From the NCBI GenBank assembly GCA_047495785.1, contig JBLDXI010000015.1:1240001-1304000 (forward strand): a stretch of 64,000 bases of DNA, in the 5' to 3' direction. A program made the translations under genes and the position numbers. Under the pieces are notes generated by a model. That model did no database searches. It was not told the origin of the DNA and worked only from the letters and a program-made list of their open reading frames with translations. Below are positions 1 through 64,000 of this stretch, piece after piece; the first letter of the stretch is position 1, and the number at the start of each line of letters is the position of its first letter. This stretch comes from Lepidodermella squamata (lineage: Eukaryota; Animalia; Gastrotricha).

Positions 1-526
1 ATATTTGCTAGATTAAAGCACGAGACTTTCCTGCTACGCCCGCGAACCAAATGTTAATATGCGAAACGTAGATAACAGTTCAGGATTCAGGCATTCAAGA
101 GTTTCAGGCAGTGTTATGAGAATTTTACGCAATAAAAAGGGACTCGCACAGAGTGAGCCCAATAGGAACCTACCCTTCAGATGATAGGATGAACTCGAAA
201 AAGTAAATGGGTCAAAGAAATGTTAAGCCTGCTCGGATCTCTCACATGTCTTGCGTGGTCAACTAAACCATATTGAAGCCAATTAGGCACGTAAACGTTT
301 GTCATCTGATCGTGAAGAAAATGCATATCTCAAATAACTCATTACGTTAATGAGTGAAAATCATAGAGCTTTAAGATCATAGGGCTTTTAGATAAAGATC
401 AACCTGACCAACCCGGAAAAGGTCATCAGCATAAAAGATGATTCAACATTTAGCACTACAAGAGTGTTTATCAGTTGAAATCTGAAATTATAATGTTAAA
501 ACATTATATTTCTTGTGACGTTAATT

Positions 527-1045
527 TTTATCTCATTCTCTCTCTCATTCTCATTTTTATTGCAAATTGTTTTTCAACAGTTAGCAAATAGTTAAGTTTA
601 GTTTAGCAGAAAGTTGTTTCTTGGCGCCTCACCACAGAAGTCACGTAGTTTACCAATGAAGGCGAATTAAATTTTATATGTTTGCAAAAAGCACTGTGAG
701 AGTTGTTAACCACGCAAGACGGCAGACGGTTCCACGCAGTACGCACGCGCCTGGAAAAGCTAAATTTATAGTTCAGGTTATTTCTAACCGCTTTCATCGT
801 CACAGAATGAGGAGGAAGGCGAGAGTTTCGGGAGATTATAAAAAAGTCAGAGAAATTTATATCAATACAACCCTGATACATTTTATGCATTAGAATGAGG
901 TCATGTTGGAAGCGGCGAACCTCTAGCGTCGTTAAGCCCAATTTCTGTAGACGTTCCTCATAAGATGCACCCTCGACCGTTTCGTGATACGAGCTTCGAT
1001 AGAGTAGTCTTTTTGTGAACCGCTTTTGTACCGATTTTTGTACCG
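527..1045 (-). mobile_element. 5'-truncated CR1/L2-type LINE 3' end
   Basis: Minus frame reads SVQKRFTKRLL..SYEERLQKLGLTTLEVRRFQHDLILMHK..FF..FSFSRRVRTAWNRLP, the typical C-terminus of CR1/L2 ORF2. It is followed by AATAAA and an (ATGAGA)n-like tail at about 527-555. Confidence 0.85.
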
Positions 1046-1610
1046 ATATCGTCCGGCATCACTGGAATAACAGTCAGATATGTCGATTGGTACAGTTTGC
1101 TAATCAGTTGAACCGAATCACTTGTTACAAACAAGGAAACAGGAAAATTTCACCATTATCGAAGACATAATGTCCTTAGTTAACAAATTTTACACGTTTT
1201 ATTGTTCTGGCGCATTAATTATAGGAATAATATTCTTCATGCTTTATCGTTAATCAGTCTCTGAAAACGTTTTGAAATTTTTTCCCAATATTGTTGGTTC
1301 CTTTGATCAATATCGATGGATGACAATCATTCGCAAAACCCAGACTTTACCAATCGATAGCTATCGCTATTTCAAGAAGTTCGATGGCTGATGTCCGACA
1401 AGAAGACTATTTGCGGATCGATTACTAGAGCAATCACGGCGTGTAGGCGTCGCTCATGCTTGAATATTTTATGTACATTGTTTCGTATCGGAAAAACCAA
1501 GATGCTGCGCGCTCAAAAAAACCCTGACAAGACAATGATGGGCGATAGGATCTACTAGAAAGTCGATCGCCGTTCACGTTGGGAAAAGCGTAACAAGAGC
1601 CCGAAGTTAA

Positions 1611-3708
1611 ATGCAGCTTACCAGCGGATTCAAGATTGTGCTATCTTTCGCCGTCATCATTTACGCGACAACAACATGGCTAATTTATTGTTATCTGGGC
1701 GATCGCTCATTCATCCCTTGGAAAGTCACAACAACCAGGGATTCATGTCAGCTTTCCCAATCAGAAAGTTTCGATAAGGCTACATTGTCATTCCTCCACC
1801 ACGTTGAAACTCATCCTTACAGCTCAATCTATAAGCCTTTCTACGATCGTGGCATCGCTAATTTTGGCGACCAGACGAAACTTCAGCAGGGTCTGTTACG
1901 ACTATTCCGTTCAGCAAGTTCTGTGTTGACTGCAAATTCGAAGGGAAGGCTATTCAAAGTAGCCATCCTCGGTGGCTCAACGTCTGTTCCACGTGCTGTA
2001 GAGCCGGTAAGTAGATTTTGAGGCCATCCTTATAGATGAAGATATAGTAAATAGCATAGCGCCGCATAGATCGGAAGCAATTTTTCGGACAATAAAACCA
2101 TAGGATTTTAGCATCTGGGATACACCTAATAAAGGGCGGCACGTGCTGCTGTACCCCATACCCCATACATTTAGCTATATGTTCACACTCCTCGAGTTAA
2201 CAGTTTACAAAATGATGAATAATGTCTATAATAGCAAATTAGCTAGCTTTGTTTCAAGTTTCAACCATGTGAATATTATACGCTTACAACAGCAAAAAGG
2301 TTATGCTGCGCGAGTTTGCGGTTGGCTCACGTCGGCATTTTCGTCTTACGGCATCGAAGTTGTCTGTGATAATTTGGCTGTCGGTGGTACTCCTAGCATT
2401 TTCTTTGCCCTTTGTATCGATGAATTATTGCCACAACGTGGTTCCATCGATTTGATCCTATTGGACAACGCAATAAATGACGATGGGCGGTTCGAAAAGG
2501 GCTATCCTGAGATGCTGAAGAAGCTAGTAGTCGCCCAGCCCAACGCACACATCATCGATGTTGATTTTCTACCTATCAAGCCTTTGCTGTATGGTCAAAC
2601 AAGATGTTCAGTTGTCGGCGATCCTGAACGAAGCGCTCATTTTCGTCACGCGAGGTGGGCCAATGTCACCACTGTGAGATCGACGAATTTTTTCTGTGAT
2701 CAGTTCGTTGAAAGGCTTGATAAGACTGCACTAAAGAGTAAGTAGTGGCCGCATTTTTCTTCAGACAGTTTGCCTTGCTTTATCAATTTTGCTGATTTGT
2801 GAACAAACTGATGATTGCTGTACCATTTTCTAGCTTGAACAAATTTAACCAAAAATATCAGAAAATTAGCGGGTTAAAATTTCGTGCGGGACTTCAGGGA
2901 GATTTTGAATTTTGGGCGACCTATCTCGATCTAAACGTAATTTTTATTCATTATTCCTCAAAGCTCGAACTAACTCTACATTTATTTGATTACAGGATTA
3001 TTTATTTCGCCAAAAGATAACTTCCACGCCAGTGAGGAAGTGCATTTAATGATGTCCGAATTCATCATCGAGTCAATGCGAAGAGCCGTACAACTTTTAA
3101 TCGAAGCAGGCAGCGTCAGTTCACCAGCAGGCCTACCCAACCAAGCAGCAGAATCGGAGTGCTTCGCATCATTTGTCACGCCACGATCATTTCGAAATTC
3201 GAGGCTGGAAGAGGCGTTACCGGCTGATAATACGTCTACATTATACGATCAACACAAGAATAGGAATGACTACTTCAAGCTGTTCAAGCTTTCAGCGAAA
3301 CAGAAGAATGCTATAACATTCAGATTTCGCAATTTCACCCGTAAATCTGTGGTTTGCGGGCCGGCTCATTGCAAACTGCCCCGGCTGGCAATTTCGCATG
3401 AATTGGAACGGTTAGGACAGCGAGGCAATTTGTCTGTCGAGGCCAGATTTACCCTTTCGGATGGAGTTGTCTACACGGCGCCTTATACAATCGTACAGCT
3501 AAGCTTTGAAGCCGAATCTCGACCGGCACCGGTCGACTTTGTCGAGAGTTCGAACGTGACAATTGACTGCGGCAGGTCTTCACATCTCAACATTAGAAGC
3601 GTTGATTTGACGATACGCAATCCAACCGAGTTCTACAACGTTTACGTCCAAGCAATCGCTTTCGTTTTTGATTGTAGTGACAGGTTCATGGGAAAGTTTT
3701 TTGACTAA
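1611..3708 (+). CDS. SGNH/GDSL hydrolase-like type II membrane protein, copy A (exons 1611-2006, 2293-2737, 2996-3708)
   Basis: N-terminal hydrophobic anchor. SGNH blocks: KVAILGGSTS (I), NLAVGGTPS (II), DLILLDNAINDD (III), DNFH (V, DxxH). GT-AG junctions keep frame and match the paralogue's intron positions. Confidence 0.75.
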
Positions 3709-3917
3709 TCAATTTATCATGGTGGTCGATTTATTGTGAGTGAGATTTAGTGTATCATCTTAAATTAGCTAATAATGATATGCACAATGCTGCCTATTCA
3801 ATTGCAATAAATGGTTACAACTAAATACCAATACATGGCTTTGTTTCTCAGCTTCGCAGCTCAGCGATAGTCAACAGAGCAGCTGCGGAGTAATGCGTAT
3901 CCAAATTGAACTGCCAT

Positions 3918-5899
3918 TCAAGCTTTTATTGAATTTACGCCAAAATAATCCCCGGCGAACGTGTCGTTACAATCAATAACAAATGAAATCGCTTGAAAGA
4001 AGACATTATAAAAGTTGGTTGGATTGTGGATAGTCAAATCGACGCTTTCAATATCGAGCGAAGAGCCATCGCAATCTATAGTCACGCTCGAGCTTTCAGC
4101 AAAGTCAACAGTTACAAGCCGAGTTCCGGTCTCTAACAACAATGAACTCTTTCGTATGGTGCCTTATATACAACTCCATTCGACAAGGTAAATTTGGCAT
4201 CGACTGTTAGGTGGCCTTGCCTTCCCAATTCTTCCAGCTCGTGAGAAATAGCCAGTCGCGGTACTTTGCACGAAGCCGGCCCGCAAACCACGGATTTGTG
4301 AGTGAATTTCGTGAACTTGAAATGAACGGCAGAGTCTTTGCCAGCTGCTAACTTCAACAGCTTGAAGTAGTCGTTCCAATTCTTGCGCGGATCAGTATAA
4401 ATAGATTTTTCGCCTGATACAATCGTATCTTCCAATCTAGTATTTCGCGACGATTTCGGCGTAAGAAATGATCCGAAGCATTCGGATTCCGCTGCTAACA
4501 GGCTAGTTACGCTATCATCTGTCGAAGGTGCACTGCCAGCTTTGATGAGTTGGTGCAGTGCTCTTCGCATTGATTCGATGATGAATTCCGAAACCATCAA
4601 ATGCGCTTGATCGCCGACATGGCCAGGGTCCTCCCGTGATATGTATATTCCTGGAAAGAAATAACAATTTCGTTTCGAATTAATGAGGCGGGGTGCGGTT
4701 TTGGTTCTTTTGGCATTATTATACTGAATGTCCGAACCTAATGCTCGCTTATAGGGTATTTTGAATCTTCCAGCTTTGCATTACCTCGGGGCTAATTATT
4801 TGCAACAGCGTGGAATATAAAAATGCGCATGCAGATGTTACTTACGTTTCAATTCTGCTAAATTGCGCTTTGCAACGAGCTCGTCACAAAAAAAGTTTGT
4901 TGATCTCACTGTGGTGACATTGGCCGACTTCGCATGACGAAAATGAGCGCTTCGTTCAGGATCGCCGACAGTGGAACAATTTGTCATGCCATACATCAAC
5001 GGTATGATAGGCAGGAAACCAACGTCGATAATGTGCGCGTTGGGCTGGGCGACGGCTAGCTTCTCCAGCAATCCAGGATAACCCTTTTCGAATCGGCCGT
5101 CATCATTAATTGCGTTGTCCAATAAGATCAAATCAACGGAACCTCGTTCTGGCAATAGCTCGTCGATGCAGATAGCAAAGAAGAAGCTAGGGGTGCCGCC
5201 CAGGGCAAAATTATCGCAGACGACTCCGAAACCGTATGGTGAAAATGCTGATGCGAGCCAGTTGCAAACTCGTAGCACGTAGCCTTTTTCCTGTCAGCAA
5301 GTAAAATCTTACGGTCAGTGGAAGTGTTATAGAAATCATAGAAATAATATTAGCTGTAGTCTGCACTTTCAGTCTATGAGGAACTATCCTGAAAGTTTCA
5401 GCGGAATAACTTCCACTAGTTTCCACTAGTGAAATTATATACTTGACTAACCGGTTCTAATCCACGTAGAACGGATGTTGACCCACCAAGAACTGCCACT
5501 TTGAAAATTCGCTTTTCAGGGCTAGCAAGCCAGTGAGGCTTAGTCGGATTGAAAAGTCGCAATAAGGCCTTCTGAAGTTTCGCCTGGTCTCCAAAATGGG
5601 CGATACCCCGGTCGTAGAAAGGCTTGTAGATCGAGCTGTAGGGATGAGTGGCAACGTGGTGGAGGAAAGACAGTGTAGCTTCATCGAAACTTGTTGGTTG
5701 AGATGGCCTTAGGAATCCTTTAGTTGAGGCTTCATCCGATGTTAAATGAGCTCGGTGACCACGGTAGCAATCGAACAGTAACCAAGATGTCGAGCAAACA
5801 ATGATTGCAATAGCTACTGAACCTTTTTTACCATCTTTGAGATACTTTGATCTTTGATCTTCAAAGTATTGATTTCAAATTCACTTTCAAAAATTGCAT
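3918..5899 (-). pseudogene. SGNH hydrolase-like copy B, convergent paralogue, apparently disabled (exons 5899-5452, 5290-4846, 4650-3918)
   Basis: Co-linear homology to copy A (GGSTS, GGTPS, LLDNAINDD, DPGH) with identical intron phases. In-frame TGA at 5863-5861 within a ~43-nt insertion, and a 1-nt deletion frameshift at about 4143. Confidence 0.65.
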
Positions 5900-6347
5900 G
5901 AATCGATGGAATGTTTGGGTGAATTCGGCACGCGATCATAAAAGGCCGTGTTCATCTATTTACGCTGATAAAAATGAATCGCCGATTCAAAAATAGGGCA
6001 AAAACATGGAAAACTAGAAACTCAAAAATCAATTTTGAGGAGATGTAGTCCTCGATCCTATACTACTAGGGAGGTACTGTATGTTTGGTCACCATTTTAC
6101 CAACCTTGGCATACTCAGCAGAATCGGGCCTCTAACTTACCCCTGTCATAATCTCTACTTCTGCGCCGTCGCGATGTTACTTTCGACTTTCGATATGTTG
6201 CGTTTTCGAACTGCCGAAATTACGGCTGGGATACACCGTCAAAAAAGGCGTGCCACGTACACAATTTATTTATTTTTTCCTCCAACATCACATCATCATT
6301 CGACATACAGATATAAGTTTAAAATCTGGTTTTCTATATTTTCGCTA

Positions 6348-9300
6348 TCACTCGGCCTTTTTATTTTGCACCATATCAATCCACTGAGTCAGTGCATCGG
6401 CGACAATCTCCGGCAGTTGCGCCAGCTCGCGGACAACAACGTAGAACGGAAACGGGAACATGTCGAGGTAGGGTACGATTTGCACGCCCGCCGACGCCGC
6501 AGCCGTCTTCTTCTGCGGCGAGAACACCGGCACGCGAATGTCGAAAATGGAGTCGGGCAGCGCCGGGTTGTCCAGAACCAGAACCAGCGGAAACACGTTG
6601 AGTTCTTGAGTCAGCGAGCGGATGGCCTTGCGAACTTGCGACTGGCCCTCCGCGAACACGCCCCGCCCATCCGTCAGGATGATGAGCAGCTCAGCAGCGG
6701 GCGACGACGACCCGCCCGAGCCGCGTTGGCTGTTCGTGAGGCGGGCGGTTAGAAAGTGCCGGCTCACTTCGCTCAGCATAGCCGCTATGCCCGTTTTCGA
6801 TTGGTCAAATTTCATTTGCGCGACCAGATTCGGGCCACCGACATTTTGACCTAAAAATGAAGCACGACATATTTAAATAGTAATAGCAGAAGTTAATTTG
6901 AGTCGTAAATTTTGGCTTGATGAAAAGAGTAGCGTAACCAAGGCGTTTCCCGTCTGCAAGCTTTGCTGTAGCGGTGGTAAAGTCGAATTTCCGGAGTTTC
7001 AAAATGCCTCGGTTTTAAAAGCGGTTTTTAAAACTCGGACGAATTTTATCCTTTCGCCAATTTGCTGGCATGTAAGGACGCCACTTGGCATGTCCCTGGC
7101 GCACTAATTATATCAAACTGTTTCCTAATCGCTTTATCCTTAGGCCTTGTCCTATTAGTCATTCTAATCCGCGACCGGTTATTCCCTTAGTTCCAAAACC
7201 GGAAGAACTCGCCTCTTTAAGTATTTCACTATCCTGTGTTAGCGAAAGCTTCTATCATGACTCCTCTTCTTGATACTTATTCGTTCATTACCTCGATTGA
7301 AGCGAAGAAGGGCGAAAACCCGGAAAACCCCGATGGAACTGGTTCGGTAATTTTCGGTATTTTACCCGGTAGAGCAAATTTTCCCGGACTTTTTCAATCC
7401 CATTACTATTCTCGGGATTTTTGAATTTTTCTAAAAATTTTCTAGCCATGAGATGGGACTTCGTCTCTCATTTTAATGTTTCTTATGGGACACGCAACTT
7501 AGTAATACGGCCTAATTTTCTTTCTTAGGTGAAGTCTTTTCCTGATTCCCCCAAAAATTGCAAGGATCTTCTAATATGGCCCTGTCCATAGGTGACCTCA
7601 CATTTAATCGCAGCAGAACTTGTGACACGTAAATCAAGTTGTTTCTTGCTTACCATGAGAGCTTGTAGAGCCGACGGCGACGAAAGGATCAGCGAACGGC
7701 TGCAGCAGGCGCGTGTTTTCGCCGAACGAGCACACGCCGAGCTCGCCGATCTCGAGCAGCGAGAACGCGCCGGCGAGCAGCGACAGCGCCTCGACGGCCA
7801 TGCGCCGCAGCGCGCAGTCGCTCATCGAGTGCGAGTCGTCGACGGCGAGGAGGACGCGGTGCCGCCGCCGCCCGGGCTCGCACCGCCGCAGCCAGATGCG
7901 GTCGCGCCGCCCGCCCGAAGCCGCGTACGCGACGAGTCGCCGCACGTTCAGCCGCTTGCCGCTGCGGAAATCGCCCCTGAAAAATAATTTAAATTGAAAA
8001 CACAATAAACATCACGTTTAGACTGTCATCAAAAAATTAAAAATAATAATAAAATTGATTGAGAAAAGAAAATGAGTGGGTATAGTATCCAAAAATACCG
8101 CTCAAAATTGTTTCTAATTTTTCCAAATGGTTTGACAGGTTACAAATAAGCCCCGAATATTGGGCTGGTTAAGTTTGCGCACCGTCAAAAACTGTTTGCG
8201 CAATACTTTCTCATAATATGTAGGAATATAGTCACTCTCTTAATAAAATCATCCCTTGCGCAATGGAAAGGGCAAAGTTATCTGCCATTTCAGCGGCCAT
8301 CAGCGGTTACTGCAGCGGAAGATTAAAATCGTGAAATAGCTTATTGAAGACCTGCCTTGCTTTATGATGGTCGACACTGGAATGCTATGCACGGACCATG
8401 GGAAGCTGGCTTGTAGCGAGGGTCGATTGAGAAACGACGAACAAAATGGTCTTGACTGCACTATTTGCAAGCAGCCTCCAGCGTGGCGAAATTTGAAGAA
8501 GAAACTGTTTAGCCATTTGACAAATCCTCCCTAATCTACGTTAGGCAATATCCGAATGCCTGATATGCCGTTCTGTACAGCAGAGTGCGAAAGAGGTTTC
8601 TCGGCCATGAACCTTCTTTGGAACGAGAAGCGGTCACGTTTCTTAGCCAGAACAGTTCAAGGTAGGAATGGCCTTGAATGTTACGATTTTGATGACTATT
8701 GTCGCATGGATTACAGCCGTATTCATCGTTAAGTGCAATGGGCCGGACACCGAAGACTTCGAGTGCGACAAATATGTGACCAGCTGGCTCCGAAAAAAAA
8801 ACGTCGTAGTGCCGTGGCGCGAAACTGCAAACCGAAGGCAACCCCGAAATCATCATCATCTCTGGCCAGATCCGCCATTTTCGCACGTAAAAAATGAAGC
8901 TTCGCTGAGACGCTGCTCACATTCTATTCCCTAATTCTATTTAAAAGCCCATTCTTCAACGGTCTTTCAGTGCTATGAACGAAAAATTCGACCGTTTTAA
9001 AAATAGCTTGTAAATAACGGGACAATAAACAAGACAAGAAATTGCGAGCACAATTCTACTTCGCACACTTGATGAATCGAGGTCTCGGTTAAATCGTTGT
9101 TGAAATCGATCTTGTTTTTATCTTTCACGGACGTCGTGAAGCCGCACGTTACAATGAGCGAGTCTGATTCGGGTTCGGGCTTCAACATACATGCAGTCTT
9201 AAAACTGGAATAAAATGTAGCGCTGCTTAGTATTCCCGCATTCCTGCCTTGTTGTCGCTTAAGGAATTGTCGCAAGCTAATTTGTCGCTCGAGTTTTAGG

Positions 9301-12300
9301 GATAACTTGACACCGGACTGAATTATCGGGGCGCAACCTTTACGGTCTTTCTAGTCACGCACCGATTTGCCGCCACATCTTCTCAATATTCCCAATTGTT
9401 TGTTAACTGTTAATTTACCCAAATTCCTCACTTTTTCCCAATTTTTTGATATATTTCCAATTTTTCTCACTCTTTCCCAGTTTTTCCCAATTTCTTTATT
9501 TATTTCTCAAATTTTTTCAAATTTTTCCCGATTTTTCCTAATTTGTCCAAATTTTACCATAAAATATGGACAAATTACTTACTTGAATTTCGAGTTGACA
9601 CTCGGTTCGAGAATTGCCCGTAGCCGCTCGCAGAGTTGCGCCGCCAGTGGCTCAGTATGCTGCCTCGCCTCGCTCCACATCGCCTCGGCTTCAGCTCGAC
9701 TCGCCTCATCGACAACCAACGCCTCAGGCACTGGAAAATCGTCCCCGCCATCAATCTCCATCGCAAACTCAACATCACCCGCCTTGCGAGTCAGCGCGTC
9801 AATATTCGTGAAAGCGCGACTTTCCGGCGGCCGTTCAACCCCACTGGTCGCGGTAATATCCGCCAAATTTTCGTCATCCTCACCATCGACCAAAATTTCG
9901 CCAGATTTATTTTTATCGATTTTACTGCGATTTTTCTCCAATTTTTTGCGACGATTTTGACGGGACATTTCCTCGCCGAGCAGCATATCATCCTCGTCGT
10001 TTTTCGCCCGATTTTCCTCGTCGTCACCCTCGGATTCACTCGACTGCCACCAGTCGTTGTTGTTTTTGTCTTCCGACTCCTCAGAATCAGGTTTATACTC
10101 GGCCTTTTCGTCATTTTCGCCCTGCTGTTCGCCTAACGCTTTTTGCTGGTCTTTTTCCTTCGAATTCTCCGGATCGTCGACTCGAGCGAATGCATCGGCC
10201 GGCTTCATTTCCGCATCTTCTGCCTGGTCATCGTCACTTTCCGGGTTATTTTGACCCTTATCAAGATCGACAGTTTTAAGGCGCTTCGGGGTCTCCGATT
10301 TCTCAGAAGCCGGCTTCGCCTCGGGTCGTTTTTCCGGTTGACTGCGCCGCTTCCGTCTCGGCTCTTGATTCTCCTCCGATTTTTGATTCTTCGACTTAGA
10401 ATTGTTGTCCATCGGCGCAGACTTCGCCCATTGGCCCTGTTTCGACCCGTCGTCATTCGCCACCGGTTTCGCCTGCATTTCCTCGTCTTCCTGGCCGTCA
10501 TCGCCTTGGTCTTGCTGTTGGTCCTGATTTTCGTCCTGTTTCGTGTCGGTTTCGCCACGCTGGTTCTTCGCGTCTGAGAACTCGACCCGTCCAGCTGAGG
10601 CAGCGTTTTGTTCGGCGTTCTTCTGCTGTTGCTCGGCTGTTTCGTTTTCATTCGCGCCGTTTTCTTGCTCCTCTTCGTCGCCACTCATCGAAACAGCATC
10701 AACGTCACGCTCGGCCTCATTTTTCTCGTCAGTCCTAAAATTAGAAAATAAATAGAAAATTAGGGATTGAACAATTTTTTTCATTTTCTTGAAAGTTTTG
10801 GTAAATTTTAATTCTAATTTCTCAAAACCTTCGATGATAACAACTGAACAAATTACGAGTACTCGGCAGACTTGACTACTCAAATGAATCAAGAAGGAAA
10901 TTAGCAAATATACTCGAGCCATTTTTTGCACTGAAAAAATGGCATCCTGATTGTTCAAGAAATGTGCCGAATTCGGATACGTTCGCGTTACGACGATGGA
11001 AACTAACTTTTCGAATGCAACGAAGCAATAAGTTCCTGTAAGAAAACAATCTTGGTTGACTCGCAGTTCAGACCACTACCCGATGATGATCAGCAAACAA
11101 ACAGATCAGGCCACATTGGTCACGTAATTCCGACGCCAGCGCAACTACATGCGCATCGAGCATACAACACCATGATAGTACGTTTCGACTTTTATACCAG
11201 ACATCCATTTTGTATCTCATATAGGCGCGTGCTTCTTCGACTGTATAGAGAAGTCACGAGGCTAGGTATTCGATTCTCAGCCCCCCTCAACTTTCAGCTT
11301 ATTCAACTTTGATTAACCTCAGTCATGTTTTCTTTCGAATTTTCATTCAAGGTAAATTATAATAAATCAACTTTTCTATCGAATAATTACTGTCGGAGTT
11401 TTCCAATTTTTAAGCGAGAAAAAAACAATGCCGTTCAATTCAGCGTCATCCCTCTCAACCCATTGGGACTAAAACGAATCAGCTTTCAACAAACCTTTGT
11501 TGCCGAAAATAATAATGCTGAACTTCATAAGCATTCGACTGTCGTTAGCCTGATCAGCTGTAAGCATGGCCCTCACAAATCGCCTGATGCCTTCTGCTCA
11601 CGATTCTATGAATGCACGGCGAACCTAGCGCAGGAACGGTTCGTGATGAGGACTTCATAGTTTACATTTTCTTGATCGCTCTTGCACCGCAATAGAATTT
11701 TTCGGAAGATTTTTATCTCATTACATCGTCGAAAATGGTTCGAGTTAAGGAGGAAATGCCGATCTTGCGAGGACGGAAACCGCCGCCCAAGCCGAAGAAG
11801 ACACTCGTTATTATCGATTACGAAGATCGTGTGGCCGCGGCCGTCGAAATGCACGTTGAAGAAGGCAAAAGTCTTCGAAAGGCTGCGAAGTTTTTCAACG
11901 TATGACACATGGCTGTGAAACGCCGTCGCGATGGAGGGTCGAAAAACGTCCGGTAGGCCAGCAGCCAGTTCTCAACGCTGACCAAGAGCGGCGCGTGGTG
12001 GATCACCTGATCAACCTCAGCGAATGCGGTTGGGAGTTCGACTGCGATGAACTCTTATTTGGCTATGAATTACCCCGACTTGCGGACTAGGCTAAACCCA
12101 GATTTCAAACCTAACCCTAACCCAAACCCTAACTTAACCCTAACCCTAAGCCTAAGCCTAACCCTAAAAAAGATACGCAAGTGGGGTACTCCTTTGGCTA
12201 TCTATCCTATTTTATTCGACATTATAATTTATGCAAACTGCTATATAGCCAGAGATTTTGTGCACTGTAGCTCAACGACGACGAGTTGAAGGCTCGAATG

Positions 12301-15300
12301 CATTGCAAAAAAATCAAATTATCGGCAAATTTTTTTGAAAATTTACGATTATTTCATAATTGTTTCAACTCACTCATTTCCGGGCTGGAAATCCTCTCGA
12401 TCTTGACCGATTTGCCGCTCCTCCATCATGTCATCGCCCTCCTGCTGGTCGTCCGCCTTATCGTCATCGTCCTTGCCAGGAGGTTTATCCAAATCCACCT
12501 CAATCTCCTCGCCCATTTCGTCGGTTTCAGGCGGCGGCAACTCCTGCTCATCTGCACCGCCCTTTTCGTCGCCATCCAGACACAAATCATCGGCCAAGTC
12601 CGCCAAATTGTCCTCGTTATCCTTACCAGGCCGGCCGTCAGCCTCGCCGTCCTTCGGCTCGTCAAACACCCGGTTCGGATCCTCCTCCTCATCCAAATCA
12701 CCCGGGTCAGGGATCCCGGTTTCGCTCTTTTTATTCTTCGAATCGGCCGCTCCGAGTTCGGGCGCGCTTTGATCCTCGCCCTTATCGGTTTTCTTATCAG
12801 ACTCGCGTTTTTTCTCTTCATCTTGCTCTTCATTCTCGTCCTTGTCACCCTGCCAAAATTCGACGTCAACATCCTCAGACGCCTCACTGCCCGCATCGCC
12901 CATTTGCTTATCGAGGCCATCTTTGTCGATTTCATCCGTATTTTCGTCGTCATTTTTGTCTTTCCCATCCTTATCCGGCTTCTTATCATCCTGGATATTC
13001 GCGTCCAAATCATCCGGCATTTCGATGGCGTCATCGTCCGGCTTAACGTAGTCCTCGTCATCACGATCCGGCCGCTGTTCGCCCTGCAAATCTTCGATTT
13101 GGTCCGAACTTTCGATTTTCTTCGACACATCCTTCTGGCCTTGGCCTTCGTCCTCGCCGAAACCACCGTCTTGAATGTCGACCAAATCGCATTTGCCATT
13201 CGGGTCAACTTCCAACTTTTTATCCTTCGATTTAGCCAACGAGGGGAGGCAGAGCCCGTTCGCGAGGAGGGACGCGAATAGCCCGGCGGTTAAATTCGCC
13301 AGTCTCAACTCGGAAATGTGAAGTCGAAGCAATTTCGCAAGAATATCACGGAAAATTAAGGCGGAATACGTGACAAACGGCCGCGATAATTCGAGAATTT
13401 TTGCCGATTTTCGAACGTTGAATAATCGATCGAATTTCATCGATAATTCCGATTCGAATTCTGAGTGCAATTTTCCGATTGCCGAAAATGCGTTTTCATC
13501 AGATTCGAACAATTTCGAACTTTCAGACCGGAAAAACGCGGCAAATCGTGCCAGTTTTTGCTCGAGAACCAGCCAATCACTGACAACATCGAATCGATCG
13601 CTTGATTGATCGGAATCGATTTCGCCCGAATTTTCGAATGATTTTTCAACCGATTTTAGAGACTCAGAAAATTTGGCGAAATGAACGCCATTTTCAGCGA
13701 AAAATTGATGTAAATTCGAGAAAATCTCGCCCAAATTTCGCAACAGATCTTCAGCGCTACAACCAGGTTTGAAGGTTCCGCTGAAATATTGGTCATCTCG
13801 CGATTCGATTTGCTTGATCGAATCGACAACTTCACGCAATTTCGCCTCGATCGGAATCAGCGAATCTTGGTTTATCGATTGATTTAGCGACGGAATTTCG
13901 GCCAAAATCAGTTGTTGGCATGTTTCGAAATTTGGAGCCGCCTTAATCCAATTTTTCAACGTTTCGATCAAAATTGATAAATTCACAGCGATTATCGATA
14001 TCGATGGAATCGGGTGATTTTTCTCTGATTTTTTAGCCGTCGAAAATTCGTTCAACAGCGAATATTGGTCCATGAATTGAGCGATCAATTTGCGCTGAGC
14101 GAAAATTTTCTGAGCCATATCGCCAACTGAACCGCGAGCTCTTTCAACCACCCTCGGCCCGAGGATTTCATGCGGACTGGCCATTAATCGATCAATCAAA
14201 TGAAATCGACCAATTAGTCGCCAATACTTTTGATCGGCATTCGACAGAATTTCACCGATTCCAGCACCCAAATCGATTTTATCGAAGTGAATCGATAGCA
14301 GATCAGCTTCGAGTGATTGCCGAGTCAAATTTCGAACTGTGGTACCCAGGCCGGTTCGGTATGAGATTCCGATATCGGTGATTTTGTGGAATAAATCGGT
14401 CAAAGCGCGCAATTTCCGCTGTTGAAGAGCTTTGACGTTCTTCTCCCACTTCGGCTCGTCCTTCTCGCGGTCACCCAAGGCGACTGAGGACAGCTCGGTG
14501 TAGACTTTCAGGATATGCCGCGATAGATCGTTCAGCGAGTTCGGTAGTTCTGAATCCGAAGATTTCGTTGAAGATACACATCGGTCGTGGGCGACTCGTA
14601 GGAGTTGAGGCCAGGCTGGTAGCGAAGGATTTTGAGCGCTGAATTGCTGGACAGTCTGACTATCGCATCTCGCGACAAACTAAATTAAAGAAATGGGTGA
14701 TTCCATGACTTTGTTGCAAAAATCGACAAAAATAAACTAGCGATAAGGCCAATAAATTATATATTTTCAGAAAGCTCGTAACCTGCACAACACAAATCAA
14801 ATCAAATTTTGTCGAACCTAAAATTTTTTTCCACCTTTATTACGAAATTTGCGAGGTACCTTTTGACAAGCACAATTTTTAGGTTTTGGCTCATTTTTTC
14901 AGCAATTATATTTTGATTTCTAATGCACGCAGCAATCTATTTAAAGTCATAAAATCAAACGTCATATCAAACTGAAGTTTCCCATGAATTTTTTTCCTGA
15001 TCGGGTTAATCTATTATGCTTGTCAAATATGGTCAAAAAATGCACTGTCAAAATGTCTGTCCGCAACAAAAAATATCAATTTTTCCTCCTACTTCCTTTA
15101 TGTGCGCGTAAGAGACCCGTTTTCATTTTTGCTAAGTCATGAAATGGAAGAACTCTCGAATGCGTAATTTTTCAGGGTGGCAGCACCTTTAGATTAGGTC
15201 GAAACACCCGTTGCGGACAGACAAATTATGCTGCGGACAGACGTTGCGGACAGACAGTTTTGGGTAAATAGTAAAGATTGAATAACATTGTTATTATACA

Positions 15301-18300
15301 AATTTCAGCTAACTGCAGCTGTGCAAAATAAACTCATACTAATTGCGCGAAGTAGTTGACAGGCTGATGTCGTAGGCAGGTTGAGGAAATACTTATATTA
15401 TTTTTGCAGCAGTTCACTAGTTTCATGACTGTATGGTAATTTGCCAAAAAGCTTTAAAATTTCATTTTTTGATACCTGGTACCTTGAAGTAACCTCTAGT
15501 AACCTCTAGTATATAAAAAACTTAGAACTTAATATTATGTCATCAACCGCGCGTTCTCAAAAATGCAGAGCGAACTATAGCGAGGAGAAGAAAGCTGAGA
15601 TGAAGCGAAAAAACACGTGAGTTTTGCTCGTCGACTGATTTTTTTTATCACATGCATTTACGTCCATATATAGAATTGCTAGGCGGGAACAACGAGCTCT
15701 GCTCTCCGAAACTAAAAAGAAGAATGTCCGAGTGACAGACAAAACTGCGCGAGCGATATCGCGAGCGAATTCTGCTTGTGCAGCTCTGGAAAACCTAAGT
15801 GTCGGCTCAGAAGAATGTTCTTATGACCGCAGCCGACTCAGCCGCGACCTGAAGAAATTGGAGTCTTCTTTGCCGAAGTCGATTTCTGATGAGAAGAAGA
15901 CTATTCTCGTTAAGAAACTGGCCGAGCGGCATGGAGTCAAGGTCACGAATCCTATCGCAAGAAAACCAGCCAACGCGCTACCTGAAGAAACCAGAGAAAA
16001 AGTCCTTCAATTCTTCCAAACAAACAGCCGCGTATCGCCAAATCATAAAGATGTGATTAAAGTTAACGGTCAAATGATCAGCAAGGCCGATCTCGAGTTG
16101 TACCTGCGGGAAGCCTATGGACAATACTCCGATGAGAATCCTAATAATCCCTTAGGTCAGTCCGAAATTTAATATTTATAGAGTGGTGTATATTTTACAT
16201 ATGCTTTTATATATCAGGAATTTCGAAATTCTCTGAGCTGAGGCCTCCACACATTCGGCTGAAGGGCGATCGCCCAGAGCATGTATGCGTATGTATACAT
16301 CATGAGAACTTTGAAGCTTTACTGAAAGCTGTTCGTCAAGCCGTTCAAGGCTTTCCGACAACTTGCACCGACTTTCTCGCGATGGTTCGTTAATATTAAT
16401 ACTTTGATTGGACGTTTTCGTTATTCTTAAATTTAGGCAGTTTGCGGTGGCACTTCGAAAATGGATCACGAATGCGCCCACGGATTCTGCGAGAACTGTG
16501 GTTTGGTGAAGTTACAGCAATTGCAGGTTTCTACAATACCTCTTAATATCTCCTTCGTTTTTACCTGTTTTTTTCAGGAACGTCTGCTGAACGATAGCAA
16601 TAAAGACGTGGAGTGCGAATTCTTCGAGTGGGAATCGATCGAGCGACAGTATACGACGACTCGGACAGTCAAGGGGACAAAGGAAACATCAACAAAAACC
16701 ACCAAGGTTACTTGTGAATTGTGAAGATGCGACTTGCAGCTAATTTAATCTAATTAAATAGGTCACGGAGAAAGTTGACAAGAAGCTGACTCTTGAGTGT
16801 TTATTCGAGAAAATAAATGGCCAATTTCAACCATTCGCTATCCATTGCTGGGTAAAAGCCCACCAACAAGACACGTTCAATTCGTTGATCGCCGATTCAA
16901 ATGAGACCTCGTGCGTCTTTCAGATCGATTTTGCTGAGAATTTTGCAATTCAGCAACAGGTGATTCAACAATATTAATAAATTTTGATTTGAAAATAATA
17001 ATTTTGGTTGATTTTGTAGTCGGAAGTGCAGTCGGCGCATTGGAACCACCAGCAGGTTACGCTCTTCACCTTCGTAGCTTGGATTGGCGAGGAGAAAGCT
17101 TCCTACGTGGTTGCAAGCGACCGACTTTCGCATGACTCCAACGCGGCCTACTGCTTCCTCCTGAAGGTGCTGACCGATTTGAAACTTCGATACCCAGCTC
17201 TTCGCAAGTTTGACGGGTTTAGCGATGGGGCCAAGATGCATTTCAAGCAGCGTTTCTTCTTGGGCAGCCTCAGCATCTTGGTCCAGGAGCTCGCCCTTGA
17301 AAGCCTCAAGTGGCACTTCTTCGCGTCATATCATGGCAAGGGCGCGCTTCACCACACTGATACACTTCAGCATGGTCGACGATGTGGAAGATGAAGATGA
17401 GGAGGAATTAAATTTCAATCCGAAATCATCTAGCACATTTGTTGAGGAAACAAGGCCCCCTACAAGGAAACGGTTAGTTCAATTGTGTTTAAAATATCAT
17501 GAGGTTAATAATTTGGACCATTCCTTCTTCAGAAGTCGAACTTCCACTGGTAACAAGGCGTCGAGGAAGGCCAGCAGAATGGAGCGAAATCAGTCCGCTG
17601 ACGACAACAATGATTCTCTCCTCGAAATATGTAGCTCCTGCCGTCGCAAGGACCAGCGCAAAGGTCTACAGTGCCAGCACTGCCGCATGATGGACTGCGC
17701 GACTTGCTGCCTCGGTGGTACGATGCCCTACTCCTGCGAACTTTGCAGGGACATTTACGATTAATTCTGACTAATTTTGACTTTTAAACTTGTTGTTTTT
17801 CTGTGTATCAGTGTGGTGAAATGTTGCGGACAGACAGAAGCTTCTTTCAAGGCAACTGTCTGTCCGCAACGTCTGTCCGCAACGTTGTAATTTTAAAATT
17901 AATAAATGCGGTGCTAAGCCATCACTTGAATGTCGCTGCCTAACAATTTTTTTTCAAAGTAGAACTGCTAATCGCTGAATTTTTTATACATTCTCATAGG
18001 GACACGCATCGCCTGACTAGTAACTCTCATAAATATCAAGGGGTCACATTATTGTTGGTTAAAAATGTCTGTCCGCAACGCATTGCTAATACCTCCGCTT
18101 ACTCAGAACCAAGTAAAACTTTTTGGAAGCAGTCGGCATTTTGAATGCAACAGCCGAAAACCATGCATAATAAAAAAAATTACTTCATTTGGAGTCAAAC
18201 TAAAAGTGCTATGCGAGCAAGAATGTCGTAACTTTGTCAATTTTGTCTGTCCGCAACGCGTGGAATCACCCAAATATATGAAAATTAATCATTTCATCCT

Positions 18301-21300
18301 GAATAAATCTTTGTTGAATGACATTGTTCATTCCGTAGTTAAGGATTTATGCCGAATTTTGCATTACCACTTGTATAATAACAAGTAGCACACTAGCACC
18401 TTAAATCAATATATGCATGTAAACAAGAAAACAATAGCTATTCTTAGTTCTCGACTTGTCATAGTTAGGAATTATCTGCCATATGTGTTTTTCCAATAAA
18501 ACATGAACGCTCCCGATGATCGATCTTCTATTGATATTCCGTCGGAACTGGCCTTTACACTCTTCTTTTGTAATGCAATAATCGGCCTTGCTGCTGTAGT
18601 AGCCGTTTTGTTTCTGGTGATAATCATATTATTCACCCTGTTAATCAAGAAAACACTCCTGAAAAGCCGAGCCAATAGCTGTCCGTCCTGTAGCTGTGGA
18701 GGAGGGCACTGGCAGAGGAGGTCCGATTCAATTCGGAGCGAACACGGTGACGAGCTGTTTGTACTACATGACTCAGGCCGTGACGATCCAGACCGCTTCT
18801 TCATTTTCGGCACCCGACGAAGTTTATCGTGGTTGTTTGTATATCGAAACTTGGCAGCGGATGGAAAATTTAAGATGGCGCCAAAATACTTTTTACAGCT
18901 GTTCACTATTCACGTCGTGCTCGCTCTGCGTGCCCGCACTGTTTGGCTTGTTGCCAAATAAATATCGAACAACCTACGACCGTTTCTTTACCGCTGTTCC
19001 TTTTCCTAAGTTAAATGATTAATTTGGACTGACTTGTCGCAGCAATGCACCATGAAATAGGTAAAACTTCAGCGAATGGGTAGACGATCGTTTTCAAATT
19101 GAGCAAAGGATGGATTTATAAATTGATAAAGCTTTACGAAGACTATGAACGTCATCCTCAGCTAATGACGTGTCGCCTCTCTATCACAAAAATGCTGGAG
19201 CTAGGCGACCGAGTGTTGAACTGGGCACAAAGGAGGGCACGTTGGAAGGCAGCACTACTCCATCACCTACAAACTGTTACAGGAGACATTTTTCCTCCCT
19301 GAAGATGTACCGATGAGGTTCTCAAGAGCTCTGTGTTCGCGTCTCAAGGGCACGCCCACTGCCATTGTGGCGTGCAGGGGTGCCAACTGCCGCTGTCGTA
19401 AAAACGAGCTGATTTGCAACAGCAGGTGCCATCCGAGAAAAAATTGCGACAATCTGAACAATTTTTCATTTCGTCATCAAGAGGTTTGCTCAATGCGGCT
19501 GTCGAGTGCATTTGAAAGCCATGACTCGTCGTTAATATTGAACAATCGCCTTCTCAGGCCGTTTATATTCGAGATTGCCAACAACTACGGTGGGCAATTT
19601 TTTCGTTAATGTCTATTGCACGCCGAGTTGTATTAAACCGATGCGGCAGGTCGTGCGCGACTTCATTGACGTCCTGTATGTCCTGGTTGGGCTTCATTCC
19701 TTGCAATCTCATCACCCTCACGCGCTGCGTCTGTGTTTCGACAACACGCCAGCAGGACAACAAAGCCAGACGATGGAACGCATGAACATCACCCTCGTCG
19801 AAAAGAAAACCAGTCCCACCACTAGTGACGAAGTGGCAATTGGCTTATTTTTGGACGAGGAAGGCCGTGAAGAACTAGCGAACTATTACAGAAAAGTCTT
19901 CGAACAGGTTTAATTTATTATTCGAATCGATGGACGACACTTCTTTCCGCAGCAATTCTTTTTTTCCGCAGGAACGCCTCTTTTCCGCAGTAAAAACAAC
20001 TTTTTCTCGCAGCAAAATTAAAAAATGTAATTCTGTATTTTTAATTGTAAAAATTAGTATGATGGGAGTAAAGCGATAACGAATGCTGCCCGCAAAGTCT
20101 TCAAACGTGCTAAACGCCTAATGTGCTGGTTTCACCTTATGAAAATTGTCCACGAAAAGTGGCGAGGCGAACGAAGGCCGAAACTGTATAAGCGAATTGT
20201 TGGTGACTTGAGGGCGCTGCAATTGGCTCGATCGCGTGCAGAATTCAAGAAAGTCGGGTAACTGTTCGTTCAGAAATGGGGCAATCACCGACACGCCGCG
20301 ACATTCGTAAGATTTTTTCGTCGCCGATACCTGAAAGGAGAGTATTCGAGGAGGTATGAGGGTGCGTCCCCATATTCAACGACGAATAACGGCCTCGAGT
20401 CGCGCAATGGCCTGGTTAAGAAGGACTTGAAGCGAGAGCGATTCCATTTGCGCAATCTACTCGTAAAGCTGTTTCTAGAGTTGCTAGAGAACGAATCCAA
20501 GAGCTCGCGACTATTCTATAGCGATGAACCTAAAGCTACATCGACTCCTTTCCGCCAGGCTTGGGTCGCCCTGAAAGTAGCGAAGCTGAACGGCGAACGA
20601 AAGCACCCAAAACCATGCAACAGAGTTTTCAAGTTGGAACATGATCTCTATGTCGCCACTACCCCGGCCGTTCCCGATGGGCATGAAAAAGCGCAAGAGC
20701 GGCGTCGCTATGGCTCGTGGAAGAACTTCGATGAGTATCGCTGGATGAATATCGGGGAACACTACAAAGCCCTTGGTCGCAAATGACTTGCTGGTTCATA
20801 CTTGCTGGCTCATTATCGTTTTCTGTTTGATTGTTGCAATAAAAGTGTTTTTCTAATAGCTTTCTCTCATTTCCTAATTAAAATGCGATTTTTTTATTTT
20901 GCTGCGAAAAAAGTTGTTTTTACTGCGGAAAAGAGGCGTTCCTGCGGAAAAAAAGAATTGCTGCGGAAAAAAGTAATTTGCTGCGGAAAAAGGAATTTGC
21001 TGCGGGATAAAGTATAATTCGAATCGATTAATAGACCAAATATATTTAAAACAAATCGCCCCTGAATTGGAATCCGTGGCGGCCGACCTGTTTTTTAAGC
21101 AAGAAGCTGCAGAACCTTTTAGCCTGGATCGTATATTTCTTCGCATGTGAACTTGGTATTTATCGCCTCGAATTTCGTTTTCCGGTAATTAGAAGCTTCC
21201 ATATAAATTTTTAAGCTAAATAGGAGGCTCCCAGGGTCCTAAATGCCCGAGTAAAAGTCGGTTAACTAGCGGCAAAATTGCGAACTTTTTTTAAAGTGAA

Positions 21301-24300
21301 TTCATCCATTTTTTTTAATTAACACTACCTGGGAGAATCTTCTGTAATTAATCCACGACTTTGCAGAAAAATGAAAAAAAAATTATCGGAGAAAACCCGG
21401 AAAATCCTAATGGTAACTGGTTGGAAAATTTTCGACATTTTACCCAGTTGCACCAAATTTCCCTGGAATGTTTAGATCCCATTGCCATGTGAAATGCTTT
21501 ATTGCTATTCTTGTAGCATTTTGAATTTTTCAAAGGATTTTTTTGCCTTGAGATATAACTTCGCCTTTCATTTTAGAGTTTTGGATTCCTTTTCCGTGTA
21601 TTTTGCTCTTTTGCGTTCCGCTCGATGATCGGCTAAGGCGCTACGGAAGAACGGGATGAACGCGCACGAGGAAGTCGCGGTAAAGGAGACAGACGGCGCG
21701 TGGAGACGAGTCGACAACATCGCGTACGATCCGAAGACGAAGGAAGGCATTGTCATCGACCCAGCCATCCGGATCGAAAAGTCGGCCACCCAGTTTCAGG
21801 AGGTGGACGATGAGAAGAGGGCAATTTACTTGCCCTGCGCTCCGTACCTACTCGAGGTCTACAAACTCAAGTCCACTGAAGTTAACGGGGCTTTCATTGG
21901 CGCCCGAGGCACCGTCACCCGTGGCCTAATTGAACTACTCAAACAACTTGATCTTAACCGTAGCTTACTTAACGATATTGTTCTCAGTGTTACTAAGGAT
22001 TCCTGCAGAATTCTGCATCACCACTTGTATACCAAGTAGATTTTAAGCTCAAGTGTATCTATAAATACAACAACTATGTGTATCTGTACTATAGCTCTTA
22101 GAGTTCTCAAATATTTTGTGTCGTAGGGCAAACAGTTAGATTCTATCTGTCTCAATTTGTTTTTCAATAAAACATGCGTTCTTCTTCTATGGGACACGTT
22201 GTACATTTAAAATTTGATTGTTTTGCCATGTTCAGAAGTTATTCCATTTTGCGCGAAAATGGTGATTTGAATGTTCAAGAAAGTAGTTGATGGAGAAAAC
22301 AATTTTAATCTTAAAAAGGAATTTGATGAGATTTCGGTAAATTTAGCTTCGATCACAATTTTAAAAAATCTTCAACGTTTTATGGCTCGAATAATCTAAA
22401 TATGATTCGGTTTCGAAGGAAATACAATTTTAATCAATAAATAAAGAAAACCAACCAGTTCATGGCTCGGAATTTTCGTCGATTCAACGCTGGATACCTC
22501 CGTGGTTTCCACCTCCTCGGAGAACTGAATCGAATTCGGGTCGAATTCCTGCTGATCCGCGCCACCAGTCGTCGCTGCTTTCATCGGCAACAATCGATCA
22601 GCAGTCAGCACTTTACCAACCGGCGTCACCAAACTCTCGGCGAACAACCGCCGCGCCCGGGCCAGCTTTTTATGCGCCTGGTGCACGGCCGTTTTCACGC
22701 GCCAAAAATTCGCATCATTCCACCGCGAAATTTTAACATACTCCTTCAACTCAGCCTCGATAGGCCGGCGCGAATCAGCGATATATTTCGTAATAATCTC
22801 GCTGAATTGCTCGTAAAACGCCGCGACATTTGATAGAATATTCGAAATCCGCCGCGATTTTTCATCCGAATCGATCAGGGTGGTTAATTTCGCGAGAATC
22901 CTCACAATTTGTAGCCGAGTAGCGAATTCGCCGATTTGCGATGACTCCAAGAATGCGACGCAAGTTTCGCTGAATTGCGGCTCCAATTCGCCGTTGATTT
23001 GTTCGAAAATCACATCGGCAAATTTGAGTAGATTCGGGCAGGCCTGGCCATGCGCGTCCTCCGAAACGCCATCTAACACTTTCGCCCAGGAATCGAGTTG
23101 CTTCTTACGGCCCTCGAGAATCGTCGCGATTAAGGCGGCTAATTCGGGATTTAGCGAATTATCACGACTGGCCGATTGCTCCCAAACTTGAGATTCTTCG
23201 TAAATTCGCTCAAGACCGGCGAGTAATTTAGCCGGCGGGGTGGATTCGGCCGGCATATCGAGGACGTGATCGACGATTTTCGTGATTGTAATCAACTGCG
23301 GATGTTCAGGCCAGTCGCTCAATAATTTCGATAATTTCGCCCTCAGCGCGACCAATTGATCAGCCGTCGATGAATTATCGACAGAACCGAAGTAGAAATC
23401 GAATTTCGGCTTCGATCTGCTTTCGAGGCAGCGATTTGAGGCGAGAACCGCCGACATCAACGCATCTTCATCGGGCAGATTTCGCAATTTTGTCGAATTT
23501 TTATCGAAAATCAACCCGAATAGCAAATCGATGAAGCGATCGCTCGATAATTGATTTTTCGATTTTTCCCCCTCGAATAGATGCGATTTTAGAATATCGA
23601 AAATTTGAGCGCTATCGATGACGTGATTTTCATTATCGCTTTGATTTTTTGAGCTGGATTGAGGTGGTTTTTCAACTTCCATCGAATTGCCGTCATCTTC
23701 TTTTTCGAATTCAGCGTCGTAATCGGGGAATAATTTCTTGACATCAGCTTCGTCCTTTTCTTCGTCGGTAACCGGCCCGTCGCAGTGGGTCTGAACCCGG
23801 TACCGGTACAAACTTTCATTAGCCACTTCTTGCCGACGTCTCTCCTCCGAAATTCGACGCCAAATTTGTAAAATTCGCGAAAACGCGATTAGGAACAATT
23901 TTTTCAACTGATCCGTGAAACGACCAGGTAATTCGGAGAAAAATTTCAGCAGACACGTCATGATTGAAACGTCAAATTGCGAGTCCAATTTCGCGTTGGC
24001 GATCATTTCCAGCAGCCTGGAAATTTGTTTCGGCTCGATTTCAGCCGGGCAGGACATGAAAAGTCGGCTCAGTTCAGCGATGATTCGATCAGATTTCGTC
24101 GCTTGCTCAATTTTAGCCGCATTTTCAGCCTCGAAAACGAAGCGGGACAGTCCGAATTCGGCTAAATTCATCGATAATTGAACCGGAATTAGCAAATCCG
24201 GATAGGCTAGGGCCATTCGCGAAATTTCCCGGCAGGCTGATTGAAGCGACTGTTGGTAAGTTTTCAAATTTCGCGAATTTTTCGACGAGGCAATGATTTT

Positions 24301-27300
24301 CGAAATCGAATCAGCTGACAGTAGATTTTCGCGAATCCTCGTCAAAAATTGCGTGACCTCTTCGAATTGCAAATCCCGCGGTCGGTAAGCGAGTTTTGAA
24401 GTCAATTTCGCGAATTTTTTCTCTTCATTCGGAATTTTCTCGAACAAATGCAACGGCCGAGGGTGCAAAATACCTTCCTGAGATATTTCGATAAAATGCT
24501 CAATCGAGCGACCTGTTAGCGAGATGTAAAATCGGTCAAATGCCGATAATTCCGACTGATTTTCGGCCAAATCACGTTGGCAAGCGGCGAGTCGAGTCGC
24601 GACTATATCAGCCGGGTCGCTGTCAAGATACGCCGACATAACAGCAAACATAAAAGCGCCGGAAATCAGAAAATTTAAGCTGGATTCATCACGATTTTCC
24701 ATGAAAATCGTCAATAATTCAGAAAATTGCGGTGAGCTCGAAAGCAGCGGCTTGATCAACGGACATTCAGAAATTAAGGCGGATTTCAGGTCGGAAATCG
24801 GCATTTTAGCGGCGTCGCAATTTTTCGGCAGCAATTGCGCCAAAAATCTACGCAAAATCGCGTCGAGCAGTTGCTGTTCTGGCACTTGGTGATGAATCAC
24901 TGGCAAGTTCAACCAGGCCAAATCTTTGAAGGCGGCGCATAGGCGTTGCCAATGAGCGACATGGCGCAGGGTGACTACACTTGACGGCGATAGAAGAGCC
25001 GCCAAATAGAACTCGAGCGGCAATTGGTCGCAATTTGACGCCATCCATGGTATCGTTTCAGTCGCCATATTTTCGCTGTTTTTCGACCAGCGTGATAAAA
25101 ATGCGTCCAGGGTAGTTATCACAGCTGACCCTCGTTCCGGTTGGCTGGATACCAGGAACAATTTAGCAGCGTTTTCCAGCGATAACCAGCTCCAATTTTT
25201 CGAAATGTCACAAATTTCACGCGACTTTTGCCCATACAATAGCCCTAAAGCTATGTCAACCTCGCGATTTTTCGTCAAATAGCTCAAAAGAGGATGAAGA
25301 GCTGGGTCACTAGTGACGTTGGAAACAGCGTTATTACCGGAATTTTCGACAATTTTCCGCAAATTTTCGGCATCAGACGCGAGTAGGCAGTCGAAAATCG
25401 CCGATCGAATTTCGCGGCTGCAAATTGGCGTGATTGATTTCTTCAAAATCGAATCGATTTCACACATCAGCTGATATCGATTTTCGTCTCGATACGGCTG
25501 GCCACTTCCGAATTGCGTCAAAGCGACTAAAAGATTTTTCCTCAGGGCTAACGCTTCACCCCCGAGCAGGGATTTAACAACATTGGAAGCTTCAGGCGCA
25601 CTCGAATTTTTCAGCCCCAATTTTGAGCTCAATTTTTCGACATTTTTAGCCAGCATTCGGTAGACAACGCCGAGTTTTGTCAACCATTCAGCTGGGATTG
25701 GTTGGCAAATGAGGTCGAGGATGAACCGGCATATCGCTAGGATGGTCAGAGCTTGATTTACTGATGACCAGTTGTAGACACTCGAGTCATTTTTGTGGCA
25801 AATCGAAGCGAGCCATTCCAGCAAATCGCTGCAGTACGAGGCAAGGGCGACTATTACAGACTGCTGATTCGCAGGGAGTCGACCTGAATAAACGAAAAAT
25901 AAAATTACAATTTTAAAAACAATAAATTCATGCTTAGAAAAAACAGATTAATAAAAGCTAAACAAAATTAAATTGTTTTGCTGTCCTTAGATTTCCTTCC
26001 GAATTTTATTATTTGAATTATTATTTATTATTAGAAGGGGTCATCGTATTATTGCCTTTCACGTTTCAATCTGAACTTTACAATGGAACAAGGAAATCAA
26101 AATTTGGTCTTCGCGGCCAAGTTTTTTTCAAATTTTTCCAAGAATCTTTCAGCGCATTTCTATTCTCTTTTAAGAATAACACGAAGTAACCGGTTTTTTA
26201 AGCACTGATGAAATTCTCCAAAAAATCGAATTTTAGGAAAAATCGAATATTTCACAGCTATTAGATTCCAGGTTTCAATCGGATTTTCTGCATAATAATC
26301 CAGCTTTATATAGCCAATATTCATCATTGACTGAACAGTGGGACGGAGTTTGTACTCACAGCCCGTCAATTGAGTGAATTTTCACAAAACCAGCCGGTCT
26401 CTATAACATTATGACAGTTTTGTAATGGATATCGTACATTTTATTACATTTACTCCGGTTTTTAAGTATTTATATCGTAAAATAGATAGGGAAGAAGGAT
26501 ATCGGAAAAACTTCCGGCGACATAATCGGAAACGGCGTTGAAAAATAAAGCCCACAGCTAAACAAAAACTGCACTTGAGGCTAGACGAGAAAACCTTGAC
26601 TATCACCACCACCACATATACAGAGTACTTATTGCATTATACGGCGACATTATCTTCTTTTTCCTGCTGCTGCTACATTACAAAAATTCGATCGAAAATG
26701 AATAATGGACGGCGGCGAGTAGTAGAAAACACATATCGATGGTATATAATGTATTATTGTATTAGATAATAGGCGTAATAAACAATAATGTGTACAGCAA
26801 AACAACGACTCGCTGCGGAATATGCGACTTTTTATTATTAGAGGCGGCGACTTGATCGAATTAAAACGCTACTACAACCACCCTAGTCGTAGTAGCCTGG
26901 GCGATGCGCGCAGTTTTCTCGGACAGGCGGCGGAAATGAACGCCCGCCCGCATTGTGACATGCAATGATGAGCCGCCTCAAAATTACTCAGCCCTCCTTA
27001 TATTATTATCAGACTCTGATTTTATTCCATTATTACTAAATATTATAATAACCAGTATTATTTGCAGCTGCTGTCAAACGAGCCGCCGCGTTGCTGGTTC
27101 GTCCCACTGTCAAATAATGAAGATAGACCCATATAGCCAGATTCTAATAATAATAATCACCCTATTGAGCACCCTACTCGATGACAATAGACTATGCTGT
27201 GATCACATCTTCATTTCGCAACACGTCATCGCGCGCAGTTTTTTCATTTAAAAATTTCGCCGCTTATTCAATTTTCGCATATCTTTTTTGTACGTCGTTA

Positions 27301-30300
27301 GATTCGTCACGCTTCAGTGCTAAAAATTTATGTCCGTCGCGAAACCGCAATGCAGGACCCGAAGTTTTACAAGTGCGTAATCGAGCGGTAATAATGACGA
27401 TTTTTTTAAGGCGACACGAAAATTTGCACGATTCGATGCGTTCGAGCAATTTCGCTAAATATATATTATTTTTCATCGTCGAAAACCAGGCCAAAAGACT
27501 TATTTCTCAACTAGTTGTCAATATTATATATGCATTAGAAGGGACGAGAATCAATCAACCGGAACCGAGTCGTTTTTCAGGCTGTAATAATTTTTTTCGA
27601 GTCGTTAATTTGTTTACCTAGGACCGCCCGGTAAAAAACTGGACGGGATAAATGCGGCCAGTTTTTATGGGGCTATACCAGTAATAATAATCAATCATCA
27701 TACATTACCCATCGATTTTCGTCACATATCTCTCATTATTCTACGCAAAACAATAAATACACGACGACTTTTTGTTTCATTTATAATATTATTATGGCAG
27801 ATGTAGATGAGGTGGACTCGAATAATGCGATAATATATTTATAATATTCATTTCGCGCTTTCTTTCTTTCGCGAGAGCGCTAACGCGCGCGATCGTGTCA
27901 ATAATCCAGCACCAAAAATTATGTATGTAAGATGATCGCAAAATGACCCAGCCAAAAACTTATTGCTACGAAAACAAAACTGAGCCATCGTTTACGATAT
28001 TTCTGCATTCAAGAAAGTAGAACGCAAAGTTATTTATCGACTCACTTTTCAAATTCCACAATGCATTCTGCTTCGCTTCTTCGATCGCCAGTTGAAAATA
28101 TCCGCGGAACATTGACAAGCGTAGGCCGAAAAACGCGCGGCAATCCGAGATTTTATCGCTATTCAGCCAATTTTCCCACGAAAAATCAGCGATTTGATCG
28201 GGTTTTTCGACCCCATTGGCTAGAAGCAATTTCTCGTCTTCCAAATAGCATTTTACCATCCGATTAATGAATCGAGAATTCGGCGATTTTCTTATCTCTT
28301 CATTAGCCAGCAACAAATTCGACCGAACTCGGTAATCGCCGTGTCTGAACCTTGATAGATAAACGACGGTTAAATCGAGATTTTCCGGGCTGAAATTCGC
28401 CAAATCTTGATGAATGTTCATCAACTTCCAGTGGCAGAATTGCGGCGAAATTTCGCAACGCTTGCTCGTTTTGCCTTGAATTTTCTCGTCGAAATCTGCG
28501 AGAATTAGCGAAATAGCAATTCGCAAATTTTCCACCTGGCTCGGGGTTAAGCACCGCCAAAGTGGGGCTAAACAGTTAGCAACCACGCCATGGAATAAAT
28601 TCGGCGTCTCGCCAACGCCATCGAGAGAATCTGGCGAAATTGCTGCCAATTTAGTGCACAAATCAGCGTAGACTTTCGCCGCCATATTTGGCCTAGAAAA
28701 TATAGGAATTTTCATGAAAAATTTCAAATTTTTCAATTTTTTTCAAACCTGATTTCAGCGACAATTTTATAAATCGCCTTGGCGAGTTGAATCAATTTTG
28801 GCTCGTCCAGATCGCGATGAAGAGCGATTATAGTCAGATCATTTTCGAGACCGCAAGATTCCGTGAAACAAGGCTAGAAAATTCAAATTTTGAAATATTT
28901 AAATTTAAATTTTTCAGTTTAAATCGGAATATAAACATGTTTACCCTTGATGGCAAGTAGATTTCAATACCGCGATTTCTCACAGCCCGTGATAGCTCGC
29001 CAAAGTTCGGATTAGCCGTTAGGAAAATGCGAAATTCCGGGTGCGGCCGAACGATAGCGTCCTCGATGCGTTTACAGCCCCGCTCGTGGACGTACAACAC
29101 ACCGCCGGGTTCGAACAGCGAGTTCAACCGGTCGAGAACGGCCGGTGAGCAGAAATTGGCGTTGTCAACCAGCAGCCAATCGCCGCGCTTCATTGCACCG
29201 ACCAGCGCGCTATCAGACCACACGAAAGACGGTGTAGTGTTAACGGGTCCATTTTTGCGGTCTTCATTTTTCAATATCACACCCAGTTTTTTCGCGATTT
29301 TCGCCAATTTTTCATCATCTGAGAAAAAAAACAATTTTTTTCAATAATTTCAACAATATAGATTTACAAAAATTCCACCATAATTATTTTTTAATTTCAT
29401 CTTTTTCATGAAAACAAACCAAGTTAAAATAGTACTTTTTCTCGATTATTTCCTCATATTTTTACTGAGATTGAAATAATTTTCAATAATCCAACTTAGA
29501 ATATCATTTTTCGATCTTTCTCTCATCATTTTACCGTTTGAAATTGCGCTCAAAAGCGAGTGTAAATCGCCGAGTTGGTGCAGCAATTTCGCCCGATCCG
29601 CATCGTTCGCTGATAACAGCTCGTTAGCCCCTAGTAAGCAGCGGCATTTTTCGAACACTGATATCAGCTTCGCTCGAATTTTTTTCGGCAGCGTCTCTTG
29701 CAACAGCTCATCGGCCAAATTTTGCAAAACACAGCCGTACAACTCATCCAACAACGCTCTCGCCTGCGATTGCCAGCCAACCTTTATAAGAGGGGGAAAA
29801 ATTATTTTTTCATCATCATTATTTACAATAATTTAACACGATAAAAATAACAATATGCTATTACGAGTATTATTTTTTGGCTATAAGAAAAACGGCCTAG
29901 TTTTTAGGCGTGTTGTGATCACCGATCCGGTTTATAAGATATATAAATAATAATAACAATAAATAAGCTCAAGCCTTCGCGGGCCAAAAGTCGCGGATTT
30001 TTGGGTGGGCGAAGGGCAGGGCGTTTAACAACACGCGCTACTTTAACAATATATTATATAAGTAAATAGGCCGGGCATCATCACCGCGTCCAGCCGGTCA
30101 GCGATCGCCGGCTCGCTTGCAACAACAACAAGCGAGTATAAAAGCGCGCATCCGCCGGCTACTCGTCGCTTTACATTTGCCTATCTTGTTTATTACTTGT
30201 AGAAAAACGATCAGCACGATTTCAGAGGCAGAAATCAGGATGGATGCCTGAGCGCGAGCGCGCGCATTACAACACACGTGATGGTTTAGCCAAGGTAAGT

Positions 30301-33300
30301 AAGCGCAGAGCCAGAGCAAAATCGCATCTTGTATCGTTTTCTTATATAAGAAAAATATGAAAAGCCACAGCGATTAATGCTGCTTGCGGATACTTTTTGC
30401 AACAACTACAAGAAATCATCCTTATATTATTGTATCGAAACCAATTCATACTACATGCATTATTATCATTGGCGGCTGTATGTATGATCCTCTTTTATAC
30501 ATCAATTTATTAGCCATAGCTGTAGGTATAGTAAGGATAGACAAAGTACAGGCGCTTCTTGTTCGGCAGCTTTTTGATGCTTGCCACATTGCGCGGCGAT
30601 TTGTTATTCGCATCATTTGTACACTGAGACTTGTTTCTGCTGTGCGATGAGGAGACACCAACCACCACCGCTACTTATACAATGTTTTCATTTCCTGACT
30701 ACTTACAAATCGCAGTTGTACATACAGCCATATAGCCAGCCATTAGCCCGCGTCGATACATATCGAAAATTGTTTCCCTTTTAGGTATTTCAGCCCTTGA
30801 GTAACAATTTTCGCATAAATATCGCCGCAATGTTTTTAGCGGTAATTGCAACCATCATCGCTTTTAAACGCGCACTTCTCACTGCCTTAAAAATGTAACT
30901 TATCATTTTTAATATTTTTCTATAGATCACCTTAATTTACGCAGATATGTCATTTAATTAGCTATTAAAACGAAAGAAAATTTCGATGCGTCGCTGGAAA
31001 CGTTAAAAAGATCTTCCTTAAGATTATTTCTAATTTTACTGCCCGTAAAATTTGGAGGAAAATAAACAACTGCCGTGGTCGGAAATGTTATTCGGGACGC
31101 TCAAGTCGCTGAGTTGATAGCTATCAGAAATAATACGACATGCCAAATTCGAATATTGCCAACGTTGCCAATAACAACCTGCTCATGGCCGTTTTATCGG
31201 CGACGACCAGCGGCTCAGCGCCGTCAAATCAGGCGCATACCTCAACTTCAGCGCCGTTTTTCGGCGCATATCAGGTGAGAAAAACTCAAATAAAAAAAAC
31301 GGGAAACAGATATGTCAGGAGTTGATTTCCAAATTTTTTGATAAAGCATAAAAGCATCCTTAAGTTTTCAAAATTTTGGCTAGAAAATTGTATCTGTCAC
31401 CCCCTTGGAACTGGGCCTAGTCGGAACACTGGATCGAAACCTCAATTGTTTATTACGACACTCCATTTTGTTGAAGCAGCCAAGAGTTGAAATTAGAATT
31501 AAAATCCATTTTAATTTAATTTTTAAAATGTTCTATTTCTCAATAAATTTGAAAATAAAATTTAGAAAATTTGAGCTGAGCCAACTTATTTAAGACGCTT
31601 AGGAATTTTAAGTTTAATATCAAGTAGGGATATTTTCAAAATTCGAGCGAAATAATTCCTCAACCACCAAGAAATGATCCGATTTCTTAAATTTACGAAA
31701 AATTCGAAGAAATGAAGCCCGTTGCACTTTGAAATTTTAGAAAATAAAATTTCGAATTTCGAACACTCAGCCTGAGAAAAATCCCAGATTGTCTGAAATA
31801 TTTCTTCATCCACCTTAATAGCTTATTTTTGTTTCATTTTTATTAGGGTGATATGACGCCGCCGGTGTTTTCGACTACAACAAGCCAATCGGCGTGGCAA
31901 GGCGGCGAATTGGAATCAACCGTCCTCGTGACTCAGTACTCATTTCCCGGCGCAGCGACCACAACCCTGCGAACACCGACCACCAGCGACCACATCCTAC
32001 TTGGCATTTGCTTCATCGTCGGCGTGTTGGGCATTGTCGGAAATGCCGTCATGGTGACTAGCATTATAGCCGTGCGTTCCTTTCGCCAGGCCTCCAACAT
32101 TTTCTTCTTCCACCACGGCCTGTTAGAAATCGCCAAATCAGCCCTCATCATTCCGTACGCGCTTTCGATAACCGGAAAGCGCGCGTCCTACTGCGAGCTG
32201 CTCGGCGCTATGCAATGCGTCCTCGTCACGACGACTTCGCTCAATTTAGCCGCTATTACGATTAACCAGAGCTTTATTATCAGCCACACCCTGCCCGGGG
32301 CTCAACTCAACCCTGACGAGCAAAATAAACGGCAGCCGAAAAGTATGTCGAAGCAGCAGAATAACAACGATTCGAGGCAACAGCAAAAACAGTTTAAAAA
32401 ATCCTCAGATCAATCGAAACAGCAGCAGCAACAACAAGGGAATATTAAAATAGTCCCAGCCTTAGATCCTGGTGCTTTTGCGAAACCGAGCCTAAAACGC
32501 AATATAACCTGCGTTGTTTTCGGTGTTTTGCTCATTTGGATGGCGAGTTTAGTCCTGAATATGGGCGTTTCGTTGATAACCGGCTCCGGGCAGTATAACG
32601 AGAAAATTGGGCTGTGTTATTTTGTATACGGCCACCAGAAGAGCTATGTTGTTAATGTCATGTGGATTGTGGTCACGTCACTCGGTGTTGGTGCTACTAT
32701 TGGTTGTTTGCGGAAGCTCAAAATGGACTTGAGACGGAGTCAGGAATATCGTAAGTTAAAAACCGGGACAAAATCCAAAATCATGTCCAAATTTGAAAAA
32801 AAAATTCAAATTTTTCCCCGAAATTTAAAACACCAAATTAAATTGGACTCAGGTTAAATTTGAATAAATATAAACTTTTTAAAATTCTGAATGTTGGTCG
32901 TGCTAATAAATATTCAAAAAAATGTAATCATCTGATGAAAAGCGCGAAAAATTGGAAAAACCCAGAAATTTTCGATTTTCAATATTTTAAAATTCACGGA
33001 AATTGAAGAAAATTGAAAAACGCAAATTTCGATAAGAAAAAAATTGGAAAAATGTCTCTTAGCTTTGAAAATTGATATTGAACATTTAGCTCTCTCCTGT
33101 TATAGCAGTTCAATTTTTTAATCTTTCTGAATTTTTATAGTGATGAAAACTTTCCCAAATCAACTACGAGGCAATCGCCACCACAACCAGCAAGGCAATA
33201 CTCTGAACAATAGCAGCAATAGCCTAAAATCGAGATCACTGCCTCATCTACGCAATATTCAACCGTCGAATGCCGGAAACGCGGCGAGCGAGCAGCAGGC

Positions 33301-36300
33301 GAACTCGAACCCGCAAATCAACAACAAGGGTGACCAGATGGGCAAGAAAAAAAGCTCATCAGCTTCGCATGCGAAGCTGCCGCGGTCGTCAACAATCGAC
33401 GAGCGGCACCAACAGCGGCTATCAGCAATAATTTCTAAACAAGCTTTCCAGCAAACGCGGCTGTTAAATTGCCAATTCAACGTTATTGTCCTTCAAACAA
33501 TTTCATTCATCGTATTTTGGTACCCGTTATTCGGGTTGATTATCGCCGATAAGGAATTTATCGTCGATACTGAGATTTACAAGGCGCTAACGGTGTTGGC
33601 GTGGCTCAACGCGCCCTTGACGCCCGTTTTCTTCACGTACTTCAACTACGAGTGCTATTCGACCCAAGTCGCCGTTCGGTTGAGCGTCGTCGGCAACGCG
33701 ACGGCTCAGGTTGTCCACGAACAGGCGGCTATCGCCGAGAAAATCGGCACCACCGACGATAACGACCCCGATGATGATCAGAAAAATAATCACAGTAGTG
33801 GTAACAATAATAACGAGCAGCAGCGGCCGTTGAAAACTGCGACGATTTCAACGGCGGGCGAGCGCAATAAGCGGAGTAGTATGCAGGCGAAACCAGCTAC
33901 TATGGTGCCATCTATCAACAATTACCCGCATGGCCAGCTTCAAAAACAGTTCTATCAAGATGCGGCAAACGCGAATACAACAGTGAGTCATGCTAACCGG
34001 AATTAAATTTAATCTCGAATTGAACATTTTTGGGAACTATTCATTTTCACATTTCCATGGCAACCCATTCTTAATTTTGAACTGGAGCAATTTTTCTTCT
34101 GTTTCTTAGGTTAAATCCCAAGGGGCATTTATTCAAAAGTTAACGAAAATATAGGATAGAAAACCCGGAAAAGCTGGTATCGGGCTTTCCCCAGTCGAAA
34201 AGAAAATTCTGGATTTTTGAATTTTTCTGATCAGTTTCGTAGTTGCTTAGATGATTTTTTTTCTGAAAATGTAATGGGACATTGCCTCTCATTCTAGACT
34301 TTTCAGTTAATTTTCATTAGCTGTGGTACGCATGAGAAATACTTTAAAAATACCTTGAATAAACAGCTAATTTTGACCTTCTCAAAAACAATTTAAGGTG
34401 GAATTTTAAATTGGAATTCGAAAAATGGATGTAATTCGATGAATTGGATTTTTATTCGATTATCCTTGATCTTCTGTTTTAGTTTTCAACTTTCCGGCCT
34501 CCGCCGCCGCCTAGTTACAACATGACCGCCCGGAGTCTCCACGACCTGGAAGAACCGGGCGTCGACCCGGACCAGGGTGTCTACTGGTACGACCGCCGCG
34601 ATTTCTCCTCAAATTCGCTGCACCAACTCGCCATGCCGCGAACTGAAACTTTCCCGAAACTGCAACTCGACGACGGGCAAAACCAGACGGACTCGCTTCA
34701 ACGCGCTTTCTGGGCACGGCCCGCTCAAACGTCACGGTCACTGCGCGAAATTCGCGACTTCCGCCTACCAGCCGCTCCGGTTGTTAACAATAAGAGCCTA
34801 GGAGTTCGATTCCCAATAGCCCCATCGCCGTTGCAAAAAGTGATAATAACCAGCGATAACAACAACGAGTCGAACTCGCCGTCGATGCGGCCGCATTCGT
34901 ACGAAAACATCTCCGGCTATTCGTTCGACGGCAAAAAGCGGAGTCGAACAAGCGAATTGCGGCGCGAGATAAGCGATGAAGAGGACGATTCGGCGGAAGA
35001 TGAGGAGGAGATTCACCCGAGGAAGAAATCCCCGCGGCGCCAGCCGAGTTTCAAATCTATTCATCAGAGCGCGACCGCCCAGATGCCGATCGTCGGCTGG
35101 GCTGGGCAGCAGCAGTCGCAGAAAATGAGTTCGTGGCGGCAGATTGCGAGCCAGCCGACGAAATCAACGTCGAGTGGGCACAGTGCGGGTTCGCAGTTGG
35201 GGCTACTGGCGTCTCAGCAGGGGGAGAAGAAGCCGATGAAGAGTAGTTTGTCGAAACGAATGACTGGGCGAAGCGGTTCGAAGCGACGAACGAGAAACGC
35301 CGAAACAACGTCAGACGATGGTATGAATTTTCGAATTTTTGAATCTTATTCCAATTTAACCTCGTATTTCTTACGCAATTTTTCTTAATAGAAATTATTT
35401 ACAGAGCACATTTCCGCCGAGTTAAAAGTAAAACGCACCATTAGAACAACCTATTTTTTTACAATTTTATTGATTTTATAATTCCATTATGGTTAGGCAT
35501 TTTCGGCAATTCTGGGTAGATCATCTCCTAAATAACTACTTTAAACCATTCAGGAAACCTTATTTAGGGGAGCTATAATAATTTTCTAAGCTATAATTTA
35601 TTGCTGATTTATAAAATAAGAGCAGATTAAAAAATATAGAATCGAAGCAGCAAGAAAATTCAATTATTTTCATTATACTGAAAAATTCAATATTCACAAA
35701 AAATCGGGTTTGAGGGCCACGTGCGTCATAATATTTTAGATACAAAATCCGAAAAAAATCCGTGATTAATTTTTTTATTGAGAATCCAGCAGTCAGCCCC
35801 GCTGAAAATTCTCTAAAATAGATGCGTCCATATAGATTCAGATGTCCCTTAACATAGTTTGGAGATTAGTCGATAAGTATATGTACTGGCTTAACGCTAG
35901 AAGTTATGTTTTAGTTGAACCTTAACGTCATTCTAGAATGGCTACAACGATGTTGAATTTAAAATTATGACATTTTTTGTTCTTCGCTACTATTAGATGA
36001 CTATCCACCGCCAAGAACGCCTCCTCATCAAAGCCCGGCTAAAACGTCACTGAGAGCTCAACAACAGCCACAACAGCACCAGCAATTACAACCGCTCAAT
36101 TCGCAAAACTCGAAGAAGGTTCTAACGCAGCAACGCGCTGTGAGCAGCAGCATGACCGTGACATCGTCAACCGAGCAAGAAATACCAATCGGGACGTCGA
36201 AAATCGGCGGCGGAAAACTAGCACCGCAGGGCTTTAAAAATCCGTTGTATATCGAAGCCTTCAGGCGGGCTAATTTGAGAGCGCAGCAGGGAGGCGGCGG

Positions 36301-39300
36301 TACGAGTGATGAAGAGGCGGCTATTATGGCTCAGCAATCGCAGTATCACAACACAGCGCATCAATCCATTCCAATGACGGACATGGCGCCGTCACGGTCG
36401 AACCAACGTATCAGCGACACGCCTCAACTCAGGTAAATACAACAAATTCGCAAAATATTCCGAAAATGGGGCTAATTGTAGAAATAGAAAAATGTATACT
36501 ATTAATTCTTTGTTTCTAATCGAATAAAAAGCACTAATTCAATGTGGATTTCTCACATCAAAAAATAAGAAAAATGTTCCCCATACTTGTGAAAACTTAT
36601 TGTTATCGTATTAGGACGGAATTTTGCTTCGGTGAGTGTACGCTTTTTGTCTAGGATTGCATTGAAATCTATCCTGTAATATGCTAAATTTTTGTAAATA
36701 ATTTTACGAAATACCTTCCACTTCGCCTAATTATTGTTTTTCGCGTTCCTTTATGAAACTTCTTCAATATTTCCCATTCGGTTGTTTTTTCTAGAATTTC
36801 ATGAAATATTTGAATTCTGCGACGATAAAAGGAATGAAATAGACTCGAAAATGTCGAATATGTCGAATAAGTAGATATCATATTCTGGGAAAATCTAAGT
36901 AAAAGGGAATATTAGAGTGAACGCCTAAAATTCAATCATTTTTTGTGCGAAGAGATGCGAATTTTTCTTCTTCAATTTGTTGAAAAATAGTGGCTGGTAT
37001 ACCAAAAAAGTGTAGACCAAAGTATGGTAAGCAAGCGTCGATATTGTAACAACCTTCAACCAGTTAACCTGATATAATTCGAATGAATTTTTTCCTATTA
37101 TTATTATTATGAATGGAAAAGAAATTGCTATCCTTTATTTACAAAAACAACATCTTTTGACTAAAATAATTTTTCGTAACTTTCGCGTGAAAAAATCTTC
37201 ATTTGATTGACAAATTTCATATTATTTTCAATTTTTTTGCAGATATATAGCGAATCAAGGGCCGTGGAACAAGTCGATCAACGAGACGGAGGATGAAAAT
37301 TTTTCGGGCAGCGGTAATTTACGCGTCGATTCGCTGCAAAAGGGCACGACAAATGAACCGGACGAAGATGAAGAACTTGAAATTCCGATCGGAGCCGAGG
37401 CCGAACTAGACCAAGAAACGCAACTCCAGCAACTACAACAACCCTCAGCGCCGCCAATCGAGGCAATGGGGTACACCCGAATTGAATCTCACGTTAAAAC
37501 AGCTGGCGGGAATTCGGTTGATCGGCTGCAAATTTGGCTCGGGAAATTGGACACGCAGCAGCCTCAAACCGCGGTCATCTCAACGTCGCCGCCGAATCGG
37601 CCGAATAAGCCGAAATCGTTGATCGACGAATTTCATCAGCGCCACTGTCGTGATTTGAGCACGTTGGAGCGGCAAATTAGCCACACGGCTGGGACGCCGA
37701 TAGATATAACGATAACCAGTGGGAATACGAATAACTCGCAATCGAGCCCGAAAAATGCGCGAAAAAGCAGTGTGAAATCGCCGGAGCAGAAGGAGGAAGA
37801 AAAACGGTCGACTAGCGGCAGTGAGCAGCGCGAGATTTGGATTTAGAAATTTATTTTCAAATTTTTAAGGAAATTATTGTCAACTTTAATAATCAATTAT
37901 AGTTATTTATAGATTTTTGCACATTTGTACAGAACTTTCTCTACTTCTTTCTCAGAAATGAAAAAATACCTGATGCCGACTTGATTCAATAAAAAAAGTA
38001 ACAACAAGAGAGCGCAATAAAATTTGACGATGCAACCTGAGTAATTTTTTCCTTTTAAAAAGAAATTGTGTCCAACCTGTTCATAAGATCCGAGTAAATC
38101 GGTAGCGTCCAGGGATGGTGTGACTGCGAGAACGGTGAGAGGTCGACCGGCAACGCGAGCCAAATACCGGACAGCTGATGTTTTCCCCGAAAATTCATCG
38201 CCGTACTGCAAAAAAAATTAAATGAAATCAATAACAGCCAATTTCCAAAAAACGACCTGATTTCGGACAATTTTTATTTTTCAAGTCCACATTTTTCACA
38301 TTCAAAATGATTGAAAACAAAATTTTAGAAATTCAATTTTTCAATCAAATTTTTCAAATTTAATTCATTTGTTTCAGGAAAAATTACCAGAATAACCATC
38401 CAGCCTTTGTTCGAACAAGCTGTCATCGATTCGATAGCCGGAAGCCAGGCGTGGATAGCGAAATTCAACGCATCATTTTGCTGACCGTGAAGCGGCGACA
38501 GGGCAGTTGTTGTCAGAGTTGAGGCACCGAAAGTAACCGAATTCGGGCCATAGGAAAGTGCCCCATTCGGAATGTACAGCGGATTATGATCGGCATCAAA
38601 TACACCCAAGTAGCAATCGTGGATCTATAAACAAAAAAAATAATAAGTCAGTCATTAAAATTGGAAAATTCCGAATTAAATTGAAAATGTTTAAAGCAGA
38701 ACATTTTTTCAATTAAAGCAAAAAAATCAAAGCGCGCTTTTCATAAATCGCGTGCCCGTCTGCGATGAAAAAAAGCGACCTAAATTGGCCCAAACATACT
38801 ATCACGCATTGGCTTAACTCCAACCGATCGAATGTTCTCGAAAATCTTACTTTCTGCTGATCTTTCGGCTTTGAAAATCGAGCCGCGTAAATGACGTGCA
38901 CGAACCGGCCCGGATTTGCGACTTTCTCACCGGCCAACAGCTGACACCAGCGCGTTAAATCGCGCAAGTTAAACAGCGCATTCGACGCACTAAACGCGGC
39001 ATTTGCCTTTGAAGTAAAATCGACCATTAATTCAAGGGTAGCCACATCGATTTCGCCAAATAGCCCCCGCAAAATAACCATATAATCAGCATTCGTCAAT
39101 TGATCGACAAAAACCTGAAAAAAATATATTTAAAAAATCCGCCTTAATTTTTTATAATTTTTCAATACCTGAGTAAAACGGTTCAGAAAAGATCGAGGCA
39201 AATTTTTACGACCACCGCCGCCGAATGACGGATTTTGAGCGCCGAAAAATCGGCAACCCTCGTGAACTTTGACCTCAATGCCCAGTTCAGGAATCGTCGC

Positions 39301-42300
39301 ACATCGCCGGTGATCGAGACAGGCATTCAGGCCCTCGAGAACGGGTTGACTCGCCAGATTCAACTCATCAACCAGCACCCAATCGCCGTTTTTGAAAGCG
39401 CGCAATAGCGGCCCGTCGACCCAGGCGAAGCCGCCGTTTTGCTGCGGGAGGTGCGCGCCGAATAGATCGGCTAAATCTGTTTGCTCTGACAAATTAATTC
39501 GCACCAATTTGTGGCCAGTAACCGCGGCCAGCGATGCGACGAGTGATGTTTTGCCCACGCCAGGCGGGCCTTCGAGTAGAATTGGCCGGCAGAACGCGGC
39601 GCCTGTTTTCCGGTCATAGTCACACGTTAGACCGCGGAGGAGCCGGAATAAATTCTGCCGAGTTGTCGGCGATTCAAAACAGTAATCAGCAGAAACAACA
39701 GCGCCTGTATAACAAACACACAATGAAAACAGCGACTTGTATTTCCGTTCATTGTTTTTATTGCTTTCTGTTATGACCCGATTGTGACGTCACTCATTGC
39801 TTTTTATTGCTAATGAAAACCAGTGCGTCGCGAAATGAGCGGCACAATAAGCAAAAACGCATGTAATAAAAAAATGTGTGTGCGGTCCGCGGTTTGCTGT
39901 TTTCAATCGCGCGCAACTTGACCTGAGCAATTTTTAAGGCAGACTTTTCACTTTTACTCGTCGTCGCCGCCGATGTCAATCAACTAACCCACACCGGCTA
40001 ATTTTAATTAATCGTATTAAGTCAAATTTTCCACGCCATGTGCACTAGTCAGTTGTTAATAAAATGAAGTCAAGTAGCCAGATTTAGGTCGTCCACAGAT
40101 AGACACACACACACACACACAGAAGTGGGCGCGTGCTCTTGAAAAGCACACAACCTGTTACACGCGCGCGTTACAGCGCCACTTTTTCATCACGAGTGGA
40201 GCAGCTTTGGCGCAGCATCTCCCGCGGCTATTGTCCGGCCGCGGTCGCCAACGCCTTTAAAAGCGCCCGAATTTTGATCCAAACGTATCACTCATCACCT
40301 TCTCATTCTATTTCCTCATCTAACAAAGCAACAACAACAAAAGCAATTTAGCTCGCTCATTCGCTCTCACCTGCTTCGATACAATGCAATTAGGGCGCTC
40401 AGTTGCCTCGAGTCTATTTGTGGAGCCTGTCTAGCAATTGTTTTATTGAAAAATTGCGAGTGTCTCAGGTTGCACAATAGTACTCAGGGCGACGGGGCAT
40501 CGCCCGGTAACAATTTCAATTTTTAATAGTTGTTTTTTCTCAGAATTTTTACAGCCCTCCGAACCCGATATCGCATTTGTGCCGGTGTTCCCAGTTAATC
40601 AACTGGCACAATCCGATGTCAGGGGATGGCGGTCTGATTATTCTTAATTTGTCTTATTTTTTTCAATTTTTAATTCACCTTTTACGGTTCCCGACATCTT
40701 TTTGTGAGCAGTGTTCGGTATTAAAAACCGGGTCGCACTGGCACAAACCGATGTCAGGGGATCGTAGGGTGTTCAATCAATTTTTTCAACAAATTTTTTA
40801 CTATATTTTGTAAGCGCTTTTCTGGCGCCTAGTTTGGACTTGGGATTGCTGTCTTGCCTTGAAAAAGCATGTCATCAGCTATCACAGTCCAGACAAGGTG
40901 ACGGCATCGCTTTAACAATTTTCCGATTTTTTTCCAGGTATTTTAAAATCTGTCCAGCCGTTCCCTTGTTCTGGTGGTGCAGCCTGTTGTAAAATCTAGG
41001 TTGCACAACAGAACTCAGGGCGACGGCTCGTACAGCCAAATAAATTAATTTACTCACCTTGTTTTTTCTCAATGTAAAACGGGAAAACACCGAATTGTTC
41101 TGAATTTCCGCTTTCATTTGTTTTACAGTCGCATTGTAGGTTCAAATCGTTGTCGATCAGCCGGCCAATTTCGAGTTCTGCCTGTTTCTGAAGACCAACT
41201 GGCAGCCCGTCACCGATCGCTTTCATCGCGCCGTGTTGCAGAACGTGACCGAGGCAAATTCGACCCGATTGCACATGGTTTGACAGCACGAAATTCGCCC
41301 ACGATAGCAAGTCTCGAACTGTTGGTAATTTTCGGTAGTTTTGCTTGAATGTCGATAACCATTTAGCCATGCATGTTGCAACCTTGTTAGCTTCAATTTT
41401 CCTGTCAATGATACATTTTAATTTCAGCTAAACAGCGTTACAAAAGTGCATCTTAGACGCTTCCCGACGTCATTTTGTGGACAGTGTTCATTACTCAAAA
41501 TGAAACCCACTGGCACAAATTGATGTCAGGGGATAGTCGGATGACGATTGTTTTATTTTGAATGTAATTTTTCTTTTTTCATTTTCAGGATTCGCTAAAA
41601 TTTCTGAATTTCCCGATTCAGAAGAGTAGCCAATAGTTGTTCCGCATCAAATTCGTCAAAAACTACCTGCACAACTCAAATTCTGAATTTTTTACATTAA
41701 AAATTACGATAAAATTTTTCCATTCAATTCCATTCAATAATTATTTTAATTTTAAATGTTAGAAAGGTTAGAAAGAAGGATATCATTAAGGCTATGATCC
41801 TTTACTGCGAATGTTTCATTGCGAATGATATGGTCCAGAATATCGTTTAACATGAACTTAATTTAGAGAGAACCGATAGTATTGCCGGTCGTGCGAAGTT
41901 GTGTTTCCGTCGCTTTCGAATTACAATATTATTCACGTCCTTCAAGCTACTTAAAAATGATCCTAATCCTAATAACTGGCCAAACCAACCTTCGATCAAC
42001 TTTCGATTCGATCAGAAAAATCGGAAAAGAACACTTTCCTACCAAATTTCGATTTACCTTCCCACTCGGTAACGGAAAGTTTTTCTGTCGAGCTGTGTTA
42101 AAAGTTTCAAATATCCGGCTAATCGACTCAGGATTGAAATTAACCATAGAATCATAAGTTCATACATTTGTGGGAATTGGTAGAAAAAAACTGGCTTCAA
42201 TGACTCCATCGATTATATTTGGGGTTTTAGTCATTCATAATTGCTTTGTAAAGCTGCATCCAAGGGTAGCGAATTATTATCACAATCAAAATGTCATGTC

Positions 42301-45300
42301 GTGATTGCGCTAAATTACAGTCGGACAGGTGTGGATTCAAACGCCAACCTCATTCGATTTTGCTCTTCTTTCTATGATTTTCCGGTCTGATTTTTAAGAT
42401 TCTGCTGAGTTTACTTCTGTTTCTCGCTTACGACGAATTTACGTGTAGTTGGATTTTCGGATTTCCGGAGCTTTTATCAGCAGAATGTATCATTTTTACG
42501 GCTGCTGTATTTAAAAAAAATCCAAACAAATAAAAACCTACATCGTTTCAGATTTCTGTAGCGTAAATTCCGCAATTGCCACCAGCTCGTCAAAATCCTC
42601 AATAGCCGGGCAGAAAATCTCCGTAAAACGATTGCGCAGCGCAGGTGATAATTCGCGCTTCCCGAAATCACCACCCGGGTTCATCGTCGCAATAATGCGA
42701 AATTCCGGCCGCGCATGAACAACGCAAACCTCTTCGGAAATGACCTTTTTCAACGACGTTTTAGCCGCGGCTTTCTCCGGAATTAACAGCGATTTATCAT
42801 CGGCATCCAACACCGAGTTCAAGCGCTCTAGCACCGAATCATCGGCGAGCGAAATTTCGTCGACGAGAAACGCCGAGCCGGCTAGCATGGCCCGCGTTAA
42901 CGGGCCGTCCTGCCATTGAAATAACATTTTCGACGCATTTTGCTCGTCGCTGTCATCCGAGTCCGAGGTGTTTGGCCGTAGCGATCCGATAAAATCGCCG
43001 GCTTCTGTATGCAAATGGCAATTTAGGGTGACTAAATCCTGGTCGTTGTTCGATTTTGCAATCAGTTGGCACAGCGTGGTTTTGCCACATCCCGTATCAC
43101 CGACCAGTAGAACAGGCTCGCCGAAGTGGAATGAACTGGTTAGTAAGACAGCCATTCGGCGCATTGATCGCGTGAAGACCAGGTGGTCGAATTCGTGACT
43201 GATTTTAGCGGTTTCGACCAATTTGTCGATAAGACCGCGAACTGTTGGCGAAGTTTCGGACGATTCAAAAGAGAACAGACGCTTTTCCGGATCCAATCTA
43301 TAATGAGAATACAATATACATTTGACGATAGAATTTTTGATAAATTTGAAAGTTTAATAATTTTTGAAGGATGGTACAGATTGAATTTCTAAATTTTAGA
43401 TTATATTCCTTTTCTTTAGAATTTAATCACTGCTATCCGCAATCAAGTGAATTTACTTGGCCTTATCTAAATTCTTTGAAAATCGCCAATATTTTCAGGT
43501 CTGATTATAGATAAATAATTCAAAATTCCCGTGAAAAATTTAATGCCAAAATTTTGAAATTCTTTGAAATTTTAAGAAATTCACATGGACGATATAGAAT
43601 CAACTGAAACCAACAGCACCAAAATAAAAATATTTCCTCAAAAGATAATTCTTTAAATTGCCGTTTCATCACGACAAAATTCCGAATAACCGCAATAATC
43701 TGAGTAGTGTGGGGTTCGAAATGTTGGACACCTTAAATTTGGGGTTCCTAAATTGAATCTAAGGATCCAGTAGTAGATTTTCCCGAAATCAGGTTTTTCG
43801 AGTCCTAAAACCTAATTTTTTTTCATTATGACGAATCGAATTGAGGTTTTTACAACAAGTAGTTTAGGCCATGAAAGGCAAGCTTATGAGCGAGTTATTC
43901 TACAGCTAGCGGAGCCGATATCGATTTCAATCATTGATTTTATAAATCAGTCATTTTTCCTATACAACTCCGAATTTAAAAAAAAATATAAAATTGAAAA
44001 ATTCAAATGACTCGCCATAGATGACGTTATCAGGTAGCTAAAATAAAAAATCATGGCATCGGAGGGTATCGATATCGATCACGAATAAAGAAAAAAATGA
44101 AGAAAAGAAATCCCGAGATCGCAAAAAAATCAGAAAAATTCAGAAAAGTGTAGCGCCAGGACTTCGAAATTTAGGGCGGGAACTTCAAATTCAGTGATGC
44201 GAATATTTAGACCCATTTGAACATTCACAATTCAAATTTCAAAATTCATTTGATTTTAGATACGAAATTGAATCAACCGTTTACCGCCTAAACCCTGACG
44301 CATTTTTTCCATGCTTCCTTAACACTGAAAAAACTGTATGAATCCACCCCGATCAGGATACCCTAATTTTGATTTTGCTGCAGCTATAACCGTGGTAGTC
44401 ATTGAAATAACATTGATTGATAATGAAAGTACAGATCGTGGGCAATCATTCAATGATTTTTTGTCAGTTTTTAGCAGTCATATTTTTTTAATGACGTATA
44501 ACAGTAATCTTGAAGTATATTGAAGTATACGATGAAGTCCTAAAATTCCGGATTAGTTTCCACAAATTGAAGAATCAGTAGTTGGAAAATTCCAGTTTTG
44601 TATTAATTAGCTCACTTGCACTTGAAATGCTTTTCCAGCACTTCAACAACCGTTTTCTCGTCCTCCGCATTTCTCGCCTGCCCAGCCAACAGCAAATACC
44701 CGTGATCGGCCAAATGTTGATTCCAGTCGTACTTGGTCTTGCTGAAATCCCCACTCGACTCCGCGCTCGAGTACCGCCTCGCCCACCGGAACAGATCTCG
44801 CAGCGTCATGAAGCCCTGCCGACCCGCAAAAATACCCGACCGCCGGCGCCGAATCGCCAAATCGCGCATAACAGCCACGAGGCGTTTCGCATGAGACGGC
44901 GGCAATTTGCACCGTTTCGACACCAAAATTTCAAGCTCAGCGTCGTTCAACTCGCAGAAATGAAGTTCGATGAAGCGATTGCGAAACGCCCGAGACAGCG
45001 CCTTTCGGCCTGCATAGGCCCCGGGCGGGTTTTGCGTCGCAAAAATTCGAAACCGCTTGTGAGCTTTAACAACCTCCTGCGTTTCCGGTATCACAATTTC
45101 GCGATTATCGTCCAGAACGCGGTTCAAAGCCTCGAGAACTTCACCAGGGGCGAGGTTCAACTCGTCGAGAATCACCCAATAGCCGTGCCGCATAGCTGAG
45201 ACGAGAGGGCCGTCTCGGAAGACGAGTTGCCCCGTTTCAGGGTCGGCCGTGTAAGAGCCGACGTATTCGCTCAGGTCGGTGTGTTCGTGGTTGTTAAGGC

Positions 45301-48300
45301 GGATGCAGCGATTGCCGGACAGATCGGCGATGTATTGAACGGTCGACGTTTTGCCAACTGCCGTTTCGCCCTGCAGCAGCACCGGGTAATTGCTAAGAAG
45401 AAAAAATAAGATTTAGATATTTTCAAATCAAGTTTAGCTTAAATTTTTCAATTTTTTGTGTAATATTGAAAAATCTTCGTTTGCTTAATTAATGGCCGAA
45501 AATAAAAATTCAAATTGCGATTTTCAGCTATTTATAACCATCCACTCATTCTGTCACATTGTTTATTGGTTCTATTGGTTCGAGCTAATGAAGACGATAA
45601 ACTGCCGTCAAAATATAGCCGAAATTGTCAGGCAAAATCCACACGTGGTCACCACATCCTAACATGGACTCGTGGAAAAATTCAAGGTCATCTATATCTT
45701 GCAAGCTGATGCCTGGTGGGAGTGCCCTGAGGACCCCAAGTGTCAAAAGACCGGGTTTGTAGCCATGCGGGCAGCGCGAGTCCGTTACTATTACGGCCTA
45801 GCTGATGCGAAATTCGATGTCAAACGACTGCTGGAAGATCAACGGTCTCGCTATGATGAGTACTGGCCGACAGCGCGCAAGTAGCCGTTATGCAAACGAA
45901 AGTGGGCCTTATTACTTGGAAGATCATCCTCGTGCTGAGATTTTCAGCGCGATGGCAAAATCGGATTCGACATTGAATCGGCGCGCGCTCTTGTTATGCC
46001 GGTGGTTGACCGCTTTTTATAACCAATTTTTCAATGACTTTAAAATTTAAAATTATCATTCCATCACAGTGCCATGAAAAGATGGCCGACTTTGTCAGGC
46101 GAAATCCACACGTGGTCACTACATCGGTAGATGGACTCGTTGACATTCAGGACTCGTTGACTACACACTACACGATCAAGTATGAATAAATGGCTCAGAC
46201 TGACGCTTTATCACGATGGAGCTCCAACAACTAATCGGGCTGAATGAAAATGACGACAGACAACATTCGACACAAGTCCTCTCTAACGAGTAGGGAGTGG
46301 CGGAGAACTTGATTGTAATGAGCAGCAATAATTCCTGTCTGAAAAACAGTTGCGTCCGCAGAAAGAAGAGAATGGAGGTGGATTCTTCATTCCATGATAA
46401 CATCTTCTTCAAACCCGACTTGCTTAACATCTCGTGACTGGGAGAGGTTTTTCGAGGAGCTATTTGGATTTCGATTATATAGAGAAAGTCTTTTTCTTTT
46501 CATATTTAAAATCAATTCTTTCAATCAAGGTTGAAGGCAGTTTCAAGTATTAATAATTCAAGTAAATGCTGGAACGCGCTGCTCACTGATTTCTCGTGCG
46601 AGACAGGTTCTCAATAGCTCGACGCTGATCCGAGCGTGTCCTATCGGTGGCTACCAAATAGACACGATAGAGCTTCAACAGTTAATTGGGCTGAATGAAA
46701 ATGACAACAGACTAGCATTGTATCCTGAATTTGGTAGATATTCTGTCTGCACACGCATATCCTTAGCGAGATATTACCCCTGAGACTATTGTCAGATGCT
46801 TGATGGATTTTAGGTGTTTAGTATTTGACTTCCCGACCGTGTTGCTGAGTGATCAAGGTACACAACTTGACTCAGAGCTTGTTGAGAAACTCAGCATTTT
46901 TTTGGCATAAAGAAGCTCTTATTCCCTTTTCATCCACAGGGAAATGACCAAGTCGAGTGACTAGTGAGACTAAATTGTGATATGTTGGCGTCCGAGTTGA
47001 GCGACTCTTGCAACGTTTATCTTCCTCAAGTTATGCGTGCCTATTGCACTGCTCTTCACGAAAGCACAAGAGCCTCTCCTCATGAGGCAGTTTTTGGATA
47101 TCCGGGCAAGGCAGCCGGGTCCTTCTTGCATTCACCTCCTTCGGGTGTGCAGAAGATTGATTTGTTTGACCATGTTTCGATCACTAGAGAACAGCTTCAA
47201 AATGTGTACAGCTATCCAGCAAAATATCTGCAGAAAATCTGCCACCGCTGCCAAGGGTTGCTGCGAAAACGAGTTAGTGACGTTCCAAGCCGGTCATCTA
47301 CGCCAAGCTTTCGTTCGATCAAAGCTGATCAGCATCGACCCACACACCGACGAGACAAATAACTTGGTTGAGGATGCAAAGGCGCTCAAACGTCGTGTTA
47401 TCTTGGAGCTTTTCGCCTGGCAGTCATCGTCCACGAAACGCTTTAAGCAGCTCTTCCAGCAGCTCAAGTCTATTTTCCACGATTTCTTCTTCGGTTCCGG
47501 CGGCACAGATGATTTTGCGCCTCCGATCATCTGCGAGCAGTTGCGGCTCGAAGTCGACGGAGACATCTATCAAGTACTACGTCAGGTTCTGCGCTCAAAT
47601 CAGTCGTAGCTACACGATTCTTCAATTTTTGTTCAATTACTGTATTACTGAGTAAATTTCGATGATGTTAATGTCACGTTTTCAATTTTTCTCCTTTGTT
47701 AATGAAAACGACAGAAAGAAATCTAGGTCAGGACCTAACATCCCGATTTTTGCGAAAAATTGTTTTCTTATCTTGCGCCATGACATCGCGTGTCGTCTGG
47801 CTAAATTCCAATACTAATAATAGCATGCATATAATTGAAATAATCAAATTATTTTTTTGAGTTTTCCAGTTATTTTAATGGTAGTATAAGATAAATTTAG
47901 CCAGATTGCGAGTGTGAAAATAATGATAAATTAATTAAATTACCTCAAAGCAACCACACGAGACAGCATTTCGATATTTTTCGAAACAGTCGCAGTTTGG
48001 ATGAAATCGTCACGTTCTTTCGGCTCAACGCCACCCTTCGGCACCTTGAACTTCGTTTGATTTTTCAAAAACTCCTTATCGACAACAGCCTGACTGCCAT
48101 ACACCGCCAGCAACGCTTCTTTCGTCACCCAATTCAGCGAATCAGAACTCAATTGGGTCAAAAATGAAAGCAGCAGACATTCCGCGATTGATTTCAGATT
48201 ATTGCCAAGCGGGTCTTTCGCGGCTAGAGACAAAGCTCGGCACAGGGTTCGAATGCTGAAATGCGGAGTTCCTCCCGATCCATCAGTCAACTGGCCGTCC

Positions 48301-51300
48301 TTAGCCGCTTTCCGAACATTAAGGTAGAACTGGGCGAGTCGATTCACCAAATCCGGGCTGATTTGACCAGGGTTAGCTTGCGATAACGGGCTCAGATAAT
48401 CGCTGATCATCAGCCGGAGATCCGGCAGTTCAGACGGGTCGGGTACGAAAACTTCACTGAAACGAGCGCGAAGGCTCTCGGGCAGCGGTTTCTTACCGAC
48501 ATCAGTCGCCGGGTTCATACAGGCGAAAAGCCGGAAATCAGGGTGGACGGGTATCACGTCCAATGAGCCGCGTTCGAATAGCGTGAGACATTTCGCCTTC
48601 GCGCCTTCCATCAAACCGGCGAGGGAGTCTAGCGTCTCCTGGGGGGCTAGGTTGATTTCGTCGAGTAGCAGCCAGAAACCTTCTCGAACAGCCTTGACGA
48701 GCAGGCCCTCGACGAAGCTGAAGGGTAGGGAGCCACTGGCTGTTAGAGCTCGGTGTTTTTCGCATTGTTCAAGGAAGTCTTCGTGGAAAGTTTTCCAGGT
48801 CGCGGCGGTTTCGCTAGTCATTCGCGAACCTAAAAAATTGAAAATGCAGTTAGAATAATTGCCTAAAAATTACGTCTTACACGCCATGATATTTTAAAGC
48901 TTATCGACGTAATTATATTTATATGGCAGGGACCCCATATTTTTCGAATTTCTGAGCAATTTCTTTAGTGTTTTTATAAGATTTTCAGAGAATTTATCGA
49001 TCTCATCTGGATGGCCCTGAAGAACAGACTATCGCTGGAAACTGCCCACAAACTCGTTTACTTCAAATCGGGGCTATTGTTCGAAAAGCTTCCGAGTGTC
49101 CCATCACTTTAAAATCTTTCAAGTGTATGTGAGGAAGTCGGCATTCGTTGGAATGGTCCTGCAGTTCGGAAAGCCGATGGTCTGATCCGTCGACCACCGC
49201 TTCAAGGGTGGCCCGAAGAATTTGAAAAAGAGCAACGACGCGTTTGCGAGGTCGGATCGTAAGGAATTTCTGCTTCCCAGGCCGCATGATGATGATCGTG
49301 GATTCTTGGTCATGCTAAGGACTCGCTACCAACAGGAGTAATTCGGATCTTTTGATGGAAACCTTAATTTTAGGTTGTTCAAAAACAAAGACCTTCATGA
49401 AACGCTGCTTCTTGACGCTACTCAATGATATTTACATGGCAGGCACCCCTTCATTTCTTCGGCTCCTTAAAGTTAACTCCGAATTACTCCAGATCGGAGG
49501 AGCCAAATTCGAAAATTATTCCTCCTCAAAATTATACTCCAATGCGGTGGCAATTTTTAATAAATCAAATCAATTGGTGGTAACGGCCACACGCAATGTG
49601 GTGTCTAAAATTCGATCATAAATCGGTCGAAGGGTCGATTATTCAAGGAATGGCACAGGAAGTCTTGGAGCTTTCCGAAGTCAATCGGAGCCCGCTTCTC
49701 TGGCTTGCGATCGTGCTGGCTCAAGTCGAAGACGAAGCCAAGCTGGCACACCTACTTACCGACATCGCAGCTGTTTTCCGCCGGTGGAACCGAAGTCCGG
49801 GTGGCGAGCCCGATTTGCGTTGGTGCGACACGTGTGAAAATGACACTAACAACACGGAAAAATGCATCAAGCGTCGCCGGTTCGATCAAATCTCAAGCCG
49901 AGGCCGTGGTCGTCGCTTCTACTAGCGGTTCCTATGATCGTATACCAATTTAACTCTATGAGTGTGCTACAGTAATTGTGATTTTAATTAAAAATTATCG
50001 CAAATACGATTTGGCGGGGTGGGGAAGTATGTGAGGTTGGTCTGGTGTCAACGCAGCGTACTTTCTCAGAAAGTCGCACGCCACTATCACTCAGCAATTC
50101 TTCACGTGATTCTATTGTGATGTTTATTAAGGCGGGAATTCGGCCCCATATGAGCGCTTTGCAGAGTGGAAATAAATGAAATAGTGTTTCGGCTTAGTTG
50201 AGTGTTTATTATTCTTGGAGTTCCGTATAACTAGTTCGGTTCAGTCTGATAGCCGTTAACGAACCAGGTCACCCCTACGAAATCGAGCAGACTAGTGATG
50301 ACTGGGTTCGTGACTGTGGCCTTGACATCGGCGACCGTAGGTTCACGTTGACAACGGACGATATATTTATACCCTTGGTATCATAGAGAAAAGAGCAATC
50401 GGCTATTCGGCTAATCGGCATCTGGGCAACAGATCAAAGTTTTACTCGCTTGTCTCATCCCTCGAACACTGTTTGACGGTTTCTGGAAGATGACTACTTA
50501 TTGGATCTTCCCACCTAGATTGTTATCATGCCTGATGTTGGTGTTGGCCCCTCGGATTCGTCTCATTCCGCAGCCCTTCTCGGGTTATGGGCGGAATCGA
50601 TGCCTAATAAAGTGTCAAGTCAAACACTTCGTTTGCGGTCCGGACAATGCTGGAAGCGTGGTTTATGTTCAGGAAGGTAATTACTGAATATATCAGTAAG
50701 GTAATAAGGAATATATACCGCTCTTGATCCTCGACGGGGATTAAGCTCTTTGGACCTCTAGATTCGAAGAGTATCTCTATGGACCTACCTCTTCTACCTC
50801 GAGTTGCTCCGCCGTTTCCGCCGTCGGTTGGGTCGTAAGAGCCCGATATGCGTTTTGTGTTCAGCCGTGCCAACTGGCCGGGTTATGAAGAGGAATGCAG
50901 GGTTAAACTCCGGTCGGTTGCCTTCCCCCGTGAGGGCGACCCTGTTGTAGTTCTTGATCAGTTTGCCGATTCCCTGATTGAGGTGATGCTCCTTAGCGCG
51001 GCGGTAACCATTCCGCGCGCTCTGGTGGGCAAATTGCCTAGCTTGACCTATCAGAGCTATAGAGCGGCGGACGAGCTGTGGAAATCGAAATCGAAGAGAA
51101 AGGTCTATAGCATCTAAGGCTGCTGCTACACGGCAGGTGGCCCTTGAAGTTGGTAAGATCATTCAGAAGATCAGCGTGCAGCGTCTTACTACGGTCGAGG
51201 AACAGTTCAGGGCGAATCAATCAGCCATGGTCCGTGTTCCAGAGGTAGGATAATGGACCACTCGGACGAGAAAGCGCAAGAACCATCTGGTAACGGTGAG

Positions 51301-54300
51301 GAGGTCATTCAGTGGTGCAAGAACGCGGTCATTTTCGCATTCTAAAAGAAACTACCCCCGATTCAATTGCGAACTACATCTTTTGGGTACCTCGGAAACC
51401 ACCGCTTCTTCTACCGATGGCACGGTTGCGGACATGCCGCTAGCAGTGCCGCTGGCTGCACCGTTTGTCGTCGCACAATAACAGCCTGTTACGGGTGTAA
51501 CGAACTAGGGCATTGCTTAGGTGACTGTCTAAACCCTATTTTTGTCGACATTTTTCAGAAATTGTTACCTTTTTGTGGCTGTGACGCCACCCGGCCATGA
51601 CACGTGCTCTTCTCGCACGCGCCCGTCTCTCCCGTCTCTCAGCATATAATTATGTAGATACTCGGACTGAATCGTTATTGATTACCTGTCCCGGTTAAAC
51701 CGCTCATCTATTCGACGAATCCGGTATGCTCAATTGCCTTTGCTTCCTTCCCCTTTTTCAAATCTAATCTCCGATCAGGGTCTTTCGTTTTGAATAAAAC
51801 AAGAGATCGTTGGAACAAGGTTGCCTCTTCGCCTTGAAATTATCGGTCTCCGCCACACTTTTAATCATTGGAGCGGTTATCGTTTGCGCCTCCAGAAGCG
51901 TTATCAAATTCTTTGAAGTGAAAAATTAGAGAATAAACTGTGAAAACTAACCTTGATTTTGAATAGCCGATTGAACAACGCGTTCGATGAGACCCGTAAA
52001 CGTCGCCCAAGCTCTGTTCGAAAACGAAGACTGCAGATGCGATAAGAACGCCGCGTTTTGAGTCACCGAAAACGACTGGCTGAACAAAGCTTCAAATCGA
52101 TCTTTCAGCGGCGCGAAGGTCTGCTTGAAATCAACAGGCCGATAACCGCCCAACAGATCAGTCGCATCAGTTTGCTGGCTCATATTCGCGATTCGAAGCT
52201 CGTGGCCGGTCGATCGGGCCAAATGCTGGACGAGGTAGGTCTTACCGCAGCCGGTTTCACCGACCAGTAGCATAGGCTCGGCTTGAATGGCGCCGCAACA
52301 CACGATTTCGAGCAGATTTGCGAAATGGCGGGTGAAAGACGTAACTCCATTCGATGGGCCGTGGTTAGATTCGGCTACAAACGGGTCGAAAGACGGGAAA
52401 TACGGCAAAATTGCGCGTCCAACCTAAAACATTTGCATTTGATTTTTAGAAGTGGTACAGTTAACCAATGAAAATTGTCATTTAAATTTTAAATTCAATT
52501 TAAATTTCAAAATTTTGATTTTTTCGAATTTTTCAATCCGAAATTTTGATTTTTCCGAAATTTTCATTCCGAAATTTAAATTTTAAATTTGTCCCAAAAT
52601 TTTTAATTTTAATTTTTTCCGAAATCTTGATTCCGAAATTTTGATTTTTTCAATCAAGTTCTCTAGATATGAATTCAAATCAAACCTTCAGATGTTTAGC
52701 ATTTTGGTGATTTTCGACGTGAGCCTTGTGGTTGAACAGCATGTGCTGCGCATTTTCCCGCGAAATGCTGAACAAGACGCCGAGTCGGGCGCATAGCTCC
52801 AGCCGTTCGTTGATATCCGGCATATGTGCCGTGAATACATCAACCGCTTCCAGCCAAATGCGATGAGCCATTGTCTCGCCGTCGTCTAAATTCGAAATTT
52901 GCCCGCCGTTGAGATAGCGATCGATTCTTCGAATCAGCTTGACAAAATCCCGCAGTGTCATTTGCTTACGACCGGCTAGTCGCGATAGCGTGGTTGAGGT
53001 TATCGCGCTTGGAGTCGCTTTTTCCTGGTCATTCTCAGCTGTACTCGTGGCTAGCAGTGAGTGAGCGGCGGTTGAGCAAAATGCTGAGACGGTTTGGAAA
53101 ATTTCCAACAATTTTCGCGAGAGATCTTCGCCAAAGAGACTCGTCGGAATTTGCTTGTTAATTATCTGGAAAAAACCATTTCGAAATATAATAAAATAGG
53201 AAAATTCAATGAATAAATGGCAGCTATGCAATAAGTATACTCGTTTTCAGACGAATAGGAATTTTTCCCATTATATTCCCAGAATATTTTACGAGAGAAA
53301 ATTGAAAATCATTTTAATTTTGATGGACAGAACAGCAATGAAACTAAGGCATTCATGTAGATTAAGTTTACACGCATCTCGACAAGCTTTTCCCAACTTA
53401 ATCGGTCAAATTGGGTGAATTCAACGCTCTCATAGGCTAAAGACTCGCCAAATGACTTTTGAGATTGCTCAACACTTTATTATTTGAAAGTTACTCGAAA
53501 ATTTGCCTTCGTCTACAAAAATTTGTCTTTTTGTTATAAAATCTTGAAACGAAATAAAGAAGATGTTATGTTATGTTATGTTACAAACTTCCGCCATTCA
53601 TGTTGCTTTTCAACTCCTCACTATCGACATTTGCCGAGCAGATGAATATTAATTGAGCTCATCAATCATGACATCATTTCGGTGCGGGCTGATCGAGTCG
53701 AGGAAAGAAGCTTGGACGCAACAGTTCTGTTATGCGCGTTTCACATACTTCAAGCGATTTGGCGCTGGTGAATCGAAAAGAACAATACCTACGATTTCTT
53801 CTGAAGATGCACCCGCCTTGCGTTAAAAAATTGCTGATTTTTTCCTTCAATTTTTGTAATTTTCGTATTTCAAGAAGTCTCATCTGCGCAGACTAAACGA
53901 CGCGCTTCCTGTCTACTGTCGACTGTCCTGCAAGTTATTGCTAGTAGAATTCGTCCAATGCAAGGCATTGTAGTAGCCCTAGTATTTGATAATGAAAATA
54001 AGATGCAGGCTTTACGAAAGCTTTTCCAGCAGTCTTCTATTGAAAGGGTTTCAACTCTATCGTACTCGCGAACGCGCGCTATTAGCGACATTCCTTCAAC
54101 GTCTTAAGCTAGTCAGGATACCTCGAGCTCGTCAGTCGACAGGCTTTCGACTGTCGGGCGCATTCGAAGTCTACTCGCTGCCTAGAAGATCGACAAGCCC
54201 AAGTTCGAGTCTAAGGCTACCAGGCAGTGCGTTATTTGGAACAAAATAACTAAGGTACCCAACGAGGGCACGCCCGTCTCGCCTTAACAAAGTGGCGAGC

Positions 54301-56305
54301 AGTGCCGCTTGAAGATACAACGGCAATCTTCTAAGAAATCTTCTAAGAAGCCGTCCACTCACGTCCAATAATTTCCGGCTTGCGGGATAATTCAGGGCTG
54401 GATTGCCGAATTCATTAGGGCGCCCAAGTTTCTCGGATTTTTCGATTGCTTTTTCCCACGATTCCCAGAAAAACGTGGAGTCGCTAATCCATGTTTTCAC
54501 GGTGGGTATTTGACAAGACCATTTTATTGTTTTCCCGTGAAATCAGACGGGCTGGCTGCCCGGGGAATGAAAAACACCAAATGGGGGAAGCGTCGGTTTG
54601 GGACAAGATGTCTATGCCGAGCCTACAAGCTAGTTTCATTACATTAATCAGTGGTTTCCACTGGACCGGTACACTGTAATTTTTATTGGTTCCATCAATA
54701 AGAAATTATGGTTTTTCAACTTACAAGTTTGATTTCTTCCGGCTCGAGGGGTTCCAACTCGATGATCGACCACACGTGGTTCGAAATCAACGCCTGTTTC
54801 AGATGCGCGTCTGAATGCATGCCTTTCGACGTGCGAAGCGTCGCGAATAGCCGAAAGTCCGGGTGCGGTACCAACGGCCGATTGCAACTCGGCAGGCGGA
54901 CCGATCGAAATTCAGCCAGGTGAACAATGGCTGACAACGCATCGGCCGAGGCTGCGTCGAGGTCTTCGAGCAGCAGCCAGTAGCCGTGGCGGACGGCCTC
55001 GGTGAGAGGGCCCGGTTGCCATACGAACTGGCCGGGTTCTTCGCCGACCACGTAGTTGCCAATCAGGCTCTTGCCGTCCATCTGGTCGTGTAGTTGAAGT
55101 CGGGTGAAACGAACCGAATCAGATCGGCCGTTGATTTTTGCATACAGAGTGAGCAAAGAAGTTTTTCCTTGAAAATACGCAAAATTAAAAATAGGAAATC
55201 CGGAAAATTCTACAAAAGTAACGCAGGAAATACATAGGAAAGGGTTCGGAAACTCTAAAATGAGAGTCGAAGTCACATCTCATGGCCAGAAAATTTTTAG
55301 AAAAATTCGAAAATCACGAGAATAGTCATCAAATATGGGTAAAATTCCGAAAATTACCGAGCCAGTTACCCACGGGATTTTCTCCAATAAACATTGCATT
55401 TCTTCGGTTAAATCGCGGAAAAACGATGGAAAATTCTCTCGGTAGGTATAATTTGATAAAATTTAATTCCATAAAATAGTTAGGAAAATTTCTGAGAAAA
55501 ATCAGCCTTCCGAGAGAAATTCCACGCATCATTAGTGTGAGAAATGTTCAACAATTTTCATAATTCAAAATTCAAAAGCTTGATCAATATTTTCCAAATT
55601 TGTGGACTCGTATTATTCATATATTTTCATTCGCAGTTGCTAACGTAAAAATTTATCTCAATAGGCTACCTTCAGAAGTGTTTTTGGAAAAATTACTCAT
55701 TCAAAATTGGGAATCTCAACTAAATAATAATGGAAAAGTTCCGATGAATTATATACCGAAAAATTCGAGTTTGAAACTGATTTATGAATTTTTCAAATAA
55801 TAATTACACAATTTTAAAATTCAAAATTGCATCTCTTTCCTTGCAAGGTAATGAGTTGAATGATGAAACCGGCTCTTTTTTTCTTTAGTCGTATGTGTTT
55901 TCCCTCACCTGAGCAAATGGGTCCTTGCAGCAGCACTGGAACGCCCTTCGTTGTTAACCTGTCTAACAACAGCAGCGCCTGTCCCAGTTTTTCAGTCAGC
56001 ACAAAATCCTCATCCCCATCACCGTGTTTGAGCAAATATTCAACAGTTTTCGAAGCACAACGATCCATTTTATCATCCTCACACCGTTTTCCATGCCCAC
56101 CTTTCGTCATTCTTTTAAAACACATGAAATTATTATTTGTTGTCTCCCTTTTTGATGTAACTTGAGCTTACTCCATGAGTTCTTCATCAGTCAGCTCTTC
56201 AATATTCGAATTTCCGCGCCATCTTCCCAGCAATGTCCTGGCCCATCGTGATGAAGGATCAGCAAGCAAACGGTCAAGCGCTTCTACCACCAAATTATCA
56301 GCCAT
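6348..56305 (-). CDS. MDN1: Midasin (Rea1), AAA+ ATPase for pre-60S maturation, about 4,921 aa, 22 exons
   Basis: Six Walker A motifs (GPICSGKT, GETGCGKT, GETAVGKT, GDTGCGKT, GPPGVGKT, GDEFSGKT), helical linker, D/E-rich tail and a VWA/MIDAS domain (DDSHSM..T..LTDG). Exons: 56305-56172, 56111-55909, 55167-54725, 53165-52686, 52423-51952, 48829-47944, 45392-44616, 43297-42542, 41401-41058, 39704-39169, 39114-38851, 38624-38388, 38205-38077, 29781-29535, 29318-28945, 28873-28749, 28692-28046, 25883-22456, 14679-12374, 10734-9583, 7976-7654, 6850-6348. Sum is 14,766 nt, divisible by 3. AATAAA at about 6270. The start ATG is inferred. Confidence 0.96.
8400..8920 (+). mobile_element. Internally deleted hAT transposase remnant
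   Basis: CTICK..WRNLKKKLFSHL zinc-finger-like piece joined to the hAT dimerisation motif TAECERGFSAMNLL..R, then a GT-AG intron, then VFIVKCNGPDTEDFECDKYVTSWL. No TIRs found. Confidence 0.75.
11756..12090 (+). mobile_element. pogo/Tigger-like (psq + CENP-B HTH) transposase N-terminal remnant
   Basis: RVAAAVEMHVEEGKSLRKAAKFFNV*..GQQPVLNADQERRVVDHLINLSECGW, with a stop and a frameshift. Confidence 0.65.
12108..12167. repeat. Degenerate telomere-like (CCCTAA/GCCTAA)n tract
   Basis: ctaaccctaacccaaaccctaacttaaccctaaccctaagcctaagcctaaccctaa, read directly from the sequence. Confidence 0.85.
14695..18271 (+). mobile_element. Sola2-type DNA transposon with intact ends and an internally deleted transposase
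   Basis: TIR GGGTGATTCCA...TGGAATCACCC with 5'-GRG terminus. 4-bp TSD AAAT (14691-14694 / 18272-18275). Intron-containing transposase with QIDFAENF..EVQSAHW..QVTL..SD..HD..FSDGAKMHFK..WHFFASYHGKG and a C-terminal Cys-rich finger. Confidence 0.85.
18299..18502 (+). mobile_element. Very short 3' remnant of an RLE (R2-like) non-LTR retrotransposon
   Basis: LNKSLLNDIVHSVVKDLCRILHYHLYNNK* matches the C-terminus of ORF 21656-22039. Shares the 3' UTR end tgtttt..caataaaaca. Confidence 0.7.
18720..19010 (+). mobile_element. MULE/Mutator transposase fragment
   Basis: FVLHDSG..DRFFIFGT..L..L..ADGKFKMAPKYFLQLFTIH, then after a frameshift PALFGLLPNKYRTTYDRFF. Confidence 0.8.
19200..19465 (+). mobile_element. 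Ginger2/TDD-like integrase C-terminal remnant
   Basis: ELGTKEGTL..FLPEDVP followed by CRGANCRCRKNELICNSRCHPRKNCDN, a Cys-rich tail typical of these elements. Confidence 0.6.
19932..21016 (+). mobile_element. Non-autonomous MULE with repeat-built TIRs
   Basis: TIRs of about 100 bp built from TTCCGCAG units (19940-20045 vs 20876-21016). Flanking direct repeat ATTCGAATCGAT (19920-19931 / 21017-21028). Internal DGSKAITNAARKVF..RLMCWFHL..STTNNGLESRNG with a stop codon. Confidence 0.8.
21619..22174 (+). mobile_element. 5'-truncated RLE-encoding (R2-superclade) non-LTR retrotransposon
   Basis: ALRKNG..HEEV..DG..RRVDNIAYD..GIVIDPAIR..EKRAIY..GAFIGARG (PD-(D/E)XK-type endonuclease). AATAAA near the end. 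Candidate 7-bp TSD TGCGTTC (21612-21618 / 22175-22181). Confidence 0.75.
30137..30294 (+). promoter_or_regulatory. Putative TATA box and non-coding first exon of the nested GPCR
   Basis: TATAAAAG at 30137-30144 in a CpG-rich patch. Consensus donor AAG|GTAAGT at 30294/30295. Acceptor TTTTTCTATAG at 30925, upstream of the ATG at 31140. Confidence 0.5.
31140..37846 (+). CDS. Nested class A (rhodopsin-like) orphan GPCR, about 1,252 aa (exons 31140-31274, 31847-32750, 33141-33982, 34483-35320, 35997-36432, 37243-37846)
   Basis: Seven hydrophobic segments with TM1 GN, TM3 Cys plus ECL2 Cys, TM4 W, TM6 FWYP and TM7 NAPLTP. All introns are GT-AG and phase-compatible (3,759 nt total). Resembles invertebrate SREB/GPR85-like orphans (from memory, not searched). 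Confidence 0.85.
40103..40121. repeat. (AC)n microsatellite
   Basis: acacacacacacacacaca. Confidence 0.9.
40393..40505 (+). ncRNA. Candidate pre-miRNA H1 (family A, 3p GGUUGCACAAUAGUACUCAGGGC)
   Basis: 5' arm gttgcctcgagtctatttgtggagcctg pairs with caggttgcacaatagtactcagggcgac. Long structured loop. 3p arm nearly identical to H5. Confidence 0.7.
40552..40636 (+). ncRNA. Candidate pre-miRNA H2 (family B, 3p ACUGGCACAAUCCGAUGUCAGG)
   Basis: gatatcgcatttgtgccggt pairs with actggcacaatccgatgtc, with G-U wobbles on the + strand. Basal stem present. Confidence 0.75.
40676..40771 (+). ncRNA. Candidate pre-miRNA H3 (family B, 3p ACUGGCACAAACCGAUGUCAGG)
   Basis: tacggttcccgacatctttttgtgagcagtg pairs with cactggcacaaaccgatgtcaggggatcgta. 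Confidence 0.75.
40812..40912 (+). ncRNA. Candidate pre-miRNA H4, miR-2-family seed (3p UAUCACAGUCCAGACAAGGUGAC)
   Basis: cgcctagtttggacttgggattgctg pairs with cagctatcacagtccagacaaggtg. The 3p arm starts UAUCACAG at 40880, the miR-2/13/11/43 seed. Confidence 0.8.
40950..41035 (+). ncRNA. Candidate pre-miRNA H5 (family A, 3p GGUUGCACAACAGAACUCAGGGC)
   Basis: ctgtccagccgttcccttgttctggtggtgcagcctg, a 10-nt loop, then taggttgcacaacagaactcagggcgacggctcgtacag. Canonical hairpin geometry. Confidence 0.8.
41449..41543 (+). ncRNA. Candidate pre-miRNA H6 (family B, 3p ACUGGCACAAAUUGAUGUCAGG)
   Basis: ttcccgacgtcattttgtggacagtg pairs with cactggcacaaattgatgtcagggga. Lies in the next MDN1 intron. Confidence 0.75.
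46745..47200 (+). mobile_element. Decayed Gypsy-like integrase (rve) fragment
   Basis: ITPETIVRCL..FPTVLLSDQGTQLDSELV..HPQGNDQVE*..YLPQVMRAYCTALHESTRASPHEAVFG, with stops and frameshifts. Confidence 0.75.
50185..50468 (-). mobile_element. Possible solo LTR (TGTT...AACA)
   Basis: Minus strand starts TGTTCG and ends CGAAACA, with an internal TATAAA and AATAAA near the end. No matching TSD, PBS or PPT. Confidence 0.4.
50840..51200 (+). mobile_element. LINE ORF2 fragment (endonuclease-RT linker)
   Basis: RFVFSRANWPGYEEE..QFADSLIEVMLLSAAVTIP matches the ANW..F..AA..IP linker of APE-type LINEs. Confidence 0.55.
51400..51540 (+). mobile_element. Gag-like CCHC zinc-knuckle remnant
   Basis: CYGCNELGHCLGDC (Cx2Cx4Hx4C), preceded by a decayed second knuckle. 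Confidence 0.55.
51574..51857 (+). mobile_element. Solo LTR, 284 bp
   Basis: TGTGGC...GCCACA terminal inverted repeat, perfect 5-bp TSD CTTTT (51569-51573 / 51858-51862), internal AATAAA. Confidence 0.85.
53562..54650 (-). mobile_element. Decayed 5'-truncated LINE with (ATAAC)n tail
   Basis: Tandem tail gttatgttatgttatgtta at about 53565-53583. Fragmentary RT C-terminal-like peptides (RRFLRRL..., LPGSLRLELGL). Confidence 0.5.
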
Positions 56306-56838
56306 ATTTTCCCCGTTAACAACGAGAAAATTACAAAAAAGACGGAGTTCTTCCCGCAAAACTTCTCTTTTCGCTTTTAATCAAATTTGATTTTTCACAA
56401 AATCTATATTCACAAAAAGACAACACAAAATACAATGCTTGAAGGCGATTTCATCGGTATTAAATTTTTTAATAAAAAAATTATCGAAGCGTACATGCGG
56501 TTAGTAGATCGAAACGTTTTGTTGTACTATGAACCGAAATTTCAACCTTAATCGGAAATTAAAGACAAATAGTTTTTCAACTTTCATGTACCTTTCTATA
56601 AATCATTCGAAAAATTCCAGGAATAATTTCCGATTTCAGAAATGAATTTAAGGGTAATTCACATTGGAAAGTTTGAATTGAAATATTGGAATTTATATAA
56701 ATGAAATTGTGCAGGTATAAATTTCAAATTCAGATTCGGTTTATCGCTATTGCAACAAAACGTTTCGTTGACATTTTCCAAGAAAATGCATATTTTCAAA
56801 ATAAGCACGATTATTTCTAATATTTGAAAGCAGTAAAG

Positions 56839-57186
56839 CTAGCCCCACGCCACCATGCCGCAGTAATGCACGTAAAGCTTGTTGTCGCAGCTGAAGGAAT
56901 CGAATAGTTGGCCGAGTTCGACGTCGGGCGTCGGCGAAAACGCCTGGTTGACGAACAGAAACAGCGGCTCGCTTTCGGGTAGCGCCAGGGTCTTCCTTAA
57001 AACCTGCATTAACGCACCAACGGTCTTTTCCTCGGGCATCGATAGTTTCTGGTACTGTTTTTTCAGCAGCGGAGCTCCGCCAGCAGCTGATAGTTGAATC
57101 GTCACTTTTCTAGAGCCACCAGATGCTGATGCAGCGGCTTTCGGAACTGGTTTGGGCGAGGCCGTGCCCTCATCACCATCGCTCAT
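56839..57186 (-). CDS. ATG12: Autophagy ubiquitin-like protein ATG12
   Basis: KVTIQLSAAGGAPLLKK..LFLFVNQAFSPTPD..LYVHYCGMVAWG with the terminal Gly. Intronless. Confidence 0.95.
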   Translation of the reverse strand: MSDGDEGTASPKPVPKAAASASGGSRKVTIQLSAAGGAPLLKKQYQKLSMPEEKTVGALMQVLRKTLALPESEPLFLFVNQAFSPTPDVELGQLFDSFSCDNKLYVHYCGMVAWG

Positions 57187-57907
57187 TATTAAATATAATT
57201 TGTCAACTGAAATGAAAGAAAATTATTTTTTTCAATTTTCACGAAGAGCGTTCAGGGACGTTTATTTGCTAAATTCATTATATTCCATTGATGAACAACT
57301 CGACATCAAGTATGAAAAAGATCAAATCCAGAAATATATCTAGCAATCACATACAGCGAAAAACGATAATTCAATTCGACAAAAATTTCAAGGCGGATTA
57401 CACATCTCACTGTTATACGATGAATACAAACGATCCCGATTCAAGGCGTAAAATTCTTAAAGAGCGGCAGTGGTTACTGGGATCTTTTTCGTCATTCATA
57501 TATAGGGAATATTAACCGGATAAATCTCCATTAGTGACAATTTAATTCTTACTCGGATTAGTAGTTTTAGTTATCAGGACTAATAGCAGCACCGATCTAA
57601 ATAGGTAGAGAGTGAACAGTGAACACGAGGAGACGAACACGGAAACGCAAACGAGAAAAAGTTAAGGAGGCGCCTCGAAATCACGTAAAATATCAACGCA
57701 GTAATACACGTATAAAATAAAACAAAAAAGAAATCTGCGTTTTTCGCTACGTTTGTTCTCCTTCGCGCGTACAAATCGAAAAAATTCACAAAATAATGGC
57801 AATATGTATGTATAACTCGATAGTTTTAATTCACGGTATTATTTTATCATGCTGATGTCTTTCAATTTCAATTGTTTTCACGCGAGAAAAATCGGGTTTA
57901 TTTTGTT

Positions 57908-59630
57908 CTACGATGACGTTGTTTTACTGGCGCTTCCTTCAGGAGACTCGCGATCTTTACCCTGACCTGATGTTGGACTCGTGGATTTCGGGCTCGTATA
58001 GCCGTTCAATTCACTGTTTGTGATTAGTGGAAAGTTTTTCGCGAAGGCGAGAGGCAGGTTGTTGTCACCCAGGGGCGGCACAGCGCCGTACAAACTGTGC
58101 TTGTAGATGTAGTCGATGACGCCGTCTTGGAGCAAATAACGAACGGACTCGCCTCGACGCAGAGCACGTCTCACCTGCAAAAAAAAGAATATTTTTTCCA
58201 TAAAGCTCACTTCGAAATAAAACCAAATTGTAGCCAAATAACCGTTACGCTACAAATTTGTTGCCAAAAGCGTAAAAAGCGCATACTCTAATTCGCCCGA
58301 ATAACTTTTTGAATGACCTAAGCTTTTCGATTTTCCTTCCAAACGTCTCTTGAATCACGACAATGTTATGAGGTAGTATATGGAAAATTACCCATAAATT
58401 TTCATAATTACGAATTTGACGACTAATAACCAGGTCCAAAGACAATGAGATTTTATCCTAAACCGTAGCTCCAAGCTCCAACTTTACGCTCTTCGCTCAA
58501 TTTCAGTACATATTTTCACCATTGATTAAAACAAGGTCGTGCGATTATTAAAAGGCTGAAAGGCATTTCACAACTGTTCTTTCTGATGCATCTCAATGCG
58601 AAAAAACGATGACGGCGCGAAACGTATACAAGGACGCAATTGCGCTCTCGTTGACCAAGAACATTATTTTAGGCATCAATCTTGTGAGCAGCGAATCAAA
58701 AATTAGGCCAATGGTGAATTTGTGGAACACGCATCGTAAAACACGAATTTTGGTCAAAAATATCTTGATGAAAAAATAATTCAAAATATTAACCTTTGTG
58801 GAGCTAATTTCATTCACAATCCAGTCAGTCACAATGAAAATGTTATGCCGATTAACATTGAGCAAATCTGATTCGTAGATGAAGCGATCAGCGTTTGAGC
58901 CGTACCGGTTGATGCAAACAATACCGAAACGGCCGGCTATTGTCAGAATGTCTTCATCGGCCCACAAGCCGGGCACAGCGAATGACTCGAACAAGTCAGC
59001 ACCGCAAAGAAACATCACGCGGACACCCGGGTTGGGCGCGACTTCATTCGATTGGATCAAATGACGAGGGCCCTGGCGCATTGGCGGCGGGCTGGGTGAT
59101 CGATGGCGGTAGTCTTCCTCGTACATAGCCGCTAAACCGCTTTGTTGCCTCATCGGGAAATTTGACGAGTAACTGCGATGAGATGATGATGGGTGTGGGT
59201 GGTGATTGTTCGGGGCGACGTCGACTTTCGCACGTTTCGGCTCGCCGGCTCCATCCTGGGTCGGAGCACCGCCTTCCTCCTCGATTTTCCCGGTTTTCTC
59301 CCACCAATCATCGAGTTTCTTCTGAAAATACTCGAGAACATCGCGGGTCGGCATCCAATTTGGCTGACTACATTCCCATGTGTCTAAATGAATCCAAGAA
59401 GCGGGTGTTAGGGCGGCTCGAATGATATTGCATCGATGTTCGGCCGAAACGAGGTCGCGCTTCTTATAACCATCACTAACAGGTGAAATGAAACCGATAA
59501 CCGGGTCATAACCGGCGTTTCGAAGTGCGTCTCTCGCTAGTTCGAACATACGCAGGTGCATGTTTGTGATTGGATTGTACGAGCCGCACATAACGAGAGC
59601 AACTCGTTGGACGGTCGGTAACAGCGCCAT
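57908..59630 (-). CDS. NMNAT: Nicotinamide mononucleotide adenylyltransferase (exons 59630-58794, 58174-57908)
   Basis: CGSYNPITNMHLRMFE (GxxxPx[T/H]xxH), LCGADLFESFAVPGLW, NEISSTK|VRRALRRGESVRYL. Confidence 0.95.
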
Positions 59631-59826
59631 CTCCCATACAAACAACGTAAAAACCACCTAAAACAAAACAAAATCAGTATTCATACTTTAATAAAATGCA
59701 AAAAATCGAAGCAGGAAGAATTTTACGAGTGACAAGTTACAGCAGTCGTGGATATAAAAAACGCAATTTTTCTACGTTAATATTGTGTTGGTACCGGTGT
59801 CAACCTAAAAAAATAATCGTTTGTTT

Positions 59827-60861
59827 TTAATCTTCGTTGCTTCGGTGGCTGGTGCGAGCTGTCCTAGCCTTAGTAATAAATCGTTTGAACAAATGATCGG
59901 TGATGCGAACGGCCGGAGTAAGAATAGGAATCGGCGAAAAAGTGACAAGAACCGATGAATAAGGAGCACTGGATTGATCATTAACTTGAACAGCTCGATG
60001 TGGCACTTGCGATTCCATGGCTGAGACGATGAAAACCGGGAAAAGCAGCGAGAAAACGCAGCCTCGTACAAAAATGGAAGAAAATCCAACGCATACACTG
60101 GCTAGGATGAGCCCAAAACCGCAATAATAGGGCCAATAACGTTCGAGTTGAGAAATTCGATCAGCCACCTTGCGACCTTCGCTTGTCCAGCGATAATCAA
60201 AACAGTAAAATGAGCAGAGTAACGAATGATGAAGGAGTCCAATCAGCCACCCGATGCCAGGAATCATCGTAAATAGTTCGGCCTGAATGAGGACAATGAC
60301 TTGAATAATGAGGGAAAACACAATACTAGCTAGAGATTGACCCATTCCCATATTTACGATCTTAGTATCTCGTCGTTGATAATAAACAACGTCAGCTAAA
60401 TCTTGAAACCATATGGCATTAACAACTTTTCCGATGAGAAATAGGGGTAGCAGCCATAAGCAATCGAAAGCGAGTTCCAAAACGGCGAACATCAACGTTA
60501 GGAAGGTAGATTGGGCATGACCTGGAATTAGACGCTCCACTATCCAGGAAACGAAAGGCAAAAGAATCCAGTTGAAAGCAGCGATTGATACAAAGAATAT
60601 GATGCCGTTCCATAGCAGACATTGGCAAAATAATCTTCGAGGACTGCGTGTGAACGCGCTTGGCTGGCGGTTAGCATTGTTTCCAGCGTCAGCCTCCAGC
60701 AATTTCTGACGCTCAAGACGTCGCCTTTGAAGTACGGTTAGTTGCTGCCCATTGGCAGCAGCATTTAGGGCAACCTTAGAAACTGGTTCGAGACTCCAGA
60801 ATTTGTAGCATCCAGAGAGGGAATGCAGCAATCCATGTCCAAAGTAAAAAACGTGATCCAT
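59827..60861 (-). CDS. EI24: Etoposide-induced protein 2.4 / EPG-4-like multi-pass ER autophagy protein
   Basis: QCLLWNG..LWLLPLFLIGKVVNAIWFQDLAD..LLCSFYCFDYRW..LERYWPYYCGFG..GCVFSLLFPVFIVSA. Intronless. Confidence 0.92.
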   Translation of the reverse strand: MDHVFYFGHGLLHSLSGCYKFWSLEPVSKVALNAAANGQQLTVLQRRRLERQKLLEADAGNNANRQPSAFTRSPRRLFCQCLLWNGIIFFVSIAAFNWILLPFVSWIVERLIPGHAQSTFLTLMFAVLELAFDCLWLLPLFLIGKVVNAIWFQDLADVVYYQRRDTKIVNMGMGQSLASIVFSLIIQVIVLIQAELFTMIPGIGWLIGLLHHSLLCSFYCFDYRWTSEGRKVADRISQLERYWPYYCGFGLILASVCVGFSSIFVRGCVFSLLFPVFIVSAMESQVPHRAVQVNDQSSAPYSSVLVTFSPIPILTPAVRITDHLFKRFITKARTARTSHRSNED

Positions 60862-61767
60862 AAAAATTCAAATAAGCTAAAATAAAATAAAACATAATCA
60901 GGAGTCAATATATAACATCGGCAATTGATTGAGCAAGAATACTCCGCGACACATGGCTTTCGACTTCGGAAAGTGTTGCAGAAAAATTTCAGAGAATCCA
61001 ATTTCAATTCAAAATTCGCACTACATTCGCACTACACTACATACCACGTGTGTACCCTTAGAAGATAGTTCAGCCTCTTGGAACCAGCAGTACCGAAACA
61101 GATCTCACGATGATCGACCTGGCTTACTTCTTCTGGCGCACGCCCAACACCTGACGACTCGTTCGCATCTGAGGCATTTTTTGAAAATATAAGTGTGACT
61201 TGTCAATTTTATGTCAAATTGTTCAAATAAAACTAAACTCTACGTTTTGTTGTATTGCTAAGTTGAAAAACGTTTTTGCGCGCTAACTTTTTCAGCGCTC
61301 GAAAAAACGGCTCGATCAGAAATCCGATCCCCCCTGTAATGCGGTTGGTTTTTTTGCCCCCGTTAACCACAAGAAACCTGTCACCCGCCTGTAACCATTC
61401 GCGTACTTGCCATGTTCTCCTATCCAAGGCATCTCAAATTTAGGCCGGCTTTAATAAGGGTAAAAAGGCTTTAATAAGGGTAGAAGACATTTTGATTCCC
61501 GCATTTCACATGCCACTTTATTATTCACTTAGTGAGCGATTGGGGGGTTGGTTAAGTATCTGCATCCCACGATCAACTTATTGGGATTTTCCTGAGAATG
61601 CACGGAAGGACCTTTAGCTTGGCAAAGCGTGGCACCGCGTTTCCGTGCATCCTCGTATGAAATGAGAGCGGCACGACTTGGCAGTCTGGATTGATTTTCA
61701 GTCATCTTTTAGTCAATAAGTGAACTGTAAACTCCTTTATTTATTCCTAGTCAAATTTCGTGGTTTC

Positions 61768-61944
61768 ATGATAATATCTAAGAAAGGAGTATTTGGTTGT
61801 TTTGTTGTTGCCTGCATCGCCCCGGTAGCCTACGAATATTACAAGTACCGCAAATTTTTAAACATTCAATCCGAGAGCGAAAAGCTTGCCAAAATTCGAT
61901 ACGGGAATACTGCTGAAATCAAATCATCAGAACAGTTGAACTAA
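61768..61944 (+). CDS. Small 58-aa ORF with one hydrophobic segment (uORF or microprotein)
   Basis: MIISKKGVFGCFVVACIAPVAYEYYKYRKFLNIQSESEKLAKIRYGNTAEIKSSEQLN. Follows an acceptor-like TTATTCCTAG at 61750. Its stop is 4 nt before the phosphatase ATG. Confidence 0.4.
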   Translation: MIISKKGVFGCFVVACIAPVAYEYYKYRKFLNIQSESEKLAKIRYGNTAEIKSSEQLN

Positions 61945-61948
61945 TACA

Positions 61949-62917
61949 ATGGGTGCTAAAAATTGTCGACTGTTATCGTCCTCGCTTTTGGAGGAGTCTT
62001 TCGCTGCAATCGATACAGTTTTATTTGACTGTGATGGTGTCTTATGGCGAGGTTCTGAGATGATTCCTGGAGCTATCGATTTGACGAAAATTTTATTAGC
62101 ACATGGCAAACGTGTCGGCTACGTTACAAATAACAGCTCTAGAACTCAAGATCAAATGGTGGCGGAGTTACAGAAGCGGGGTCTTGCACTGCAGGAACCT
62201 GATTTGATTATGTGCACAGCAAGGGCAACTGCTTTGTATCTGAGCGAAAAACGGCCAAACTGCACAGCTTTTCGTATCGGCAATCCAGCTATTGCAGCTG
62301 AACTAGAGCGCGTAGGTGTCAAGAGCTGGACCCTGGAAAACAATGAGAACATCAACTCGGTCAAACCAGAGCAGTACAAAGTTGACGCTGTCATTTGCTC
62401 GCTCGATCGAGAGTTCACCTACAACAGGCTCGCTGTCAGCACTCATTTGTTGCACTTTAACAAAGACGCGCTATTTATTGCGTATGTTTTGTTTTACATC
62501 ATTATCAGTTGGCTTCAGGTTTTATATTCCAGCACTAATACTGACCCAACGTTTCCCGACGCTGGCGGGAGGGTTGCCCCTGGTTGCGGTTCAATCGTAG
62601 CCGCTGTTCAAACAGCAGCTTGTCGCGCTCCAGGCGTAATTATCGGCAAGCCATACCCATTAATGTTTAATCAAATGGCTGCCAAACTGAACCTCGACCC
62701 TAAACGAACGCTGATGGTTGGCGATCGTTGCGATACAGACATGGGGTTTGCATCAGCAATAGGTGCCCATTCACTTTTTGTTCAGACTGGAGCTGAAACG
62801 CTAGAAGACGCGCAGCGTTATGCCGAACAAGGTTCGGATTTCGCCCCCACCTTCTACCTATCTGGCGTCGAAGAGTTGAATAATATGATTAAAAATTGTC
62901 AAACAATTAAAAACTAA
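61949..62917 (+). CDS. HAD-IIA phosphatase (phosphoglycolate/pyridoxal phosphatase-like), copy 1 (intron 62482-62532)
   Basis: FDCDGVLW (motif I), VTNNS (II), IGKP (III), MVGDRCDTD (IV). A 51-nt in-frame GT-AG intron restores FIATNTD. Confidence 0.92.
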   Translation: MGAKNCRLLSSSLLEESFAAIDTVLFDCDGVLWRGSEMIPGAIDLTKILLAHGKRVGYVTNNSSRTQDQMVAELQKRGLALQEPDLIMCTARATALYLSEKRPNCTAFRIGNPAIAAELERVGVKSWTLENNENINSVKPEQYKVDAVICSLDREFTYNRLAVSTHLLHFNKDALFIAYVLFYIIISWLQVLYSSTNTDPTFPDAGGRVAPGCGSIVAAVQTAACRAPGVIIGKPYPLMFNQMAAKLNLDPKRTLMVGDRCDTDMGFASAIGAHSLFVQTGAETLEDAQRYAEQGSDFAPTFYLSGVEELNNMIKNCQTIKN

Positions 62918-63005
62918 CATGAAGTCGCCTTCCTAAATTTAATGATTGATTAGATTAAAGTGTGATTTATTTCTCTAAATCTCATAGATTTGCTTTATTT
63001 TTATA

Positions 63006-64000
63006 ATGAGTGACGATCGCAAAAGATGCGAGTTGTTAACTGAGCGAAATATCAGTGATTTGTTGACATCTCTGGACGCAGTTTTCTTCGATTGCGATGG
63101 AACTTTGTGGCGAGGTGATGAAATTTTACCGGGAGCTATCGCGACCCTGGAAAAACTGATCAGCCTCGGAAAGCGGGTCGGTTATGTAACTAATAATTCG
63201 TGTCGAACCCACGCAGAAATGGTGCATGAACTGCAAAAACGCGGCTTTCCTACTCCAGATCTCGACCTAGTGATGTGTACAGCTCATTCAGCGGCTCAAT
63301 ACATCGGGGCAAACCTACCTAAAAACAGCCTGGCTTTCTTAGTAGCACCGCCTGCTTTGGCGGAAGAACTGCATGCGGTCGGCATTCGGACCTTCACGGA
63401 TGCAGATGTTGGTGATGATTTCGATAAATTCCAAGCTGATGCGGTTGTTTGCGCCCTAGACCGAACGCTGAGTTATCGACGGCTTGCTATCGCTACGCAT
63501 TTGCTGATCAAAAATCCGGCGGCTTTATTTTTAGGTAAAGCCTGCAATATATTTTGAATTTTGACATTTTTCGTTTTTTAGCCTTGGAAATCTTTATATA
63601 ACAATTTATTTGTTTTTTTTGCTGATTGAATAGCCACGAATCTCGACTCAACTTTCCCAGAATCAGGCGGCCGTTTATCGCCAGACTGCGGTCCTATAGT
63701 CGCGGCTCTCAGCGTGGCTACCGGTCGCCAGGCCGACGTCTGCATCGGCAAACCGTCGCCGATAATGTTCGCGCAAATGGCCGACATCCTGAAATTGGAC
63801 CCGAAACGCGTGCTGATGGTCGGCGATCGATGCGAAACCGACATGGCCTTCGCTTCGGCTATCGGCGCTCGATCACTCATGGTCGAAACCGGTGTGAGTA
63901 CGCCGAAAGACGCGAAATCCTACGAGATTAGCGACCAGGCTGAGATTTTCGCAAAAGCGCCGCATTTCATCGCACCGAGTGTTGCGTTTTTCGGAGAAAT
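63006..64000 (+). CDS. HAD-IIA phosphatase copy 2 (intron 63535-63633; runs off the window)
   Basis: FDCDGTLW, VTNNS, FLATNLD after splicing, IGKP, MVGDRCETD. Confidence 0.92.

Follow-up and report, generated by a model that had tools for sequence, protein, structure and literature searches.

A conserved, probably lineage-specific cluster of six predicted microRNA genes antisense to midasin in the gastrotrich Lepidodermella squamata

The stretch of DNA analyzed here (the window, 64,000 nucleotides of the L. squamata genome) encodes midasin on its minus strand, with AAA_5 exons on both sides of the region of interest and three AAA lid domains (Table 1). The product of the exon at 39130-39723 shows 89% amino acid identity to proteins P0003 and P0004, encoded by contigs L006 and L005 of two other species. 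The exon at 41058-41401 keeps its coding frame in L006, and its protein is 58% identical to the L006 product P0123. Among the other genes, NMNAT (58593-59657) has its closest relative at 73%, and the nine next matches examined (52 to 57%) come from insects, a cephalopod, and sharks; for EI24, one relative was found at 64%.

Six imperfect hairpins are found within the midasin gene on the plus strand, five of them in a single intron and the sixth across the exon at 41058-41401. An earlier note on this DNA had described such hairpins antisense to MDN1, with five packed 37 to 46 nt apart and one in the next intron; all six are indeed present, and the spacers among the first five measure 46, 43, 46, and 39 nt.

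Table 1. Features of the midasin locus and the hairpin cluster. MFE values are in kcal/mol; z-scores are based on 200 dinucleotide shuffles per hairpin.
Feature	Position	Strand	5' arm core	3' arm core	Details
Midasin exon bordering the cluster intron, with the last AAA_5 domain found	39130-39723	-			Pfam AAA_5, E 8.5e-23
Candidate upstream regulatory region/promoter	39799-40263	+			Collinear blocks shared with L006
Shared blocks	39799, 39945, 39974, 40022				
Shared (CA)n tract	40103-40123				
Shared block GGAGCAGCTT	40198-40207				
Shared block GGCGCAGCATC	40209-40219				
TATA-like motif CCTTTAAAAG	40254-40263	+			130 nt ahead of the first hairpin
Hairpin B1	40393-40505	+	40404-40425	40470-40491 (TTGCACAATAGTACTCAGGGCG)	MFE -53.2 (minus strand, -36.7); z -5.8
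Hairpin A1	40552-40636	+	40564-40584	40604-40625 (TGGCACAATCCGATGTCAGGGG)	MFE -39.3; z -4.8
Hairpin A2	40680-40769	+	40689-40710	40739-40760	MFE -44.6; z -7.1
Hairpin C, miR-2-type seed	40816-40910	+	40826-40846	40880-40901 (TATCACAGTCCAGACAAGGTGA)	MFE -34.5; z -2.4
Hairpin B2	40950-41035	+	40962-40982	41001-41022 (TTGCACAACAGAACTCAGGGCG)	MFE -45.1; z -6.1
AATAAA	41039-41044	+			Directly after hairpin 5; candidate poly(A) signal for a short primary transcript
Midasin exon between hairpins 5 and 6	41058-41401	-			Donor AG/GTGAGT and acceptor ACAG/, from sequence
Hairpin A3	41440-41551	+	41462-41483	41511-41532	MFE stem 41456-41538, extending to 41440-41551 when folded with wider flanks; z -5.2 (-4.9 with the extended basal stem)
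Next AATAAA/ATTAAA	41696-41701	+			~150 nt past hairpin 6; possible end of a long transcript
Midasin exon, preceding AAA_5 domain, other side of the cluster	42538-43314	-			Pfam AAA_5, E 8.9e-24
Midasin AAA lid domains	44612-45382, 47940-48821, 52680-53231				

All six hairpins fold better than shuffled sequences, with z-scores from -2.4 to -7.1. None of the 200 shuffles matched the native folding energy of B1, A1, A2, B2, or A3; hairpin C is only marginally better than its shuffles, 3/200 of which folded as well. The stems comprise 28 to 51 nt per arm, with bulges, and include one strongly constrained arm of ~22 to 29 nt. Beneath the proposed 22-mers, each hairpin has a lower stem of 9 to 13 bp, then a ~22-bp duplex topped by a variable apical part, as Drosha/DGCR8 and Dicer require. 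Judged by MirGeneDB-type features (an imperfect hairpin with at least ~16 pairs in a ~22-nt duplex, a ~35-bp stem, and folding better than shuffles), all six window hairpins and all six of their counterparts in L006 qualify as miRNA hairpins. A sliding fold of the whole window places 4 of its 9 unbranched hairpins at or below -38 kcal/mol inside the 1.1-kb cluster stretch, against a poor background in which the raw MFE is driven by GC-rich midasin exons (e.g., at 6.4 to 7.9 kb).

The folding is strand biased. The reverse complement is less stable in 6/6 window hairpins and 6/6 L006 hairpins, the strand antisense to midasin being favored by 4.7 to 16.5 kcal/mol, because G-U pairs turn into C-A mismatches on the sense strand. 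Folding against shuffles on both strands, a check proposed in the earlier note, thus bears out its view that G-U pairs favor the plus strand. Most reverse complements also beat their shuffles (z from -1.1 to -5.5), and the hairpin sequences are certainly transcribed within the host pre-mRNA, as would be expected if the structures acted on the sense strand, within the introns of the midasin pre-mRNA, for example to regulate splicing or to yield intron-derived RNAs. However, the greater antisense stability of 12/12 hairpins, a miR-2 seed that is readable on the plus strand only, and the lack of coincidence between hairpins and splice sites make this reading highly improbable. Mirtrons were also considered and ruled out, because the hairpins run antisense to midasin, lie inside introns of ~1.1 and ~1.3 kb, and do not coincide with splice sites.

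Based on their arm motifs, the hairpins form three families, A with three copies, B with two, and C with one, the same division that had been proposed in the earlier note. The family A pattern GCACAA-N7-TCAGGG is found in exact form at 40606, 40741, and 41513, with no further occurrence in the window. Family B arms, GGTTGCACAA..CTCAGGGCGACGG, are found at 40468 and 40999, and the motif TATCACAG opens the conserved 3' arm of hairpin C at 40880, as well as in L006. Within families, the 3' arm is constrained and the 5' arm drifts but keeps pairing, again as previously described: most 5' arm changes are transitions, and C/U and A/G replacements retain G-U pairing opposite the invariant GAUGUC. For family A, loop indels limited MAFFT alignment followed by RNAalifold to 15 pairs, and a pair table anchored on the 3' arm was used in its place.

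In all three families, the 3' arm opens with the pattern U-N-N-C-A-C-A-R and has CA-R-GG-N-GA close to its end. Arm alignments of A versus B beat shuffles in the window (p <= 0.0004), and those of C versus B do so in the window (p 0.0002 to 0.005) but not significantly in L006 (p 0.06 to 0.4). A and B are related to each other as sister families, with GCACAA common to their seed regions. In both species, AUCACAG occupies positions 2 to 8 of the predicted 3' arm guide of hairpin C, which would thus be a miRNA with the miR-2 seed.

The cluster is kept at the same intronic antisense site in L006, a Logan contig of a distant relative and the sole relative in the cluster comparison. Between the two species, the flanking exons have reached saturation at four-fold degenerate sites (27/103 identical, 26%). 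The L006 contig has six antisense hairpins (z from -4.2 to -6.9) in the same midasin intron, divided among the same families as 2 B, 3 A, and 1 C. Identity between the two clusters is 85% in the 3' arm cores (117/137), 79% in the 5' arm cores (104/132), 54% in the apical parts (116/216), and 36 to 47% in the flanks (31/85 and 46/98). This descending series of guide arm, star arm, loop, and flanks is typical of miRNA genes, and its first three terms are the pattern claimed in the earlier note.

In family B, the 3' arm cores of B1 and B2 are 22/22 identical within identical blocks of 29 to 30 nt (29 nt, 100%, for B1) and the whole B2 hairpin shows 89% identity over 66 nt. Hairpin A1 and its L006 ortholog, rA1, have the 5' arm ACCCGATATC in common; over the arm cores, A3 is most similar to the L006 hairpin rA3 (0.89), followed by A2 (0.86); and hairpin C and its ortholog (z -6.7) share TCAGCTATCACAGTC and GACAAGGT. 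Just above the conserved 3' block, compensatory double changes replace A-U/C-G of the window with U-A/U-A or U-A/G-U in L006, and the basal stems contain compensatory double changes as well. The order of the hairpins differs, B-A-A-C-B, exon, A in the window versus B-A-B-A-C-A, exon in L006, so that rearrangement or independent duplications are needed. When the protein of the exon separating hairpins 5 and 6 was used as a query, L006 was the only relative recovered; contig L005, from a third species with ~73 to 74% nucleotide identity in its P0004 exon, stops ~240 to 330 nt upstream of that exon, before the expected cluster.

The locus is present in a single sequencing run (X1), which is not recorded as RNA. 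One X1 contig spans hairpins 1 to 5 at the depth of the neighboring exon, and no further copies of the units are found in the 64-kb window. A variant haplotype contig (~97%) from the same run carries 18 substitutions and 5 indels across 40393-41040, among the 35 of 43 contig substitutions listed. The listed variants are confined to loops, stem bases, and spacers, with 0 in 217 nt of duplex cores (P about 0.01 with clustered events merged); in A2, the listed ones affect only the terminal loop, at 40723/40724, and a site past the stem, at 40774. A second run of the same study matched only in short AT-rich chance pieces. In JGI metagenome DNA, a strict family B arm pattern gave 0 matches and a loose one gave 11, in contigs with 44 to 69% GC; these have neither a 3'-arm hairpin nor another family motif nearby and are therefore read as chance.

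These data bear on the possibility that the units are relics of inverted-repeat transposons (MITEs), satellite monomers, or chance hairpins in an AT-rich intron, an outcome that the earlier note had in part named as refuting its reading, should the units prove to be dispersed, high-copy MITE or satellite monomers. The units are similar, close together, and partly rearranged between species, as such elements would be. However, they are local and syntenic, five of them are covered by one contig at unique-sequence depth, which argues against a MITE or satellite, and they occupy an orthologous position in a species at synonymous saturation, with arm sequences 22/22 to 30/30 identical. Together with the absence of other copies in the window and the chance nature of all matches in GC-rich metagenome contigs, this effectively refutes the transposon, satellite, and chance readings.

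Because a very distant relative has them in the same intron with near-identical 3' arms, the six hairpins look like real microRNA genes. The analysis establishes their structure, strand bias, synteny, selective constraint, and single-copy status. The probability that they represent six canonical animal microRNA genes on the plus strand, antisense to midasin, is put at roughly 0.8. The region at 40393-41551 would then be a genuine, conserved, and probably lineage-specific miRNA cluster with predicted processing to ~22-nt RNAs. Conservation and structure alone do not prove miRNA processing, and conserved structured RNAs that bypass the Drosha/Dicer miRNA pathway, such as endo-siRNA precursors or antisense non-coding RNA modules modulating midasin transcription or splicing, might look similar. 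The cluster abuts a splice donor at 41057/41058, with the end of B2 ~22 nt away, and transcription reading past this point would yield RNA antisense to a midasin exon. Such an origin appears improbable in view of the bulged arms with a single constrained arm, which match the profile of a miRNA and not the long perfect duplex of an hpRNA, the exact miR-2 seed at the expected place of the 3' arm in one hairpin, and the free variation of spacers and loops, a latitude not obviously open to a structured lncRNA module.

Among known miRNAs, the MIR-2 family (miR-2/13/6/11 in insects and miR-2/43 in nematodes) usually forms tandem clusters in protostomes. Like its members, hairpin C has the AUCACAG seed on the 3' arm and belongs to a tandem cluster of paralogous hairpins; its L006 ortholog has a CUUUGAC-type middle, presumably as in miR-2/13. 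Unlike them, its precursor is unrecognized by the Rfam mir-2 model, and only one member of the cluster has this seed, the five other hairpins carrying other seeds. Linkage of MIR-2 to miR-71 is common but not universal, and no miR-71-like sequence is found in the window within 3 mismatches. The early-embryonic Drosophila miR-309~6 and C. elegans miR-42~44 clusters, which combine mixed seeds, including a miR-2-seed member, with spacings of ~40 to 50 nt and 3' arm guides, offer a tentative parallel in organization, drawn in the earlier note as an analogy only. A single primary transcript is probable here as it is there, whereas the antisense position in midasin introns is different.

The MIR-92 family has the seed AUUGCAC on the 3' arm, and in family B the conserved 3' arm likewise has UUGCAC close to its start. 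Assignment of B to MIR-92 was rejected: all four copies read AGGUUGCACAA, no register yields the AUUGCAC seed because G, not A, precedes UUGCAC, the rest of the arm is unrelated to MIR-92, with its CCGGCC-type 3' half, and there is no Rfam match. Family A contains UGGCAC, resembling the MIR-96/182/183/263 seeds UUGGCAC and AUGGCAC, and two of its L006 copies read UUUGGCAC, presumably the 5' octamer of miR-96/182. Assignment of A to MIR-96/182/183 was rejected as well, since the motif lies in the 3' arm, whereas miR-96/182/183 guides derive from the 5' arm, the copies in the window have ACUGGCAC (CUGGCAC), and Rfam gives no match. Between the species, the two bases preceding UGGCAC differ with compensation and are therefore probably outside the seed.

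Rfam searches of the whole window show zero matches at gathering thresholds and, at permissive E-values (0.04 to 8), only generic hairpin likeness to unrelated miRNA models; the mir-2, mir-92, and mir-96 models have no match at E <= 10 in either the window or L006. Literature searches returned no match for the exact arm sequences or seed octamers and no report of miRNAs in midasin introns, and neither the supplements of the rotifer miRNA paper nor the main text of the gastrotrich miRNA paper contains matching sequences. The putative newness of A and B is judged against Rfam and the literature.

The hairpins could be real conserved miRNAs, with A and B representing divergent known families, namely MIR-2 paralogs with mutated seeds, MIR-92-like miRNAs (UUGCAC), or MIR-96/182-like miRNAs (UUUGGCAC). 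The patterns shared by A, B, and C at both ends of the 3' arm, the alignments of A and C with B that beat shuffles in the window, the octamer in the two L006 copies, and the listing in MirGeneDB of rotifer-specific and other lineage-specific families are all compatible with this classification. It is nevertheless considered unlikely, given the missing Rfam and literature matches, the lack of significance of C versus B in L006, the constrained 3' arm as opposed to the 5' guides of miR-96/182/183, and the compensated bases before UGGCACAA, which make unlikely seed positions. It differs in classification only and implies the same mechanism, so its likelihood overlaps with that of the main explanation, a cluster of six canonical microRNA genes. 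A further-reaching reading, put at a little short of even odds, is that A and B are uncatalogued sister miRNA families (core GCACAA; guides UGGCACAA and UUGCACAA) born in a miR-2-type cluster through duplication and seed mutation, and that both they and their intronic antisense site in midasin have been kept past synonymous saturation, in an animal lineage that lacks an annotated genome.

The candidate regulatory region upstream of the cluster shares 22 10-mers with the corresponding part of L006 (6 outside the CA repeat), against an average of 1.0 for block shuffles, and the shared 10-mers form a collinear chain. These blocks and the TATA-like motif fit a promoter of the cluster's own. Only three AATAAA/ATTAAA motifs are found on the plus strand between 41000 and 42600. 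Five hairpins sit in the intron between the last two AAA_5 exons found (42538-43314 and 39130-39723), with the sixth just across the next exon. In the proposed mechanism, the cluster would probably be driven by its own intronic promoter with the TATA-like motif, and its transcript would terminate past either hairpin 5 (AATAAA, 41039) or hairpin 6. Drosha/DGCR8 and Dicer would process each hairpin to a guide from the 3' arm, whose 5' end is most likely at the U, or one base before it, of UGGCACAA in A, UUGCACAA in B, and UAUCACAG in C. Families A and B would have arisen through local duplication.

Clustered, intronic, antisense miRNA genes dominated by the 3' arm are routine, and the midasin cluster would leave the knowledge of how miRNAs work unchanged; it adds a solid new case to an ordinary kind of gene, with predicted expression. 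If confirmed, it would add six miRNA genes, probably including two uncatalogued families. The mixture of a miR-2-seed member with related hairpins of different seeds would illustrate how duplication inside a cluster gives rise to new seeds. In phylogenetics, conserved lineage-specific miRNA families serve as useful markers; A and B, if uncatalogued, would be clade-defining ones and would show new seeds emerging from an old family.

The locus is a conserved candidate miRNA cluster of six hairpins, with predicted 3'-arm guides, antisense in introns of midasin (MDN1). The sequence from 40200 to 41800 was read, and the six stretches singled out in the earlier note were folded. All six hairpins are reproduced, unbranched or almost so, with energies of -34.5 to -53.2 kcal/mol and z-scores of -2.4 to -7.1 against dinucleotide shuffles. 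They fall into families A, B, and C; the first five are separated by 46, 43, 46, and 39 nt. The reverse complement is less stable in every case, by 5.5 to 16.5 kcal/mol, which bears out the preference for the plus strand claimed earlier. A scan of the 64-kb window finds the conserved 3'-arm motifs only within the cluster.

Features of the hairpin cluster and of the genes beyond the midasin 5' end
Feature	Position	Strand	Remarks
Shared upstream blocks	39799, 39945, 39974, 40022	+	exact matches in L006
(CA)n tract	40103-40123; L006 ~1978-1998 (minus strand)		same relative position upstream of cluster in both
Shared block GGAGCAGCTT	40198	+	exact match in L006
Shared block GGCGCAGCATC	40209	+	exact match in L006
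TATA-like motif CCTTTAAAAG	40254-40263	+	130 nt ahead of first hairpin
TATA-like motif CCTTATAAAC	L006		~85 nt ahead of its first hairpin
Hairpin B1 (1)	40393-40505	+	z -5.8
Hairpin A1 (2)	40552-40636	+	z -4.8
Hairpin A2 (3)	40680-40769	+	z -7.1
Hairpin C (4)	40816-40910	+	z -2.4
Hairpin B2 (5)	40950-41035	+	z -6.1
AATAAA	41039	+	4 nt past hairpin 5
Midasin exon parting hairpins 5 and 6	41058-41401	-	donor AG/GTGAGT, acceptor ACAG, read from sequence; frame kept in L006
Hairpin A3 (6)	41456-41538; 41440-41551 with extended basal stem	+	z -5.2
Next such signal	41696	+	150 nt past hairpin 6
NMNAT	58593-59657	-	apparently intron-free
EI24	59827-60861	-	apparently intron-free
HAD-IIA phosphatase, chronophin/PGP type	61949-62917	+	apparently intron-free

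The minus-strand ORFs flanking the cluster encode dynein-type AAA_5 domains and midasin AAA lid domains, which identifies the host gene as midasin. Its AAA_5 domains run from ~55.3 kb down to 39.1 kb, and the cluster sits between the exons bearing the last two (42538-43314 and 39130-39723). Domains and splice sites agree with the placement in the earlier note: the hairpins are intronic and antisense, hairpin 6 lies across an exon from the others, and no hairpin end (0 of 6) coincides with a splice site. The midasin 3' exons (6440-7960) have a very high GC content, their coding sequence abounding in GCC/GCG, and on either strand they produce strong fold energies that carry no meaning. Since the introns are AT-rich, raw MFE hairpin scans in this genome need GC correction.

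A search of 5.8 billion proteins found two close relatives of the AAA_5 exon 39130-39723, each 89% identical, one of them on L006, a 3.2-kb Logan contig. Upstream of this exon, L006 also has six hairpins antisense to midasin, which represent the same three families (z -4.2 to -6.9), and all six favor the antisense strand. The two flanking exons share 80% amino acid identity, and four-fold degenerate sites are identical at 27 of 103 positions (26%), equal to random expectation; to judge from the sequence, the two species have diverged very deeply. Among orthologous hairpins, identity is 85% (117/137) in the 22-nt 3'-arm cores, 79% (104/132) in the opposing 5'-arm cores, 54% (116/216) in the apical parts, and 36 to 47% (31/85 and 46/98) in the 15-nt flanks. 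This gradient matches the constrained 3' arm, drifting but pairing 5' arm, and variable loop described earlier within the window.

In both B hairpins, the 3'-arm core is identical in L006 at 22 of 22 positions, within identical blocks of 29 to 30 nt. In family A, the invariant stretch starts exactly at UGGCACAA; the two preceding bases differ between the species, with compensation on the opposite arm: where the window pairs A-U and C-G, L006 has either U-A and U-A or U-A and G-U. Pair-preserving double changes occur in the basal stems too, and the 5' arm opposite the invariant GAUGUC has C/U and A/G differences with pairing retained through G-U. This pattern would be expected of a 3' guide arm whose 5' partner needs only to pair with it.

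The single public sequencing run containing this DNA yields contigs that match the window exactly and a ~97% variant contig that spans 39100-41070 unbroken. The variants listed for this contig in 40393-41040, which number 18 substitutions and 5 indels, all spare the 217 nt of duplex cores; eight further substitutions of the contig fall outside this listing. The listed variants occupy terminal loops (40446, 40723/40724), positions at or just beyond the stem base (40501, 40774, 40945, 41031), or in spacers. The chance of sparing the cores is ~1e-4 with each variant counted and 0.01 with neighbors merged into 11 events; among the variants listed, their absence from the cores lends support, though not complete support, to constraint. 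A high-copy MITE or satellite is ruled out, because this single contig crosses five hairpins and its depth there equals that of the exon next to them. Over 39100-43400, window-identical contigs have a depth of ~36 to 40 and the variant (locally ~90% identical) ~66 to 87; the latter is missing three stretches of the AT-rich intron (559, 81, and 251 nt) between 41548 and 42514. The two versions may represent haplotypes present in unequal dosage or a sample that contained two strains.

The guide would start at the U of UGGCACAA (A), UUGCACAA (B), or UAUCACAG (C), leaving 9 to 13 bp of lower stem beneath each 22-mer. For family A, the guide could equally well begin one base upstream; in family B, the conserved block extends by four more bases on the 5' side and about four more on the 3' side. 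Apical parts measure 18 to 44 nt (69 nt in one L006 copy), and the modeled geometry falls inside the range known for miRNA precursors of invertebrates.

GCACAA and UCAGGG are common to the 3' arms of families A and B, and these arms align with each other better than shuffled sequence does (P ≤ 0.0004 for the window, 0.004 to 0.02 for L006), which indicates paralogy and favors the proposed local duplication. Similarity of hairpin C to B is significant in the window (P of 0.0002 to 0.005) and not in L006; one origin for all six is possible. A1 matches the L006 copy rA1, and the best match of both A2 and A3 is rA3. The order is B-A-A-C-B/exon/A in the window versus B-A-B-A-C-A/exon in L006, implying at least one rearrangement or lineage-specific duplication that placed A3 beyond the exon.

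In both species, hairpin C bears the miR-2 seed, and on the correct arm; the Rfam mir-2 model nevertheless fails to match it, and no miR-71 is found nearby. The seed suggests a protostome. Mir-133 is found in none of 25 syndermatans surveyed, and Mir-2 in none of the monogononts among them (PMC12256650, supplement). The sampled Rotaria midasin fragment is only 50% identical to the window exon, and the best named matches of NMNAT (52 to 57%) belong to insects, a cephalopod, and sharks. The miR-2 seed and the low Rotaria identity both fit poorly with a rotifer. The miR-92-like UUGCAC noted earlier is present in family B, but it is preceded by G, not A, so that no register yields the seed AUUGCAC and membership in MIR-92 is rejected. 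The 3' arm of family A contains UGGCAC; UUUGGCAC is read in two L006 copies only. No Rfam model matches A or B, and the arm sequences were not found printed in the literature searched. Within that comparison, A and B may well be new families.

The intron upstream of hairpin 1 contains a collinear chain of exact blocks common to the window and L006, with 22 shared 10-mers, 6 of them outside the CA repeat (block-shuffle mean, 1.0). Together with the TATA-like motif, these blocks are compatible with a putative promoter of the cluster's own. The (CA)n microsatellite, present in both species despite neutral-site saturation, may be conserved as an element or have expanded independently. With possible poly(A) signals after both hairpin 5 and hairpin 6, the latter may be carried by a read-through isoform or have a separate start.

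Three plus-strand ORFs of 288 to 334 aa (31853-35388) are nested antisense within midasin, the first with a weak 7tm_1 (GPCR-like) match. Similar ORFs adjoin the same midasin exon in a contig of a third species (L005, 3677-4884), so this opposite-strand nesting is conserved. The neighbors of EI24 differ in related environmental contigs (an Arf-family gene, MMgT, and RME-8); gene order is thus conserved only in part.

Folding, L006 synteny, and 3'-arm conservation agree with the miRNA interpretation, and we put the probability that the six hairpins are genuine miRNA genes at about 0.8. The locus belongs to a well-known kind; the possibly new families A and B are of moderate value in studying how miRNAs evolve and in positioning an animal lineage so far unsampled.
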